In this document: positions 1 to 64,000 of the stretch, one piece after another
Layout of the letters: every line of letters begins with the position of its first letter
Position numbering within the stretch: position 1 is the stretch's first letter
DNA from: Candidatus Eiseniibacteriota bacterium
Lineage (GTDB): Bacteria > Eisenbacteria > RBG-16-71-46
Assembly: GCA_041483195.1 (NCBI GenBank)
Contig: JBGPFC010000002.1
Location: forward strand, 128,001-192,000
DNA length: 64,000 nt
Reading direction: 5' to 3'
Notes under the pieces: model-generated
Told to the model about the DNA's origin: nothing
Databases searched by the model: none
The model's input: the letters and a program-made list of their open reading frames with translations, nothing else
Program-made: the position numbers and the translations under genes

Positions 1-267
1 GAGCAGGTCGTCGCGGGTCAGGTGGGGCAGCCGGAAGAACTCGAACATCATCCGATTGTAGCTGCGCATCATCCGCCGGACGATGCGCAGCCGGTCGCGG
101 CGGCTTGCCCGCGGGATGACAACCGCCAGATTGGCGAGCGCGGCATGCCGACGGGAGGGGAAGCATCGAAGATGGAGCTCGGTCAGCGCGTCCGCGAGCA
201 GGTAACCGAGGCCGAGCGGGAGACTGGCGATCAACGATGTGAGCCAGCCGAAAACGAGTCGAGACAT
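1..267 (-). CDS. Lipid A lauroyl/lysophospholipid acyltransferase family protein, N-terminal part (runs off window; not in ORF track)
   Basis: Manual translation MSRLVFGWLTSLIASLPLGLGYLLADALTELHLRCFPSRRHAALANLAVVIPRASRRDRLRIVRRMMRSYNRMMFEFFRLP matches the LpxL/HtrB-family N-terminal pattern (LP..LGY..RR..A..NL....P). AAGGAG RBS at 279-284. Confidence 0.7.
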   Translation of the reverse strand, partial: MSRLVFGWLTSLIASLPLGLGYLLADALTELHLRCFPSRRHAALANLAVVIPRASRRDRLRIVRRMMRSYNRMMFEFFRLPHLTRDDLL

Positions 268-319
268 CCTGTTCCCCACTCCTTGTATGGACCGGCTGGG
301 CGAGCGATCCGGTGAGGCG

Positions 320-349
320 AAGCTACGGCCTCGCGCGAAATGCTGTCAA
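320..349 (-). promoter_or_regulatory. sigma70-type promoter for the acyltransferase gene
   Basis: TTGACA-N18-TAGCTT on the minus strand. Confidence 0.55.
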
Positions 350-427
350 GGCGCCTGGGTGCCTCGCGCGGGCCGTGCGCGCGCCGAAACTCGCGGGGGA
401 AGGAGCCGCGCACATCGCGCCCGATCA

Positions 428-457
428 TTGACCCGGCCGCGCCGCGAGGGATACGAT
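428..457 (+). promoter_or_regulatory. sigma70-type promoter for the 580..999 gene
   Basis: TTGACC-N18-TACGAT. Confidence 0.5.
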
Positions 458-579
458 GCTCACGTTCGGCAGCGCGTCGAACCGGGTTTTCGAAGCCGGG
501 CTTCGGCCCCGATGCCATGGATGGACATTGCGCGGCAATCGCATGCGACTCGCCGCTGCCGCGCGCGGAGGGTACGGTC

Positions 580-999
580 ATGGCCAGTCAGAAGCTGGTT
601 CGCTGCCTGATCCGTCGGCGCGGCAGCCGTGAGGATGGAAGTCTGCGATTCATTCCCCTCGAGATCTTCGGGTTGTGGGAATACCTCATGAGCACCAAAC
701 ATGACTTCGAGGTGGTCGCGCCGCGGGCTTCACTTTGGCTCGACATGGAGGACTCTCCCGAAGCGGCATACAGCGAGAATCAGTACGAGCGCGTCACCGA
801 AGTCTCGGCATTCGTCTACTCCGGGCGCGACGAGATGTTCACGCGCGCCTGCCGGTATTTCAGGAGCGACGAATGCGAACGCCTGAAGAGCATCTTCCTC
901 GCGCACTACGCCGAGGGCGACGAACACCCCCAGACGCACGTTCGGGAACGCCAGGGCATCTGGCTGCACCGGCAGGCCGGAGCGGTTCCCATCTCCTAG
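580..999 (+). CDS. Hypothetical protein (139 aa)
   Basis: GGAGGG RBS before ATG 580; globular, non-shadow composition (MASQKLVRCLIRRRG...RFIPLEIFGLWEYLM); no family recognised. Confidence 0.75.
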   Translation: MASQKLVRCLIRRRGSREDGSLRFIPLEIFGLWEYLMSTKHDFEVVAPRASLWLDMEDSPEAAYSENQYERVTEVSAFVYSGRDEMFTRACRYFRSDECERLKSIFLAHYAEGDEHPQTHVRERQGIWLHRQAGAVPIS

Positions 1000-1132
1000 T
1001 GCGAAGGGCCGCGGCGCCGCCCTTCCGCCAGCCCGCGAGATTCCGTCGCACGGCACCCTGCCGGGCCCCGCGGTTCCCGGGCCCCCCGGGGCGGCACCTC
1101 CTCGCTTCCCCCTGGCCTCGCGTTCTTTTCGT

Positions 1133-1160
1133 TCAAGCCGCCGTGAGCCCGCGCCGATAG
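1133..1160 (+). promoter_or_regulatory. sigma28 (FliA)-type promoter upstream of mglA-like gene
   Basis: TCAAG-N15-GCCGATAG in intergenic DNA; consensus is TAAAG/TCAAG-N14-15-GCCGATAA. Confidence 0.65.
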
Positions 1161-1418
1161 CACTCCCTGTATAGGCAGGCGCCCGGCCAAACGCCAGGTC
1201 AGGCGGATGCGGTCCTCGCCGCCGGCGTCCGCAGGGCGCCAGCAGACGAGAATCGCGGCCCCATCCGATGCGTGAGGATCGTTCGGGCGACGCGTTTCGG
1301 CGCGGAAGCAAATGGACGGTTTGCACCATCCTCAAGGTTCCCGTGGAGAAAGGGCGGCAAGGGGCTCCGTGGGACAAAATCTTGTGACAGGGTGGGGTCG
1401 CTCAGGGAGGAACTCATC

Positions 1419-2699
1419 GTGGTCGTCGTGAGCTATTCGGGCAAGGAGATCAACGCCAAGCTGGTGTACTACGGATGCGGCTTGAGCGGCAAGACCACGA
1501 ATCTCGAATCCATCTACGAGGCGGTGCCGGACACCAGCCGCGGGAAGATGGTGAGCATGAAGACTCAGTCGGATCGAACCCTCTTCTTCGATCTGTTGCC
1601 GCTCGATCTCGGCGAGATCATGGGATTCAAGACGCGATTCCTGCTGTACACCGTGCCGGGCCAGGTCTTCTACAACGCGACCCGCAAGCTGGTGCTGAAG
1701 GGTGCGGACGCCATCGTGTTCGTCGCCGACAGCGAGGTCGGCAAGATGGAGGAGAACAAGGAGAGCCTCGCGAATCTCCGCGCGAACCTCTCGGAATACG
1801 GCCTCAGCCTCGACAACATTCCCTACGTCATTCAGTACAACAAGCGCGATCTGCCAAACGTCTACACGCTCGATGAGCTGAACGCCGAGGTCAATCCGGG
1901 CGGCAAGGTGCCGTTCTTCGAAGCGGTCGCGAAGGACGGACGGGGCGTGTTCGAGACGTTCCGCGGGATCTCGCACCTGCTGATGGAGAAGGTGACGCGG
2001 GACTTGAGGCGCAGCACCGGCGGCGGGCCGGCCCAGCGCCCGGCGGCCGAGATGCCTCCCGAAGCCAGGCCCGAGCTCGCGCATCCCGCCCAGCCGCTCG
2101 CGCCTCCCAACGTGCCCGCGCACCTCGCGGCGCGCGAAATGCCAGAGGCCCCGGCGCTCGCGAGCGGGGTCGATTATGGCCGCGAGATCGAGCTTCCCGG
2201 CGCGCGCGCGGCCGCGGCCCAGGCGGCGCAGGGCGCCGCCACTCCACAGGCCGCGCCCGTCACCTCCGCATTCGCCTCACCCGCGCCGATCGCTTCGGCC
2301 CCGGTCGCGGCCGCTCCGGTTCGCCAGGCCGAGGCCGCTCCGGTCGCGCCTCCGAGACCTCACCAGCCCGAGGTCGCGTCCGCTCCGGCGCCAGCCGCGC
2401 CGGCACGTGGCGCGACTCCGCACCCGAAGGCGGAAAGCGCCTCGCAGCCGGCTGCGAGCGGTCGCTTCGCCGCCGAGAGCGCGCCTCCCGCTCCGCGCCA
2501 CGAGGGCGCGTCGGCCGGAACCGCGACGGCGCACGCCGTGCGCGCGGCCATCGTCGACGCAACCCATCCGGCGTCATCGCCGGCCTCTCCGGGGCTGGCC
2601 CAGCGCATGGATTCCGAGGAGCTCATCGTTCCGATCCGGCTCGGTGTCAAGGGCACGCACGAGATCGTGCTGCGCATCGTGCTCAAGCTCGAGGGCTGA
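1419..2699 (+). CDS. mglA: MglA-family small GTPase with long Pro/Ala-rich C-terminal extension
   Basis: SYSGKEINAKLVYYGCGLSGKTTNL (G1), DRTLFFD (intrinsic Arg finger), TVPGQ (G3), YNKRD (G4); GGAGG RBS before GTG 1419. Confidence 0.9.
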   Translation: MVVVSYSGKEINAKLVYYGCGLSGKTTNLESIYEAVPDTSRGKMVSMKTQSDRTLFFDLLPLDLGEIMGFKTRFLLYTVPGQVFYNATRKLVLKGADAIVFVADSEVGKMEENKESLANLRANLSEYGLSLDNIPYVIQYNKRDLPNVYTLDELNAEVNPGGKVPFFEAVAKDGRGVFETFRGISHLLMEKVTRDLRRSTGGGPAQRPAAEMPPEARPELAHPAQPLAPPNVPAHLAAREMPEAPALASGVDYGREIELPGARAAAAQAAQGAATPQAAPVTSAFASPAPIASAPVAAAPVRQAEAAPVAPPRPHQPEVASAPAPAAPARGATPHPKAESASQPAASGRFAAESAPPAPRHEGASAGTATAHAVRAAIVDATHPASSPASPGLAQRMDSEELIVPIRLGVKGTHEIVLRIVLKLEG

Positions 2700-2769
2700 G
2701 GTCCGCGTCGGCGCACGCGTTACGGATCCGACAAGTCTTCTCCAACCCGTCCGTTCCCCGAGATGCGTG

Positions 2770-2798
2770 TTGACAGGGGGGCCGCGGGTTCTTAGCTT
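2770..2798 (+). promoter_or_regulatory. sigma70-type promoter giving a near-leaderless mRNA
   Basis: TTGACA-N17-TAGCTT ending 10 nt before ATG 2809; no SD sequence. Confidence 0.7.
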
Positions 2799-2808
2799 GA
2801 GTGCACCC

Positions 2809-3264
2809 ATGAAGGCTCCGATCGTCCTGATCTCCTGCCTGGCGCTGACAGCGGCGCTCTCGGTTCCTGCGTCCCGCGCGTCGGCTAATCCGTTCGGCGG
2901 AACCGGTCCATCCGTTTTCACTCCGCGCGTCCCGATCAGCGCGCTGGCTCGCCCGGTGGCATGGCTCGACCCGTCGCGCTTTCACGTCTCCTCTTCGGTC
3001 AGCATGGGCTCCGGATTCGGCGGCGGAGTGGACGCGCTGCAGACCCTGAGCCTGAGCTATCGATTTGCCGCGCCCGCATGGATGAACGTCAGCCTCGGGA
3101 ACACCTGGGGGCCGGACGCCGCGGGCGGGCGCAACTCGATGTTCCTCGAGGGCGTGGACTTCGCGTTTCGACCGAGCGCCTCGACCTTCTTCGAATTCCG
3201 TTACCAGAATCTAAGGTCGCCTCTCCAGCGTTCGCCGGTCGCCTCGGGATTCTGGGGACCGTAG
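2809..3264 (+). CDS. Hypothetical exported, beta-rich protein
   Basis: Signal peptide MKAPIVLISCLALTAALSVPASRASA followed by alternating beta-strand-like segments (LSLSYRF, FFEFRYQ). Confidence 0.7.
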   Translation: MKAPIVLISCLALTAALSVPASRASANPFGGTGPSVFTPRVPISALARPVAWLDPSRFHVSSSVSMGSGFGGGVDALQTLSLSYRFAAPAWMNVSLGNTWGPDAAGGRNSMFLEGVDFAFRPSASTFFEFRYQNLRSPLQRSPVASGFWGP

Positions 3265-3295
3265 CGCCCGCTCCGGGTCCTTCCGGCCTGCGCCC

Positions 3296-4081
3296 GTGAG
3301 CCGCATCGGCACCGCCTTTGCAGCATCGCGCGGCCGCACCGGCCTCATTCCGTACATCACCGCCGGGTACCCGTCGCTCGACGCCTCTCTCGACATGATG
3401 CGTGCTCTCGATGGCGCCGGCGCGCTGGCGATCGAGATCGGGATTCCCTTCTCGGATCCGATCGCGGACGGCCCCGACATTCAGCGTGCTTCGGAATGGG
3501 CGCTACGCCAACACGTCGGCGTTCCCCATGTCCTCGACCTGGTCGCTCGGTTTCGCCGCGAGAGCGAGCTTCCGCTCGTCCTGATGACCTATTTCAATCC
3601 GATCCTGCGCGCGGGAGTCGAGGCGTTCGCGGCCGGCGCCAGGGCGGCGGGGGTGGACGGTGTGCTGGTCTCGGATCTGCCGCCCGAGGAGACCCCGGAG
3701 GTGTGGGAGTGCTTCGACCTCGCGGGGATCGACACGGTGGTGCTGGTTGCCCCGACCACCGATTCCCGGAGGCTGCCCCGGCTCGTGGGGCGCAGCCGCG
3801 GATTCGTCTACTGCCTGGCGCGGACCGGCGTCACGGGCTCGAGCGATGGCTACAGCGGCCCGTTGCCGGACCGCGTCGCGGAGTTGAGGCGGCACTCGAC
3901 GCTGCCGGTCGCGGTCGGCTTCGGGATCTCGGGGGCGGGGGACGCACGGGCGATGCGCGAGGTCGCGGATGCGATCGTGGTGGGCGCGGCCTTCATGCGC
4001 GAAGTGGGGCGTGATCTCGAGCGCGGGGCGGACACGCGGGTGCGTGCGCTCGCGGACCAGTTGGTCGCGGCGTTGCGCTGA
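3296..4081 (+). CDS. trpA: Tryptophan synthase alpha chain
   Basis: PYITAGYP, EIGIPFSDPIADGPDIQ, GVTG, PVAVGFGI motifs. Confidence 0.96.
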   Translation: MSRIGTAFAASRGRTGLIPYITAGYPSLDASLDMMRALDGAGALAIEIGIPFSDPIADGPDIQRASEWALRQHVGVPHVLDLVARFRRESELPLVLMTYFNPILRAGVEAFAAGARAAGVDGVLVSDLPPEETPEVWECFDLAGIDTVVLVAPTTDSRRLPRLVGRSRGFVYCLARTGVTGSSDGYSGPLPDRVAELRRHSTLPVAVGFGISGAGDARAMREVADAIVVGAAFMREVGRDLERGADTRVRALADQLVAALR

Positions 4082-4087
4082 GGCTCA

Positions 4088-4115
4088 CGCGGGGGGGCAA
4101 TGCGCTCCCCCCGCG
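4088..4115. terminator. GC-rich hairpin between convergent trpA and the small peptide gene
   Basis: CGCGGGGGGG...TCCCCCCGCG, ~10-bp stem; no U-tract. Confidence 0.55.
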
Positions 4116-4150
4116 CGGATCTGCGGGTGCGAAGTCGTGGCCGCCGCGTC

Positions 4151-4207
4151 CTAGCGGCGGATCCACCACAGCAGATCGATGTACAACACGATCAGGCCGA
4201 GTTCCAC
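4151..4207 (-). CDS. Putative 18-aa hydrophobic small protein MELGLIVLYIDLLWWIRR (not in ORF track)
   Basis: GGAGG at 4214-4218, 6 nt before GTG; hydrophobic core with basic tail; TAG stop, then a hairpin; candidate sigma28 promoter upstream. Confidence 0.6.
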   Translation of the reverse strand: MELGLIVLYIDLLWWIRR

Positions 4208-4311
4208 GGTTTACCTCCAACTTCGAGGGTCGCGTTCAAGACGCGGTCAACCGTTCGGATCGGCCGCCCGTGGGTTGGCAGCGCGGGCGGGGGAGGCGGC
4301 GTCCTGCCGTC

Positions 4312-6786
4312 TCACCTCGCAGCTTCGGCAGTCGCGCGATGCAACTTGAGTGCTTTTTGCGTGGCGGGTCCCGCTCCCCGCGCCGGCTCGGTGAGCTGGC
4401 GAAGCACCACCACCGTCAGGTCGTCGAGCGGACGATCGGCGAAGGCGCGCACGGCGGCGAGCAGCGCCTCGAGCACGTCCGCCGCCCGCCTCCCGGGGCA
4501 GGCGTCCAGCACCTCGCGAACCCGGTCGGTCCCGAACAACTCGTCACCGCACTGTGCCTCGGTGAGGCCATCGGTGCAGAGCAGCAGCAGATCTCCGGCT
4601 CCGAGTTCGACCGGCACGTCGGGATAGGTGGCGTCCACGCTCACTCCGAGCAGCACGCCACCATCCGTGAGTTCCTCGAAGCGGCCGTCGCGCCGGCGAA
4701 CCAGCGGCGGGGTGAGGCCCGCGTTCGCGAGCCAGACCCGCCCCCCCCGCACCTCGATGCGCGCGCAGAGGAGTCCCATGAACTTCTCGGGTTGATCGAG
4801 GCCGACCAGCTCGCGATTGAGAACGTCCAGCAGCGCGCCCGGACTCAGCGCGCGCCGCGCTTCGTCGCGGAAGCGCGCCTGCACGCCGGCGAGCACCAGC
4901 GCGGCGGGCACACCCTTCCCGGCCGCGTCACCCACGGCAAGCGTGAAATCGCGGGGCGCGGTCTCCACGAAGTCGTAGTAGTCGCCCCCCACCGACTCGC
5001 ATGAGAGCGTGGCCGCCGCGCAGTCGAGCGTCGGATAGACCGGTGCGCGACGGGGGAGGCGGTGCGCCTGAATGGCGCCGGCCTCGCGCAGCTCGCGCTC
5101 CAGCGCGCCGTGCGAACTGGCTTCGCGCCGCAGCGCGCGATTCTCGAGCGCCACCGCGAGATGGTCGGCGAACCGCTCGAGCTCGCGCGCCTCGAGCTGT
5201 CCGAGCCATGCGCCCGCCAGCCGCCGCCCCAGCAGCAGCAACGCGCGCCGCGGAGACTCGCCGACCGGCACGATCCATCGCACGCCGCCGCGCTCCAGGG
5301 CCATGGCGAGCTCCGCGCCCCCCTCGACCTCGTCGACTCCCACCACGCCGGCGCGATCACCCAGCGCGCGCGCCAGATCGGTTCCACCCGCGGGCAGCGT
5401 CGTTTCCCCGACGTGGCCGGCATCGCGCGCGATCCCGTGCTCGAGCGCCAGCGCCGCGCAACCGTCGAGCCGCAATTCCGCGGCCAGCGTCCCGCATGCC
5501 GTCGAGAGCAGGGGCTCGAGCCCGCCGGGGTGATCCGCACCGCTTCCCACGATCGAAATCACTCCGCTGCTCGCCGGCAACCGCGCACGCAATCCGCGGA
5601 CCCATGCGCTGAGCGGGCCCGCCAGCCCCGCGACCAGCGGAACACTCGCGAGCGCCAGGCCCTCGACCTCCGCGCCCAGTTCGGCGCCGCGGTGCAGGGC
5701 GATCCATTCCCCGCCGAGATACGCGAGCGCGCCCCCCGCGCCGAGCATCAACGCGAGCGAGCCGGCGCGCAGCGCCATCCGGAAATCGAAGATGTGATGA
5801 ACCACCACCGCCCACGCGAACGAAGCCGGCACCAGCAGCGTGAGCATGACCGCCCACCGTTCGCCGGGGACGGCCGTGCCCGGGGAGAGATTGCGGATCA
5901 GGATCAGGGCCGCGAGCGGGCCGGCGCCGAGCACGGTGCCGGCCAGCGCGACGCGCAGACGCCGGCGTTCGTCGGCCGACCGCGCTCGAAAGTAGGATCG
6001 CCCGAAGAGCGCGAGCGCGACGATGAGCCCCAGCGTGAACCACACCGCGGCCGCCACCTGAAGTGCCGCGAATGCCACGTCGGCGCCCGGAAAGGCGCTC
6101 GGTCCCAGCGGCTCGAGGAGCGCGGTCGCAAACAATACCGCAGCGATTCCATAGCCCCATCGAACGCGCGTCTCGAGTCGCCCGCCCCAGCGGGCCGGTT
6201 CTGGGAACATCGCGAAGAAATGGACGAAGAGCGCCGGCAGGAATAGCGTGATGCCCGAGTACGCGGTGCGCCACACGAGCGCGAAGGCCGCCGAACGCAG
6301 CTGGGGGAGCGGCGCGATCAGCCATGCAAACGCGAGGCAGAGCAGGAAGAAGGTGCGCGTGAGCCGGTCGCGCCGCTCGCTCCAAACCAGCCCCGCGAGC
6401 AGCACGAAGCCCGAGCTCACGACCAGCAGCGCCGCGAGCATGCGGCGCTCGGAATCGGGAAGCGGCTCGGCGGCGAGCCAGACCCGATCGCGACGATCCC
6501 CCGCGCGTCGTTCGAGGAGCAGGGGCCGGCCCGGCGCGGCGTCCGCGAGCAGCTCGCGCGCGAGCCACCCTGAATCGGTGGGGCGGCCGGTCGCCGCCAG
6601 GCGGTCGCCCGGCAGTATCCCGGCCCGATCCGCCGGACTTCCGGCGATCACGGCCGCGACACGATCCGACTGGACGATCAGCCCGGTATAAGGCCGGCCG
6701 GGCACGCCAAGGGCCGAGCACGCGAGCACCGAGGCCGCGGGCAAGAGCAGCCAGGCGATCATCCGGGCCGACCATCCGCGATGCAT
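4312..6786 (-). CDS. Membrane-bound SpoIIE/RsbU-type PP2C phosphatase (PDZ - multi-TM - GAF-like - PP2C)
   Basis: VIAGSPADRAGILPGD (PDZ); 7-8 TM helices; VGGDYYD, VGDAAGKGVPAAL, TDGLTEA, DDLT PP2C motifs. Confidence 0.9.
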   Translation of the reverse strand: MHRGWSARMIAWLLLPAASVLACSALGVPGRPYTGLIVQSDRVAAVIAGSPADRAGILPGDRLAATGRPTDSGWLARELLADAAPGRPLLLERRAGDRRDRVWLAAEPLPDSERRMLAALLVVSSGFVLLAGLVWSERRDRLTRTFFLLCLAFAWLIAPLPQLRSAAFALVWRTAYSGITLFLPALFVHFFAMFPEPARWGGRLETRVRWGYGIAAVLFATALLEPLGPSAFPGADVAFAALQVAAAVWFTLGLIVALALFGRSYFRARSADERRRLRVALAGTVLGAGPLAALILIRNLSPGTAVPGERWAVMLTLLVPASFAWAVVVHHIFDFRMALRAGSLALMLGAGGALAYLGGEWIALHRGAELGAEVEGLALASVPLVAGLAGPLSAWVRGLRARLPASSGVISIVGSGADHPGGLEPLLSTACGTLAAELRLDGCAALALEHGIARDAGHVGETTLPAGGTDLARALGDRAGVVGVDEVEGGAELAMALERGGVRWIVPVGESPRRALLLLGRRLAGAWLGQLEARELERFADHLAVALENRALRREASSHGALERELREAGAIQAHRLPRRAPVYPTLDCAAATLSCESVGGDYYDFVETAPRDFTLAVGDAAGKGVPAALVLAGVQARFRDEARRALSPGALLDVLNRELVGLDQPEKFMGLLCARIEVRGGRVWLANAGLTPPLVRRRDGRFEELTDGGVLLGVSVDATYPDVPVELGAGDLLLLCTDGLTEAQCGDELFGTDRVREVLDACPGRRAADVLEALLAAVRAFADRPLDDLTVVVLRQLTEPARGAGPATQKALKLHRATAEAAR
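4322..4349 (-). promoter_or_regulatory. Candidate sigma28-type promoter within the 3' end of the phosphatase gene, pointing at the 18-aa ORF
   Basis: TCAAG-N15-GCCGAAGC on the minus strand; lies in coding sequence, so a chance match is possible. Confidence 0.45.
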
Positions 6787-6815
6787 CCGTGCCTCCCGGG
6801 TCGAACGGCGGCCCG

Positions 6816-6843
6816 AGGCTAACAGGGCGGCCCCGGCTGTCAA
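6816..6843 (-). promoter_or_regulatory. sigma70-type promoter of the phosphatase gene
   Basis: TTGACA-N16-TAGCCT with extended -10 TG. Confidence 0.6.
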
Positions 6844-6858
6844 GATTCACTAGGGGCT

Positions 6859-6887
6859 TTGTAACCGGGCCGGGATGTGGCTATTCT
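6859..6887 (+). promoter_or_regulatory. sigma70-type promoter of csrA
   Basis: TTGTAA-N17-TATTCT. Confidence 0.55.
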
Positions 6888-6891
6888 CGCC

Positions 6892-6919
6892 TTAAGTGGT
6901 TCAAAGTTCTTGCCGATAC
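6892..6919 (+). promoter_or_regulatory. sigma28-type promoter of csrA and the flgM-like gene
   Basis: TTAAG-N15-GCCGATAC, 56 nt upstream of the csrA ATG. Confidence 0.65.
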
Positions 6920-6975
6920 GCTGACTGTCCGACGGGTGATTCTCGCCCCGGCACCGGAGCGGAGGAAGCTTCACG

Positions 6976-7230
6976 ATGCTGGTCCTAACAAGGAAGTTAG
7001 GAGAAAACATTCGGATTGGTGACTCGGTGAAGATCACCGTGCTCGAAGTGCGTTCCGGGCAGGTGAAACTCGGAATCGAGGCTCCACCCGAGGTGAAAGT
7101 GCACCGGGAAGAGATTTATGCCCGCATCCAGGAAGAGAATCGGCGCGCACAGCGAACCAAGGTCGGCGGCTCCGAGCCGGCGGCCGCGCCGCGCGACAGC
7201 GAAACGAAGGACCGGCCCGCGCCCGAATGA
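6976..7230 (+). CDS. csrA: Carbon storage regulator / translational regulator CsrA
   Basis: [16 protein letters not shown]...[29 protein letters not shown]. Confidence 0.97.
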
Positions 7231-7309
7231 GTCGGTCGCACGCGATCCGGGGCCGTCGCCGCCGGTGGCGGCGCGGCGAGCCGACAACGACCCCATTTCG
7301 CGAGCCAAC

Positions 7310-7510
7310 ATGAAGTCCATCCGTCCTCCATCTCGCAGTCGTCGTCCGCTGCCCCTGCCGGCGCGGCCGCCGTCGACGGTCTTCGCCGAGCCCATCCGCT
7401 GGCCGAACGTCATGACCGCGAGGGCTCGCATCGCGGTGCAGTTCTACGACCGTCCGGACGTGCGTGCCTCGGTCCTGGCAGCTGTGCTGGACGAGTTGAT
7501 GCGCGAGTAG
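7310..7510 (+). CDS. FlgM-like anti-sigma28 factor (66 aa)
   Basis: Disordered N-terminus, then IRWPNVMTARARIAVQFYDRPDVRASVLAAVLDEL, resembling the FlgM C-terminal R..KV...K..I..G.Y......IA..LL pattern; lies downstream of csrA in a fliA locus; start uncertain. Confidence 0.55.
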   Translation: MKSIRPPSRSRRPLPLPARPPSTVFAEPIRWPNVMTARARIAVQFYDRPDVRASVLAAVLDELMRE

Positions 7511-7542
7511 AATTCGGGTTCGGTGCTCGATGCCGGCCCGGG

Positions 7543-7580
7543 GCGGGGCGGTCGCGGTGTCCGCGGCCGCCCCGCTTGTT
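7543..7580 (+). terminator. Intrinsic terminator after the csrA-flgM-like pair
   Basis: 15-bp stem GCGGGGCGGTCGCGG-TGT-CCGCGGCCGCCCCGC followed by TTGTT. Confidence 0.7.
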
Positions 7581-7626
7581 ATACTGCGCGCTCCATGAGA
7601 GCCAAGTGTCGGTGAGGCGCGGTCGC

Positions 7627-8814
7627 GTGTCGGTGCTCTCCATCCCGATGGGACCGCTGAGTCGTGCGCTCATGGACGACTCGGACAGCGGCGTGGTGGT
7701 GCTCGATCCCGCGGCACGAGTCGCGAGCATCAATCCGGCCGCGCTGCGTCTGCTCGCCCTTCGTGCCTCGGACGCTCGCGGCCGCCCGCTGAGCGAGCTG
7801 CTCCGCACCGTCGTCGCGAACGACGATCTCGTAGGCGACGCGTTGCGCGCATCGCGCACCGAACGCGAGGCGGTGCTGCTCGCGCGGGATGGAAGCGAGG
7901 TCCCCGCGCTCGTCCGCAGCGTTCGGCTGGGCCGCCCGCCGTGGGTGCTGATCACGCTGCGCGATCTCACGCAGGTCCGGCGCATGCGGGAGGAGCTCCG
8001 CCGCCACGAGCGGCTCGCCACCCTGGGCCAGCTGAGCGCCGGCATCGCGCACGAGATTCGCAATCCGCTCGCGGGCATCGGCACCAGTGCGCAGGTCCTG
8101 TTGCGCCGATTCGAGCCCCGCGACGATCGGGCCAAGTTCGTGCGGGTGATTCTCGAGGAGGTCGCGAGGCTCGACCGGATCGTGACCAGCCTGCTCCAGT
8201 ACGCCCGCCCCCGGACCCCCGAGCTGCGTGCCGGCACGCTCGCGGCCTGCATCGAGCGCGTGCGGGTGCTCGCGAGCGAAACCATCGGCCAGACCGGGGT
8301 GCGGGTGGAAGTCGACGTGGCGCCCCGGCTCGGTCCGGTCTACATTGACTCAGACCTCGTCACGCAGGTGGTGCTGAACATCACGCTGAATGCCGTTCAG
8401 GCGATGCCCCAGGGTGGGACGCTCCGCTACGAGGTGCGCCGCGCGCGTCGTCGTCCGGCGCCGCGCGGGCCCGGACGACGCGCGTCGGACGCGGTGCGCC
8501 CGCCGGGGGGGGCGCGACGAGCCGTCGAGCGCGTGACCTTCCAGCAGGTGCGCGTGAGCGACACGGGGACCGGGATCCCGCGCGGCGTGCTGGCGAAGCT
8601 GTTCGATCCGTTCTTCTCGACCAAGCCCCGGGGCACCGGGCTGGGTCTCTCGATCTCGCAGACCATCATGCAGGAGCACGGTGGGACGATCGAAGTGGCG
8701 AGCCGCGAAGGGCGCGGCACCACCGTCCTGCTCAATTTCCCCGTGGAGAAGCGACATGGTGAAAGGCGACAGCTCGACGCACGTGCAGACCGCGCACACG
8801 CTACTCATCGTTGA
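7627..8814 (+). CDS. Cytoplasmic PAS sensor histidine kinase (NtrB/AtoS/FleS-like)
   Basis: PAS (GVVVLD....IN.AA..LL), AHEIRNPL H-box, NAVQAM N-box, DTGTGI, FDPFFSTK, GTGLGL; start could be 7627 or 7648. Confidence 0.92.
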   Translation: MSVLSIPMGPLSRALMDDSDSGVVVLDPAARVASINPAALRLLALRASDARGRPLSELLRTVVANDDLVGDALRASRTEREAVLLARDGSEVPALVRSVRLGRPPWVLITLRDLTQVRRMREELRRHERLATLGQLSAGIAHEIRNPLAGIGTSAQVLLRRFEPRDDRAKFVRVILEEVARLDRIVTSLLQYARPRTPELRAGTLAACIERVRVLASETIGQTGVRVEVDVAPRLGPVYIDSDLVTQVVLNITLNAVQAMPQGGTLRYEVRRARRRPAPRGPGRRASDAVRPPGGARRAVERVTFQQVRVSDTGTGIPRGVLAKLFDPFFSTKPRGTGLGLSISQTIMQEHGGTIEVASREGRGTTVLLNFPVEKRHGERRQLDARADRAHATHR

Positions 8815-10189
8815 CGACGAGCGTTCGCTGCGCTTCAGCATCGGGGAATGGGCGCGCGACGCGGGTTACCAGCCGGTCGAGGCCGCAGGGTGCCGCGAGG
8901 CGCTGGAACGCATGCGTGAGCAATCCGTCGATGTCGTGCTGCTCGACCTCAAGCTCGGGGACGAGGACGGCATGGAGGTGCTTCGTGATCTGCGCGCCGA
9001 GGATCCCTCGCTGCCGATCATCATGCTGACCGGGCACGGCACCATCGAGCACGCGGTGCGCGCGACGCGGCTCGGCGCATACGACTTCATGCTCAAGCCT
9101 CCCGATCTGGACCACCTGGGTGTGGTGGTGGCCCGCGCGCTCGAACACTCGCGGCTCCGCCGGGAGGTCGATCGCTTCCGCGCGACCTCTGGCCAGAATC
9201 AGCCCATGATCGGCGAGAGTCCGGGGCTCAAGCGCGTGCTCCAGCGACTCGAGAAGGCGGGCAAGAGCAGCAGCGCGACCGTCCTCATCCAGGGGGAGAC
9301 CGGGGTGGGGAAGGAGCTCATGGCGCAGTTTCTCCACGCTCACAGCCCGCGCGCCGGCGGGCCGTTCATCGAGCTCAATTGCAGCGCGATTCCCGAGCAG
9401 CTTCTCGAGAGCGAGCTCTACGGGCACGAGAAGGGCGCGTTCACCGACGCCAAGCGGTTCAAGAAGGGGCTGTTCGAACTGGCCGACGGCGGCACCCTGT
9501 TTCTCGACGAGATTGGTGAAATGGCGCCCGCGCTCCAATCGAAGCTGCTGCGAGTGCTCGAGAATCGCACCTTCCGCCGCGTGGGCGGACACGCCGACAT
9601 CACGGTCGACGTTCGGGTCGTGGCCGCGACGCACCGCGATCTCAAGCGCGCGGTCAGCGATGGAAAATTCCGGGAGGACCTCTACTTCCGGCTCAACGTC
9701 GTGCCGATCGAAATGCCTCCGTTGCGCGATCGGCAGGAGGACATCCGGGCGCTCGCGGAGCATTTCATCACGCGCTTCTGCCGCGAGCTGGGCCGCCCGG
9801 TCCTGCGACTCCACCCCGAAGCGCTCAGGGGTTTTCACGACTACGCGTGGCCTGGAAACGTTCGCGAGCTGAAGAACGTCATCGAGCGCGTGGTCCTGCT
9901 CGAGGCCGACGACGAGATCCGGCGCGAGCACCTGCCCTCCGAAATCCATCGCACGACCACGCGCGAGACCGCGGCGGGCGCGGCGGCGAGCCCGTTCCCC
10001 CCGGGGGTCGTTCGGCCGCTTGCCGAGATCGAGATGCTGGCGATCGATCACGCGCTGGTCGTGTGCGAGGGTAACAAGACCCGCGCGGCGCACCTGCTCG
10101 GCATCTCGCGCCAGACCCTGAGAACCAAGCTCAAGGAATTCGCCATCGAGGACGATGTTGAAGAGGGTGGCGAGGTGGGCCCCGAGTAG
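8756..10189 (+). CDS. sigma54-dependent response regulator (REC-AAA+-HTH Fis; NtrC/AtoC/FleR family)
   Basis: REC domain (LIVDD, LLDL), GETGVGKE, GAFTDA, LFLDEIGE, FREDLYFRL, WPGNVREL, GNKTRAAHLLGISRQTL. Confidence 0.96.
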   Translation: MVKGDSSTHVQTAHTLLIVDDERSLRFSIGEWARDAGYQPVEAAGCREALERMREQSVDVVLLDLKLGDEDGMEVLRDLRAEDPSLPIIMLTGHGTIEHAVRATRLGAYDFMLKPPDLDHLGVVVARALEHSRLRREVDRFRATSGQNQPMIGESPGLKRVLQRLEKAGKSSSATVLIQGETGVGKELMAQFLHAHSPRAGGPFIELNCSAIPEQLLESELYGHEKGAFTDAKRFKKGLFELADGGTLFLDEIGEMAPALQSKLLRVLENRTFRRVGGHADITVDVRVVAATHRDLKRAVSDGKFREDLYFRLNVVPIEMPPLRDRQEDIRALAEHFITRFCRELGRPVLRLHPEALRGFHDYAWPGNVRELKNVIERVVLLEADDEIRREHLPSEIHRTTTRETAAGAAASPFPPGVVRPLAEIEMLAIDHALVVCEGNKTRAAHLLGISRQTLRTKLKEFAIEDDVEEGGEVGPE

Positions 10190-10292
10190 TTCGCAGCGCC
10201 TCTCCCTGGTCCCGCGGCTCGCGCCGATCTTCCCCCGGCGCCGACCAGGAACCGTTCGTGCGTTCTAGGCGTGCGCAACGAGGTTAGGCGGG

Positions 10293-10313
10293 CGGAATGC
10301 ATTTCGGAATGCA
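10293..10313. promoter_or_regulatory. Candidate enhancer/activator binding site
   Basis: Palindrome TGCATT-TCGG-AATGCA (10298-10313) overlapping a direct repeat of CGGAATGCA, ~190 bp upstream of the sigma54 promoter. Confidence 0.4.
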
Positions 10314-10499
10314 GTCGGTTCGCGCGTTTCGCCAACTCCGGAGCTGATCCACCCGCCCGGCCGGGTTCGCGCGGTTTCTCGCGCGGCGCCACAAGTCGCT
10401 CTCCCTGAACGGTATGGCCCCGGCCTCACGGGCGCATCGCCGATCCGATCCCGGGCTCGGAATGAGCGCCGGCCGCGTCGTTCGCGCCCTGCCCGAGGC

Positions 10500-10515
10500 T
10501 GGCACGCAGACTGCA
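10500..10515 (+). promoter_or_regulatory. sigma54 (-24/-12) promoter of the RR-flhG-fliA operon
   Basis: TGGCACGCAGACTGCA: GG-N10-GC with TGGCACG consensus, 39 nt before ATG 10555. Confidence 0.75.
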
Positions 10516-10554
10516 ACCGGGTTTCCGCGCTGCCACCCACGGAGACCCCTTTCC

Positions 10555-10956
10555 ATGTCCCACATTCTCATCGTCGATGACGAACCCACCACCTCGTGGG
10601 CGCTCGCGGAAGGGCTGTCGGACGACGGCTTCAGCATCGACACCTTTCGCAGCGCCGAAGACGCGTGGGCCTGGCTCCAGGGTGGGCACAGCGACCTCGT
10701 CATCTCCGATCTCCGGCTGCCGGGCATGAGCGGACTCGAACTCGCTCGCAAGCTACGCCGCGGCCGCCACGCGCAACCGGTCATCATCGTGACGGCGTAC
10801 GGCACCCCGGAGACGATCCGCGACCTGCGCGGCGCGGGTGTCGCCGACTGCTTTACCAAGCCGTTCCCGATCGATCGGCTGCGTCGCTCGGTGCGCCTCG
10901 CGCTCGAGGCCGCCGCCCAGCGCGCCCGCCGGCGCCGCAAGGCCGCGGCGTGCTGA
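10555..10956 (+). CDS. Single-domain response regulator (REC)
   Basis: ILIVDDE, VISDLRLPGMSGLEL, IIVTAYG, KPF. Confidence 0.92.
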   Translation: MSHILIVDDEPTTSWALAEGLSDDGFSIDTFRSAEDAWAWLQGGHSDLVISDLRLPGMSGLELARKLRRGRHAQPVIIVTAYGTPETIRDLRGAGVADCFTKPFPIDRLRRSVRLALEAAAQRARRRRKAAAC

Positions 10957-11291
10957 GCCGCCCCGCCTCGCAACGCGCGCGCGGCCTCAGGCGCGCCCCC
11001 GCGCCGGTGCGCCAGCTCGCGGCGCTCCATTCCGGCCGGGCGCGGATTCGCGCCGCGCTCGAACATTGCGCGGAGCAGGAACGCGCGGTGCTGGCCCTCA
11101 TGTTGTTCGAGCGCCTCACGCCGGCGGAAGCCGCGCAGGCGCTGGGGATGCCGATCACGGATCTGCTGCGCACCTACGACGCGCTGCTCCGCGAGCTGCG
11201 GCGCGCGCTGCGCGGGCTGAGATTCCGATCGAGGCTCACGCAGGACGGCCGCACCCGCACCGCGTCCGAAGCGCGCGTGAGGGAAGCCTGA
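10950..11291 (+). CDS. Stand-alone sigma70 region-4-like HTH protein, paralogous to the FliA C-terminus
   Basis: ALEHCAEQERAVLALMLFERLTPAEAAQALGM aligns without gaps to FliA TLDQLPEQERLVVALYYYEHLTLKEIGRALGI; start overlaps the upstream stop. Confidence 0.75.
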   Translation: MLSRPASQRARGLRRAPAPVRQLAALHSGRARIRAALEHCAEQERAVLALMLFERLTPAEAAQALGMPITDLLRTYDALLRELRRALRGLRFRSRLTQDGRTRTASEARVREA

Positions 11292-11563
11292 TGCCGATCC
11301 GGCGGCCTCTGACCCCGAGCGCCGATCCGGCGGGTGAGATCCCGGCGACGTCGGGGGCGCGACTCGATCGCATCGACGCCGCGCTCGTTTCTCTGGGCGC
11401 GGAGCAGCATCGCCTCGAGCGCATCGGCCTCGAAATCCCACTCGCGCGCTGTCATACCCAGAAGCGCTACTGGATGTTCCTGAGGGCGTTGTTCTCGATC
11501 CCGGATGCGAAGCGCTCCACCCCGTGCGGAGGATCACCGTGGCCGAGCGCGACGATTCGCTGA
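11291..11563 (+). CDS. Hypothetical small helical protein (90 aa)
   Basis: TGATG translational coupling; helical core RLDRIDAALVSLGAEQHRLERIGLEIPLARCHTQKRYWMFLRALF. Confidence 0.6.
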   Translation: MPIRRPLTPSADPAGEIPATSGARLDRIDAALVSLGAEQHRLERIGLEIPLARCHTQKRYWMFLRALFSIPDAKRSTPCGGSPWPSATIR

Positions 11564-12462
11564 AGCCTTCGAGCCGGGCCGGCGCAAGGCGTCAGCGGCC
11601 GCCGCTGGCCGTGGTCCCCGGGACCGGCCAGCCGGCGGAGTCCGAGGACCATCCCGCGCGGTGGAGCCGCCCGCACGTGCCGATGATCGTCATCGCGAGC
11701 GGGAAGGGCGGGGTGGGCAAGAGCAACCTCTCCGCGAATCTCGCGGTCGCGCTCGGTGAGCGCGGCGCCCGCGTGCTGCTGGTGGACGCCGATTTCTCCC
11801 AGGCCAGCCTCGATCTGCTGCTCGGCCTTCATCCGCGTCACGACCTGCAGCACGTGCTGGCTGGCGAGAAGACCCTCGAGGATATCGTCGTCGAGGGGCC
11901 GTTTGGGGTGAAACTGGTTCCCGCGGCATCCGGGGCGCCCGAACTCGTCGATCTCGACGACGTGCGCCTCGAGTCCCTGCTGCGCGGCCTGTCCCAGCTC
12001 GAGGCCGACATCGACCTCGTGCTCCTCGATACCGCGTCGGGGGTCGGGCGCCAGGTGACTTCGCTCTGCCTGGCGGCCGACGAGGTCGTGGTCGTGACCA
12101 CTCCCGAGATGCCCGCCTTCGCGGATGCGTATGGCCTCATCAAGCTCCTCCAGCACCAGGGGCTCGCGCGTCCGGTGCACCTGCTCGTGAACATGGCGGG
12201 AAGCCCGGAGGAGGCGGAAGAGACCGCGCACCGCATTCGGCTCGTGGCCCGACGCTTCCTGCGCATGCAGCTCGACGTCTGGGAGCCGGTGCCGTTCGAT
12301 CTCGCCATTCCCCGCGCCGTGCGCCGCCAGGAACCCGTGCTGACCGCGTACCCGCAGTCCCCGGCGGCGGCGGCCTATCGGGCGCTTGCCGAGCGTCTCT
12401 GGACCACGCCACCGCCGACGCCGACGATCGAGATTTCACATCCGCAGCGTTTGGAAGCCTGA
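11539..12462 (+). CDS. flhG: FlhG/FleN-type MinD/ParA ATPase
   Basis: ASGKGGVGKSN deviant Walker A, LVDAD, DTASG, VVTTPE..AFADAYGLIK; GGAGG RBS; immediately upstream of fliA. Confidence 0.88.
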   Translation: MAERDDSLKPSSRAGARRQRPPLAVVPGTGQPAESEDHPARWSRPHVPMIVIASGKGGVGKSNLSANLAVALGERGARVLLVDADFSQASLDLLLGLHPRHDLQHVLAGEKTLEDIVVEGPFGVKLVPAASGAPELVDLDDVRLESLLRGLSQLEADIDLVLLDTASGVGRQVTSLCLAADEVVVVTTPEMPAFADAYGLIKLLQHQGLARPVHLLVNMAGSPEEAEETAHRIRLVARRFLRMQLDVWEPVPFDLAIPRAVRRQEPVLTAYPQSPAAAAYRALAERLWTTPPPTPTIEISHPQRLEA

Positions 12463-12477
12463 GAGGAGGAAGTCCCC

Positions 12478-13302
12478 ATGCCCCGTGCCGCCACCGCGTC
12501 CCCTGCACGTCCGTCCGTTTCCCTTCGCCTGGTGCCTCGCCGCGCCGCACCCGCGACAGCGCCGGGCCTCACCCCCGTGACCTACTCGAAGGACGATCTC
12601 CTCAAGCGGTTCGCGCCGCTGGTGCGTCACGTCGTCGAGCGGGTGGCCGCGACGCTGCCGCGCAACGTCGATCATGAGGATCTCTACTCGGCGGGGGTGC
12701 TCGGCCTGCTCGATGCCCACGCCAAGTTCGACACCCGCAAGGGCGTGAAGTTCGAGACCTACGCGGTGTGGCGGATCAAGGGCGCAGTCCTCGATCAGCT
12801 GCGCGCGCTCGACTGGGTGTCGCGCTCGATGCGACGCAAGGCTCGCAATCTCGACGGCATCACACGCAAGCTCGACCAGAAGCTGGGACGCGCGGCGTCC
12901 GAGGACGAGGTCGCGCGCGAGATGAAGATGACGCGTGGCGAATTCTATCGGTTGCTCGATCACGTTCGGGGAGCGGTGCTGGTCTCGCTCGACGAGAGCC
13001 GTTCGGGCGAGGAGCAGGAACCCACCACGCTCGCCGACCATCTGCCCGATCCCAACGCCGCCGACGTCGAGGCCCGGCTCGAGGAAGAGCAGACGCATCA
13101 CGTGATGCTCAAGACCCTCGATCAGCTTCCCGAGCAGGAGCGGCTGGTGGTGGCGCTCTACTACTACGAGCACCTCACGCTCAAGGAAATCGGCAGAGCC
13201 CTGGGCATCTCGGAATCGCGCGTCTCCCAGGTTCACACGCGCGCCATGATGCGGCTGCGTCTCCGGCTGCAGAAGGCCCTGGCGCAGGAGCGGGCGGCGT
13301 GA
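12478..13302 (+). CDS. fliA: RNA polymerase sigma factor, FliA/WhiG (sigma28) family
   Basis: LPRNVDHEDLYSAGVLGL, KFETYAVWRIKGAVLDQLRALDWVSRS, ALYYYEHLTLKEIG..LGISESRVSQVH. Confidence 0.96.
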   Translation: MPRAATASPARPSVSLRLVPRRAAPATAPGLTPVTYSKDDLLKRFAPLVRHVVERVAATLPRNVDHEDLYSAGVLGLLDAHAKFDTRKGVKFETYAVWRIKGAVLDQLRALDWVSRSMRRKARNLDGITRKLDQKLGRAASEDEVAREMKMTRGEFYRLLDHVRGAVLVSLDESRSGEEQEPTTLADHLPDPNAADVEARLEEEQTHHVMLKTLDQLPEQERLVVALYYYEHLTLKEIGRALGISESRVSQVHTRAMMRLRLRLQKALAQERAA

Positions 13303-13700
13303 CGCAGCCGGAGACCGCGGAGCCGCTGCTGCCGCCGCCGCCCCACGAGGCGATGATCGAGCGCATGCTCGAGCACGCGCACGCGATCGAGGCGGCGGGC
13401 AAGCCCGAGCACGCGGCCGCCCTCAGGTCTTCACTCGAGGGCTGGCGGCGGGCGCAGCAGGATTGGATTGAGCGCCTCGCGCGGGCGCTCGCGGTCCACC
13501 ACGAGATCAACAACGCGCTGGTCGGCGTGCGGGGCAACGCACAGCTGCTGCTGATGGGTCCGGCGGGCAAACAGCCGGGCGTGAGAGAGCGTCTGGAGGT
13601 CGTGATCCGTGAATCCAAGCGCATCCAGGAAGCCGCCGGGAGAATTCGCGAGATCAAGGCCGCGATCGGCGGCGCGGACCCGGCCTCCCGTGCCGCCTGA
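13299..13700 (+). CDS. HisKA (DHp)-only protein, putative phosphotransferase or kinase modulator
   Basis: HHEINNALVGVRGNAQLLL H-box helix and a second helix; no HATPase domain; GTGA overlap with the fliA stop. Confidence 0.8.
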   Translation: MTQPETAEPLLPPPPHEAMIERMLEHAHAIEAAGKPEHAAALRSSLEGWRRAQQDWIERLARALAVHHEINNALVGVRGNAQLLLMGPAGKQPGVRERLEVVIRESKRIQEAAGRIREIKAAIGGADPASRAA

Positions 13701-14670
13701 CGCCGGCCGGGCCTCCGGGCCCGACGCCACGAGCCGCCGGGCGGATGGCGCGACCGCGGTCTCGGGAACGCCGGGCGGCGAAGCGATCGCGCGTCGCCGC
13801 GCCTCGCGTTCGCTGTGGGCGGCATGCGAGGCGCTGCTCACGGCCGCGTCCGAGCCGCGTGCTGTGAATCGTGCGCTCGACGCGCTGCGCGTCGCGTTCG
13901 AGTGTGACGGCGTCGCGATCCACGCGCTGGGGCCGGAGGGCGCGATGGAGCCGCTGTGCGCGCGCGGAGAATGGCGTGTCGCTCCCGGCGACCTGCGCGA
14001 CTGCGTGAGCGTGCCGCTGATGCGCGGCGCGGAACGGGTCGGCGCCCTCGAGCTGCTCGCGCGGCCGGGCCAGCACTGGCGCCCGGCGCAAATCGGCCTG
14101 GTGCGAACCGCATCCGGCGCGCTGGGTGCCGCGCTCGGCGTTCGTCTCGAGCTCCAGCGCCTGCGCCACCAGCCGGGTCGTGACGGCGTCACCGGGCTGC
14201 CCGACGCGCGAGCTTTTCACGCGCGGCTTCACGAGGAACTCGCTCGCGCGCGCCGCCATGGATTGCCGCTCGCGGTCGTCATGGTCGACATCGATCGTTT
14301 TGCCGCACTCAATTCGCGCTACGGGCGCGCCGTCGGCGATGCGGTGCTCGCCGAGACGGCGCTGCTGCTGCGGCTGACCTTGCGCGAGACCGACGTGCTC
14401 GCGCGCCTCGGGGGCGATCGCTTCGGAATCGTGCTCCCGGAGTGCGACGTACCGGCCGCGGCACGCTGCGCCGAGCGGGTACGGCGCATCGTGGAGGAGC
14501 ACGAATTCGCCCGCGTCGGCCGCGTCAGCGCCTCGGCGGGCGTGGCGGTCAGTCCCCGGGACGGGATGGAACTGGTCGAGATCATGAATCGCCTCGACCA
14601 CGCGATCGCGATCGCCAAGAAGTCGGGACGCAGGCGGGTCGCCGTGGCCGGACAGACGCACACCCACTGA
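13690..14670 (+). CDS. GAF-like + degenerate GGDEF protein (GGDRF), intact RxxD I-site
   Basis: RDGVTGLPD, DIDRFAALNSRYGRAVGDAVL, RETD-VLARL-GGDRF. Confidence 0.88.
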   Translation: MPPDAGRASGPDATSRRADGATAVSGTPGGEAIARRRASRSLWAACEALLTAASEPRAVNRALDALRVAFECDGVAIHALGPEGAMEPLCARGEWRVAPGDLRDCVSVPLMRGAERVGALELLARPGQHWRPAQIGLVRTASGALGAALGVRLELQRLRHQPGRDGVTGLPDARAFHARLHEELARARRHGLPLAVVMVDIDRFAALNSRYGRAVGDAVLAETALLLRLTLRETDVLARLGGDRFGIVLPECDVPAAARCAERVRRIVEEHEFARVGRVSASAGVAVSPRDGMELVEIMNRLDHAIAIAKKSGRRRVAVAGQTHTH

Positions 14671-14687
14671 GAGCGGCGGAGGCCGGA

Positions 14688-16619
14688 ATGAGACCGAAGC
14701 CGCACGCGCCGGCCCACGAGCCCGGAGCCTCGGGCACGAGGGCCGCGCCGTCGCCGCCCGCGATCGTCTCGCGCAGCGGGCTCGCGGCCGCCTCGAACCC
14801 GGCTGACGTGTCGGAAGCACCCGTGGGTCTCGCCCGGGCCGGATCGGTGGGGGTCGCCGGCGACGCTCCGGCGCTCGCGTTCGGAAGCGGGGCGGATGCG
14901 CCCGGTACCCTGCCCGAGACGGAAATCGAAACGCGGGCGCGCGTGCTGGTGGTGGACGATGAGCCATCGGTCGTCGACGTGCTTCGCGAATTTCTCTCGG
15001 GTGAGGGTTACGAAGTCTCCGTGGCCTCGAGCGGGGAAGAGGCGCTCCGGCTGATTCCGGAGCTGCGGCCGGACATCATCCTGACCGACATCAATCTGCC
15101 TGGACTGTCGGGACTCGAGGTCATGCGCTTCGCGAAGAGCGTCGATCCCGAGGTCGCGGTGATCGTGGTGACCGGCTACGCGTCCGCTTCCACCGCCATC
15201 GATGCGCTCCGTCAAGGCGCGTACGACTACGTCACCAAGCCATTCGATCTCGACGACGTCCATCAAATCGTCGAGCGCGGCGTCGCGAACCGGCGCCTGA
15301 AGGCCATCAATCGCCGCCTGGTCGAGGAGCTGAGGCAGAAGAACGCGATCCTCCAGCGCCACGAACAGGAGCTGCGCGAACGCGTTCGGCTCGCGACCTG
15401 GCAGATGACCACCCTCTACGAGGTCGGCAAGGAAGTCGGCGCCAACCTCGAGCTCGCCCCGCGTCTCGCCCTCATCTGTTCCAAGGCCGCGGAATTGTCC
15501 GGCGCGCCGTCGGCGCTCGTCTACTTGAGAAATACCGAGACCGAGCGCCTTCACGTGGACGCGGCCCACGGGGTCGAGATCACGGACAGCGAGGATACCC
15601 TTCCGCACTATCTGCAGGCCGAGAGCGCGCTCGGCATCAGCGCTTCGGATCCGCGCCCGGCCCGTCGCGCGGTCGGCGACGGGGAGCCGGCGATGGAGTT
15701 GCCGTCTCTGGCCGGCCACCCGGTGCGCAACATGCTGGCGGTGCCGATGATCGCCGAGTCGCAGACCCTGGGCGTGCTGGTCCTGATGAACAAGCCGGGC
15801 GGATTCAGCGACGACGACGAGAGTTTCCTCGCCCAGTACGCCTCACAGGTCGCGATCGCCGTGCACAACTCGCAGTTGTTCGAACACACGAAGAGCCTCG
15901 ACCGCCTCAAGTCCGAATTCGTGGCGGTGGTGTCCCACGAGATCCGCACCCCCCTGACCTCGGTCAAGGGCGCCGTGGAATTGCTCGCGGACGATCGGTA
16001 CTTTCCCAACACCGAGCAGCAGACGAAGCTCCTCACCATCGCGCACGCGAATGCGGAGCGGCTGCTGGTGCTCATCAACGACATCCTGGATTTCTCGAAG
16101 CTCGAATCGGCGTCGCTGCCGATGAGCATCCAGCGCCAGCGCATCGAGCCGGTCGTCCATCAGGCGGCGCACAACCTGCGCACCATGATGGAGGAGCGCC
16201 GCATTCATCTCGAGGTGCTGCTCTCGCCCGAGATGCCCGATCTCATGCTCGACGCGAATCGAGTCGCGCAGGTCCTGACCAATCTGCTCTCGAACGCCAC
16301 CAAGTTTTCCCAGTCCGGCGGGCGCATCGAGATCACCGCGGAGCCCTGGGAGGGCGTCGTGCGGGTCGGCGTGCGCGATCACGGCGAGGGCATCGCGCCT
16401 CAGGATCTTCCGAAGCTGTTCCGCAAGTTCTCGCAGGTGGACTCTTCGGCGACGCGCAAGGCGGGTGGGACGGGACTCGGCCTGGTCATCTGCAAGGGCA
16501 TCGTCGAGCAGCACGGCGGAAAGATCTGGGTGGAGAGCACCCCGGGGCAGGGCAGCACGTTCTACTTCACGCTGCCGCTCGCCGAGCGACTCGCCGCCCC
16601 CGCGATCCCGCAGGCCTGA
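14688..16619 (+). CDS. Hybrid histidine kinase (REC - coiled coil - GAF - HisKA - HATPase)
   Basis: VLVVDDE, LTDINLPG, SHEIRTPLT, NLLSNATKF, DHGEGI, GTGLGL; GGAGG RBS. Confidence 0.93.
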   Translation: MRPKPHAPAHEPGASGTRAAPSPPAIVSRSGLAAASNPADVSEAPVGLARAGSVGVAGDAPALAFGSGADAPGTLPETEIETRARVLVVDDEPSVVDVLREFLSGEGYEVSVASSGEEALRLIPELRPDIILTDINLPGLSGLEVMRFAKSVDPEVAVIVVTGYASASTAIDALRQGAYDYVTKPFDLDDVHQIVERGVANRRLKAINRRLVEELRQKNAILQRHEQELRERVRLATWQMTTLYEVGKEVGANLELAPRLALICSKAAELSGAPSALVYLRNTETERLHVDAAHGVEITDSEDTLPHYLQAESALGISASDPRPARRAVGDGEPAMELPSLAGHPVRNMLAVPMIAESQTLGVLVLMNKPGGFSDDDESFLAQYASQVAIAVHNSQLFEHTKSLDRLKSEFVAVVSHEIRTPLTSVKGAVELLADDRYFPNTEQQTKLLTIAHANAERLLVLINDILDFSKLESASLPMSIQRQRIEPVVHQAAHNLRTMMEERRIHLEVLLSPEMPDLMLDANRVAQVLTNLLSNATKFSQSGGRIEITAEPWEGVVRVGVRDHGEGIAPQDLPKLFRKFSQVDSSATRKAGGTGLGLVICKGIVEQHGGKIWVESTPGQGSTFYFTLPLAERLAAPAIPQA

Positions 16620-16654
16620 TCCGGGCCTCGGACCGGTCGCCGGCGACAATGCGC

Positions 16655-16684
16655 TTGACCGCGACGCGGCGCGCTCGTTAAGTT
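16655..16684 (+). promoter_or_regulatory. sigma70-type promoter
   Basis: TTGACC-N18-TAAGTT upstream of ATG 16736. Confidence 0.45.
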
Positions 16685-16735
16685 GCGCGCGCCGGTCCGG
16701 ACGGGCCGGCCGGTTCAAACCCATCACGACCTCGG

Positions 16736-18517
16736 ATGAGCGCCACGGACGACGCTTCTCGTTCATTGCCTGCCGGGCCCGCCGCGCCCCGTCGCACCGC
16801 GGCGACCGCGATCGCGCTCGCCGCGATCGTCGCCGGCGCGGCGCTGGCGCTGGCATTCGGCCCTCGCGTCACCCCGATCCGGCTTCTGAGTCACGAAGCG
16901 AGCGCCGCGTGGCGCGGTCCCGCCCCGGATCCCGAATCGTGGGCGCCCGGCGCACCGCCGGGCGTGACGGTGAAGCTGGTGGAACATGGGGGCCGTAGCG
17001 ATCTCGTCGTACGCGCTCCCGATCCCGGGACCGCCGTCTCGCTCGCCCGCACGCTGGTCTCCGAGCGCGCCAGCGGCCGGGCCGAATGGTCGCGCCGGCG
17101 CTCCGCGCTGCGCGTCGCGTGGCGCGAACGGATCCCGATCGGCCCGCTGCCGGTCCCTTCCGCGCGCGGCGATTGCGCGGCCCTCCTGCGAGGCTGGGCC
17201 GAGGCCTGGCGTGGAGTCGCGGGCGACGATCCCACTCGCTTCGCGCCCGCGACCGAGCCCGCGCGCGGCGAGGCGTTGCGACTGGACGAGGCCGATGCGG
17301 CGCGCGAAGCGGTCGCGGGCGATCCGGCCGCGCTCGAGCGGGCCCTGGTGCGCTCGGCGGACCTCGATCGCGAGCAGCTGCGGGACGCGGTCCGAGGCTG
17401 GGATGCTGGCGCCTTCGACGAGATCGTGGCGAGGTGGAGAAACGCGAACCGCCGCCGAGCCGAGGATCTCGAATCCATCGCGGTCGCGATCGAAAGCGAC
17501 CTCGATGAAGCTTCGATCGAGAACGTTCGCTTCGCCGTCCCCGGCCACGCGCTCGATGCCGAGCGCAGAATTTCCGATCCGTCGACACTGCTGCAGGCCA
17601 TCGCGCAGGTTCCGGCCACGATTCGCACCCGGCCCCGGTTCGAAGCGTGGCTCGCACTCGCCGCGGTCGGAGCGCTGCTCGGATTTCTCCTCGCCTGGCC
17701 GCTGGTATGGCGGCTCTCCCGGCACCACGAACCGCCCGCGCGCCAACCCGCCGCGCCGCGCTCACCCGCGCAAACCGATACCTGGCTGCACATCCTCAGC
17801 GGCCCGTCCACCCGTCGCACGGGCCAGGCGGCGCTCGTCCTGTCGAGCGGCTTCCTCGAGCGGGGCAAGTCGGTCCTGATCATCGACGGTGCTCCTCGCT
17901 CGCCGCTCCATCGCTGCTTCGATTGCGAGAACCGGCTGGGGCTCGACGAGTGTCTGGCGGGACGGATGCCCCTGCTCGGCGTGCTCCAGAGCAGCGGCGT
18001 TCCGGGGCTCTTCTTCCTGTCGCACGGTGGGGGCGTGCGGGCCACGCACTGGACCCAGCTTGATCGACTGCTCGAGGAGGCCCGGCCACACTTTGGCCAC
18101 GTCATCCTCTCGCTCGATCCTTCCTGTCCCCGCGAGATCGGCAGCACGCTCGCGGGCCGGGTCATGGACGGCTGGTGGACGGGCGGCCCGGGGCCCCGGG
18201 GCGGCGCCGCATCGAGGGTCGAAGCGCGGATCGGGATCGCGTTGAGCGACATCGAGTTGCCGCAGCCCGAGGAGACTTCGCTGGAAGCGCTCCGAGCGCG
18301 GTTCGTGGCGACCACTCCGCTCGGGCCCTCATCCGAGATCCCCTCGGAGCCCGGCCCCGAGATCCTCGCCCCGCGGGACGGGCCTCCGGTGCACAGCGCG
18401 CCCGTGGTGCTGGACTGCGACTTGCAGGTTCGTGAGCGGCTCCGGTTCCTGGTCTGGATGCGACGCGTCCAGGCCGAAGGCCGGGGCGGGATCCTCGAGC
18501 CGCTCGTGCGCGGCTGA
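16736..18517 (+). CDS. Divergent polysaccharide co-polymerase/BY-kinase-like protein with degenerate P-loop domain
   Basis: Two TM helices flanking a helical periplasmic region, then GKSVLIIDG...LHRCF..ENRLGLDECLAG...GVPGLFFLSHG (CapB/Wzc-like); Walker A GKS/T absent (SGPSTRRTGQ). Confidence 0.6.
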   Translation: MSATDDASRSLPAGPAAPRRTAATAIALAAIVAGAALALAFGPRVTPIRLLSHEASAAWRGPAPDPESWAPGAPPGVTVKLVEHGGRSDLVVRAPDPGTAVSLARTLVSERASGRAEWSRRRSALRVAWRERIPIGPLPVPSARGDCAALLRGWAEAWRGVAGDDPTRFAPATEPARGEALRLDEADAAREAVAGDPAALERALVRSADLDREQLRDAVRGWDAGAFDEIVARWRNANRRRAEDLESIAVAIESDLDEASIENVRFAVPGHALDAERRISDPSTLLQAIAQVPATIRTRPRFEAWLALAAVGALLGFLLAWPLVWRLSRHHEPPARQPAAPRSPAQTDTWLHILSGPSTRRTGQAALVLSSGFLERGKSVLIIDGAPRSPLHRCFDCENRLGLDECLAGRMPLLGVLQSSGVPGLFFLSHGGGVRATHWTQLDRLLEEARPHFGHVILSLDPSCPREIGSTLAGRVMDGWWTGGPGPRGGAASRVEARIGIALSDIELPQPEETSLEALRARFVATTPLGPSSEIPSEPGPEILAPRDGPPVHSAPVVLDCDLQVRERLRFLVWMRRVQAEGRGGILEPLVRG

Positions 18518-18665
18518 GGCACGTCGTCCAACCATTCCGGTTCCCGGGCATGCTTCGCGCGCGGCGGACCGATCGCCGGGCCCCGTGGCTGCGCCAGATG
18601 AGCGCGCCGCGCGCGGCGATCGCTCTACCCGCGCGGCGGCGCGCCCACCTGCCGGGTGAGGCCGG

Positions 18666-19700
18666 GTGCGAGTGACGAATCCGGATGTACTCCTCATCGA
18701 GTGCCTCGACGCAGCGGGCTCGTCTCCCGACGACGCGCGCGCGCGACTCGCCGCGCTCGATGCCTGCGGGATCAGTTCACGCGCGGTGGTCGTCCATCCG
18801 GGAGACGGGTCAGCCTTCGCCCCGCCCGACGGGCGGAGCGAAGGGCGAATCGTGTCGCTGCCCGGCGGTGCCTCCGCTCCGCGTGCGCTGCGCGCGGAGT
18901 ACGCGCGCGCTCCCGCGGCCCTCACCGTGATCGCCTCCGCGGCAAGCGGCGGGGGATTCGTCGCGAGGTCAATGCCCGATGGCGCGGACCTCTGCTGGTG
19001 GCCGAGCGCGGTGGAGGCAGGGCGCGGGTCCGCGTCATCGGGCGCCTCGCGCGCGCTCCCGAGGCTGCCACTCGATCCGCTCGATGCCGCGGTCATCGAC
19101 CCGCCGCGCGGGGCGCGGGCGCGCCTTCCGCTCTGGGACGGGGACTATCTCCTCGTGCCGGTACCGCTCGCGGGCGAAGCAGGTCGCGAAACGATCGAGG
19201 CTTTCGCCGCGGTGGCCGCCCGGTGGAGCGCGATGGATCTCGTCGTCTTGTCCGACCCCCAGGACCAATACGAGCGCGTCGCGCGCCGGCTCGGGGTGGG
19301 CATGCGGGTCCATTTCGCGGGTCGCGCTCCGCGCGACGCCGAGGTCCCGTGGCTCTCGTGCGCTTCCGCGATCGTGCTCGCGAGCGATGGTCCGATTGCC
19401 GCGGGCCTCGTGCTGCGGGCGCTCGCCTGCGGCTCGCCGGTGCTGCCCGCCGGGGCCGGGGCGGCGGGGGTGGGCATCCGCCACTGGCTCGCGGCTCACG
19501 GGTGCGCATGCGCTCCGCTCGCGGCCGGAACGCGGGCACTGTCGCTCGCGATCGAGCGCGTGCTCGAACGCGGGAGGGACGTGGTCGCGGCGATCGAGCA
19601 CGGTCGAGCGGAGTCGGAGCGACGACGTCCCGCGCCATTCGCGACCCGCCTGAGCCCGCTGCTCGCCGACCGCCGCCTGCGCTCACGGCGCGCCGCGTGA
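18666..19700 (+). CDS. Divergent glycosyltransferase family 4-like protein
   Basis: LGVGMRVHFAG...ASAIVLAS....GLVLRALACGSPVL GT-B C-domain pattern; canonical E-X7-E not retained. Confidence 0.65.
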   Translation: MRVTNPDVLLIECLDAAGSSPDDARARLAALDACGISSRAVVVHPGDGSAFAPPDGRSEGRIVSLPGGASAPRALRAEYARAPAALTVIASAASGGGFVARSMPDGADLCWWPSAVEAGRGSASSGASRALPRLPLDPLDAAVIDPPRGARARLPLWDGDYLLVPVPLAGEAGRETIEAFAAVAARWSAMDLVVLSDPQDQYERVARRLGVGMRVHFAGRAPRDAEVPWLSCASAIVLASDGPIAAGLVLRALACGSPVLPAGAGAAGVGIRHWLAAHGCACAPLAAGTRALSLAIERVLERGRDVVAAIEHGRAESERRRPAPFATRLSPLLADRRLRSRRAA

Positions 19701-19830
19701 GCTCGCGCGCCGCCGGTCGCAGGTCGCGCGAGCGGGGCGCGCGTGCCGCCTCTTGCGTGGCCCGCTTGCGGAGGCTACCGTGCCGCGGCCCGACGCGGCT
19801 CGCGAGACCCGAACGGGCAGGGAGGCCACC

Positions 19831-20757
19831 GTGCGGGTGCTGGTGACAGGCGGTGCGGGTTTCATCGGTTCGAACGTCGCCGACCGTTTCGTGGCGCTCG
19901 GCCACGACGTCGCGGTGCTCGACAACCTCTCGACCGGGAAGCGCGAATTCGTCCCCAGGGCCGCGCGATTCTTCGAGGCCGACCTCACCGACGCGGAGGC
20001 GGTGGAGAGCTGCGTCGCGGCGTTTCGTCCCGAGATCGTCGACCATCACGCGGCGCAGATCGACGTGCGGCACTCGGTCGTGGACCCGATCCACGACGCC
20101 CGTGTCAACATCCTCGGCGCGCTCGCGCTGCTCATGGCGTGCACCCGCCACGGCGTGCGGAAGTTCGTCTACGCATCGACCGGTGGCGCGCTGTACGGCG
20201 AAGGCCGGACGCTGCCCGCGACCGAGGACCATCCGGTGAATCCGGAGGCGCCCTACGGGGCGAGCAAGCACGCGCTCGAGCACTATCTGTACCTGTGGAG
20301 GTCGCTGCACGGTCTGGACTACACGGTGCTGAGGTATCCGAACGTGTTCGGGCCGCGCCAGAATCCGCACGGCGAGGCGGGAGTCAACGCCATCTTCATC
20401 GGCCTGATGCTCGCGGGGAAACGCCCGCGCATTTTCGGGTCGGGCGAACAGCTGCGCGACTACCTGTACGTCGCGGACGTCGTCGAGGCGAACGTGCTCG
20501 CGCTCTCGCGTGGCGGCGGCGAGATGCTGAACCTCGGCACCGGGGTCGGCACCTCGGTCAACGAGATCTTCCGCGAGCTCAAGTCCATCCTCGGCTTCGA
20601 GGGCGACCCGATCTACGAAGCGCCTCGCCCGGGCGAGGTGCAGCGCATCTACCTCGACGCCTCGCGAGCGCGCGAGGTGCTGGGATGGGCGCCGGTCGTC
20701 GGCTTTCGCGACGGCTTGATCCGGACCGTCGAGTGGTCGAGGTCGGTCGCCACCTGA
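19831..20757 (+). CDS. NAD-dependent epimerase/dehydratase (UDP-glucose 4-epimerase-like)
   Basis: VTGGAGFIGS, STGGALYG, PYGASK (YxxxK), NVFGPRQ, RDYLYV. Confidence 0.92.
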   Translation: MRVLVTGGAGFIGSNVADRFVALGHDVAVLDNLSTGKREFVPRAARFFEADLTDAEAVESCVAAFRPEIVDHHAAQIDVRHSVVDPIHDARVNILGALALLMACTRHGVRKFVYASTGGALYGEGRTLPATEDHPVNPEAPYGASKHALEHYLYLWRSLHGLDYTVLRYPNVFGPRQNPHGEAGVNAIFIGLMLAGKRPRIFGSGEQLRDYLYVADVVEANVLALSRGGGEMLNLGTGVGTSVNEIFRELKSILGFEGDPIYEAPRPGEVQRIYLDASRAREVLGWAPVVGFRDGLIRTVEWSRSVAT

Positions 20758-20779
20758 GCGGGGCCGCGTTGCCGCGCGT

Positions 20780-22807
20780 TCACCAGATCCGGGCGCGCAG
20801 GCTGTCGGGTCGCACCATCGTGTCCCCCGGCCGGCAGTGAAACGCGCCGGCGAACTCCTCGAGGTTCGAGAGCGGGCCGTTCACGCGCCAGTGATCGGGG
20901 GAATGCGAGTTGGTGAGGGCGAGCGTGCGCAGCATCTCGGGGCGCATGAGTCCCCGCCACACCTGGGCCCATCCCAGGAAGAAACGCTGCTCGGCGGTCC
21001 AGCCGTCGATCAGGGGCGGACGGGGCTTGCCCGCGAGCGACTTCTGAAATGCCGAGTAGGCGACAGCGACCCCTCCCAGATCGGCGATGTTCTCGCCCAG
21101 GGTGAGCCGGCCGTTGACGTGCAGCGTGTCCACCGCGACGTACCCGTCGAACTGGGCCGCGACCTTCGAGGCCCGCTCCTTGTAGCGTCCGGCGTCATCC
21201 GCCGTCCACCAGTCGCGCAGGTTGCCATCGCCATCGAACTGCCGGCCGCGATCGTCGAAGCCGTGCGTCATCTCGTGTCCGATCACCGCTCCGATCGCCC
21301 CGTAGTTCACAGCGTCGTCGGCCTCCGGGTCGTAGAACGGGGGTTGCAGGATCCCGGCCGGAAAGTTGATGGTGTTGAGCGACGAGCTGTAGTACGCGTT
21401 GACGGTCGGCGGCGTCATGGCCCATTCGCCCCGATCCACGGGCTTGCCGATCTTCGCGATCTGGCGGCGCGTCTCGAACGCGTGGGCGTTCGAGTGATTC
21501 TCGAGAACGCTCGCGCGGCCCACCGCGAGCGTCGAGTAGTCCCGCCAGCGGTCCGGATACCCGATCTTCTCGCCGAACGCCGCGAGCTTGGCGACCGCCC
21601 GCGGGCGCGTCGCATCGCTCATCCAGTCGAGTCCATCGATGCGTTCGTGCAGCGCCGCCTCGAGGTTCTTCACCATTGCGAGCGCGCGCGCCTTGGCCGC
21701 CGGGGAGAAGCGCTCGGCCACGTACTCGCGACCCAGCGCCTCGCCGAGATCCTGGTCGGTGAGCTGCACGCAGCGCTTCCAGCGCGGCGCCAGCTCCTTC
21801 GCGCCCGAGAGGCGCCGCGAGAAGCTGAAGTCCTCGGCGACGAACGCCGACGAGAGCAGCGGCGCAGCATCGTCCACGACCTTCCAGCGCAGGTAGGCTT
21901 GCCAGTCCGCGAGCGGCACCGCGGCGATCAGGCTGTCGAGCGCGTGAAAGAAGAGGGGCTGCAGCACGTTCACAGAGTCGATGGCGCCCGCCCCGCGACG
22001 GCTCAGGTAGTCCCGCCATTCGAAGCGTGGCGCGATCCCCGCGAGCGAGTCGAGCGGCATCTTGTGATAGGTCGCGTTGGGATCGCGGCGCTGGACGTTG
22101 GTCATCGAGGCCCTCGCCAGCGCGGTCTCGAGCGCCATGACGCGCGCGGCCTCCGCGCGGGCCGCGACCTCAGGCCGCCCGATCAGCACGAACGTGCGCG
22201 CGATGTGCTCGGCGTAGTCGGCGCGAGTCGCCTTCGATGCGGAGTCTTCCTTCGTGTAGTAGTCGCGGTCCGGAAGCCCGAGCCCGCCCTGCGACGCGTT
22301 CGCGATCACCAGCGTGCTGTGCTTCGGATCCTGCGCCGCCGCGAAGGCGAACGTCGACCGCACGCCGTGGGCGTGGAGCCACGCCGTCTCGCGCCCGATG
22401 TCCGCGGGGGACGTCATGCCGTCCACGGCGAGCAGCAGGGGCTCGAGCGGCTTCACTCCCGCGCGCTCGGCCGCCGCCGAATCCATGCACGTGCCATAGA
22501 ACGCCGCGAGCTTCCCGGGCTCGGTGGCGGGCTGGGGCCCTGGCGCGCGCGCGAGGCGCTCGAGGATCGAGTGCAGCACCTTCTGATTGCGGTCGAAAAG
22601 CTCTTCGAACGCTCCGTAGGCCGAGCGGTCGGAGGGGATGGTGTGGGAGTCCATCCAGCCGCCATTCGCGAACCGATCGAAGTCGCGGCAGGGTGCGCAG
22701 GTCGTGTCGAAATTCGCCGGATCGATCGCCCGGGCCGCGTTCGCGGAAGGGGCGGGTGCGGCGAGAGCGATCAGGATCAACGGCGCGAACGGGGAGACGG
22801 AGCGCAT
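20780..22807 (-). CDS. M13 family (neprilysin/PepO-like) zinc metallopeptidase, exported
   Basis: Signal peptide; VNAYY, HEMTHGFD, GENIAD, HSP motifs. Confidence 0.95.
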   Translation of the reverse strand: MRSVSPFAPLILIALAAPAPSANAARAIDPANFDTTCAPCRDFDRFANGGWMDSHTIPSDRSAYGAFEELFDRNQKVLHSILERLARAPGPQPATEPGKLAAFYGTCMDSAAAERAGVKPLEPLLLAVDGMTSPADIGRETAWLHAHGVRSTFAFAAAQDPKHSTLVIANASQGGLGLPDRDYYTKEDSASKATRADYAEHIARTFVLIGRPEVAARAEAARVMALETALARASMTNVQRRDPNATYHKMPLDSLAGIAPRFEWRDYLSRRGAGAIDSVNVLQPLFFHALDSLIAAVPLADWQAYLRWKVVDDAAPLLSSAFVAEDFSFSRRLSGAKELAPRWKRCVQLTDQDLGEALGREYVAERFSPAAKARALAMVKNLEAALHERIDGLDWMSDATRPRAVAKLAAFGEKIGYPDRWRDYSTLAVGRASVLENHSNAHAFETRRQIAKIGKPVDRGEWAMTPPTVNAYYSSSLNTINFPAGILQPPFYDPEADDAVNYGAIGAVIGHEMTHGFDDRGRQFDGDGNLRDWWTADDAGRYKERASKVAAQFDGYVAVDTLHVNGRLTLGENIADLGGVAVAYSAFQKSLAGKPRPPLIDGWTAEQRFFLGWAQVWRGLMRPEMLRTLALTNSHSPDHWRVNGPLSNLEEFAGAFHCRPGDTMVRPDSLRARIW

Positions 22808-22937
22808 GGGAGGGATGTCCTTTGATGAGAAGGGTGGTCGTGGTTCCGCTGCGTTTGGCGCGGTGAGGCTCCGCCCGCACCCGGCGGAATGCAACCGCGC
22901 CGGCACCGGCGCGGGAATCCGGACGACGCGCGTGCCG

Positions 22938-24527
22938 CTATCGCATGAGCCGGACCTCCAGCGATCCGTTCGGCCCGTGATCGTGCACGGCCCGCACGTG
23001 AGCAGCGTTCTCGATCCAGCGGTAGCCTCCGCTCAGCGTGAGGTCCACGCCGCTCGCAGGCCAGCAGCGCAGACCGAGAGCGCCATCGCGGGTGCGCTCG
23101 ACCACGCCTTCGAACGAGAGCGACGGCACGCGCGGCGCGCCGGGGACGAACGGCTCCTCGAGGTTGTTCTCGCCCCGGTCGGTCTGGATCGCGTGGGCAG
23201 CGATCTGCCATGCCGGGCTCAGATCCCACGCGCCGCGCACGCGCACGCGTCGCGCGTCGGGCCCGGTCAGGAATCCGAGCGGCTGGCCCTGCGCCTCGTA
23301 CGCACGGCCGAAGTATGACGTGTAGACGAACCGGGAGACCCGCGTGTACTCGGTGCCCCAGCTCACGCGGGTACCGCCCACCAGGCCCGCGCCTTCCCAG
23401 CCGAGCTGCCAGGCGAGCTTGTTCGGGATCCTGCCGGTGCGCGCGTGCAGGTCGTCGATCAGGCACTCGCCGTAGACCCTCGTGCCGGGCCGCATCCGCC
23501 AGGCCGCGTCGCACGCGACCAACACGTTGTTGCGAAGCGCGGCGGTCGAGTCCCGCTCGTCCTGCACCTCGAGACGCTGCACCAGCACGTACGGGATGAC
23601 GCCCGCCAGATAGAGCGGCTGCCATCCCGGCGCGTGGTAGCGCGCCAGCTCGGTGACGCCGAGTCGCAGCGCGGAACACGCCTGCCATTCCAGCCGGTGC
23701 GCCGCGAGCTGCTCACCCGCCGCAGCCCCGAGCGTCGCGGAGAGGGCGGTCCAATCGAGCCGCAGCGCGTCGAGCCTGGCGTGCGTCGCGAGGCCGGTGA
23801 TCGCGGGCGAGGTGCGGGAGAGCGTGAGCGAGCTCTCCTCGCCTGGCCCCCAGTGCCAGCGGCCGCGTCCGAGCTGCGCGCCCCAGCGCTCGGAGGGTGA
23901 GGCGTATGCGATGTAGCTCTCCTCGGTGTGGACGATGAGATCCGAGCCCGGCACGATCGGGTCGGCGAAGGTGCGGGCGCCGTCCACCCGGCCGGCGACG
24001 AGGTGCGCGAAGGCGAGCCAGCGATCGAAGCTCGCGCCGATCCGCGCGTGCATGCCGGAGCCCGTGCCGAAACGCGACGCGTGCTCGTCGATCTCCCCGC
24101 GGCCCTCGATGCCGGCCGAAACTTCGAGCCGCGCGCCATCTCCTCCATCGCGCGCGATCAGTCGCGGCGTGGATCGCAGCCCGGCGGCCGGCGCGAAGCG
24201 CGGCATCGCGTCACGAGCGAGCGCGCGCTCGAGGCGGACGAGCGAGATGCGCTGAATGAGCGGCGGGTCGGGCGCCCCGGCCCCCGCGCCCTCGATCTCG
24301 AATCGGGTCAGCGGCCGGGAATGAAGATGGGGGAGGCGGACGCGATCGCCGAGCGGAGCGGGATCGAGCAGATCCAGGACCCGCAGCTCGGTTTCGAGCG
24401 GGTCTCCCACCGGGATGAATTCGAGCGGGGTGCACGAGGCCGGTCGCCCCGGCAGCGTAAGGCCCGCGGCGACGCAGAGCAGTATGGCCACCGGGCGGCG
24501 CGTCCGGCCGCAGAGACGGTCTCGCAT
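22938..24527 (-). CDS. Capsule assembly Wzi-family outer-membrane beta-barrel
   Basis: Signal peptide; QLGR....WGPG..SSLTLS, AAHRLE, RVYGECLIDD, EYTRV..FVYT, PLGF..GPD. Confidence 0.75.
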   Translation of the reverse strand: MRDRLCGRTRRPVAILLCVAAGLTLPGRPASCTPLEFIPVGDPLETELRVLDLLDPAPLGDRVRLPHLHSRPLTRFEIEGAGAGAPDPPLIQRISLVRLERALARDAMPRFAPAAGLRSTPRLIARDGGDGARLEVSAGIEGRGEIDEHASRFGTGSGMHARIGASFDRWLAFAHLVAGRVDGARTFADPIVPGSDLIVHTEESYIAYASPSERWGAQLGRGRWHWGPGEESSLTLSRTSPAITGLATHARLDALRLDWTALSATLGAAAGEQLAAHRLEWQACSALRLGVTELARYHAPGWQPLYLAGVIPYVLVQRLEVQDERDSTAALRNNVLVACDAAWRMRPGTRVYGECLIDDLHARTGRIPNKLAWQLGWEGAGLVGGTRVSWGTEYTRVSRFVYTSYFGRAYEAQGQPLGFLTGPDARRVRVRGAWDLSPAWQIAAHAIQTDRGENNLEEPFVPGAPRVPSLSFEGVVERTRDGALGLRCWPASGVDLTLSGGYRWIENAAHVRAVHDHGPNGSLEVRLMR

Positions 24528-24747
24528 CGCGGGGCATGCTAGCAGTCCGGCCGGAGCGCGGCCACTTCGCGAGCGGCCCAGGTGGATCCGAGGCGAAGCC
24601 GTCCACTCTCACGCCGCTCGCGCTTCGATGCGGGCGCGTGGGACGCGCGTTTGAGCGAGTCTCGCGCCCTGTGCTACGGTCCGCCGCTCGATTCCATCTG
24701 GGCCCGCATCGCCCCGCGGGCCGCCGCCCCTCGTCCGAGGAGGTCGT

Positions 24748-27387
24748 GTGCGTCCCGGCAATCCCGAGGCACTGTCCCAGCCCTACGATCCTGTCCGGGT
24801 CGAGTCGCGCTGGTACGCCCACTGGGAGGAGCGCGGCGTGTTTCGGCCGCGGTCGGGCGGGGACGATCCGTTCGTGATCTCGATCCCGCCTCCCAACGTC
24901 ACGGGCTCGCTCACCATGGGCCACCTGCTCGGCGAATCGGTCCGCGACCTCGTGCTCCGCTGGCAGCGCATGGCGGGGCGCGACACGCTCTACGTGCCGG
25001 GCATGGATCACGCGGGGATCGCGACTCAAAACGTCGTCGAGAACCGTCTCCGTGACGAGGGCACGAGCCGCCACGCGCTCGGCCGCGACGGTTTCGTGCG
25101 CGAGGTGTGGGCCTGGAAGGAGCAGTACGGGGGGCTGATCCTCAAGCAGCTTCGTCGCGTCGGAGTGTCCGCCGACTGGAGCCGCGAGCGCTTCACCCTC
25201 GATCCCGCCTACTCGCGCGCGGTGCTGCTGGCGTTCCAGAAGCTGCACGCGAAGGGGCTCGTGTACCGCGGCCGCTACATCGTGAACTGGTGCCCGCGCT
25301 GTCTCACCGCCCTATCCGACGAGGAAGTGGAGCACGTCGAGACCCAGGGCCAGCTGTGGACGATCAAGTATCCGATCAAGGGCACCGAGAAATTCATCAC
25401 CGTCGCGACCACGCGGCCCGAGACCATGCTCGGCGACACCGCGGTGGCGGTGCACCCGAAGGATCGTCGCTACGCCCACCTGGTGGGCAAGACGGCGGTG
25501 GTGCCGCTCGCGCGGCGCGAGATCCCGGTGGTCGCGGACGATGCCGTGGATCCCAAGTTCGGCTCGGGCGCGGTCAAGGTGACGCCGGCGCACGATTCGA
25601 ACGACTTCCAGCTCGGGCAGCGCCATGGCCTTCCGGAGCTGGTGGTGATCGACGAGCAGGGGGCCATGAACGAGAACGCCGGCGACTTCCGCGGCCTCGA
25701 CCGGTTCGAGGCCCGCGCGCGCATCGTCAAGGCGCTGGCGGACGCCGGTTACCTCGAGAAGGCCGAGCCATACGTCCACGCGGTGGGCCATTGCTCGCGC
25801 TGCGACACCGTGATCGAGCCCTACCTCTCGTGGCAGTGGTTCGTGAAGATGGGGCCGCTCGCGGCGCCGGCCATCGAGGCCGCGCGCAAGGGTCGGGTGA
25901 AGTTCTTCCCGTCGCGCTGGAAGAAGGTGTATCTCAACTGGCTCGAGAACATCCGCGACTGGTGCATCTCGCGCCAGCTGTGGTGGGGGCACCGGATCCC
26001 GGTGTGGTACCGCGGCGACGAAGTGGTGGTCGCGCTCGAGCCGCCGGCGGGCGAGGGGTGGCGGCAGGACGAGGACGTACTCGACACCTGGTTCTCGTCG
26101 TGGCTGTGGCCGTTCGCGATCCTGGGCTGGCCCGACGAGACGCCCGATCTCGCGCGGTACTATCCCAACAGCCTGATGGTGACCGGCAGCGACATCATCT
26201 TCTTCTGGGTCGCCCGCATGGTCATGGCCGGATACGAATTCACGGGGCAGACGCCGTTCGCGCACGTGTTCTTCACCAGCATCGTCCGCGATGCCGAGGG
26301 ACGAAAGATGTCGAAGTCGCTCGGCAATTCGCCCGATCCGCTCGAGATGATGGACCGCTTCGGCGCCGATGCCGTGCGATTCACCATGATCTACCTGACG
26401 CCCGCCGGGCAGGATCTGCTGTTCGACGAAAAACGACTCGAGACCGGACGCTTCTTCGCGAACAAGGTGTGGAACGCGGCGCGGCTCGTGACGCTGCGGC
26501 TGGGCGACGAGGATCTCTCGAGGATCCGCGAGTCGCAGCTCGAGCTCACGCTCTCCGATCGCTGGATCCTGTCGCGCTTCGCGAACGCGGTGAAGGACGT
26601 CACGCGCTGCCTCAAGACCTACCGGCTGAACGAGGCGGCGAACGCGCTCTATCACTTCACGTGGAACGAGTACTGCGATTGGTATCTCGAGATGGCGAAG
26701 CCGCGCTGGGGAGAGGAGGCCGACGCCGAAGATCGGCGCGCGGCGCGGTGGGTGGCGTGGAAGGTCCTGGACGGCGTGCTGCGCCTGCTCCACCCGTTCA
26801 TGCCGTTCGTCTCGGAGGAAATCTGGCAGGCGATCCCCCACGAGGGCGACACCCTCGCGCTCGCGGCCTGGCCGGTCGCGAAGCGCGCGTGGTTCGACGC
26901 AGAGACCGAGCGCCAGATCGCGTTCGTGCAGGAGCTGGTGGTCGCGGTGCGAAACCTGCGGGCCGAGAGCAATCTGGCGGCCGGCAAACGTGTGCCGCTG
27001 GTGGTGCGCGGGGCCGCGGCGCAGCTCGACCTGGTCGAAAAGCTGCGCGATCAGATCATGGCGCTCGCGCGGATCGAGACGCTGACCGTCTCGCGCGACG
27101 GCGCCCGGCCGGCGGTCGCGGCTTCCTCCGTGGTCTCGGGCGCCGAGGTGTTCCTGCCGCTCGAAGGCCTGATCGACGTCGACGAGGAGCGCACCCGGCT
27201 CACGAAGGAGGCCGCGAAGCTGCTCGACGACCTCGAGTCGGTGAAGAAGAAGCTGCGCAATCAGGACTTCCTCACCAAGGCACGCCCGGATATCGTGGAC
27301 AAGGAGCGCGCGCGGCTCGTGCACCTCGAGGAGACGCTCGACAAGCTGAAGCGCGCGCAGGATTCGCTGCGCGTCACCCAGCGCTGA
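24748..27387 (+). CDS. valS: Valine--tRNA ligase
   Basis: PPPNVTGSLTMGH, DHAGIATQ, WCISRQLWWGH, KMSKS, C-terminal coiled coil. Confidence 0.98.
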   Translation: MRPGNPEALSQPYDPVRVESRWYAHWEERGVFRPRSGGDDPFVISIPPPNVTGSLTMGHLLGESVRDLVLRWQRMAGRDTLYVPGMDHAGIATQNVVENRLRDEGTSRHALGRDGFVREVWAWKEQYGGLILKQLRRVGVSADWSRERFTLDPAYSRAVLLAFQKLHAKGLVYRGRYIVNWCPRCLTALSDEEVEHVETQGQLWTIKYPIKGTEKFITVATTRPETMLGDTAVAVHPKDRRYAHLVGKTAVVPLARREIPVVADDAVDPKFGSGAVKVTPAHDSNDFQLGQRHGLPELVVIDEQGAMNENAGDFRGLDRFEARARIVKALADAGYLEKAEPYVHAVGHCSRCDTVIEPYLSWQWFVKMGPLAAPAIEAARKGRVKFFPSRWKKVYLNWLENIRDWCISRQLWWGHRIPVWYRGDEVVVALEPPAGEGWRQDEDVLDTWFSSWLWPFAILGWPDETPDLARYYPNSLMVTGSDIIFFWVARMVMAGYEFTGQTPFAHVFFTSIVRDAEGRKMSKSLGNSPDPLEMMDRFGADAVRFTMIYLTPAGQDLLFDEKRLETGRFFANKVWNAARLVTLRLGDEDLSRIRESQLELTLSDRWILSRFANAVKDVTRCLKTYRLNEAANALYHFTWNEYCDWYLEMAKPRWGEEADAEDRRAARWVAWKVLDGVLRLLHPFMPFVSEEIWQAIPHEGDTLALAAWPVAKRAWFDAETERQIAFVQELVVAVRNLRAESNLAAGKRVPLVVRGAAAQLDLVEKLRDQIMALARIETLTVSRDGARPAVAASSVVSGAEVFLPLEGLIDVDEERTRLTKEAAKLLDDLESVKKKLRNQDFLTKARPDIVDKERARLVHLEETLDKLKRAQDSLRVTQR

Positions 27388-27412
27388 CGGACGCTCGACC
27401 AGGAGCATTCCC

Positions 27413-28057
27413 ATGAAGATCGGCATTCTCGGCACCGGTGACGTCGGACAGTCGTTGGGGCGCGGCTTCGCGGAACTCGGGCACGACGTGAAGATGGGAA
27501 CGCGCGACCCGAAGAGCGAGAAGGTCGCCGCCTGGGTCGCGAAGACCGGCGCACGGGCGTCGTCCGGAACGTTCGCGGAAGCCGCCGAGTTCGGGGAGGT
27601 CGTGGTCATCGCCACCCTCTGGAGCGGGACCGAGAACGCGCTGCGCCTCGCGGGCCCGGAGCGGTTCGCGAACAAGGTGGTCATCGACGCGACCAATCCG
27701 CTGGTGTTCAAGCCGGGGCTGCCGCCGGCCCTCGCCCTCGGCCACTCCGACTCGGGCGGCGAACAGGTGCAGCGCTGGCTGCCGCGCGCGCGGGTCGTGA
27801 AGTGCTTCAACACAGCGGGCCACGCCCACATGGTGCAGCCCCAGTTCCCGGGCGGGCCTCCCGACATGTTCCTCTGCGGGAACGACGAAGCGGCCAAGAC
27901 GACGGTCGCCCGGATCCTGAAGGACTTCGGATGGCCGGCGATCGACATCGGCGGGATCGAGGGCGCGCGCGAGCTCGAGCCGCTCTGCATCCTGTGGGTG
28001 AAGATCGGGATGCGCACCGGCGCCTGGAATCACGCGTTCAAGCTGATCCGGAAGTGA
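27413..28057 (+). CDS. NADPH-dependent F420 reductase-like oxidoreductase
   Basis: IGILGTGDVG, IDATNP, SGGE.VQ, VVKCFN, ARELEPL. Confidence 0.88.
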   Translation: MKIGILGTGDVGQSLGRGFAELGHDVKMGTRDPKSEKVAAWVAKTGARASSGTFAEAAEFGEVVVIATLWSGTENALRLAGPERFANKVVIDATNPLVFKPGLPPALALGHSDSGGEQVQRWLPRARVVKCFNTAGHAHMVQPQFPGGPPDMFLCGNDEAAKTTVARILKDFGWPAIDIGGIEGARELEPLCILWVKIGMRTGAWNHAFKLIRK

Positions 28058-28470
28058 GCGCTCCGCCCCGCGCCGCGCGCAGCGCGATCTCAACGACCTA
28101 TCGCCGGATCTACGCGGCGGTGCGCCGGATTCCGCGCGGCCGGGTCGCGAGCTACGGACAGATCGCGGCGCTCGCGGGGATCCCGCACGCGCCGCGGGTC
28201 GCGGGGTACGCGCTGCACGCGCTTCCGGATGGCACTCCGCTGCCGTGGCATCGGGTCGTGAGCGCGGAGGGGCGACTCAGCATCGCGCGCCTGAGTCCCG
28301 ACGGGGCGCTCACGCAGCGCATGCGTCTCGAGCGCGAAGGGGTACGCTTCGATCCGCGCGGGCGCGTGGACCTCGCGCGGCACGCGTGGCACCCGCGCGC
28401 CGGGCATCGCCCGGGGGACTCGCGCCGGCTTCAGCGCGCGGACAGGCTGTCGGCCCCGACCCGCCGGTAG
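28054..28470 (+). CDS. Alkyltransferase-like (ATL/MGMT family) DNA-binding protein
   Basis: IPRGRVASYGQIA, PWHRVV (Trp in place of the catalytic Cys), QRMRLEREGV. Confidence 0.9.
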   Translation: MSAPPRAARSAISTTYRRIYAAVRRIPRGRVASYGQIAALAGIPHAPRVAGYALHALPDGTPLPWHRVVSAEGRLSIARLSPDGALTQRMRLEREGVRFDPRGRVDLARHAWHPRAGHRPGDSRRLQRADRLSAPTRR

Positions 28471-29999
28471 CGCGCGAGACGGAGCGGCCCCTCCGCCGAT
28501 TCGAATGTCTCGCGCTCGATCAGCACGCGGCCGATCGCGGCGGCGCGTTCGGTGCGGAGCGCCAGCTCCCGGCGCACCTCGGAGTTGGGGCTGCGCACCA
28601 CGACCCATACCTCGTCGAATGGCGCCGCGTTCCCCGCGGCCGCGCGCTCCATCTCGTCGAGCTGTTCGGGGGTGTAGCCCGACGCGAACGGCACCGCGGG
28701 ATGTGACACCTCGAACGCCGCGACCGGCGTCTTCTGCCTCAGGTTGTAGAAGCGGAACGGGTCCACGTCGAACGGCACCAGCGCCGCCGTGCGTCCCGGC
28801 GGGCTCGCGCTCGCGATGCGATGCACAGCGTCCCGCCACGGCTCCTTCGTGTAGTCGGTGTCGTAGCGCACGCAGGCGTATGCGCCGGTCGCGAGCAGCA
28901 CCGTCGCCCACGCGATGCGCGCGGGGCGGGGCAGCGAAACGATGCCGCGCGCGAGCAGCACCGCGAGCATGGGAGTGACCAGCACGAAGTAGCGCGGCAG
29001 CCAGAGCGGCTGCTTGAAGGAAACGATCCAGACCGCGGCCAGCGGGAGGAACAGTCCGCCGAACGCGAGCCGCGTGACGACGCCGCGCGTGCCAGCCGCG
29101 ACCGCCGATCGCAGCGCGATCGTGAGCGGCACGATCGGGATCAGCAGCAGCACCAGGTGCGCGAGGCGGCGCGGCACGAACGCCTCGAGGCCCGGAAGCG
29201 TCGCGCCCGGCGGCGGCGTCACGATCGGGATCGGCGAGAGGAACACGGCGCGGAGCACCTGGAAGGCCTCGTGGCCCCCGGGCGCCCGCAGGTACCAGTG
29301 GCTGTGCGAGAGCCGGCCCGCCTGGGCGAGGCTGATGAAGAACCACGGCAGGTAGAGCGCGAACGCCGCCAGCAGCGCGATCAGCCACGGCGCGAACCGC
29401 CTGCGCCCCGAGCGCGAAATTACCGAGAATGCGCCCTGCACGCCCACCCCCAGCAGCGCGATGCTCTGCGTGTAGAGCGCGAGCGCGGAGGCCGCGACGA
29501 ACGGCACCCACGCGCGCCGGCGGTCGAGCAGCGCGGCGCGCGCGTACAGATAGAGCGAGAGCGTCGCGAAGGCCGCGACCAGCGTGTAGGTGCGGGCCTC
29601 CTGCGCGTACATCAGCTGGAACGGAGAGAGCGCCGTGATCGCGGCCGCGAGCGTCGCCTCGTCGCGGGAGGCCGCGAGGCGCGCGATGCGGTAGGTCAGC
29701 CAGACCAGCGCCAGCGACGCGAAGAACGACACCAGCCGCAGCTGGGCCTCGCCGTCCCCGAGCCTGAGCGCGAGCGCGGTCAGCATGTAGAAGAGCGGCG
29801 GGCTCGCGTCCTTCTGCGCGCAGAGCCGGATCAGCTCGGGCAGCTTCGCGGACGCCGCGGTCCAGGTGGAGCCCTCGTCGGTCCACAGGCTGCGGGCTCC
29901 GATGTGCCAGGCGCGCGCCAGCGCGGCGGCCGCGAGCACCGCGATCACTCCCGGACGCGCGTGCCGGCCGCGGGCGAAAGGCGCGGCGATCGGGTTCAC
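28431..29999 (-). CDS. GT-C fold membrane glycosyltransferase (family 39/PMT-like)
   Basis: SLWTDE, SPPLFY, YAQEARTY; ~11 TM helices. Confidence 0.85.
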   Translation of the reverse strand: MNPIAAPFARGRHARPGVIAVLAAAALARAWHIGARSLWTDEGSTWTAASAKLPELIRLCAQKDASPPLFYMLTALALRLGDGEAQLRLVSFFASLALVWLTYRIARLAASRDEATLAAAITALSPFQLMYAQEARTYTLVAAFATLSLYLYARAALLDRRRAWVPFVAASALALYTQSIALLGVGVQGAFSVISRSGRRRFAPWLIALLAAFALYLPWFFISLAQAGRLSHSHWYLRAPGGHEAFQVLRAVFLSPIPIVTPPPGATLPGLEAFVPRRLAHLVLLLIPIVPLTIALRSAVAAGTRGVVTRLAFGGLFLPLAAVWIVSFKQPLWLPRYFVLVTPMLAVLLARGIVSLPRPARIAWATVLLATGAYACVRYDTDYTKEPWRDAVHRIASASPPGRTAALVPFDVDPFRFYNLRQKTPVAAFEVSHPAVPFASGYTPEQLDEMERAAAGNAAPFDEVWVVVRSPNSEVRRELALRTERAAAIGRVLIERETFESAEGPLRLARYRRVGADSLSAR

Positions 30000-30000
30000 G

Positions 30001-31074
30001 TCAGCGCCCGGTCAGAAGATCCACGATGCGCAGCCCGCTCTTGCCGTCGCCGAACGGGTTCGGCCAGTCGCGCGCGCGGGACGCCATGGCGCGCGCGCAC
30101 GCGACGATGGACTCCGGCGCGGCGCCCGCCAGCACGTTGGCGCCGACTTCGACCGATTCCGGGCGCTCGGTGTTGTCGCGCAGCGTGACGCACGGCACGC
30201 GCAGGCAGCACGCCTCCTCCTGGAGCCCGCCCGAGTCGGTGAGCGTGAGCGCCGCCCGGGCGTGGAGCCCGAGGAAGTCGAGATAGCCGAGCGGAGGCAG
30301 CGCGCGCACCGGGCCGTCGACGGCGATGCCGAGCGATGCGAGCCGCGCGGTGGTGCGCGGATGCAGCGAAGCGAGCACCGGGATGCCGAGTGCGCGCGCG
30401 CTGTCGGCGAGGCCCTGCACGATCCCCCGCAGGCGCTCGGGATGATCGGTGTTCTCGGCACGGTGCACGGTGGCCACCGCGTAGCGCCCCGGCTCGACGC
30501 CGAAACGCTCGAGCAGGCCCGGGCGATCGGCGCGCGGGCGCTGCAGCTCGAGCTCGTCCACAACGGTGTTGCCCGTCACGTGAATGCGCGAGGCCGCGAA
30601 GCCCTCGCCGAGCAGGATCCCACGCGATTTCTCGGTCGGGGCGAACAGGTGTTCGGAAAGATGATCGGTGAGGATGCGGTTGATCTCCTCGGGCATGGCG
30701 CGGTCGTAGGAGCGGAGGCCGGCCTCGACGTGCCCGACCGTGATGCCCATCTTCTGCGCGGTCAGCGCGGCCGCGAGCACCGAGTTGGTGTCGCCCTCGA
30801 CCAGCAACACATCGGGCCGCTCGCGCCCGAGCAGCGGCTCCATGCCGCGCACGATGGTGCCGATCTGGTAGGCCTGCGATCCAGATCCCACCTCGAGGTT
30901 GTGGTGCGGCTGCGGCAGCCCCAGCTCCTGGAAGAACACGCCGTCCATCTCGAACGAGTAGTGCTGGCCGGTGTGGAGCAGCAGGTAGGGCAGTTCGCGC
31001 GCGATGCAGGCGCGCACCACCGGCGCCATCTTGATGATCTCGGGGCGGGTGCCGACGACGACCGCGATCTTCAA
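30001..31074 (-). CDS. wecB: UDP-N-acetylglucosamine 2-epimerase (non-hydrolysing)
   Basis: GTRPEIIKMAP, HTGQH, GDTNS, HVEAGLRS, PEEINR, TDSGGLQEE, TERPE. Confidence 0.95.
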   Translation of the reverse strand: MKIAVVVGTRPEIIKMAPVVRACIARELPYLLLHTGQHYSFEMDGVFFQELGLPQPHHNLEVGSGSQAYQIGTIVRGMEPLLGRERPDVLLVEGDTNSVLAAALTAQKMGITVGHVEAGLRSYDRAMPEEINRILTDHLSEHLFAPTEKSRGILLGEGFAASRIHVTGNTVVDELELQRPRADRPGLLERFGVEPGRYAVATVHRAENTDHPERLRGIVQGLADSARALGIPVLASLHPRTTARLASLGIAVDGPVRALPPLGYLDFLGLHARAALTLTDSGGLQEEACCLRVPCVTLRDNTERPESVEVGANVLAGAAPESIVACARAMASRARDWPNPFGDGKSGLRIVDLLTGR

Positions 31075-31087
31075 CGCGCGCGATGCC

Positions 31088-32392
31088 TCAAGCGGCGGCC
31101 GCTGCTGACTCGATGGCCAAACCCTTCATCATCTCCTCGACCACCTCGCAGCACGAGTTCCAGGAGTTGACGCGCGGGTACACCTGCGCGGTGCAGGCGA
31201 GATACAGGCGGCCCGGGATGACGGTGGTGGGAGGGCGCACCTGGCTGTAGCCCACGCTCCAGATGGGCTCGACGTACGGCGCGCGGAACACGAATTGATC
31301 GGTGATGCCGCGGCCCGCCCCGGGGAAGAGCGTCTCCAGATCGCTCCGGTATCGCGCGAGCATAGGCTCGTCGCCGAGCTTGAACAGCTCGCTGTCGCGA
31401 TGCGTGTAGTTGACGAGGTAGGTCACGTAGCGGCCCTGGGAGCGCTCGAGCGGAACCAGATTCGACATCTCGATCGCGCCCTGCGCGGTCGCACCGCTGT
31501 CGACCCACGGCATCCAGTAGTACGAGGTGAGCGGGCGTTCGAGCAGGAATACGCCGCTCACCACGCCCTGATAGTCGAGCGAGAGGGTGGAGAGACCACG
31601 ATCGAGCCCGAGCCCCTGCGTCATGCGCTGAAACTGCGGAAGGGGCGAGGTCGCCACCACCAGGTCGAATCGCTCGCGGCGCCCGTCTTCGAGAACCGCC
31701 GCCATGCGCTCACCCTCGCGCTCGATGGCCCGCACGCGCGTGCGCATGCGGAGATCGGCGCCGCGCTCGCGCAGGTGACGCTCGAACGCGTCGATCAGCG
31801 AACGGTACCCGCGCGTGAGGCAGCCTTTCACCTCGGCCTTGGTCTTCTGCTCGCGGCTCATGCGACTCGACAGCCACAGCGCCGGGAGCGCCGGGTAGTG
31901 ATCCCCGATTTTCGCTGAGAGCAGCGGCTTCCACAGGATCTCGAACGCCCGCTCTCCGACCTTGCCCCGCACCCAGTCCGCGGCCGTGACGTCGTCCAGC
32001 GCGGCGTTGGAGCCGTGCCTGCGCATCTGCAATCCCATCCAGCCCATGCGCAGCCGCTCGATCATCGTGAGCGGCGAGAACCGCAGCAGGTCGATCGCGT
32101 TGTTCAGCGGGTAGACTTGCTTGCGGTACATGAAGCCCATGCGGGTTTCCCGCCACTGTAGCTCGCGCTCGAGCCCCAGTTCGCGGATCAGCGGGAGCAG
32201 CGCGGTGTCCTGCGGAAGGATGCAGTGGTAAAAGCGCTCGAGGTGCCCGTCGCGGTACGGGAACGTGGTGCCGAGGCCGCCGAGAAAGTCCTCGCCCTCG
32301 TAGAGCGTGACGTGCATGCCGAGGCCGGCGAGGCGCAGCGCGCTCGCGAGCCCCGAAATCCCGCCACCGATGACGGCGGCCGTCTTGGCCAT
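31088..32392 (-). CDS. FAD-dependent oxidoreductase (protoporphyrinogen/amine oxidase-like, polysaccharide-locus type)
   Basis: VIGGGISGL, LGGL, LERFYH, IGDHY....A.WL. Confidence 0.85.
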   Translation of the reverse strand: MAKTAAVIGGGISGLASALRLAGLGMHVTLYEGEDFLGGLGTTFPYRDGHLERFYHCILPQDTALLPLIRELGLERELQWRETRMGFMYRKQVYPLNNAIDLLRFSPLTMIERLRMGWMGLQMRRHGSNAALDDVTAADWVRGKVGERAFEILWKPLLSAKIGDHYPALPALWLSSRMSREQKTKAEVKGCLTRGYRSLIDAFERHLRERGADLRMRTRVRAIEREGERMAAVLEDGRRERFDLVVATSPLPQFQRMTQGLGLDRGLSTLSLDYQGVVSGVFLLERPLTSYYWMPWVDSGATAQGAIEMSNLVPLERSQGRYVTYLVNYTHRDSELFKLGDEPMLARYRSDLETLFPGAGRGITDQFVFRAPYVEPIWSVGYSQVRPPTTVIPGRLYLACTAQVYPRVNSWNSCCEVVEEMMKGLAIESAAAAA

Positions 32393-32510
32393 GCATCCTT
32401 CCCATGTGCCGTGGGTGGGCACGGTTGGAGATCGCCCGGCGGTGTGCACGAAGCGCTTCGAGGGCGGCCGCGCGGCCCACCCCGGCTCAGAGCACGAGGA
32501 TCCGCACCCG

Positions 32511-32537
32511 TTATCGGCGTCCGACCTCGCCGCCTGA
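32511..32537 (-). promoter_or_regulatory. sigma28-type promoter of the oxidoreductase-wecB-GT39 operon
   Basis: TCAGG-N14-GCCGATAA (perfect -10) in intergenic DNA, ~120 nt before the ATG. Confidence 0.65.
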
Positions 32538-32774
32538 AGCGCGGGGCCGCGTCATCCGGCGAGCGCGCGAGTCGTGGATCGCAAGCCCCATCGCTGCGGC
32601 GGCAGCTTACGGGCGAGGGGCCGTCCCCGCAAGCGATGGATGCGCCCGCCCCGAGTGTTGCCGCTCCGCGAATCGCTGCCCTATGCTGCGCGACCGAGCG
32701 TCGCCCGGCGTCCGCCGGCGGATCGTGCGGCGGGACCCACGGGTGAAGCGCAGACGGGGCGAGGAGGAGCCGGA

Positions 32775-34349
32775 TTGACGAGTCCGAGCGCGGTCGACCA
32801 GAGGACGTCCTTCCGGGGGTTGTGGCTGCTCGGCGCCGGGCTGCTCGCGGTGCGGTTCCTTCATCTCACCGGCCCGCTCGACGATCCGCACTCGTGGCGT
32901 CAATGCGACACGGTGGGCTATTCGCTCGACTTCTACCGTCGCGGGGTCGACCTCCTGCATCCCGCGGTGTGCTGGCTGGGGGCGCATCGCACGCTCATCT
33001 TCGAGCTCGCCCTGCCCGAGGCGATCAGCGCCATGCTCTATCGCGTGTTCGGGCCGAGCGCGGTGTGGGATCGCGTCGTGGCGCTGGGCTTCTTCGTGAT
33101 CGCGAGTCTCTACTTCCATGCGCTCGTCCGGCGGGTGGCGGGACGGCGATCGGCGGCGCTCGCGACCGTCGCCTGGTTGGCGCTGCCGCTCGGCCAGTTC
33201 TTCTCGCGGGCCGCGCACGTGGATTTCGCGGCCACCGCGTTCGCGCACGCGCTCCTCTACCACGCCTGGGTCGCGCTCGAGCGCCGCTCGCCGGCGCACG
33301 CGGCGCTCGCGGGCGCGGCGGGCGCTTTGGCGGCGATGATCAAGGCGCCCTACCTGCTGCCCATCCTTCCGCCGCTGGCGCTGGTCGCGCTCGCGGCCCC
33401 GCTCGCGGCCATGGTGTGGATGGGCGCGCCGCTCGCGCTGTCCGCCGTGGCGTTCGCGATCTGGCGGCGTCACGTGGACGCGGTGAACGCGGCGGCCCCC
33501 GACTGGGATTTTCTCCCTGGCTACTACAAGGAAGTTAATCCGCTGTGGTGGTACTTCGGCGGCGCGTCGGAGCGTTTCGACACCGCGAGCTGGATCAAGC
33601 TCGCGCGACGGCTGCTGTTCGAAGTCGCGACCCCGCTCGGCGCGCTGCTCGCGATCGCGGGACTCGCGCCGCGCGCGACCAGGAGTCACGCGGGCGGCGG
33701 TCGCGTCGGCGCCGAGGCGGGGCCCGGTGCTCGCGCCTTCGCGCTGGCGTGGTCGCTGGGCGTGCTCGGCTACCTGCTCGTGTTCTTCCCGCTCAACGTG
33801 ATCCACGACTACTACCAGATCCCGTTCCTCGCGCCGGCCGCGCTGTGGATCGGTCTCGGGATGGATGCGCTCTGGGAGCGCGCCCCGCAGGTCGGACCCG
33901 TGCGCGCCGCCGCGCTCGCGCTGGCGGCCTTCGCGCTGCTCGCGGTATGGGCGCCGCGCCGGCTCGGCTACTACCGCGTGGACTGGCTGCGCGTGGAGGC
34001 GGGCCGCATGATCGACGCGCGGCTGCCCCGCGGCGAGCTGCTGATCGTGGCCGACCACAACTCGGGGTACAGCGATCCGCGACTGCTGCGTCGCGCCGAT
34101 CGTGAGGGCTGGGCGCTCGCGATCGCGGACCTCACGCCGGACCGCCTGCGCACGCTCGCGGGGCTGGGTGCGCGGTGGGCCGCGGTGGTGACCAGCCCCG
34201 AGCATCCGGGTCTCGCGCCGCCGCCGTCGCTGGCGTGGGCGCGCATCGCGGAGCTGCCGATCGTCCACGCGGGGCATCCGATCGGCACCCTCGGTCTGTA
34301 CGATCTCGATCGCCCCGGGCCCCGGCCCCCGGGAGGGTCGACGCCGTGA
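32775..34349 (+). CDS. GT-C fold membrane glycosyltransferase (ArnT/PMT_2-like)
   Basis: HSWRQCDT, FEL.L, multiple TM helices, IHDYYQIPF; GGAGGAG RBS before TTG. Confidence 0.8.
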   Translation: MTSPSAVDQRTSFRGLWLLGAGLLAVRFLHLTGPLDDPHSWRQCDTVGYSLDFYRRGVDLLHPAVCWLGAHRTLIFELALPEAISAMLYRVFGPSAVWDRVVALGFFVIASLYFHALVRRVAGRRSAALATVAWLALPLGQFFSRAAHVDFAATAFAHALLYHAWVALERRSPAHAALAGAAGALAAMIKAPYLLPILPPLALVALAAPLAAMVWMGAPLALSAVAFAIWRRHVDAVNAAAPDWDFLPGYYKEVNPLWWYFGGASERFDTASWIKLARRLLFEVATPLGALLAIAGLAPRATRSHAGGGRVGAEAGPGARAFALAWSLGVLGYLLVFFPLNVIHDYYQIPFLAPAALWIGLGMDALWERAPQVGPVRAAALALAAFALLAVWAPRRLGYYRVDWLRVEAGRMIDARLPRGELLIVADHNSGYSDPRLLRRADREGWALAIADLTPDRLRTLAGLGARWAAVVTSPEHPGLAPPPSLAWARIAELPIVHAGHPIGTLGLYDLDRPGPRPPGGSTP

Positions 34350-35896
34350 TGCGAGTGGCGCTGCGCGCGGCGCTGTGGGCGGTGTCGATCGCCTCGGTGC
34401 TCGTCTACCTCGCGCTCGCGATCCGGCGCATGGTCTACCCGCTCGAGCTCGACTGCATCGAGGGCGTGATGCTGGACCACGTTCGCCGGCTCGCCGCTGG
34501 CCAGCCGATCTTCGTCGAGCCCTCGCTCGGTTTCATTCCGCTCGCCTACATGCCGGGATTCGCGACCGCGAGCGCGCTGGTCGCCCGCTTCGCGGGAACG
34601 CACTTCTGGGTGCCGCGCCTGATCTCGGTGGCGGCGACGCTTGGCATCATGGGGGTGATCGCCTGCGTGGTTCGCGCGGAGACCCGGAGCTGGACCGCCG
34701 CGGTCGCGGGCGCGGGCCTCTACGCCATGGCGTTCGGGCTCACCGGTGGTTGTTACGATGTCGCGCGTCCCGACTCGCTCATGCTGCTGCTCGCATTCGG
34801 CGGGCTCGCGACGCTGCGCTTCACGCGCGGCGCGGCCGGCGCGATCGCGGCCGCGCTGCTCCTGACGGTGGCGTTCTTCACCAAGCAGCACGCCGCCTGG
34901 TTCGTGCTCGCCTCGCTCGCCCACCTCGCGTGGAACGACCGGCGGCGGCTCGGTCCGTTCGCGCTCGCGATCGCGCTGGGCTGCGGAGGCGGCTACGCTT
35001 TGCTCGCGGCGTGGCTCGGCCCGTGGTACCGGTTCTTCACGCTCGAGGTGCCGTCGGGCTGGTCGGAGCTGAGCAGGGGGCGGATCCTCACGTATCTCGG
35101 GCACGGCGTGTTCGGCACGCTCGCCCTGCTCTCGGTGCCGGTCCTGCTCTCGCTCGCGCGCGCCGAGCGTCCGTGGCGCGGCCCTTCGGGGATCTGGATG
35201 TGGGCGGGTCTGGGCGCGATCGGCACCGGTTTGCTCGCGACGCTCGACCCCAGCGCATACCGCCACGTGATGATCCCGACGATGGTGACGCTCGCGATCC
35301 TGGGACCGATCAGCCTCGCGCGCGTGAGCCGGGATCTCGAGTCGGCGGGGGCGGGGGCCGCGCGCGTTCCGAGCGTGCTCTTCAGCGGCATGCTGCTGCT
35401 CCAGTTCGTGCCGCTGCTCTACCCGGTGCGAAGCCAGATGCCGCACCCGCACGCGGCCGAGGCGCACGCCGCGCTGCTGGGGCGGCTGCGTTCCATCGAA
35501 GGCGTCGTGCTCATGCCCTATCACGGATTCTATCTGTCGCAGGCCGGGAAGCCGGTCTCGCTCCAGATCATCGCGCTCGACGACATCCTGCGCGCACGCG
35601 GGAACCGTCTGCTGGCCCGGGACCCGCGGTTCCTCGATCGCATGTTCGAGCCGCTGCGGCGCGGGCCCCATCGTCCCGCGATCGTCACCGACATCCCGCT
35701 CGAACGGGGCAACAGCGCGCTGTGGCGATCGCTCGCGCCGGTCTACGCGCTGGCCGACACGCTGGGCTGGATCTCCGAGCCGCTCCGTCCGGTGACCGGG
35801 AATCCCTACGCCCCGCGCTACCTCTACCTGCCGGTCGAGCCGGCGGCGAGCGAGGCCGCGAGCGCGCCGGCGTCGGCACCGGGCCGCGCGCCGTGA
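34349..35896 (+). CDS. GT-C-like integral membrane protein
   Basis: YPLELDCIEG, YMPG, ARPDSL, FFTKQ; >10 TM helices. Confidence 0.75.
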   Translation: MRVALRAALWAVSIASVLVYLALAIRRMVYPLELDCIEGVMLDHVRRLAAGQPIFVEPSLGFIPLAYMPGFATASALVARFAGTHFWVPRLISVAATLGIMGVIACVVRAETRSWTAAVAGAGLYAMAFGLTGGCYDVARPDSLMLLLAFGGLATLRFTRGAAGAIAAALLLTVAFFTKQHAAWFVLASLAHLAWNDRRRLGPFALAIALGCGGGYALLAAWLGPWYRFFTLEVPSGWSELSRGRILTYLGHGVFGTLALLSVPVLLSLARAERPWRGPSGIWMWAGLGAIGTGLLATLDPSAYRHVMIPTMVTLAILGPISLARVSRDLESAGAGAARVPSVLFSGMLLLQFVPLLYPVRSQMPHPHAAEAHAALLGRLRSIEGVVLMPYHGFYLSQAGKPVSLQIIALDDILRARGNRLLARDPRFLDRMFEPLRRGPHRPAIVTDIPLERGNSALWRSLAPVYALADTLGWISEPLRPVTGNPYAPRYLYLPVEPAASEAASAPASAPGRAP

Positions 35897-36798
35897 TCCG
35901 TCCGCTCGCCACGGTCAGCGTGGACGTGGACCCGGTCGATCTCCACCTGATCGGCTACGGGTTCCGCGACCTCCCGCCCGACCCGCTGAGCTACGAGCGC
36001 GCGCTGCCGCGACTGCTCCAGTGCTTCGAGCGTCACGCGATCCGCGCCACGCTGTTCTTCGTCGCGCGCGATGCGCAGGGTCAGGCGCCGGCGATCCGCG
36101 CGCTGACCGCCGCTGGACACGAGGTCGCGAGCCACTCGCTCACGCACCCGATGGCGTTCGCGAAGCTCTCGCCAGAGCGCCAGCGCGCGGAGCTGGAGGG
36201 ATCGAAGCGCGCGCTCGAAGCGGCAGGAGCGGGGGAGGTGGCCGGCTTTCGTTCACCCAACTTCGACATGGACGCTCGCGCGCTTGCGGCGCTCGCCGCG
36301 GCCGGGTACCGCTACGACGCGTCGGGCTATCCCACGCCGCTCCTGTTTCCCGCGCGCGTGGTGCTCGCGCTCAAGAGCCGCGATCCGCTCGCGGTGTTGC
36401 GGCTGCGGCCCTGGCCCTTCACGCTGCGGCGCGCCCCGCACACGCTCGATGCCGGCGGCCGTTCGCTGCGCGAATTTCCGGTGAGCGTCACGCCCGGGGC
36501 GCGCTTCCCCGTCTATCACACCCTGCGCTACGGAATGAGCGACGCGCGCTTCGCCGGCACGCTCGACGGGTTCGTGCGTCGCGGCGAGCCGCTCTCGTAT
36601 CCGCTCCATGCGGTGGACGCGCTCGGGTTCGCCGAAGACGGCGTGGACCCGCGCCTCGCCGGACACCCGGGCATGGCCACCGCCCTCGCCGCCAAGCTCG
36701 ACCTGCTCGAACGCAGCCTGAAGGCGATCGCCGAGCGATTCGAGACCGCGACGTTTCGTGAGCGGCTGGACCGCGAAGGCGGCGCGCGCACGGAATGA
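35893..36798 (+). CDS. Polysaccharide deacetylase family protein
   Basis: SVDVD, ATLFFV, GHEVASHSLTH, GFRSPNF, YRYDAS. Confidence 0.88.
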   Translation: MIRPLATVSVDVDPVDLHLIGYGFRDLPPDPLSYERALPRLLQCFERHAIRATLFFVARDAQGQAPAIRALTAAGHEVASHSLTHPMAFAKLSPERQRAELEGSKRALEAAGAGEVAGFRSPNFDMDARALAALAAAGYRYDASGYPTPLLFPARVVLALKSRDPLAVLRLRPWPFTLRRAPHTLDAGGRSLREFPVSVTPGARFPVYHTLRYGMSDARFAGTLDGFVRRGEPLSYPLHAVDALGFAEDGVDPRLAGHPGMATALAAKLDLLERSLKAIAERFETATFRERLDREGGARTE

Positions 36799-36857
36799 CC
36801 GCGCGCGGCCGGCGTACCTTGGGACGATCGCACGACTCGGCACCCCGGAGGCACTCC

Positions 36858-38222
36858 ATGAATCGCCCGATTTCGCTGCTGACGCTTGGACTCACGACGC
36901 TCGCGCTCGGCGCGCCGCCCGCGTCCCGCGCGGGCGCGGCGCCCGCCGGCCCGGCGGTCACGATCTACGGCCACGACCTGGGTTTCGTCAGCGAGACCCG
37001 CGCGTTCGACCTGCGCTCCGCCCGCGACACCGTCCGTCTCGCGGGAGTCCCCGACCGCATCGATTTCTCATCGGTGCGCCTCGCGGCCGGTGACGCGAGG
37101 CTGACGCGGCTCGCCTACCGCTACGACGTCGCGGGGGGCGATGCGCTGATCGAGCGCGCGAAGGGGAGCCGGGTGCGCGTGACCTCGCGCGGCGATCGGA
37201 TGACGGAGGGCACGCTGGTGGCGGCGGATGAATCCTGGCTGGTGGTGCGCTCGGACGACGGAGCCCTGAGCACGCTCGCGCGCGTGGCGGTCGATGCCGT
37301 GGCGCTGGCCAGCCCCCCGGCCGGCATCACGTTACGCCCGACATTGGAAGCGGTGCTGGAGGGCGGAAAGCGCTGCCACACCGAGGCCGAGCTGAGCTAT
37401 CTGACCGGGGGCCTCTCGTGGAGCGCGGAGCACACCGTGGTGCGACGCGGCGAGGGCGCGGCCACCTGGTCGACCACGGTGACCGTCGACAACCAGACCG
37501 GGCGCGAGTTCGCGGACGCCACGCTCAAGCTGGTGGCCGGCGAGCCGCAGCGCGCGGCACCCCCCCCGATGCCGATGGCACGCAAGGCCGTGATGCAGAT
37601 GGACGTGATGGCGGGCGCCGGCGCCGACTTGAGCGAGCAGTCGTTCGCCGAGTACCACCTCTATACCCTCGATCGCCCCGCGACCCTGCGCGATCGGGAA
37701 ACCCAGAGCCTGACGCTGCTCGATCCGCGGAGCGTGAAGGTCGTGCCGCGGTACCTGTATCGGGGCGGCGACCCGCGTGGCGTGCGCACCCAGCTGATCG
37801 TGAAGAACGAGGCCGCCGCGGGGCTCGCGGTGCCGCTGCCCGGCGGGCGGGTGCGATTCTACGAGGCGGATCCCGCGGGCGATCTCCAGTTCACGGGCGA
37901 GACCACCATTCTCCACACCGCCGAGGGCGAGGCGCTGACCCTCGAGGTCGGGCAGGCGTTCGACCTGGTCGCGGAGCGGCGCGAGATCTCGAACCGGCGA
38001 ATCTCGGATCGCGAGCGCGAGGTGCAGGTCGAGATCAAGCTGCGCAACCGGAAGAAGAGCGACGCCACGATCGTCGTCGAGGAGAACGTGGGCGGCGACA
38101 ACGAGGTGATCCAGAAGACACACGACTACACGCGCAAGGACGCGAGCACGCTGACATTCGTCATTCCGGTCGCGGCGGGGAAGGAAGCGGTGATGAGTTA
38201 CACGGTGCGGTTGCGCTATTGA
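36858..38222 (+). CDS. DUF4139 domain exported protein
   Basis: Signal peptide; VTIY..DLGFV.E.R, SYLTGGLSW, LVAG, EYHLY, PLPGGRVRFY. Confidence 0.82.
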   Translation: MNRPISLLTLGLTTLALGAPPASRAGAAPAGPAVTIYGHDLGFVSETRAFDLRSARDTVRLAGVPDRIDFSSVRLAAGDARLTRLAYRYDVAGGDALIERAKGSRVRVTSRGDRMTEGTLVAADESWLVVRSDDGALSTLARVAVDAVALASPPAGITLRPTLEAVLEGGKRCHTEAELSYLTGGLSWSAEHTVVRRGEGAATWSTTVTVDNQTGREFADATLKLVAGEPQRAAPPPMPMARKAVMQMDVMAGAGADLSEQSFAEYHLYTLDRPATLRDRETQSLTLLDPRSVKVVPRYLYRGGDPRGVRTQLIVKNEAAAGLAVPLPGGRVRFYEADPAGDLQFTGETTILHTAEGEALTLEVGQAFDLVAERREISNRRISDREREVQVEIKLRNRKKSDATIVVEENVGGDNEVIQKTHDYTRKDASTLTFVIPVAAGKEAVMSYTVRLRY

Positions 38223-38229
38223 GGCGCGC

Positions 38230-39453
38230 GTGACGCACGGGATGCCGGCGGCCGCCGACGAGCGCGTCGGGTTCGTGCTCCGCCTCGGCCGCGCGCTCCA
38301 CACGCACGGCGTCTCGGCGGACCGCCTCGAGGACGTGCTCGACCAGGTGTCGCGGCGGCTCGGCCTCGAGGGGCAGTTCTTCTCGCAGCCCACCTCCATC
38401 TTCGCCGCGTTCGGCGCGCAGGACCGGCAGCACACGTTCCTCATGCGCGTCGACCCGGGCGAGGTGCACCTCGAGCGGCTCGCGGAGCTGGACGGCGTCG
38501 CACGCGATCTGCTGCGCGGCACGCTGGGTCCGGCCGATGGCTCGCGCCGCGTCGATGCGATCACCGGCTCGCGGGCGCGATATGGCGCGGCGCTCACGAC
38601 GCTGGCGTTCGGCGTCTCGTCGGGCGCGGCCGCGCGGTTCCTGGGCGGCGGCGCGCGCGAGGTGGCGCTGGCCGCGGCGATCGGGATCATGACCTCCGTG
38701 CTCGCCCGGCTCACCGGGCGCGCGCCCGCGACGCGCCGGGTGTTCGAGCCGCTCGCAGCTTTTGCGGCGGCGCTGCTCGCGGCGGCCGCGAGCGTGAAGC
38801 TCGGCGCGCTGTCCGTCACCATCGCGACGCTCGCCGGGATCATCGCGCTCATCCCCGGCCTCACGCTTACCACCGCGATGACCGAGCTCTCGACCCGTCA
38901 CCTGGCGTCGGGCACCGCGCGGCTCACCGGCGCGGTCGTGTTGTTCGTCGCGATCGCCTTCGGCGTGGCGCTCGGCGGAAGGATCGCGGCGATCGGACTG
39001 GGCGCCTCGCGCATCGCGGCGCCGGTGCCGCTCGCGGGCTGGACCGAGTGGCTGGCGCTGCTGGTCGCGCCGCTCAGTCTCATGGTGCTGTTGCGAGCGG
39101 CACCGCGCGACGCGCCGTGGATCCTGGGCGCCGGCGCTCTCGCGTTTCTCGGCGGACGCCTCGGCGCGCACGCGCTCGGACCCGAGCTCGGCGTCTGCGC
39201 CGGCGCGCTCACCGCGGGGCTCGCGGCGAACGCGTATGCGCGGCGGGTCGACCGCCCCGCCGCGGTCGCGCTGGTGCCCGCCATCCTGCTGCTGGTGCCG
39301 GGAAGCGTGGGATTCCGCAGCCTGGTCTCGCTCCTCGATCGCGAGGTGGTGCTGGGCGTCGAGACCGCGTTCCGCACCGTGCTCATGCTGTCCGCGCTGG
39401 TCGCGGGATTGCTGCTCGCGAACATCGTGCTCCCCGCGCGCCGCGCGGGGTAG
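38230..39453 (+). CDS. Threonine/serine exporter (ThrE) family protein
   Basis: LGRALHTHG...RLED, LIPGL.LT.AM.EL, LLVPGS.GF. Confidence 0.87.
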   Translation: MTHGMPAAADERVGFVLRLGRALHTHGVSADRLEDVLDQVSRRLGLEGQFFSQPTSIFAAFGAQDRQHTFLMRVDPGEVHLERLAELDGVARDLLRGTLGPADGSRRVDAITGSRARYGAALTTLAFGVSSGAAARFLGGGAREVALAAAIGIMTSVLARLTGRAPATRRVFEPLAAFAAALLAAAASVKLGALSVTIATLAGIIALIPGLTLTTAMTELSTRHLASGTARLTGAVVLFVAIAFGVALGGRIAAIGLGASRIAAPVPLAGWTEWLALLVAPLSLMVLLRAAPRDAPWILGAGALAFLGGRLGAHALGPELGVCAGALTAGLAANAYARRVDRPAAVALVPAILLLVPGSVGFRSLVSLLDREVVLGVETAFRTVLMLSALVAGLLLANIVLPARRAG

Positions 39454-39613
39454 TCGGGGGCATCGAGCCGGGGCGCCCACGAGGAAGATGGCGCCTCGCG
39501 CACTCGACCGGTCCCCCGCGCTCGGGTAGCATCGCGCCCCGAATCCCTCGGCGCGGCACGAGCCGAATGCTCGAGCCGTCTGCTGGGCATCCCACGACCC
39601 CCGGAGTCGCCCG

Positions 39614-42535
39614 TTGAACCCTCTCGAACAACGCGTGCGCGCCCTGCTCGATGGCCGATATCGCATCGAGCGCGAGATCGGCCGTGGCGGGATGGCGACG
39701 GTCTACCTGGGCGAGGACCAGAAGCACCATCGGTCGGTGGCGATCAAGGTGCTCGACCCGGATCTGAGCGCGATGCTCGGCCCGGAGCGCTTCCGCCAGG
39801 AGATCGCCTTCGCCGCGCGGCTCCAGCATCCGCACATCCTCACGCTGCTCGACTCGGGCGCCGGCGACGGCCTCCTCTATTACGTGATGCCATACGTCGA
39901 GGGCGAGTCCCTCCGCAGCCGCCTCGATCGTGAGCGGCAGCTTTCGGTCGACGAGGCGCTGCGGCTGACGGAAGAAGTCGCGCGGGCGCTCGACTACGCG
40001 CACCGTCAGGGCATCGTTCACCGCGACATCAAGCCCGAGAACATCCTGCTCGCGGACGGCGAGCCGATGATCTCGGACTTCGGGATCGCGCGCGCGGTGC
40101 GCGCGGCGGGCGGCGAGCAGCTCACTCAGTCGGGCACCACGCTCGGCACCCCGCCCTACATGAGCCCCGAGCAGCTCGCGAGCCAAGCTGACGTGGACGG
40201 ACGCAGCGATCTCTACAGCCTCGGCTGCGTGCTCTACGAGATGCTGGCCGGACAGCCGCCCTTCACCGGCCCGCCGCAGACGCTCGCGCACCAGCACCTG
40301 AACCTCGCGCCGCGACCCGTTTCGGAGATGAGGCCGACGGTTCCGGGCGCGCTCGACGAAGTCCTGCAACGCGCGCTCGCGAAGACGCCCGCCGATCGCT
40401 TCGCAACGGCTTCGCAGCTCGCCGACGCGGTGCGGGCCACCTCGACGCGGGCGGCCATCGCGGCAACCCCGCCACCGGCCGCGCCGCCGATCGCGATCGC
40501 GGGGCCGGCGCCCTCCGTTCCCGCGGAGCCGTCCTCGCCCGTGCGCGCGCCTTCGCGCCGTGGGGCCGGGCGCGCGGCCGTCCTCATCGCGTTGTTCGCG
40601 ATCGTGGGAGCGATCGCCGCGTGGCGCTCGGGTCTGATCGATCGCGTGCTTCACCGCTCGCGAGCGCCGGTGGCCACGCAGCGCCAGTGGCTCTGGCTCG
40701 CGTCGTTCAACGGGCCGGCGGATGATCCGAGCATGGCGGGCGCGGCGCGTGACCTGGTCGCGGCGGCGCTGGATCAGTCCGAGCGGGTCGCGACCGTTCC
40801 GGCGGAGCAGGTGCGCATCGCGCTGCGCAACGCGGGCCGGCCGGAGTCCACGCGGGTGGATGGGCCGCTCGCGCGCGAGCTGGCCTACCGGTCGTCCATC
40901 CCGGTCGTGGTGGAGGGAAGCATCGGGCGGATCGGGAGCGGTTACAGCATCGCGCTGAACGCCACCAACGCGAGCGACGGCCACGTCATCTTCACCACCG
41001 AGGGCACCGCGGCCGACGAGGGGGCGATCATTCCCGCGCTCACGAGGCTCGCGCGCGAGCTGCGCAAGGGACTGGGCGAGCGCTCCGCGGGCTTCCGCGT
41101 CGAGCAGACGATGGGCGACGCGCCGACGCCTTCGTTCGAGGCGTTCAAGCTTTATGTCCGCGGCCGCACGCTGATCAACGACGACGAACCAGGCGCGGCC
41201 GTCCCGATCCTGCGGCGGGCGCTCGCGCTCGATTCGGCGTTCGCGGTCGCGTGGGGCGCGCTCGGCACCGCGTTCGCCAACATGGGCCAGCCCGATTCCG
41301 GGCTCGCGGCACAAGGCGAGGCGCTGAAGCATCCGGAACGTCTGACCGAACTCCGCCGCCTCGACGCGCTCGGAAAGATCGCGCTCATCCGGGGCGACTC
41401 GCGAGCCGCGATGGAGGCCTACGATGGCATGTTGAAGCTGAACCCCTCGCCGACCGACGCGGCCGTCGCGCTCAACAATCTGGCGATCGCTCTCAGCTCG
41501 CTCGGCCAGGATGAGCAGGCGCTCGCGATGTACCGCCGCGCGGCCGCGGCCTGGCCGATCGCCGCCCCTCCCATATCGGACAACAACATCGCCTCCGCGC
41601 TGATCGGGGTCGGGCGTCCCGAGGAGTCGCGCGCCGTCGCGGCGCGAATGAAGGGCGACCCGGCGGCGCTGGCCATGCTCGACGTCCTGCTGGTGGAACG
41701 TGATTGGGTCCACGCGGACAGCATCGCCATGGCGCTGGACCTGGAGCCGCGGGCCGGGCTGCTGGCCCGCTCGATCGCGGGCGAGGCGCATGCATCGATC
41801 CTCGCCGCTCGCGGTGAGCTCGGGATCGCGGCTCGCGTTCTCGATCGCATCCAGGAGCGGGCGGCCGCGGAGGGGCGCGCGGGGTTTGCGGCCGTGGCCT
41901 GGTCGGACCGGGCGTGGCTTGCGTATCTCGCGGGGCATGAGGCTCCTTCACCACCTGCGCCCGCCGGTCAAATCTTCCCGGGTCCGAGCGCATCCGCGCT
42001 GGGGGCCGCGATGCACGGCGATTCGGCGGCCGCGAACCGGTGGATGGCGGCCTGGAGTCCGAACGGCGGCCCAGAACCGCGTCGGACTTTCGCGGCGCTG
42101 ATCGCGGGCTGGCTCGACTGGCGGCGGCAGCGCTGGTCTCGAGTGCTCGAGGATCTGCGCGAGACCGCCCGAGGCGGGCTGCGGGAGGGAGTGCCTCCCG
42201 TCGAGGGCCTGCGGCTGCCGGCGCGCTGGCTGATGGCCGACGCGTTCGAGAAGCTCTCTCAGCCGGATTCGGCGGCCGTCTATCTGGGCCTCATGCTCGA
42301 TCCCCCGGGCCGCCACACTCGCGTGTTGTCCACGCGCGGCCTGTCGGAGCCGTTCGTGCGCCGGCGGCTGGTCGCGCTCAACGTCGCGCTCGGGCGGATC
42401 GGCGAGGCGCGGCGCCAGTGGGACCAGCTGGCGGAAACCTGCACGCGCCCCGATCCGCCGCTGGCGGCCATGCTGTACGACACCCGCACCGCGCTGCTGT
42501 CGGCGGAGGCGATGCGGGGCGCGGCGAGGAAATAG
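39614..42535 (+). CDS. Hanks-type Ser/Thr protein kinase with TM segment and TPR-like C-terminus
   Basis: [40 protein letters not shown]-like helices. Confidence 0.92.
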
Positions 42536-42678
42536 CGGGCGATGCAGGGCCGGGCGCGCTCGCGCGCTCGCGCGATCGCGGCTCAACCACGCGAGCGTCG
42601 CCAGCGTGCGCGGGGGCGGGCGCCGCGCTTCGCCGCCCGCTCGACCGCACCCCCCGCCTCCGCTACCATCGCCCGGCC

Positions 42679-44796
42679 ATGCCATTCGAACTGCGCGCCC
42701 CATACTCGCCCCGCGGCGACCAGCCCGACGCCATCGCCGAGCTGGCCTCCGGCCTCGAGCGTGGCGACCGTTACCAGACCCTGCTGGGCGTGACGGGTTC
42801 GGGAAAGACCTACACGGTCGCCAACGTGATCGCGCGGTGGAAGCGGCCCACCCTCGTCATCTCGCACAACAAGACGCTCGCGGCCCAGCTCTACGGCGAG
42901 TTCCGCCAGTTCTTCCCGGACAACGCGGTGGGCTACTTCATCTCGTACTACGACTACTACCAGCCCGAAGCCTACGTTCCATCGACCAACACCTACATCG
43001 CGAAGGACGCGAGCATCAATGACGACATCGACCGGCTGCGGCTGCAGGCCACATCGATGCTGCTCGAGCGCGAAGACGTCATCATCGTCGCGAGCGTCTC
43101 GTGCATCTACGGGCTGGGGACGCCCGAGGACTGGAAGGGGATGCGGCTGAACGCGGCCGCCGGCGAGCGTGTGAGCCGTCGCGACCTGCTCGAGAAGCTG
43201 GTCTCGATCCAGTACCAGCGCAACGACATCGAGGTGGGGCGCGGCTGCTTCCGCGTGCGCGGCGACGTGGTCGAGGTGCATCCGGCGTACGAAGACACGA
43301 TCGTGCGCATCGAGCTGGACGACGACGTGGTGGCGCGCATCTCGGCGGTGGACCCGGTGACGGGACAGGTGCAGCGCCGCATGGAGAAGCTGGCGCTCTA
43401 CCCGGCCAAGCACTTCGTGACGCCCGAGCCCCGAATGCACGCCGCGCTCGCGGGCATCCGCGCGGAGTTGAACCAGCAGCTCGAGAAGTTCCGCGTCGAT
43501 GGCAAGCTGCTCGAGGCGCAGCGGCTCAAGCAGCGCACCGACTACGACCTCGAGATGCTGCGCTCGATCGGCACCTGCCCCGGGGTGGAGAACTACTCGC
43601 GCCATCTCTCGGGGCGCGCGGCGGGCGAGCGCCCGGGCTGCCTGATCGACTACTTCCCAGACGACTTCCTGCTGGTGATCGACGAATCGCACGTCACCGT
43701 CCCGCAGATCGGGGCCATGTACGAGGGCGACCGCTCACGCAAGCAGACGCTGGTCGAGTTCGGATTCCGCCTGCCCTCGGCGCTCGACAACCGCCCGCTT
43801 CGCTTCGACGAGTTCGAGACCCTCACCGGGCCGACGCTGTTCGTATCGGCGACGCCGGCCGAGTACGAACTGCAGAAGACGCGGGGCGTCGTGGTCGAGC
43901 AGATCATCCGGCCCACCGGGCTGGTGGATCCCGAGGTCGAGGTGAAGCCGATCCAGGGCCAGGTGGACGACCTGCTGGCCGAGATCCGCACGCGCGTCGA
44001 GCACCGGGAACGCGTGCTGGTCACGACCCTCACCAAGCGCATGGCCGAGGACCTGACCGACTACCTGAAGGAGATGGGCGTCCGCGTGCGCTACCTCCAC
44101 AGCGACATCGATGCCCTCGAACGCGTCAACATCCTGCGCGGACTTCGCCTCGCCGACTTCGACGTGCTGGTGGGCATCAACCTGTTGCGCGAGGGACTCG
44201 ACCTCCCCGAGGTGTCGCTGGTGGCGATCCTCGACGCCGACAAGGAGGGCTTCCTGCGCTCGGAGCGCTCCCTGATCCAGACCGCGGGACGGGCCGCGCG
44301 CAACGTGAGCGGGCGCGTGGTGCTGTACGCCGACGTCATGACCGACTCGATGCGGCGCGCGCTCGAGGAATTCGCGCGCCGGCGCACGAAGCAGCTCGAG
44401 TACAACCGCGCGAACGGCATCACGCCCCGCACCGTCGAGAAGAGCGTACAGGACGTGATGCGCTCGACCTCGGTGGCCGACTCGATCGGCGCGAGCGAGG
44501 AGCAGGAGGTGCGCGCGTTGCTGGGAGCGATCGGCGAGGACGGCCCGGAGGCGCTGGTCGCGCGCCTCGAGGCCGAGATGCTGGATGCCGCCCGCAAGCT
44601 GGAGTTCGAGCGCGCGGCGTCGCTGCGGGACCGGATCGACGAGGTGCGGCTCGCGCTCGGCGCCGCGGAGCGCATGGGCCTGACCCCTGCGCAGTCCGCG
44701 CATGCCGCGGCGGGCGGTCCCGAGGGTCCGCTGGTGAGACGCCGGACGCCGCGGGAGCCGCGCGCCGTGAAGCGCCGCTTCGGGCGGGATCGCTGA
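42679..44796 (+). CDS. uvrB: Excinuclease ABC subunit B
   Basis: [35 protein letters not shown] domain. Confidence 0.98.
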
Positions 44797-44797
44797 C

Positions 44798-45691
44798 ATG
44801 CTCGAAGCCATCGCGTTGCCGATCGTGAAGTACGCGCTGAGCGAAGACGTGGGGACCGGCGACATCACGACGCTCAATGCGATTCCATCGGGCGTGAACG
44901 CCCGGGCGGCGATCATGGCGCACGCGCCGGGCGTGATCGCGGGGCTCGACGTGGCGCGGCTCACGTTTCGCGAGGGGGACGCCGGTCTCAAGTTTCGCCC
45001 GCTCGCGCGCGACGGCGACGCGGTCGAGGCCGGCGCGGCGGTCGCGCAGGTCATTGGCGACGTGGGCGGCATCCTCAAGGTCGAGCGCACGGCGCTCAAC
45101 TTCCTCCAGCACCTGTCGGGCATCGCCACCCTCACGCGCCGCTACGTCGACGCCGTGCGCGGCACCGGCGTGATCATCCTCGACACGCGCAAGACCACGC
45201 CCGGTCTGCGCTTCCTCGAGAAGTACGCGGTCACGGCGGGCGGGGGCGAGAACCACCGCCTCGCGCTCTGGGACATGTACCTGGTCAAGGACAACCACGT
45301 GCGCGCGGCCGGCGGCCTCACCGCGGCGATCGATCGCATCTCGCGCACCCGACAGGGCGACCTGCTGCTCGAGGTCGAGGTGGAGTCGCTCGATCAGCTG
45401 CGCGAGGCGCTGCGTCCCGAGGTGGACCGCATCCTGGTGGACAACCGTCCGCCCGAGGAGGTGCGGATCGCGGTCGCCGAGGTGGACCGCTGGTGCGCGG
45501 AGCAGCGTGAGCCCAGCCCGCGACGCACCGCGGCCGCGAAGCGCTGGCCCGAGGTCGAAGTCTCGGGCGGCGTCAACCTCGACAGCGTGCGCGCCTTCGC
45601 CGCCACCGGCACGGACTACATTTCGGTCGGCGCGCTCACGCACAGCGCGCCCGCGCTGAATCTGAGCCTGGAGATCGAGGAAGTTGGCTGA
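44798..45691 (+). CDS. nadC: Nicotinate-nucleotide pyrophosphorylase
   Basis: EDVGTGDITT, ERTALNFLQ, DTRKTTPG, KDNH, ISVGALTH. Confidence 0.96.
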   Translation: MLEAIALPIVKYALSEDVGTGDITTLNAIPSGVNARAAIMAHAPGVIAGLDVARLTFREGDAGLKFRPLARDGDAVEAGAAVAQVIGDVGGILKVERTALNFLQHLSGIATLTRRYVDAVRGTGVIILDTRKTTPGLRFLEKYAVTAGGGENHRLALWDMYLVKDNHVRAAGGLTAAIDRISRTRQGDLLLEVEVESLDQLREALRPEVDRILVDNRPPEEVRIAVAEVDRWCAEQREPSPRRTAAAKRWPEVEVSGGVNLDSVRAFAATGTDYISVGALTHSAPALNLSLEIEEVG

Positions 45692-46493
45692 GACCCTCTT
45701 CGAACGCGCCGCGTACGAAGCGCGGCTCACCACGCGCAGCCTCGGGCGCACGCTGATCGCGCGCGCCGAGGTCGCATCCACCAACGACGTCGCGTGGGAC
45801 GCGCTGGGGGAAGGCCTGCCCGACGGCACGGCGGTGGTCGCCGATGCGCAGACCCGGGGCCGCGGGCGCGCGGGCCGCGACTGGCACACCGGCCCCGGCA
45901 AGGGCCTCGCGCTGAGCGTGCTGCTCCAATCGGGCTGCGATCGCCGGCCGCTCGGCCTGCTGCCGCTCGCGGCGGGCCTCGCGCTCGCCCGCGGGCTGGA
46001 GCGGCTCGGCGCGCGCGCCGAGCTCAAGTGGCCGAACGATCTACTGCTGGCGGGCCGCAAGCTGGCGGGCGTGTTGTGCGAGAGCCGCGGCGTGCGCGGC
46101 GCCGAGGCCGCCGTGATCGGCGCCGGCGTCAACGTCGCGCACGCGCCAGAGGATTTTCCGCCGGCGCTGGCGGCGGTCGCGACCTCGCTCGCGATGGAGG
46201 GCTGCGTCACGACCCGTGAGGCGGTGGCCGCCGAGTTCCTGAACGCGCTCGAGCCGCTGTGGAACGAGCTGCGGGAGGGAGATCCCATGGCGGTGCTGGG
46301 CGCGTGGCGATCGCGGGCCGGCTTCTGGGGCCGCGCGGTGCGCGTGCGGACCCCGGGCGGGCCGGTCGATGGCATCGCGCGCGCCCTCGACGACGACGGG
46401 GCACTCGTGATCGAGGACGCGAGCGGCGCGACGATCACCGTGCTGGCGGGCGACCTCGACATCGCGGGCGCGAGCGTGCGCGAGGGCGCATGA
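45684..46493 (+). CDS. birA: Biotin--[acetyl-CoA carboxylase] ligase (no HTH)
   Basis: STND, QTRGRGR, KWPND, KLAGVLCE. Confidence 0.94.
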   Translation: MAETLFERAAYEARLTTRSLGRTLIARAEVASTNDVAWDALGEGLPDGTAVVADAQTRGRGRAGRDWHTGPGKGLALSVLLQSGCDRRPLGLLPLAAGLALARGLERLGARAELKWPNDLLLAGRKLAGVLCESRGVRGAEAAVIGAGVNVAHAPEDFPPALAAVATSLAMEGCVTTREAVAAEFLNALEPLWNELREGDPMAVLGAWRSRAGFWGRAVRVRTPGGPVDGIARALDDDGALVIEDASGATITVLAGDLDIAGASVREGA

Positions 46494-47266
46494 AGCCCGA
46501 TCCGCGGCAAACCGGCGAGATGACGTTTCTCGAGCATCTCGAGGAGCTGCGCAAGGTGCTCACCCATGCGATCATCGCCTGCCTGATCGGCGCGTTGATC
46601 GGCTGGTGGATCGCGCCGCGCGTGCTCGAGGACGTCATCCGACGCACGGTGAAGCAGGCGGTCGTGCTCTCGCCGCTCGAGGCATTCAACGAGCGGTTGA
46701 AGCTGGCGCTCATCCTGGGCCTCATGCTGTCGCTGCCGGTGGTGTTCTACCGCGTCTGGAGCTTCGTGGTGCCCGGGCTCATGAAGCGCGAGCGCTCGAT
46801 GATCCTGCCGATGGTGTTCGCGTCCATGCTGCTGTTCGCCCTGGGCGCGTGGGCCGCGTACGGCTACGTGGTGCCGCTCGTGATCCAGGTGTTGAGCGGC
46901 TTCATGACCCCCAGCATGAAGGCCGAGATCCGGCTCGGCTCGCTGCTCGGATTCGTATACAACATGGCGCTCGCGTGTGGAGTGGTGTTTCAGCTGCCGC
47001 TGGTGACCATGACGCTCACCGCGATCGGCCTGGTGACGCCCCGCATGCTGCTCCAGCAATGGCGCTTCGCGATCGTCGGCGCGTTCTTCGTCACCGCCAT
47101 CATCACCCCGGGCGACGTGGTCACCGCCCAGCTCGTGATGGGCGTGCCGATGACCGCGCTCTACTTCTTGAGCGTGGGATTGTCCTACCTGGTCGCGCGC
47201 CGCAAGCGCGCGAACCCGTCCGAGGTGAAGGCCGATGCACTGGAGGGAAGCGGCGATGCCATCTGA
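46490..47266 (+). CDS. tatC: Twin-arginine translocase subunit TatC
   Basis: MTFLEHLEELR, WSFVVPGL...ER, FQLP, AIITPGD. Confidence 0.95.
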   Translation: MKPDPRQTGEMTFLEHLEELRKVLTHAIIACLIGALIGWWIAPRVLEDVIRRTVKQAVVLSPLEAFNERLKLALILGLMLSLPVVFYRVWSFVVPGLMKRERSMILPMVFASMLLFALGAWAAYGYVVPLVIQVLSGFMTPSMKAEIRLGSLLGFVYNMALACGVVFQLPLVTMTLTAIGLVTPRMLLQQWRFAIVGAFFVTAIITPGDVVTAQLVMGVPMTALYFLSVGLSYLVARRKRANPSEVKADALEGSGDAI

Positions 47267-48113
47267 ACGGAAGAGCGGAAGCGGCCGCGGCGGCGCGAGG
47301 CCCGCGGCGCGCGCGGCCGCGGCGGCGCACGTTCGCGGCGGAGCGCGGGCCGCGCAGGAGCTGATCGCGGTGGACGTCGGCAACAGCGAGACGGTGGTGG
47401 GCCTGTTCCGCGGCGAAGCCATCGCGGGTTTCTGGCGGCTCACCAGCGGGCGGCTCACGGCCGACGAGCTCGGACTCCAGCTCGAGCTGCTGTTGCGCGC
47501 GGCGCCGCGCGGCGTGCGGCGCGGTGCCGTGTTGTGCTCGGTCGCTCCCGCCCTCACGCTGGCGTGGATCACGGCGCTGGAGCGCGCGACCGGCGCCCCG
47601 CCGGTCGAGGTCAGCGCCGCGACCGCGAAGGATCTCCCGATCCGCTACCACGACAAGAGCGCGGTGGGCGCCGACCGCATCGCGAACGCGATCGCCGCGC
47701 GGGGGCTCTACGGAACGCCGGCGATCGTGGTGGATCTCGGCACCGCGACCACCTTCGATTGCATCTCGCGGCAGGGCGCGTATCTCGGCGGGATCATCGC
47801 GCCGGGTGTCATGACGTCGGCGGAGGAACTGTTCCGCCGCGCGGCTCGCATTCCGCGCGTGGAGCTTCGCAGGCCGGCGCGCGCGCTCGGCCGCACCACC
47901 GAGGAGTCGCTGCGGGCGGGCGTGCTGTGGGGCGCCTCCGGGCAGGTGGATTCGTTGGTGCGCCGCCTCGCGCTCGAGATGCAGGGCACGCCTCACGTCA
48001 TCGCGACCGGAGGACTCGCGCCCGTCATCGCCCCCGAGTGCGAGACCGTGAACTTCGTGGACGAGACGCTCACCCTCAAGGGCATGCGGCTCGTGTGGGA
48101 GAAGGCCTCGTGA
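47256..48113 (+). CDS. coaX: Type III pantothenate kinase
   Basis: VDVGNS, VGADRIAN, VDLGTATTFD, GGIIAPG, LTLKG. Confidence 0.95.
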   Translation: MPSERKSGSGRGGARPAARAAAAAHVRGGARAAQELIAVDVGNSETVVGLFRGEAIAGFWRLTSGRLTADELGLQLELLLRAAPRGVRRGAVLCSVAPALTLAWITALERATGAPPVEVSAATAKDLPIRYHDKSAVGADRIANAIAARGLYGTPAIVVDLGTATTFDCISRQGAYLGGIIAPGVMTSAEELFRRAARIPRVELRRPARALGRTTEESLRAGVLWGASGQVDSLVRRLALEMQGTPHVIATGGLAPVIAPECETVNFVDETLTLKGMRLVWEKAS

Positions 48114-48157
48114 GGCCCGCCGGTTTCACCCCGCGGCCTCGCTCGGAGGTCCGGTCG

Positions 48158-49987
48158 ATGCCGCGCGGCGCGCGCGGCGCTTCGGCCATGATGGTGCTCG
48201 GCGCGATCGTGCTCGCGGCCGGCGGCGCGCCCGGCGCCGCGCGCGACGGCGATTCGCCCGACACGCGGCTCCAGACATCCGTCGTCCGGCGCCTCGCGGA
48301 TCCGGCGTGGGAGGGGCGCGGCGTCGGCACCGCCGGACTCGATTCGGCCGCCGTGTTCGTCGCCGGTGCGATGAGGCGGACGGGACTCACGCCGGCGGGA
48401 GACGACGGCGGCTACTTCCAGGCGATGGAGGTCACGACCGGCGTCGCGCTGGGCGAGCCGTGCGCGATCGAGATCGGCGGCGTGCGCCACGACGTCGGCG
48501 AGGCCTTCATGCCGCTCGGCTTCTCGACCAACGGGCGGCTGCATGCGCCGGTGGTGTTCGCGGGCTACGGCATCTCCGCGCCCGGAATGGAGTACGACGA
48601 CTACGCGGGGCTCGACGCCCGCGACAAGCTGGTGCTGGTGATGACCAACGAGCCGGGCGAGATGGACTCGACCAGCCGCTTCGATGGAAGCGTCAACACC
48701 CCGCACGCGGAGCTGCGCACCAAGGCGATCAACGCGCGCGAGCACGGCGCGCTCGGCATGCTGGTCGTCAACGGGCCGAAGTTTCACTCGGGAGAGCCCC
48801 TCCGAAAGCCGCGTGGCGAGGGCGGTGGCTACATGACGAGCGGCCTGATCGCGGCGCAGGTGTCCGAGCCGCTCGCGGACGCGCTGCTGGCGCCGCTCGG
48901 CATCACGCTCGCTCAGGCGCAGGCGGCGATCGAGGCCCACGCGAAGCCGCACAGCCTGGCGTTCGCCGAATCCGCGACGGTCACGGTGACGCTTCGGCGG
49001 ACGCGCGCACGGATCGAGAACGTGGTGGGTTGGATCCCCGGACGCGACACCACGCGCACGCTCGTGATCGGCGCGCACTACGATCATCTCGGGTACGGCG
49101 GCGAGGGCTCGCTCGCGCCCGACCTGCACGTGCCGCATGTCGGGGCGGACGACAACGCGTCGGGGGTCGCGGCGATGCTGAGCGTGGCCGCGGACTCGCG
49201 CGCGCGCATGGCGCGCGGCTGGCGCCCGGAGCACAACCTGGTGTTCTGCGCGTTCACCGGCGAGGAGATCGGGCTGGTGGGCTCCGCGCACTTCGTGGAT
49301 GCCCCGAGCCGTCCGCTCGAATCGATCGAGGCGATGCTCAACATGGACATGGTCGGGCGGCTGCGCGACGACAAGCTGATGGTGATGGGGGTGGGCACCG
49401 CCGGCGAATTCGATTCGCTGGTCCGGGGCGTGAACCGGGCGGCCGGGCACTTCGACCTGAAGACCTCGACCGACGGTTACGGCCCGAGCGATCACTCCTC
49501 GTTCTACAAGCGCCAGATTCCGGTGCTCATGCTGTTCACGGGCGCGCACCCCGACTACCACAAGCCCAGCGACACCCCCGACAAGATCAACTTCCAGGGG
49601 CTCGCGCGCGTCGCCGGCTTCGCGACGGCCATCGTCGACTCGCTCGATCTGCGGCCCCGGGTGCACTACGAGAAGGCGAAGGCCGACAGCAGCGTGGGCC
49701 GCATCGCGGGCGGCGGCGGCTACGGCGCATACCTCGGCACCATCCCGGATTACATGCAGACCGAGGGCGGTGTGCTGCTCTCGGGCGTGCGCGCCGGCGG
49801 TCCCGCCGATCAGGCCGGCATTCGCGGCGGCGACGTGATCGTGAAGTTCGACGGGGTGCACATCGACAACATCTACGACTACACCTACGCGTTGCGTTCG
49901 CGGAAGCCCGGCCAGCTGGTCCGGATCACCGTGAAGCGCGGCGGCGCGGAGCAGGACTTGATCGTGACGCTCGGGAGGAGACCGTGA
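48158..49987 (+). CDS. M28 family peptidase with PA and PDZ domains
   Basis: GAHYDHLG, GADDNASG, GEEIGLVGS, NMDMVG, SDH, HPDYHKP; C-terminal PDZ. Confidence 0.92.
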   Translation: MPRGARGASAMMVLGAIVLAAGGAPGAARDGDSPDTRLQTSVVRRLADPAWEGRGVGTAGLDSAAVFVAGAMRRTGLTPAGDDGGYFQAMEVTTGVALGEPCAIEIGGVRHDVGEAFMPLGFSTNGRLHAPVVFAGYGISAPGMEYDDYAGLDARDKLVLVMTNEPGEMDSTSRFDGSVNTPHAELRTKAINAREHGALGMLVVNGPKFHSGEPLRKPRGEGGGYMTSGLIAAQVSEPLADALLAPLGITLAQAQAAIEAHAKPHSLAFAESATVTVTLRRTRARIENVVGWIPGRDTTRTLVIGAHYDHLGYGGEGSLAPDLHVPHVGADDNASGVAAMLSVAADSRARMARGWRPEHNLVFCAFTGEEIGLVGSAHFVDAPSRPLESIEAMLNMDMVGRLRDDKLMVMGVGTAGEFDSLVRGVNRAAGHFDLKTSTDGYGPSDHSSFYKRQIPVLMLFTGAHPDYHKPSDTPDKINFQGLARVAGFATAIVDSLDLRPRVHYEKAKADSSVGRIAGGGGYGAYLGTIPDYMQTEGGVLLSGVRAGGPADQAGIRGGDVIVKFDGVHIDNIYDYTYALRSRKPGQLVRITVKRGGAEQDLIVTLGRRP

Positions 49988-51102
49988 ACATGCAGCACAT
50001 CCAGTCGCGCAGGGTCGTGAGGATCGGAGCGGTCGCCGCGGCGATCGCGTTGCTGGGCTGGAGTTCGACGCCCGTTTGGGCGGGACGACTCGATGCCCGG
50101 CCGGTGCCGCCCACCGCGGTCAGTCAGGACAGCCTGATCCGGGTCGGCGAGCATCACTTCGAGCACCTGTGGCAGCTCACGTTCGGCGGCGAGAATGCGG
50201 AAGGCTACTGGTCCGCGGGCGGCACCCGGATCATCTTTCAATCCACCCGCGACGGATGGCCCTGCGACCAGATGTTCGTCATGAACATGGAGAGCGGCAA
50301 GATCACGCGCGTGAGCACGGGCAGGGGCCGCACCACGTGCGGCTACTTCTACGATCACGACCGGCGCGTGCTGTTCTCTTCGACGCATCTGGCCGGGGAC
50401 TCCTGCCCGCCGTTGCCCGACTACTCGAAGGGCTACACCTGGCCGCTCTATTCCGGATACGACATCTTCACCGCGCGCCCCGATGGCGGCGATCTGCGGC
50501 GCCTCACCGATCATCCGGGCTACGAGGCGGAGGCCACGGTCTCCGTGGACGGAAAGTGGATCGTCTTCACGTCGCTGCGTGACGGCGACGTCGACCTCTA
50601 CAAGATGCATCCGGATGGTTCCGGCCTCGTGCGCCTCACGCACGAGCCCGGCTACGACGGCGGAGCGTTCTTCTCGGCCGACGGCCGGTGGATCTGCTGG
50701 CGCCGGAATCCGCTCACCGACTCGACCGCGATCGCCACCTACGGCGAACTGCTCGCGCAGAATCTGGTGCGGCCCACGCGCATGGATCTCTGGGTGATGC
50801 GCGCGGACGGAACCGGCAAGCGGCAGGTGACCGACGACCCCGGCGCCTCGTTCGCGCCGTACTTCACGCCCGATGGCAAGGCGCTCATCTATTCCTCGAA
50901 CTGGGAGAACCCAACCGGCCGCAACTTCGACCTTTACCTGGTGGATGTGGCAGGGGGCAGGCCGCGGCCCGTGACGCGCGACGGGAGCTTCGACGGCTTC
51001 CCCATGTTCAGCCCCGATGGCCACTGGCTGGTGTTCGCCTCCAATCGCGGCGCGAAGGTGCGCGGCGAGACCAACCTGTTCCTCGCGCAGTGGCGGCCCT
51101 GA
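49984..51102 (+). CDS. TolB-like PD40-repeat beta-propeller protein
   Basis: GGENAEGYWS, PGYEAEATVS.DG, YDGGAFFS, FDGFPMFSPDG repeats; signal peptide. Confidence 0.88.
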   Translation: MNMQHIQSRRVVRIGAVAAAIALLGWSSTPVWAGRLDARPVPPTAVSQDSLIRVGEHHFEHLWQLTFGGENAEGYWSAGGTRIIFQSTRDGWPCDQMFVMNMESGKITRVSTGRGRTTCGYFYDHDRRVLFSSTHLAGDSCPPLPDYSKGYTWPLYSGYDIFTARPDGGDLRRLTDHPGYEAEATVSVDGKWIVFTSLRDGDVDLYKMHPDGSGLVRLTHEPGYDGGAFFSADGRWICWRRNPLTDSTAIATYGELLAQNLVRPTRMDLWVMRADGTGKRQVTDDPGASFAPYFTPDGKALIYSSNWENPTGRNFDLYLVDVAGGRPRPVTRDGSFDGFPMFSPDGHWLVFASNRGAKVRGETNLFLAQWRP

Positions 51103-51140
51103 AGCCGGGCCGCGGCGAGCGCTCGGCGGCTCCTCCCGGA

Positions 51141-52967
51141 GTGCGTGAAGCGGCGGGGGCGGGCGCGCCCGGCCGGGTCGCGACGCGCGGGTCCGGCCCC
51201 GCGACCTGGGCGGTCCTCGGGCTGCTGGCGGTCTTTCTCGGCGCGTCGTATCCGCACGCGCTGTCGCTGCCCTTCATCAACGACGACTACCTGATCCTCG
51301 ACAAGACCATCCGGCAGTCGCTGGGATCGCTCTGGGCGCCGCGCGACCTGCTGTTCAACTGGTACCGCCCGTGGTCGCGTGAATTCCACTACTGGACGCT
51401 GCGACACCTGTTCGGCCTGAACGTGAAGCCCTACCACCTCGCGAGCTTCGCGCTGTGGCTCGCGGACATGACGCTGTTCTTCACGCTCGCGCGGCGCCTC
51501 GCCGGCGGCGCGACCGCCGCGCTCGCCGCCGCGGCCACCGCGGCGCTCGCGGCGTGGGCCGGCTCGCTGCTGTGGGTGGCCGGCGTGCAGGATCTGTGGA
51601 TGATGCTGTTCGCGTTTCTCTTCCTCCACGCGTTCGCGCGCCGGCGCGCGGCGTGGAGCGCGGCGTGGCTCGCGCTCGCGCTGCTCAGCAAGGAGCTGGG
51701 GGGCGTGCTCCCGGCGCTCGCGCTGGCGTGGGCGCTGCTCGTGGACCGTGATCGCGCGCGCTCCGCGTGGCGTCGTGTCGCGCCGCTCGCGGCGCTGACC
51801 CTGGGCTGGGCGTTCCTGCATCCGCGACTGCTGGGGCGCATGTGGGGACCGTTCGCGGAAACCGTGGAGAGCGCGGGGCGACCCTCGCCGCTCGCGACCG
51901 CCGGCAAGACGCTGCTCGCGCTGATCAATCTCGAGGCGTGGCCGGCGCCGGTCTCGGGCGCGGGGACGGTGCTGAGCTACAGCGCGATCGGCATCGCGGC
52001 GCTCGGCGCGCTTGCGCTGCTCGCCTGGCGCTCCGCTGCGAACGAGCGGGGGAAGGCGCGTGCGATCGGCGCCGCGCCGGGGAAGCGGCGAGCGCACGCC
52101 CGCGCCGTGCGCGGCGCCGAGGAAGCGGCCGCGCCGGACGCGCGCGCGCCCCGCCCGGTCGCGTTCGCCGCGTGTTGGGCGCTGGTGGGCTCCGCGCCGC
52201 TGCTGCTGCCCTCGATCGGATGGCATGCCTACTATGGATTGTTCGGCGCGTTCGGCGCGTGGCTGATGTTCATGATCGCGCTCGAGCGCCGCCCGGGCAT
52301 CGCGCTCGCGGTGGTGCTCGCGCTCGCGGCGATCCGCCCGCTGCGCGCCGACACGCCGTCCTGGGACTGGGCCTCCGACGCGTATCAGCGGCGGGCGGGC
52401 TACTTCCTCCAGCTGCTGCGCGACGACCTGCTGCGCCGGCATCCCACGATGCCGCCTCACGCGCGGCTCTACTTCGCGCGCGTGCCTCGCAATATCGGAC
52501 TCATCGCCGGGGACGGTCCCGCGTTCCGCGTGTGGTATCGCGACACCACCATCCGGGCCGGCTACTACTCGTACTATCGCCCGCGCGCGGAGGGCGAGCC
52601 CGCCGGGCCCGACTACTTCTTCCGCTTCGACAGCGTGGGCGCCTGGGTCGAGGTCGTGCCGGGTCGCGAGGACGTTCGGGCCGCGCGGGAACGCGATCCC
52701 TATTGGGAGGCCGACCACCGCGAGCTCGCGCTGCTGCTCGGCACCTCCGACGACTGGCGGGCCGCCGCGCGGGAGCTCGAGAAGCTGGCGGGCGCGTTTC
52801 CGGACTCGCTCGAATATCCGCTGAACGCGGCGGTGTGCTACGAGAAGCTCGGGGACTCGAGCGCGGCCGCGCGCTGGTACGCGCGCGCGGCCGCGCTCCC
52901 CGCGGCGGATCCGCGCGTGAAGGACGCCGCGCGACACTACGCGCGCCACTTGAAGCCCGCGCCGTAA
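51141..52967 (+). CDS. GT-C-like multi-TM protein with C-terminal TPR
   Basis: PFINDDY, WYRP, YH, LALLSKE (TMTC/PMT-like); start uncertain. Confidence 0.7.
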   Translation: MREAAGAGAPGRVATRGSGPATWAVLGLLAVFLGASYPHALSLPFINDDYLILDKTIRQSLGSLWAPRDLLFNWYRPWSREFHYWTLRHLFGLNVKPYHLASFALWLADMTLFFTLARRLAGGATAALAAAATAALAAWAGSLLWVAGVQDLWMMLFAFLFLHAFARRRAAWSAAWLALALLSKELGGVLPALALAWALLVDRDRARSAWRRVAPLAALTLGWAFLHPRLLGRMWGPFAETVESAGRPSPLATAGKTLLALINLEAWPAPVSGAGTVLSYSAIGIAALGALALLAWRSAANERGKARAIGAAPGKRRAHARAVRGAEEAAAPDARAPRPVAFAACWALVGSAPLLLPSIGWHAYYGLFGAFGAWLMFMIALERRPGIALAVVLALAAIRPLRADTPSWDWASDAYQRRAGYFLQLLRDDLLRRHPTMPPHARLYFARVPRNIGLIAGDGPAFRVWYRDTTIRAGYYSYYRPRAEGEPAGPDYFFRFDSVGAWVEVVPGREDVRAARERDPYWEADHRELALLLGTSDDWRAAARELEKLAGAFPDSLEYPLNAAVCYEKLGDSSAAARWYARAAALPAADPRVKDAARHYARHLKPAP

Positions 52968-53021
52968 GCGGCTATTGATCCGCGCGGCACGTTGCGCGGC
53001 CGGGCGGACGAAGGGAGCCTG

Positions 53022-54623
53022 ATGGGCAAACGGATCCAGTTCGATGATGCGGCACGCGAGGCCTTGCGCCGCGGCGTGGATCAGCTGGCGGGCGCGGTGC
53101 GCGTCACCCTCGGACCGCGCGGGCGCAACGTCGTGATCGAGCACGGCGCCGGCGGGCCCACCATCACCAACGACGGGCTCACCATCGCGCGCGAAATCGA
53201 GCTGGCCGACCGCTTCGAGAACATGGGCGCGCAGCTGGTCAAGGAGGTGGCGATCAAGACCGGCGAGGTGGCGGGCGACGGCACGACCACCGCGACCGTG
53301 CTCGCGCACGGCATCGTGACGCGCGGCCTGCGCGCGATCGCCGCCGGTCACAACCCCGTGACCCTGAGGCGCGGCATCGAGCGCGCGGTGACGACCGCGG
53401 TCGAGTCGATCAAAACCCAGTCGCGCGCCGTGCGCGATCGCGCCGACATCGCGCGGATCGCCGCCGTGAGCGCCAACGACGACGGCGCGATCGGCGACCT
53501 GGTGGCCGATGCGATGGAGCGCGTCGGCCGGCAGGGTGTGATCACCGTCGAGGAAGGGCGCGGCATGGAGACCACGCTCGAGGTGGTGGAGGGCGTGCGC
53601 TTCGACCGCGGCTACCTCTCGCCCTATTTCGTCACCAGCCCCGAGACCATGGAGGTCTCGCTCGAGAATCCGCTGGTGATGCTCGCCGACCTCAAGTTCT
53701 CGGTTCCGCGGGATCTGCTGCCCGCGCTCGAGCACGCCGCGAACGCATCGCGTCCGCTGCTGCTGGTGGCAGACGACGTCGAGGGCGAGGCACTCGCGAT
53801 GCTGGTGGTGAACCGGCTGCGCGGCACCGTGAGCTCGGTCGCGGTGCGCGCCCCGGCCACCGGCGACCGTCGCCGCGACCTGCTCGACGATCTCGCGGTG
53901 CTCACCGGCGCCACGCTGTTCGCGCCCGATCTCGGGCGCAAGGCCGACCAGATCCGTCCCGAGGATCTCGGACGCGCGCGTCGGGTGCGGGTGGACCGCG
54001 ACAACACCACGATCATCGAGGGCGGCGGGCGCGCGGGCGCGATTCGCCAGCGGATCGCGCAGATCGAGAAGTCGCTCGCGACCTGCGATTCCGACTACGA
54101 TCGCGAAGCGTTGCGCGAGCGGCTCGCGCGGCTCACCGGCGGGGTGGCCGTGATTCGGGTGGGCGCGCCCACCGAGACCGCGCTCGGGGAGCGGAAGGCC
54201 CGTCTCGAAGACGCACTCGCCGCGACGCGCGCCGCGGTGGAGGAAGGCGTGGTGGTGGGCGGGGGCGTCGCGCTGCTCCGCGCGCAGGCGGCGGTGCGCG
54301 CGCTCGCGCTCACGCCCGAGGAGCAGGTGGGGCGGGACATCGTGCTGTTCGCCCTCGAGCTGCCGGCGATGCAGATCGCGGAGAACGCGGGGCTCGACGG
54401 CCCGGTGGTGGTGGAGCGCATCCGGCGCGCGGGCGGCGACATCGGGCTCGACGCATCGACCGGCAACTACGTCGATCTCGCGGCGGCGGGCATCCTCGAT
54501 CCGGCGAAGGTCACGCGCTGCGCTCTGCAAAACGCCGCGAGCATCGGATCGCTGGTGCTCACCACCGACGCGATCGTGGTGGACAGCGACGACGACGAAT
54601 CCGCGCCGGAGGCCGAAGGCTAG
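53022..54623 (+). CDS. groEL: Chaperonin GroEL (divergent paralog)
   Basis: [50 protein letters not shown]. Confidence 0.95.
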
Positions 54624-54654
54624 AGATCCGGAGCGGCGGTCGGGGGCGGGGAGT

Positions 54655-55536
54655 TCACGGCCATCCGAGCGGGCGCGTGAGCGCGAACGTATCGGGCGCG
54701 GACACCGCGCCCGCGCCATCGATCGTGAGCCGCGCCTCCCCGCCGCACGCCGCGTGCGCCAGCACCGCGAGCCCGATCCATCCGCCCGCGCCGTCGGGTG
54801 CCACGCTGGTGAGGACGCCGACCCGTTCATCGGCGGCGCGGACTTCGGCCGGAATCGCGGGCGGGGCGCCGGCGGCGCCGATCCGCGCGAGCCGCCGCCG
54901 CACGGCGTCGTACGTGACGAGCCGCAGCAGCGCCTCCTGTCCGGTGAAGCAGCCCTTCGCGAGGTGGACCTCGTGCGCAATCCCGATCTCGAACGGCGTG
55001 AACGCCTCCGCGATCTCGTGGCCGTGACGCGGCCAGCCCATCCGCACGCGGCGCGGCTCAGCGTCTTCGGCCGCGGCGGCGCCCGGCGCGGCATCGATCG
55101 CGTAACCGAAGTCGGCAACGGGCTGCACGCGGACGGGCGCGCCGTCCCGCTCCTCAGCGGTGCCCGCCGCGAGACCGCTCGCGTCCGGAATCCCGCGCAC
55201 CGCAAAGCGCGCGCTCTGATCCTCGACCCGCACCCGCTCGCGGAACACGTGGCGTTCGATGAACGCGGCGAGCGTATCGCCCGGCGCGTCGTCGCGGATC
55301 AGCCAGAGCGCGCCGTCGCGGGTCCGCGCGACCGCCGCGCGATGCAGCAGCCGGCCGCGAAAATCGCAGAAGGGCGCCATCCGCGCGCCGCCTGAGGCGA
55401 GGTCCTCGAGGAACGGGGTCGCGAGGCGGTGGAGCAGCCCGAGCGCGTCCGGCCCATCGAGACGGATGAGCGTCGGCGCAGACCGGGCCGGGCCCGCCGG
55501 GCCGGCGGGGGCGGAGTGCGAATCGGAGGATCCCAC
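54655..55536 (-). CDS. YgfZ/GcvT-like folate-binding protein
   Basis: LDGPDA..LL, KGCFTGQE signature; start uncertain. Confidence 0.85.
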   Translation of the reverse strand: MGSSDSHSAPAGPAGPARSAPTLIRLDGPDALGLLHRLATPFLEDLASGGARMAPFCDFRGRLLHRAAVARTRDGALWLIRDDAPGDTLAAFIERHVFRERVRVEDQSARFAVRGIPDASGLAAGTAEERDGAPVRVQPVADFGYAIDAAPGAAAAEDAEPRRVRMGWPRHGHEIAEAFTPFEIGIAHEVHLAKGCFTGQEALLRLVTYDAVRRRLARIGAAGAPPAIPAEVRAADERVGVLTSVAPDGAGGWIGLAVLAHAACGGEARLTIDGAGAVSAPDTFALTRPLGWP

Positions 55537-55633
55537 GCGCCGAGGCTAACCAGCGGGCGAGGGTGGCGCAACCCGGCACCCGATGCTAGATTCGCGCGTC
55601 GCGTTCACACGCCGCCTCATGCGGAGTCCACCG

Positions 55634-56707
55634 ATGCCGGTCAATACCGAGACGCTCGCCGAGCTGCTGGAGACGCTGATCAACATTCCGAGCGAGACCG
55701 GCTCCGAGCTCGCGCTCGCCGACTGGATCATGAACCGGCTGCGCGCGCGCGGCGCGGGGGAATGCCTGCGCTCGGGGCACAGCGTCGTGTGGCGCGGCCC
55801 GCAGCGCGGCCGGCCCCTGGTGGTGCTCGCGGGTCATCTCGACACGGTGCCGGCGCGCGGCAACGCGCGCGCGCGCTACGGCGACGGCCGGCTCTACGGC
55901 GTCGGGTCCACCGACATGAAGGGCGGCGACGCCGTCATGCTCTCGCTGGCCGAGACGCTCGACCCCTCGCGCCTCCGCTTCGACCTGGCGGCGGTGTTCT
56001 ACGAGGCGGAGGAGGGGCCGGCGGATGGCAACGGCCTGGGTCGACTGCTGGGCGAGATGCCGTGGTTGCGCGAGGCGAGGCTCGCGGTCCTGCTCGAGCC
56101 CACCGATCTCAAGGTGGAGCTGGGATGCATCGGCACGCTCAACGCCGAGGTGCGCGTCACCGGCAAGAGCGCCCACAGCGCGCGGCCCTGGCTCGGCGCC
56201 AACGCCGTCGAGCGCGCGGCACCATGGCTCGCCGAGATCACGCGCTTCCCGGTGACGTCGGTCAGCGTGCAGGGGGTCGAGTTCCGCGAGACGCTCCAGG
56301 TCACGACGCTGCACGCGGGCCGCACCCGGAACGTGATCCCCGACGAACTGATCGCGAACCTCAACTATCGCTTCCCACCCGACCGCACGCTGGATTCCGC
56401 CGAGCGGCGGCTCCGCGCCCTGGTGCCCGGCACCTTCGAGTGCCGGATCGTGGATCGCGCGCCGCCCGGGCGGGTGTGCCTCGACCGGCCCGAGGTGCGT
56501 GAGTTCATCGCGCGCTTCGACGCCGCGACGGCGGGCAAGCAGGGATGGACCGACGTCGCGCGCTTCACCGATCTCGGCATCGCGGCGTTCAATTTCGGCC
56601 CGGGCGTGCCGGAGCTGGCGCACCAGGTGGAGGAGTACTGCCCGGTCGCGAATCTCGCGCCGGCCTACGACTGGCTCGCGCGCTACCTCACGTCGGAGGA
56701 CGCGTGA
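55634..56707 (+). CDS. dapE: Succinyl-diaminopimelate desuccinylase (M20)
   Basis: GHLDTVP, DMKGG, EE, HSARPW, GWTDVARF, AH. Confidence 0.88.
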   Translation: MPVNTETLAELLETLINIPSETGSELALADWIMNRLRARGAGECLRSGHSVVWRGPQRGRPLVVLAGHLDTVPARGNARARYGDGRLYGVGSTDMKGGDAVMLSLAETLDPSRLRFDLAAVFYEAEEGPADGNGLGRLLGEMPWLREARLAVLLEPTDLKVELGCIGTLNAEVRVTGKSAHSARPWLGANAVERAAPWLAEITRFPVTSVSVQGVEFRETLQVTTLHAGRTRNVIPDELIANLNYRFPPDRTLDSAERRLRALVPGTFECRIVDRAPPGRVCLDRPEVREFIARFDAATAGKQGWTDVARFTDLGIAAFNFGPGVPELAHQVEEYCPVANLAPAYDWLARYLTSEDA

Positions 56708-57888
56708 GCGCCGGCGCGACGCGGCGCGTGGCGAGCGAAGCGCCGCTCAACCCGCTGCTCACGGGCGCGGGCGAGTATCCGTTCATCCGCCTCGACCGCA
56801 TGAAGCAGGCGCTTCAGCCCTCCGGGATGAAGCCCATCAACTTCAGCATCGGCGACCCGCGCGAGCCGACGCCGGCGTTCATCCGCGACGAGCTGAAGCG
56901 CTCGGTGCCCGACGTCTCGAGCTATCCTTCGGTCGCTGGACTGCCCGAGCTGCGCGCGGCGTGCGCGGGCTGGCTCGCGCGCCGGTTCGGCGTATCGCTC
57001 GATCCGGAGACCCAGATCCTCCCGGCCAACGGCACCAAGGAGGCGGTCTTCCTGCTCGCGTTCGCGGTCGTGGGGCGCGATGCCGCGCGCGACACGGTGG
57101 TGATTCCGACGCCCGCCTATCCGGTGTACGAGCCCGCCGCGCGTTTCGCGGGAGCGCAGGTGCACTCCGTTCCACTCGCTCGGGCCGAAGGATTTCGGTT
57201 CGATCCGGAGCGCGTGCCGGACACGGTGTGGGCTCGCACCGCGCTGCTCTGGCTCAACTACCCGCACAATCCCACCGGCGCCACGCTCGATCCGGCCGCC
57301 TACTCGCGCATCCACGAGCACGCGAGAGCGCACGGATACTGGGTGGCGTCCGACGAGGCCTACGCCGAGATCTATTTCGGGACGCCCCCGCGCAGCATGC
57401 TCGAGGCCGGATCCGACCACGTGCTCGCGCTCCACTCGCTCAGCAAGCGCTCCGCGATGACCGGCTACCGTTCGGGTTTCATGGCGGGCGACGAGCGGCT
57501 GATCGCGGCGCTCCGGCGCTTTCGTCCCAACGTGGGGGTGGCGACCCCGGAGTTCGTGCAGCACGCGGCGATCGCGGCGTGGAACGACGACGCGCACGCC
57601 GGCGACCAGCGCGCGCGGTACGCCGTCAAGCGCCGGCTGTTCCTCGACGACTTCGCGCGGCGCGGGTGGGTGACCGAGGCCAGCGAGGCGACGTTCTATC
57701 TCTGGATCCGCGCCGCGCGCGGTGACGACGTCGGCCTGGTGGAGCGCATGCTGCGCGCGGGGCTGGTGGCGCTGCCCGGCTCGTTCCTGGGGGCGGGCGG
57801 CGAGGGGTTCGTGCGCTGGGCGCTGGTGCCCACGCTCGAAGAATGCCGCGAGGCGATCGCGCGGCTCGCCACGGTCGAGAACGCATGA
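56704..57888 (+). CDS. dapC: Succinyldiaminopimelate aminotransferase (class I/II PLP)
   Basis: GTKEA, NYPHNPTG, DEAY, SLSKRS.MTGYRSG; located between dapE and dapD. Confidence 0.85.
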   Translation: MSAGATRRVASEAPLNPLLTGAGEYPFIRLDRMKQALQPSGMKPINFSIGDPREPTPAFIRDELKRSVPDVSSYPSVAGLPELRAACAGWLARRFGVSLDPETQILPANGTKEAVFLLAFAVVGRDAARDTVVIPTPAYPVYEPAARFAGAQVHSVPLARAEGFRFDPERVPDTVWARTALLWLNYPHNPTGATLDPAAYSRIHEHARAHGYWVASDEAYAEIYFGTPPRSMLEAGSDHVLALHSLSKRSAMTGYRSGFMAGDERLIAALRRFRPNVGVATPEFVQHAAIAAWNDDAHAGDQRARYAVKRRLFLDDFARRGWVTEASEATFYLWIRAARGDDVGLVERMLRAGLVALPGSFLGAGGEGFVRWALVPTLEECREAIARLATVENA

Positions 57889-58754
57889 GCGACGAGTATC
57901 CGCTCGATCGCTGGCGCGCGACGGTGGCCGAAGCCTACGACGGGCGCCGCCCACTCGACGACGCCGCGGTGCGCGGCGCGGTCGAGGGCACGGTCGCTGC
58001 GCTCGATTGCGGCGATCTGCGCGTGGCCGAGCGCGGGCCGCAGCGCGAGCGCGTGGGCGGCGCGCCGTCCCCGGGCGCGGAGTGGATCACGCACGGCTGG
58101 ATCCAGCAGGCGCTCGCGCTTTACTTCCGGCTGCGCATTTCGAAGACCATCGAGGCCGGGCCCTTCGAGTTCCACGACAAGATTCCGCTCAAGAAAAACC
58201 TCGCGGCCGCCGGCGTGCGCGTCGTGCCCCCGGGCATGGTGCGCTACGGCGCGTTCCTCGAGCCCGGGGTGATCGTGATGCCGGCCTACGTGAACATCGG
58301 CGCGCGCGTGGGGGAGGGGACGCTGGTGGACACCTGGGCGACGGTCGGATCGTGCGCCCAGATCGGCAAGCGCGTGCATCTGTCGGGCGGCGTGGGGATC
58401 GGTGGCGTCCTCGAGCCGCCGCAGAGCCGGCCGGTGATCGTCGAGGACGATTGCTTCATCGGCTCGCGCGTGATCCTGGTCGAGGGCGTGCTGATCGAAT
58501 CCGGCGCGGTGCTGGGAGCCGGCGTGGTGCTGACGTCCTCGACGCCGGTCGTGGACGTGACGCGAGCCGAGGCCGCGATCATGCGCGGACGGGTCCCGCC
58601 GCGGGCGGTGGTGATCCCGGGCACGCTGCCCAAGCAGTTTCCCGCCGGGTCGTTCGGGACGCCATGCGCGCTGATCATCGGGGAGCGCAAGGAATCCACC
58701 GACCTCAAGACCTCGTTGAACCTGGCGCTGCGGGAGTTCGGCGTGCCGATGTAG
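57885..58754 (+). CDS. dapD: Tetrahydrodipicolinate N-succinyltransferase
   Basis: HDKIPLK, RVVPP, DTWATVGSCAQIG, GIGGVLEP. Confidence 0.96.
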   Translation: MSDEYPLDRWRATVAEAYDGRRPLDDAAVRGAVEGTVAALDCGDLRVAERGPQRERVGGAPSPGAEWITHGWIQQALALYFRLRISKTIEAGPFEFHDKIPLKKNLAAAGVRVVPPGMVRYGAFLEPGVIVMPAYVNIGARVGEGTLVDTWATVGSCAQIGKRVHLSGGVGIGGVLEPPQSRPVIVEDDCFIGSRVILVEGVLIESGAVLGAGVVLTSSTPVVDVTRAEAAIMRGRVPPRAVVIPGTLPKQFPAGSFGTPCALIIGERKESTDLKTSLNLALREFGVPM

Positions 58755-58839
58755 GACCCGGCCGCGCCCGGGCCCGCACGCGAGGCCGGTTCGCGTTCGA
58801 CCGCGCCACCTCGCCGTCCACGGACCGCCGCGCCCGCGC

Positions 58840-58868
58840 TTGACCACCCCCCATCCCGCTCCTAGACT
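58840..58868 (+). promoter_or_regulatory. sigma70-type promoter of the folB operon
   Basis: TTGACC-N17-TAGACT. Confidence 0.65.
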
Positions 58869-58930
58869 CCGCGCGGTTCGTGGCGGCCGGCCATCGGGTC
58901 GTCCGCCGCTCGCACATCGGAGGCAAGCGG

Positions 58931-59290
58931 TTGGCCACCATACGTCTCGAAGGTCTCTCGGTGTTCGGGCACCACGGGGCCCGGCCCTACGAAAAGGAAG
59001 CCGGCCAGCGGCTCGAAGTCGACCTGGAGCTGGAGCCGACCGACGACCGTGCCGAGAAGAGCGATCGCCTGGGGGATGCCGTGGACTACGATCTCCTCAA
59101 TCGCACCGTGCGTGAGGTGGTCGAGGGCAAGAGTTTCCATCTGCTCGAGACGCTCGCGGCGACCACCGCCGAGACCGTGCTGGAGCGCTTCGCGGTGCGA
59201 AGGGTGAAGGTGCGGATCGCGAAGCAGAATCTGGGCTGGACGACCGGTGGACGGGCGATCATCGAAGTCGTGCGGGAGCGGCGCGCATGA
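58931..59290 (+). CDS. folB: Dihydroneopterin aldolase
   Basis: HHG....EK..GQ, SD.L.D.VDY, LLETLA. Confidence 0.92.
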   Translation: MATIRLEGLSVFGHHGARPYEKEAGQRLEVDLELEPTDDRAEKSDRLGDAVDYDLLNRTVREVVEGKSFHLLETLAATTAETVLERFAVRRVKVRIAKQNLGWTTGGRAIIEVVRERRA

Positions 59291-59781
59291 AGGCGTTCAT
59301 CGGGCTGGGCTCGAATCTCGGCGAGCGCGAGGCCATGATCCGCCAGGCGCTCGAGGAGCTGGTGCGCCTGCCCGGCACCCAGCTGACGCGGGCTTCCTCG
59401 CTCTACGACACCGAGCCGGCCGGCGAAGTGGATCAGCCGAACTTCTTGAACGCCGTCGCGCAGATCGATACCGAGCTCACCCCCCGCCAGCTGCTCTGGA
59501 ATCTGATGCTGATCGAGAAACGTCTCGGCCGCGTGCGCACCCGGCGCTGGGGGCCGCGCACCATGGATCTCGACCTGCTGCTGTACGGCGACCTCATCAT
59601 CGAGGAGCCCGACCTCGTGGTGCCGCATCCGGAGCTCACGAGGCGTTCGTTCGTCCTGGTGCCGCTCGTCGAGCTCGATCCCCTGCTGGTGCATCCGGGG
59701 ACGGGAGAAACCCTGCTCAATCATCTGTCGAGGCTGACCACGAGGCCGCCGATCAAGCGGGGCACCCGGCTCTGGAATTGA
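59287..59781 (+). CDS. folK: 2-amino-4-hydroxy-6-hydroxymethyldihydropteridine diphosphokinase
   Basis: IGLGSNLG, FLNAV, WGPRTMDLDLL, PHP. Confidence 0.96.
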   Translation: MKAFIGLGSNLGEREAMIRQALEELVRLPGTQLTRASSLYDTEPAGEVDQPNFLNAVAQIDTELTPRQLLWNLMLIEKRLGRVRTRRWGPRTMDLDLLLYGDLIIEEPDLVVPHPELTRRSFVLVPLVELDPLLVHPGTGETLLNHLSRLTTRPPIKRGTRLWN

Positions 59782-59783
59782 GG

Positions 59784-60434
59784 ATGGCGGACAATCGCTA
59801 CATCGTCGTCGAGGGGGTCATCGGAGTCGGCAAGACCACCCTCGCGCGGCTGCTGAGCGAGCGTCTCCAGGCCAAGCTGGTGCTCGAGGAAGTCGAGGAG
59901 AATCCGTTTCTCAAGGATTTCTACCGGGACCGCGCGCGCTACGCTTTTCAGACGCAGATGCACTTCCTGTTCAGCCGCTATCAGCAGCAGCGCGGGCTCC
60001 CTCAGATGGAGCTGTTCCGCGAGCGCATGGTGGCGGACTACCTGTTTCAGAAGGATCGCATCTTCGCCTCGCTCAACCTCTCGGAGCGCGAGCTGGCGCT
60101 CTACGAGCGGATGGTGGGGTGGCTCGAGCTCGAGATCATGAAGCCCGACGTCGTGGTCTACCTGCAGGCCAGCCCCGACACGCTCATGGAGCGGATCGGC
60201 CGGCGCGCGCGGCCATACGAGAAGGAGATGGAACGCGAGTACATCAAGCAGCTCAACGAGGCCTACAATCATTTCTTCTTCCACTACGCGGAGGTCCCGC
60301 TGCTGGTGGTGAACACGAACGCGATCGATTTCGTGAACAACCCGGACGACTTCGAGGATCTTCAGAAGCGGATCCTGGCGCACGGGCAGGGCACCGTCTA
60401 CTACGCACCGATCGAACGGGGGAGCACCTCATGA
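59784..60434 (+). CDS. Deoxynucleoside kinase
   Basis: VEGVIGVGKTT, ENPFL.DFY, FLFSRY; typical folK neighbour. Confidence 0.93.
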   Translation: MADNRYIVVEGVIGVGKTTLARLLSERLQAKLVLEEVEENPFLKDFYRDRARYAFQTQMHFLFSRYQQQRGLPQMELFRERMVADYLFQKDRIFASLNLSERELALYERMVGWLELEIMKPDVVVYLQASPDTLMERIGRRARPYEKEMEREYIKQLNEAYNHFFFHYAEVPLLVVNTNAIDFVNNPDDFEDLQKRILAHGQGTVYYAPIERGSTS

Positions 60435-61267
60435 GCGCCGATCCGCCGGTGAGGGCCGCTGGCCCTTCGCGCGCGAAACGCACCGCGCCGATGTTTCTGG
60501 AGTCGAAGCGGCGCGGCGAGCCGATCGTGGTCGTCACCGCCTACGATTTTCCGACCGCGCGCATCGCCGACGAAGCCGCGGTGGACATGATCCTGATCGG
60601 CGACAGCGTTGGCACCGTGGTGCTCGGCTACGAGAGCACGCTGCCGGTGACCATGGAGGACATGCTCCACCACACGAAGGCGGTGACGCGGGCGAAGCCC
60701 CTGGCGCTCGTCATCGCCGACATGCCGTTCATGTCGTACCAGGTGAGCGTCGAGCAGGCGGTGCTGAACGCCGGGCGGCTGGTGCAGGAGGGCGGCGCCG
60801 ACGCGGTCAAGCTCGAGGGCGGCGAGCGGGTCGCCGAGGCGGTGCGGCGCATCGTGGAAGTCGGCATTCCGGTGATGGGCCACCTCGGTCTCACGCCGCA
60901 GTCGGTGCTCGCGTTCGGCGGATACAAGGTGCAGGCGCGCGGCGAGGCCGACCAGGAGCGCCTGTTGCGCGAGGCCCGGCTGCTCGAATCGTGCGGCTGC
61001 TTCTCGCTGGTGCTGGAAGGCATCCCCTCGCGGCTCGGCGCGACGGTGAGCCGCGATCTCACGATTCCCACCATCGGGATCGGCGCGGGCCCCGGCTGCG
61101 ACGGGCAGGTGCTCGTCAGCCACGATCTGCTCGGGCTCTACCTCGGGCACACCCCGAAATTCGTGCGACGCTACGCCGCGCTCGCGGACGAGATGCGGAG
61201 CGCCTTCGAGCGCTTCGCGGCCGACGTGCGTGGGCGCTCATTTCCCGGCGAGCGGGAGTCCTATTGA
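60431..61267 (+). CDS. panB: 3-methyl-2-oxobutanoate hydroxymethyltransferase
   Basis: TAYD, LIGDS, ADMPF, VKLEGG, GHLGLTPQ. Confidence 0.97.
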   Translation: MSADPPVRAAGPSRAKRTAPMFLESKRRGEPIVVVTAYDFPTARIADEAAVDMILIGDSVGTVVLGYESTLPVTMEDMLHHTKAVTRAKPLALVIADMPFMSYQVSVEQAVLNAGRLVQEGGADAVKLEGGERVAEAVRRIVEVGIPVMGHLGLTPQSVLAFGGYKVQARGEADQERLLREARLLESCGCFSLVLEGIPSRLGATVSRDLTIPTIGIGAGPGCDGQVLVSHDLLGLYLGHTPKFVRRYAALADEMRSAFERFAADVRGRSFPGERESY

Positions 61268-62169
61268 TGGCGTCGCCCTCGCGCCGCGCGGTACGTCGCG
61301 TCTCGTGGGCGTCGCGCGTCATGCGGCGGGTCCGCAAGATTTCCGATCTGCGCAGCCAGACCGCGGCGTGGCGTCGCGCGCGCGAGCGGATCGGGTTCGT
61401 TCCGACCATGGGGGCGATCCATCGCGGACACCTGAGCCTGGTGCGCCGGGCGGCGGCGGCGAACGACCGCGTCGTCGTGAGCATCTTCGTGAACCCGCTC
61501 CAGTTCGGTCCGGGCGAGGACTTCCGCCGCTACCCGCGCCCGCTCGCCAGGGACCGCGCGCTGCTGCGCGCGGCGGGGGTCGATCTGCTCTGGGAGCCGC
61601 GCATCGATGACGTCTACCCGGCCGGCGACCGCACCCGCGTGCGCGTCGCGGAGCTGGGAGAGCGCCTCGAGGGCCGGGCGCGCCCCGGGCATTTCGAGGG
61701 CGTCACCACCGTGGTGCTGCGGCTGCTGCACGCCGTGCAGCCCGACACGATGTGGGTGGGGCAGAAGGACGCTCAGCAGGCGCGGATCATCGAGCAGATG
61801 GTGCACGACCTGCACCTGCCGGTCGCGGTGCGGCGCGCGCCAACGGTGCGCGAGCCCGACGGCCTCGCCTGCTCGTCGCGCAACGCGTATCTCGTCCCCG
61901 GGGAGCGTGCGCAGGCGGTCGCGTTGTCGCGGGGGCTCGCCGAGGCGCTGCGCGTGCTCGAGGGCGGCGAGCGTTCGGCGGCACGGGTCCGGGGAGCGAT
62001 CCGCCGGGTGTGGCGCGCCCATCCGCGCGTGCGCGAGGATTACGTCGCGGTCGTGGACGCGGGGACGCTCCTGCCGGTGAAGCGCGTGCGGTCGCGCGTG
62101 CTGGTCGCGGTCGCGGCGCGGGTCGGCCGGACGCGCCTGATCGACAACCTCGAGTGGGAGCCGGCGTGA
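61267..62169 (+). CDS. panC: Pantoate--beta-alanine ligase
   Basis: PTMGAIHRGH, FVNPLQF, RPGHF, GQKD, SSRN, RLIDN; start may be 61321. Confidence 0.96.
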   Translation: MASPSRRAVRRVSWASRVMRRVRKISDLRSQTAAWRRARERIGFVPTMGAIHRGHLSLVRRAAAANDRVVVSIFVNPLQFGPGEDFRRYPRPLARDRALLRAAGVDLLWEPRIDDVYPAGDRTRVRVAELGERLEGRARPGHFEGVTTVVLRLLHAVQPDTMWVGQKDAQQARIIEQMVHDLHLPVAVRRAPTVREPDGLACSSRNAYLVPGERAQAVALSRGLAEALRVLEGGERSAARVRGAIRRVWRAHPRVREDYVAVVDAGTLLPVKRVRSRVLVAVAARVGRTRLIDNLEWEPA

Positions 62170-62945
62170 CGCGCTATCGCCATTCCGAGGTGGCGTGCCT
62201 GGTGCTCGCCGCCGGGCAGGGCACGCGCATGAACAGCGATCTCGCCAAGGTGCTCCATCCGATGGCGGGCCAGCCGCTGCTCGCTCACGTGCTCGACGCG
62301 CTCGAGCGGCTCGGGGTGGGACGCGTGCTGGTCGTGATCGGCCACCAGCGCGAGCGGGTGCGCGCGGCCTTCGATGAGCGCGGGATCGAGTGGGTGGTGC
62401 AGGCGGAGCAGCGTGGCACCGGTCATGCGGTGCTGATGGCCGGCCCCGCGCTGGAGGCCTTCGAAGGCACGCTGCTGGTGGTGTGCGGCGACACGCCGCT
62501 GCTCAGGCCCGGCACGCTCCACGAGCTGCTCGTTGCGCACGCGTCGGGAGACGCCGCGGCCACCGTGCTCTCCATGCGCGTGCCCGACCCGAGCGGGTAC
62601 GGGCGCATCCTGCGCGGCGCCGGCGACTCCGTCACGGCGATCGTCGAGGAGCGCGACGCCACCCCGGAGCAGCGACTCATCGACGAGGTGAACTCGGCGA
62701 TCTACGCATTCGACTATCCGAAGCTGGTCACCGTGCTCGCCAGGCTCAGCGCTCACAACGTGCAGGGCGAGTACTACCTGACCGACACCATCGCGTTGCT
62801 CCAGCGCGACGGGCATCGCACCGCGGTGGTGTGCGGCCCCGACTATCGCGAGCTGCTCGGGATCAACACCGTGGATCAGCTGGCCGAAGCGGAACGCATC
62901 TATTTCGCGCTGCAGGAACGTGGCAGCGAGGCGGGCGCCGGCTGA
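62166..62945 (+). CDS. Sugar-phosphate nucleotidyltransferase equivalent to the GlmU N-terminal domain only
   Basis: LAAGQGTRM, QRGTGHA, GDTPL, GYGRI, EYYLTD; ends before any hexapeptide-repeat domain. Confidence 0.9.
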   Translation: MTRYRHSEVACLVLAAGQGTRMNSDLAKVLHPMAGQPLLAHVLDALERLGVGRVLVVIGHQRERVRAAFDERGIEWVVQAEQRGTGHAVLMAGPALEAFEGTLLVVCGDTPLLRPGTLHELLVAHASGDAAATVLSMRVPDPSGYGRILRGAGDSVTAIVEERDATPEQRLIDEVNSAIYAFDYPKLVTVLARLSAHNVQGEYYLTDTIALLQRDGHRTAVVCGPDYRELLGINTVDQLAEAERIYFALQERGSEAGAG

Positions 62946-63508
62946 TGGCTCCCGCGCGGGTCACGGATCGGCTCTGGGCGCCGTGGCGCATGGCGTACAT
63001 CCGCGAAGCCGCCGCGCCGCGCGGGTGCCTGTTCTGCATGGTGCGTCGGGCGCGGGGGTCCGACCGGACGCTTCGAGTGCTCGCCCGCGCTCCGCACGCG
63101 CTGCTCATGCTGAATCGCTTTCCGTACAACCCCGGGCACCTGATGGTCGCGGCCGCACGTCACGTGGCGCGAATCGGCGATCTGGAGCCCCTGGAGCGTG
63201 AGGATCTCGTGCGGCTGCTCGCGCTCGGTGAGCAGGCGCTCGAATCCGAATACCGCCCACACGGCATGAATGTCGGCGCCAACCTGGGCAGTGTCGCGGG
63301 CGCGGGCTTTCCGGGGCACCTTCACGTCCACATCGTCCCGCGCTGGAACGGCGACACCAATTTCATGCCGGTGATCGGGGAGACGAAGGTGCTCCCCGAG
63401 TCGCTGGACCGGACCTGGCGGCGCCTGCGTCACGCGCTGGCCGGGCTCGCCACGCGCGCGCCGCGTGCCGCGACGCGCGATCGGACCGGCCGTGTCGACC
63501 GTCGCTAG
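62945..63508 (+). CDS. HIT family hydrolase (Ap4A phosphorylase-like)
   Basis: LWAPWRMAYI, CLFC, FPYNPGH, HLHVH, PRWNGDTNF. Confidence 0.92.
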   Translation: MAPARVTDRLWAPWRMAYIREAAAPRGCLFCMVRRARGSDRTLRVLARAPHALLMLNRFPYNPGHLMVAAARHVARIGDLEPLEREDLVRLLALGEQALESEYRPHGMNVGANLGSVAGAGFPGHLHVHIVPRWNGDTNFMPVIGETKVLPESLDRTWRRLRHALAGLATRAPRAATRDRTGRVDRR

Positions 63509-63917
63509 CGTCACGCGCCGGATCGCGATCACCGTGCTGGCGGTGACCGTGCTGGCGCTCATCCTCTCGTGGGGCTACGCTCGGTTCCGGCGGCTTCCGG
63601 AGATGCGCACGCGGGGCGCCGCCGAACGCGTGATCCGGGTCCAGGTGCTGAACGGGTCCGGTGAGGGCGGCATCGGTTCGCGGGTTGCCTCGACGCTCCG
63701 CGACGGAGGGTTTCACGTCGTGGAAGTCCGGAACGCGGATCGCACGGATTACTTTTCAACGCTGGTCGTGGCGCGCCGCGACGATCGGGCGGCAGCGGAT
63801 GTCGTCGCGCGCTATCTGGGAGGGCCGCCGGTGATCCGCCAGGCGTGGGATTCCGATCTGGCGGAAGTCACGGTCGTCATCGGGAGCGATCGCAGTCGAC
63901 TCCGGCTCGACCACTAG
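63492..63917 (+). CDS. LytR C-terminal domain protein
   Basis: N-terminal TM helix; VQVLNGSG, NAD, VTVVIGSD. Confidence 0.85.
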   Translation: MSTVASVTRRIAITVLAVTVLALILSWGYARFRRLPEMRTRGAAERVIRVQVLNGSGEGGIGSRVASTLRDGGFHVVEVRNADRTDYFSTLVVARRDDRAAADVVARYLGGPPVIRQAWDSDLAEVTVVIGSDRSRLRLDH

Positions 63918-63937
63918 GCGCAACCAAGGAGGAAGAC

Positions 63938-64000
63938 GTGTTCGGACTCGGCGGAGCGGAGATGGGGGTGCTGTTCCTGGTGATCCTGCTGATCTTCGGT
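63938..64000 (+). CDS. tatA: Twin-arginine translocase TatA/E, N-terminus (truncated by window end)
   Basis: AGGAGG RBS; MFGLGGAEMGVLFLVILLIFG. Confidence 0.85.
   Translation, partial: MFGLGGAEMGVLFLVILLIFG

Follow-up and report, generated by a model that had tools for sequence, protein, structure and literature searches.

Flagellar hierarchies that run from sigma54 to sigma28 are built around a FlgS/FlgR or FleS/FleR pair, FlhF-FlhG and FliA-FlgM, together with CsrA-FliW, and the fla/che operon of Bacillus ends in sigD. Retention of sigma28 without a flagellum has already been described in Legionella and in the Actinomycetota. In Legionella, non-flagellated members of the genus, among them L. 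oakridgensis and a subclade of L. longbeachae, retain fliA, flgM, fleN and fleR/fleS, and FliA acts on targets outside the flagellum, one of them a GGDEF/EAL protein (PMC5655016). In the Actinomycetota, sigma28 factors are split into a flagellum-linked and a non-flagellar clade, and WhiG2/RsiG (Streptomyces WhiG) is a sigma28-family factor uncoupled from flagella, in whose predicted regulons c-di-GMP enzymes, regulators and type IV pili are prominent (PMC12871210).

The locus considered here lies in a window of 64,000 nucleotides (the whole stretch of DNA that was analysed) from an uncultured soil bacterium, a Candidatus Eisenbacteria metagenome-assembled genome (MAG) of 4.17 Mb in 93 contigs, 96.84% complete. 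As in Legionella (PMC5655016), a sigma28 factor, an anti-sigma factor, an FlhG/FleN ATPase and a sigma54-dependent two-component pair are kept without flagellar structure genes. Here, however, this extends through an entire uncultured group of phylum level, in 41 of 41 genomes examined, and the genes stand together in a single contiguous, syntenic block that can be compared with its flagellated counterpart in a sister family. The block has extra members (a sigma4-like protein, the small protein hyp90, a DHp-only protein and a degenerate GGDEF protein), and about 50 promoters are predicted. The promoter consensus T(A/C)AA-N16-GCCGATAA is common to this system and to WhiG2 (PMC12871210), and the split among Actinomycetota sigma28 factors is paralleled in flagellated members of the window's family, which carry two FliA paralogs each. 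Unlike WhiG2, whose partner is RsiG, the system described here has an anti-sigma factor of the FlgM type and keeps both an upstream sigma54 tier and an FlhG-like ATPase, and any c-di-GMP link would run through the degenerate GGDEF protein of the operon, which has an I-site. With the textbook flagellar hierarchies it shares a two-component sigma54 tier above sigma28, the gene order flhA-flhF-flhG-fliA (seen in the sister family), and the placement of flgM and csrA under sigma28 control, here predicted, whereas the structural tier, FlhF, FliW and the export gate for FlgM are missing from the window genome. What is new relative to these precedents is a deletion footprint, a FlgM-type anti-sigma factor without an export route and, possibly, a sigma region-4 decoy. 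The block is best read, with a probability of about 0.78, as a regulatory shell left by a flagellar super-operon after the flagellum was lost, a sigma54-to-sigma28 cascade restrained by FlgM and CsrA that is predicted to act as a global surface switch.

All of the block elements listed in a sequence-only reading of this DNA were recovered with Pfam, NCBIfam and gene models, at or near the positions first assigned to them. On the minus strand, divergent from csrA, lies a SpoIIE/PP2C-type phosphatase (4312..6843; Pfam SpoIIE, 132.6 bits), a conserved neighbour that is syntenic, at 34-65% identity, in most loci reaching that far. The remaining genes and their promoters are on the plus strand, starting with a sigma28-type promoter found by position weight matrix (PWM), TTAAG-N16-GCCGATA (6892..6918), about 57 nt 5' of the ATG of csrA (6976..7230; Pfam CsrA 91.2 bits against a cut-off of 27; NCBIfam equivalog 97.3 bits). 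Next come the putative FlgM, sORF66 (7310..7510, 66 aa), a PAS-HisKA-HATPase histidine kinase identified by Pfam (7576..8814, start uncertain), and an NtrC-type sigma54 activator of REC-AAA+-HTH_8 architecture (8801..10189, start taken as 8801; Sigma54_activat 234.9 bits). A sigma54 -24/-12 promoter, TGGCACgcagaCTGCA (TGGCAC-N5-CTGCA; 10499..10514), is found about 40 nt 5' of the start codon of a single-domain response regulator (REC, 10555..10956; Response_reg 92.9 bits). This -24/-12 element recurs at the corresponding position in 32 of 49 syntenic loci, the strict pattern being missing in the other 17, and RpoN is encoded in the genome; a candidate activator-binding site was conserved in none of the 32 loci.

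For sORF66, the assignment to FlgM is made at the family level. The window's own copy matches no Pfam family, FlgM included, whereas across its family Pfam FlgM matches 18 of 44 members and every other Pfam family 1 of 44, and the family profile matches proteins encoded beside flaG in the sister family that score 26.6 and 28.8 bits against the FlgM cut-off of 25. In a model of the complex with FliA, residues 27-66 of sORF66 lie on FliA region 4, with a score of 0.76 (0.76, 0.71 and 0.76 in separate runs) against 0.01 for the best of three controls, a partner pLDDT of at least 63, and contacts that agree by at least 47% between runs. Of 157 solved complexes, 116 attain the mark set for this score, as do 2 of 215 mismatched pairs; the score may nonetheless echo the solved sigma28-FlgM complex and not binding by the window's copy.

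Downstream of the REC gene, a stand-alone sigma28-type region-4 protein is encoded at 10950..11291 (start possibly 11007). As a single sequence it gives a weak match (E 0.002), and its family profile searched against the PDB matches region 4 of the sigma28-type factors WhiG, FliA and SigF (E ~1e-8), with the sigma-like domains of PhyR also among the matches (E 2e-4 to 5e-4); every fold match of the AF2 model (pLDDT 78.6) is to sigma region 4. Interface residues are retained, and conservation is higher on the predicted contact surface for the anti-sigma factor (12 of 22 positions identical) than elsewhere in the protein (21 of 58). As in the sigma mimicry of PhyR-NepR-EcfG, a receiver domain adjoins a sigma-like domain resembling the cognate sigma factor, with a predicted anti-sigma surface preferentially preserved. 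In the window, however, the two parts are separate genes, only region 4 is represented, and the sigma factor belongs to group 3 (sigma28) and not to the ECF group. A role as a region-4 decoy is possible on the basis of these models.

The next gene encodes hyp90 (11291..11563, 90 aa), a conserved two-helix hairpin (AF2 pLDDT 85.1) from an unassigned family of 46 members, for which no specific fold match and no Atlas match was found. It is followed by the FlhG/FleN-like MinD-type ATPase (11611..12462, start possibly 11683; Pfam and NCBIfam), which is 54-56% identical to the sister-family flhG product encoded 3' of flhF, and by fliA itself (12478..13302; TIGR02479 248.2 bits against a cut-off of 189.6). 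The DHp-only protein (13353..13700; HisKA 28.6 bits, without an ATPase domain) has a conserved H-box in which H50 and I52-G58 are invariant, and a sequence profile search returned no PDB relative. In the degenerate GGDEF protein (13690..14670; 125.8 bits) the motif reads GGDRF and the RxxD I-site is intact; among 68 orthologs the canonical motif is found in 9 and the I-site in 56, making the protein a candidate c-di-GMP receptor. The last gene encodes a REC-GAF-HisKA-HATPase hybrid kinase (14688..16619; Pfam).

Evidence for the origin of the block comes from the sister family (f2). The order of all 13 block genes is conserved in most of the 88 loci compared, which come from dozens of Eisenbacteria genomes. 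On an f2 contig the outer genes of the window block are also present, but the stretch between the sigma4-like gene and flhG-fliA is taken up by about 22 kb of flagellar structural genes, running from flgC through flhA to flhF. In this f2 locus a GGDEF gene and a REC-GAF-HK gene again lie 3' of fliA, and the best matches of the window's kinase, activator and REC are its orthologs HK1 (44% identity), NtrC1 (46%) and RECa (49%); the pair directly 5' of flgB is a different kinase-activator pair from the one kept in the window. A FliA tree (a quick IQ-TREE search with SH-aLRT supports only) joins the copies from the window's family (f1), f3, class-level genomes and f2 in one clade with a support of 99, the f2 member being the copy that closes the flagellar super-operon. 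The shared outer genes and this clade support the earlier proposal that the control layer was kept and the structure genes stripped away. An ancestor of this Eisenbacteria order would then have carried HK - NtrC - REC - (CheR - REC) - sigma4-like, followed by a FlgS/FlgR-like pair, flgB to flhA and flhF, and then by flhG - fliA, further genes, GGDEF and the REC-GAF-kinase. The part from the FlgS/FlgR-like pair to flhF would have been lost in the window's family and the remainder kept as one block. That this was a deletion in f1 and f3 and not an insertion in f2 is suggested by parsimony and by the canonical flhA-flhF-flhG-fliA order, although FlhA is also missing from the three class-level outgroup genomes.

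The predicted output of the retained sigma28 factor is broad. The pattern TCAA-N17-CCGAWA (W = A/T) occurs at 26 sites in the genome, against 1-4 at eight other spacings, and a PWM scan at 18 bits or more gives 43 sites against 2-9 at shifted spacings, for about 50 promoters overall. As the matrix was trained on 27 seed sites that it re-finds, the independent evidence is the excess over shifted spacers and the conservation across genomes. Of the 81 listed sites, 61 have a gene on their own strand no more than 300 nt downstream; in the window, for instance, TCAAG-N16-GCCGATA (1133..1159, plus strand; PWM 22.4 bits) stands 5' of an ORF without a Pfam family (1272-2699, 475 aa), and a weaker site with a spacer one base shorter (32510..32539, minus strand; 18.4 bits) precedes genes for an amine oxidase (31088-32449) and a UDP-GlcNAc 2-epimerase. 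Of 49 syntenic loci, 38 have the csrA promoter at this position, its -35 and -10 elements conserved and its spacer sequence free, and 11 lack the strict pattern. Another predicted promoter precedes an operon with an LptC-like gene first and rpoN last. Further predicted targets include kinases (hybrid kinases among them), Hpt proteins, a GAF-SpoIIE phosphatase, c-di-GMP enzymes such as HD-GYP proteins, HEAT and FHA proteins, LptC/LptB, a PBP5-type carboxypeptidase, a PilB/MshE-type ATPase with an MshEN domain, a PilT-like ATPase and two ExeA-like AAA proteins, one with a SPOR domain. None of the 76 proteins scanned downstream of the sites matches a flagellar family. The scan thus bears out a non-flagellar output for the switch, as had been proposed, but does not establish that the switch is 'developmental'; what it predicts is control over signalling, c-di-GMP, the envelope and pilus or secretion ATPases.

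The excess of sites is found in all 25 f1 genomes (11-30, against 0-2 for the backward pattern and 0-6 at N19), and it recurs in flagellated f2 genomes that have only one FliA (21, 14 and 15 sites, with control counts of 2, 2 and 0), so the broad regulon seems older than the loss of the flagellum. This lends weight to a tentative but serious alternative, in which sigma28 was already a broad regulator beside the flagellum, whose loss removed one output from a block that was never rewired. The sigma4-like gene, FlgM, and the GGDEF and REC-GAF-HK genes after fliA are all present in flagellated f2, and the suggestion that the block was rewired with new small modules accordingly fails for the first two and stands for hyp90 and the DHp-only gene, which have no counterpart in the f2 loci examined and look like the sole additions in the window's family. 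Against an unaltered block, FlhG has lost the DQAxxLR motif (0 of 59 orthologs), the GGEEF of f2 is mostly degenerate in the window's family, and FlgM has become shorter (about 66 aa, down from about 106) and now lies beside csrA. This alternative overlaps the regulatory-shell reading, timing being the sole difference.

It is unlikely that the block is a dedicated regulator of a type IV pilus or a type II secretion-like machine, serving as replacement motility. FlhG-type ATPases position polar machines, the predicted targets include the PilB/MshE-type, PilT-like and ExeA-like proteins, and among the promoters compared across genomes that of the ATPase is conserved most often, 5' of 19 of 24 orthologs (8 of 12 for HD-GYP, with in-gene controls of 0 of 24 and 0 of 12). 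Such genes, however, make up only 4 of 48 first-gene targets. Most others encode kinases, c-di-GMP enzymes, or envelope or metabolic functions, 14 lack a family, and no pilin or secretin was found among the 76 proteins scanned.

The absence of flagellar genes first noted for the 64 kb extends to the whole 4.17-Mb assembly. The Pfam families FHIPEP, Flagellin_N, Flg_bbr_C, YscJ_FliF and FliG_C have no match in it (each matched 4 of 14 named genomes used as a control), FliW has none, and no MCP scores above cut-off. When flagellar proteins from a related genome served as tblastn queries, there was no hit for any of the 15 named proteins FlgC, FliE, FliF, FliG, FlgE, FlbD, MotA, FliL, FliM, FliO, FliP, FliQ, FliR, FlhB and FlhA. 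Because the genome is a 93-contig MAG, this absence reads as 'not found at 96.8% completeness', and as flagellar genes cluster, a single contig left unassembled in the missing 3% or binned out could hide many of them in a flagellated organism. Such an artefact is highly improbable, as FlhA is also missing from the three other genomes of the genus (80-93% complete) and from 18 of 24 f1 genomes, including assemblies of 1, 9 and 10 contigs (G016, G015 and G017), and the sister family has its flagellar genes inside this very block, which is contiguous in the window without them. Least probable of all is a decaying relic of a recently lost flagellum, since the flagellar genes in 6 of 24 f1 genomes, the degenerate GGDEF site and the altered FlhG are outweighed by 13 syntenic genes, footprinted promoters, a site excess in every f1 genome, and the conservation of FliA. 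Its reading frame is intact in 41 of 41 genomes, class-level relatives included, with 69-90% identity inside the family and about 100 invariant columns over 34 orthologs, whereas FlhA is present in 9 of 41. The block is not a relic; neither the non-conserved, decaying block nor the flagellar set elsewhere with most of the sigma28 promoters that had been named as grounds for doubt was found.

In the regulatory-shell reading, the PAS kinase would phosphorylate the NtrC-type activator, which would drive the sigma54 promoter at 10499-10514 and with it a predicted eight-gene operon running from REC to the hybrid kinase. FliA would in turn read the roughly 50 T(C/A)AA-N16-GCCGATAA promoters, among them that of csrA-flgM, whose transcript probably extends into the kinase and activator genes, and that before the LptC-like gene and rpoN. 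The short FlgM would bind FliA region 4 and keep FliA inactive until relieved. These steps would make up a sigma54-to-sigma28 cascade with positive feedback through the activator, and perhaps sigma54, and negative feedback through FlgM and CsrA, the whole acting as a global lifestyle and cell-surface switch. If this reading is true, dozens of genes for signalling and the cell surface appear to have come under the control of proteins that otherwise serve as the master switch of the flagellum.

The block comprises thirteen tightly packed genes on the plus strand, from 6976 to 16619. Because the window is about 70% G+C, gene models were chosen by third-position G+C and start-site context, and families were assigned with Pfam and NCBIfam. 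The first genes are csrA (6976-7230), a short, putatively FlgM-type ORF termed sORF66 (7310-7510), a PAS-HisKA-HATPase kinase (7576-8814), and an activator with REC, sigma54 AAA+ and HTH_8 domains that ends at 10189 and scores 234.9 bits for the sigma54-activator domain. A sigma54 promoter on the plus strand, TGGCAC-N5-CTGCA (10499-10514), lies about 40 nt 5' of the start codon of a single-domain receiver (10555-10956). Further along are a stand-alone sigma region-4 protein (about 10950-11291), the small ORF hyp90 (11291-11563), a MinD/ParA-type ATPase ending at 12462 (ParA, CbiA and AAA_31 matches in Pfam), a FliA/WhiG sigma factor (12478-13302), a HisKA protein that lacks an ATPase domain (the DHp-only protein, 13353-13700), a GGDEF protein ending at 14670 with the motif GGDRF, and a REC-GAF-HisKA-HATPase hybrid kinase (14688-16619). 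The sigma factor matches TIGR02479 at 248.2 bits against a cut-off of 189.6, with Sigma70_r2, r3 and r4 each above their own cut-offs. As single sequences, sORF66, the region-4 protein and hyp90 gave weak family matches or none. All of the elements that the sequence-only reading had listed for this block, including the sigma54 promoter, are present.

Operon extents would follow from the gene overlaps and short gaps, with no terminator predicted inside the block; a scan of 6700-17000 gave one terminator-like site, on the minus strand and below the shuffled mean. The same interval holds no sigma70 consensus promoter, and Rfam had no match over the whole window. Two ORFs without a Pfam family lie outside the block on the plus strand. 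One, of 593 aa (16736-18517), is directly 3' of it and keeps its C-terminal half at 31-48% identity in many syntenic loci, and the other, of 475 aa (1272-2699), stands behind a sigma28-type promoter at 1133-1159, with trpA further downstream.

The absence of flagellar genes, first noted for the window, extends to the whole genome (4.17 Mb in 93 contigs, 96.84% complete). FHIPEP/FlhA, Flagellin_N, the rod/hook C-terminal domain, FliF and FliG had no match in it, and as a control each of these five families matched 4 of 14 named genomes. FliW had no match either, and the sole match to MCP, at 23.6 bits, was under the 34.6 cut-off. When proteins of a flagellated relative were used as tblastn queries (E 0.001), FlgC, FliE, FliF, FliG, FlgE, FlbD, MotA, FliL, FliM, FliO, FliP, FliQ, FliR, FlhB and FlhA found no match in this genome, and FlhF, FliI-like, MotB and FlgD found generic domains elsewhere only. 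With no structural gene matched, not even flagellar relics were found, and the late flagellar targets of FliA (flagellin, motor and chemotaxis genes) were likewise not found in the genome. A CheR-like methyltransferase with 28.6% identity to the CheR of a sister family is encoded at G000:C52:15296-15856, in this genome without an above-cut-off MCP or a flagellum.

An ortholog of FliA is present in all 41 genomes compared, from genus to class, with identities of 69-90% within the family and 50-65% beyond. FlhA was found in 9 of the 41: in 6 of 24 genomes of the window's own family (f1), in all three of the sister family (f2), in none of ten of a further family (f3), and in none of three at class level. 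One of the 41 genomes, G026, is unpublished and was counted in tallies of this type only. When the thirteen block proteins were compared by tblastn with 88 loci, gene order and strand were shared in most loci of sufficient length, and a divergent SpoIIE-type phosphatase upstream of the block proved to be part of the conserved synteny. Loci of the f3 type mostly lack matches to the region-4 protein and hyp90, and two class-level loci retain the kinase, activator, receiver, FliA, (GGDEF) and hybrid kinase with no match to FlhG. Synteny analysis was one of the checks proposed in the sequence-only reading, and its outcome supports that reading. Both versions of the module, the flagellated and the non-flagellated one, have SpoIIE-type phosphatases and HEAT-repeat proteins beside them (at L105:2091-3524 and L105:4032-6362, and in the window at 4312-6843), and further copies are among the predicted sigma28 targets. 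A PP2C-type partner switch acting on the sigma28 circuit is conceivable.

The likely source of the block is apparent in f2, where the best match to the window FliA (55-56% identity) lies 2-3 kb from flhA. One whole contig of this family, annotated as 45 ORFs, begins with flaG ... HDOD, GAF-SpoIIE and HEAT genes, followed by a kinase (HK1), an activator (NtrC1), a receiver, cheR and another receiver, then a 106-aa sigma region-4 protein, and then a second kinase and activator (PAS-HK2 and NtrC2). Next are flgC, fliE, fliF, fliG ... flgD, flgE, flbD, motA, motB, fliL, fliM ... fliO, fliP, fliQ, fliR, flhB, flhA and flhF, after which come flhG, a 78-aa ORF and fliA, two further genes, and finally GAF-GGDEF and REC-GAF-HK genes. 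HK1, NtrC1 and the first receiver find their best matches in the genome in the window's kinase, activator and receiver (44-49% identity), and thus the block corresponds to the f2 locus minus CheR-REC and the stretch from PAS-HK2 to flhF. For the f2 kinase-activator pair that precedes flgB, the best matches are not the window's kinase and activator.

A quick maximum-likelihood tree of FliA (128 rows) places the f1, f3, class-level and f2 copies in one clade (SH-aLRT 99). Its reference set consisted of 106 of 150 representatives of a 50%-clustered library, kept for a length of 235-300 residues. A FliA search of the protein collection had given 6039 proteins at E 1e-20 or better among 8000 candidates scored; the best 120 of these are at 76-100% identity, mostly from short metagenome contigs and many labelled flagellar-operon FliA, and since the matches listed were all close relatives they supplied no outgroups, hence the clustered library. 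The f2 orthologs that group with the window FliA sit in the flagellar operon, and f2 flagellin genes carry sigma28 promoters. Synteny and phylogeny together support the proposal that the control layer was kept and the structural genes stripped. The direction of change, deletion of structural genes from an ancestral super-operon, is suggested by the canonical gene order in f2 and by parsimony. The accompanying proposal of new small modules held in part: relative to the f2 locus the block appears to have gained hyp90, for which no f2 homolog was found, and the DHp-only gene, but the region-4 protein and FlgM homologs already exist in f2.

Flagellated f1 genomes have the block plus a separate flagellar cluster with its own flhG-fliA (36-43% identity), next to flhA (L096 in genome G022, L098 in G004). 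The FliAs of this separate cluster pair up on a long branch away from the Eisenbacteria clade, and horizontal acquisition of the f1 flagellar cluster may therefore have occurred. In G022, a flagellated relative assembled as a single contig, flhA is read in three frames at G022:C1:1690443-1692397 (profile positions 1-301, 321-386 and 381-655), reflecting either a broken gene or long-read indel errors.

What the retained sigma factor transcribes can be predicted from its promoters. Flagellin genes of flagellated relatives bear sigma28-like promoters. The E. coli-type sequence TAAA-N14-16-GCCGATAA was tried and is absent from the window genome, and the motif adopted in its place carries TCAA, with the spacer lengthened by one base. 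Computationally, promoters of the T(A/C)AA-N15/16-GCCGATAA type are present genome-wide and are kept at orthologous genes. The pattern T[AC]AA-N17-CCGA[AT]A occurs 27 times in the window genome, compared to 1-6 times at eleven other spacings, and its TCAA form 26 times, compared to 1-4. The resulting consensus, cTCAAG-N16-GCCGATAAc, is identical to that given for actinobacterial WhiG2 (PMC12871210). A position weight matrix yielded 43 sites of at least 18 bits (the 27 seed sites included by construction) versus 2-9 at shifted spacings, and 61 of 81 listed sites lie within 300 nt 5' of a same-strand gene, though gene calls cover 93% of the genome.

The excess of sites is not confined to one genome. 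Every f1 genome has 11-30 sites, where the backward pattern gives 0-2 and N19 spacing 0-6, and the excess extends to f2 (14-21) and f3 (5-18) whether or not a genome is flagellated. In 38 of 49 loci the csrA promoter is kept; its -35 and -10 elements are fixed, and the spacer sequence between them varies freely. Promoters of at least 14 bits precede 19 of 24 orthologs of the ATPase target (strict pattern in 9) and 8 of 12 orthologs of the HD-GYP target (strict pattern in 6), versus 0/24 and 0/12 for in-gene controls. A separation of the two FliA paralogs of flagellated genomes by N16 versus N17 spacing before CCGA was also considered; N16 sites number 8, 3, 9, 6, 9 and 2 in flagellated f1 genomes versus 0-8 in others, counts that are suggestive only, and no such separation is claimed.

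Annotation of the first gene, and of the next where present, downstream of the 48 best sites gave 76 proteins, none of which belongs to a flagellar family. The genome-wide motif scan envisaged in the sequence-only reading thus points to a conserved, non-flagellar promoter set. Predicted targets include five hybrid or GAF histidine kinases (two with Hpt partners), a GAF-SpoIIE phosphatase, HD-GYP proteins, two HEAT proteins, an FHA protein, and a GAF protein followed by a subtilase. Envelope-related and other candidates are LptC with LptB, an LptC-like gene followed by rpoN, a PBP5-type carboxypeptidase, a PMT_2-TPR glycosyltransferase, an acyltransferase, two ExeA-like AAA proteins (one with a SPOR domain), a PilB/MshE-type ATPase with an MshEN domain, a PilT-like ATPase, PhoH with a 7TMR-HD protein, and the glyoxylate-shunt pair. 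No family could be assigned to fourteen of the first genes. In the case of rpoN (G000:C41:4220-7513), the sigma28-type promoter is followed by the LptC-like gene and, after about 770 nt, by rpoN, an arrangement through which sigma28 may feed back on the sigma54 tier. The glyoxylate-shunt pair, malate synthase and isocitrate lyase (G000:C13:21851-26067), has a high-scoring sigma28-like site (23.4 bits) with a spacer one base longer.

For the upper tier, the activator is of the NtrC type (REC, sigma54-interaction AAA+ and HTH) with a GG-N10-GC promoter downstream of it, and an RpoN that has each of its three domains is encoded in the genome. Conservation of the sigma54 promoter extends to 32 of 49 loci. 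A TGCA-N8-TGCA sequence about 190 nt 5' of it was tried as an activator-binding site and is conserved in 0 of the 32. CsrA is above its family cut-off (PF02599), and since FliW, its partner in flagellated Gram-positive-type systems, is absent, a FliW-type partner switch cannot apply to it. According to a 2026 survey of CsrA, few Eisenbacteria CsrAs are predicted to repress the Bacillus hag reporter (PMC13443453), which agrees with CsrA acting on other targets.

The FlhG-like ATPase is encoded directly 5' of fliA and has 54-56% identity to f2 flhG, itself positioned after flhA-flhF. The N-terminal FlhG motif DQAxxLR, the FlhF-activating element, is found in 0 of 59 block FlhG orthologs versus both flagellar FlhG paralogs of the same family, and no FlhF partner was found in the window genome, where f2 FlhF has as its best tblastn match an SRP-type GTPase of 31% identity, encoded on a different contig. 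The GGDEF protein has the canonical GG(D/E)EF in 9 of 68 orthologs and GGEEF in the f2 copy; 56 of the 68 retain RxxD where the I-site lies, which fits a role as a c-di-GMP receptor. The DHp-only protein has an invariant H-box, and a sequence-profile search of the PDB gave no match to it.

The 44 sequences of the sORF66 family share a conserved C-terminal motif. Pfam FlgM (PF04316) matches 18 of the 44, weakly (best E 0.0023), with other families matching one each, and the window's own sORF66 has no FlgM match. In two f2 genomes the family profile (alignment A1) picks out proteins of 106-107 aa encoded next to flaG (E 2e-11 and 3e-14), and these f2 homologs score 26.6 and 28.8 bits for FlgM against a cut-off of 25. 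A Pfam FlgM search in five family members gave one sub-threshold match only, beside the G004 flagellins, and the sORF66 profile found chance-level matches only in the PDB. A modelled complex of FliA with sORF66 scored 0.76 (best of three controls, 0.01), on a measure whose mark was attained 116 times among 157 solved complexes and twice among 215 mismatched pairs. The partner pLDDT is at least 63, runs share at least 47% of contacts, and the interface joins FliA 207-264 (region 4) to sORF66 27-66. The model supports FliA-sORF66 binding; as a sigma28-FlgM complex has already been solved, it shows likeness, not proof of binding.

The route by which FlgM is exported, through FlhA, FlhB and FliPQR, was not found in the window genome, and in place of a flagellar export gate the cell may rely on a region-4 decoy. 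For the stand-alone region-4 protein, profile matches include region 4 of WhiG, FliA and SigF chains (E about 1e-8) and the sigma-like domains of PhyR (about 1e-4), and its model (pLDDT 78.6) matches the fold of sigma region-4 structures only. It is identical to FliA region 4 at 21 of 58 positions overall, and at the residues modelled to touch sORF66 at 12 of 22 (17 of 22 similar), with an unrelated recognition helix. Such a distribution suggests a possible decoy for the anti-sigma factor. For the neighbouring hyp90, a two-helix hairpin is predicted with confidence (pLDDT 85.1); its Foldseek matches in the PDB were generic helical hairpins only, none at E 0.001 or better, and those in the ESM Atlas were unnamed clusters with low recognition.

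What computation shows is the set of genes and its conservation, an origin within the frame of a flagellar operon, and a conserved non-flagellar set of sigma28 promoters, with a sigma28 promoter at csrA-flgM and a sigma54 promoter at the operon from the receiver to fliA. Phosphate would pass among the block proteins, positive loops would run through the activator and rpoN, and FlgM and CsrA would provide negative feedback. As for relief of FlgM, the region-4 decoy, encoded beside the receiver where the fliA operon begins, would titrate out the anti-sigma of FlgM type under phosphorylation control by the receiver, the DHp-only protein and the hybrid kinase, and perhaps also under c-di-GMP control through the GGDEF I-site protein. 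This would amount to a PhyR-like partner switch by sigma mimicry, in split form, acting on a group-3 sigma factor; in PhyR the REC and sigma-like domains are in one polypeptide and phosphorylation makes the sigma-like domain bind the anti-sigma, whereas here they are in separate, overlapping genes (10555-10956 and 10950-11291). Combined with a sigma28-driven NtrC-type activator, and perhaps rpoN, the decoy could create a bistable sigma54/sigma28 lifestyle switch across the candidate phylum. This reading of re-engineered FlgM release is tentative, with a probability of roughly three in ten.

Retention of flagellar regulators is a known kind of phenomenon, of which the block is a well-resolved case in an uncultured phylum. 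Non-flagellated Legionella retain fliA, flgM, fleN and fleR/fleS (PMC5655016). In Actinomycetota, sigma28 is split into flagellum-linked WhiG1 and repurposed WhiG2, with WhiG2 regulons of c-di-GMP enzymes, regulators and pili (PMC12871210). The partner of WhiG2, RsiG, is a coiled-coil anti-sigma that binds c-di-GMP; the window's hyp90 is a helical hairpin but has no specific match. Literature listings for Eisenbacteria with flagella or sigma factors contained nothing on the block, and those for FlgM with sigma factor mimicry contained general papers only.

The overall reading, a sigma28 control layer without a flagellum, is thus supported. Sigma28 is the textbook flagellar sigma factor, and to our knowledge the change from a dedicated to a general regulator has been worked out in few lineages only. 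Eisenbacteria are abundant in soil, and we know of no cultured member. Within a single order, the block gives a clean view of the states before and after: one family has it framing a full flagellar super-operon, and in the next the frame is intact and the structural genes are gone, yet dozens of promoters for the sigma factor remain conserved. It offers a first regulatory hypothesis for Eisenbacteria and raises the question of how a FlgM-type anti-sigma that cannot be secreted is relieved. The database label 'sigma factor for flagellar operon FliA' would falsely imply motility in these organisms.
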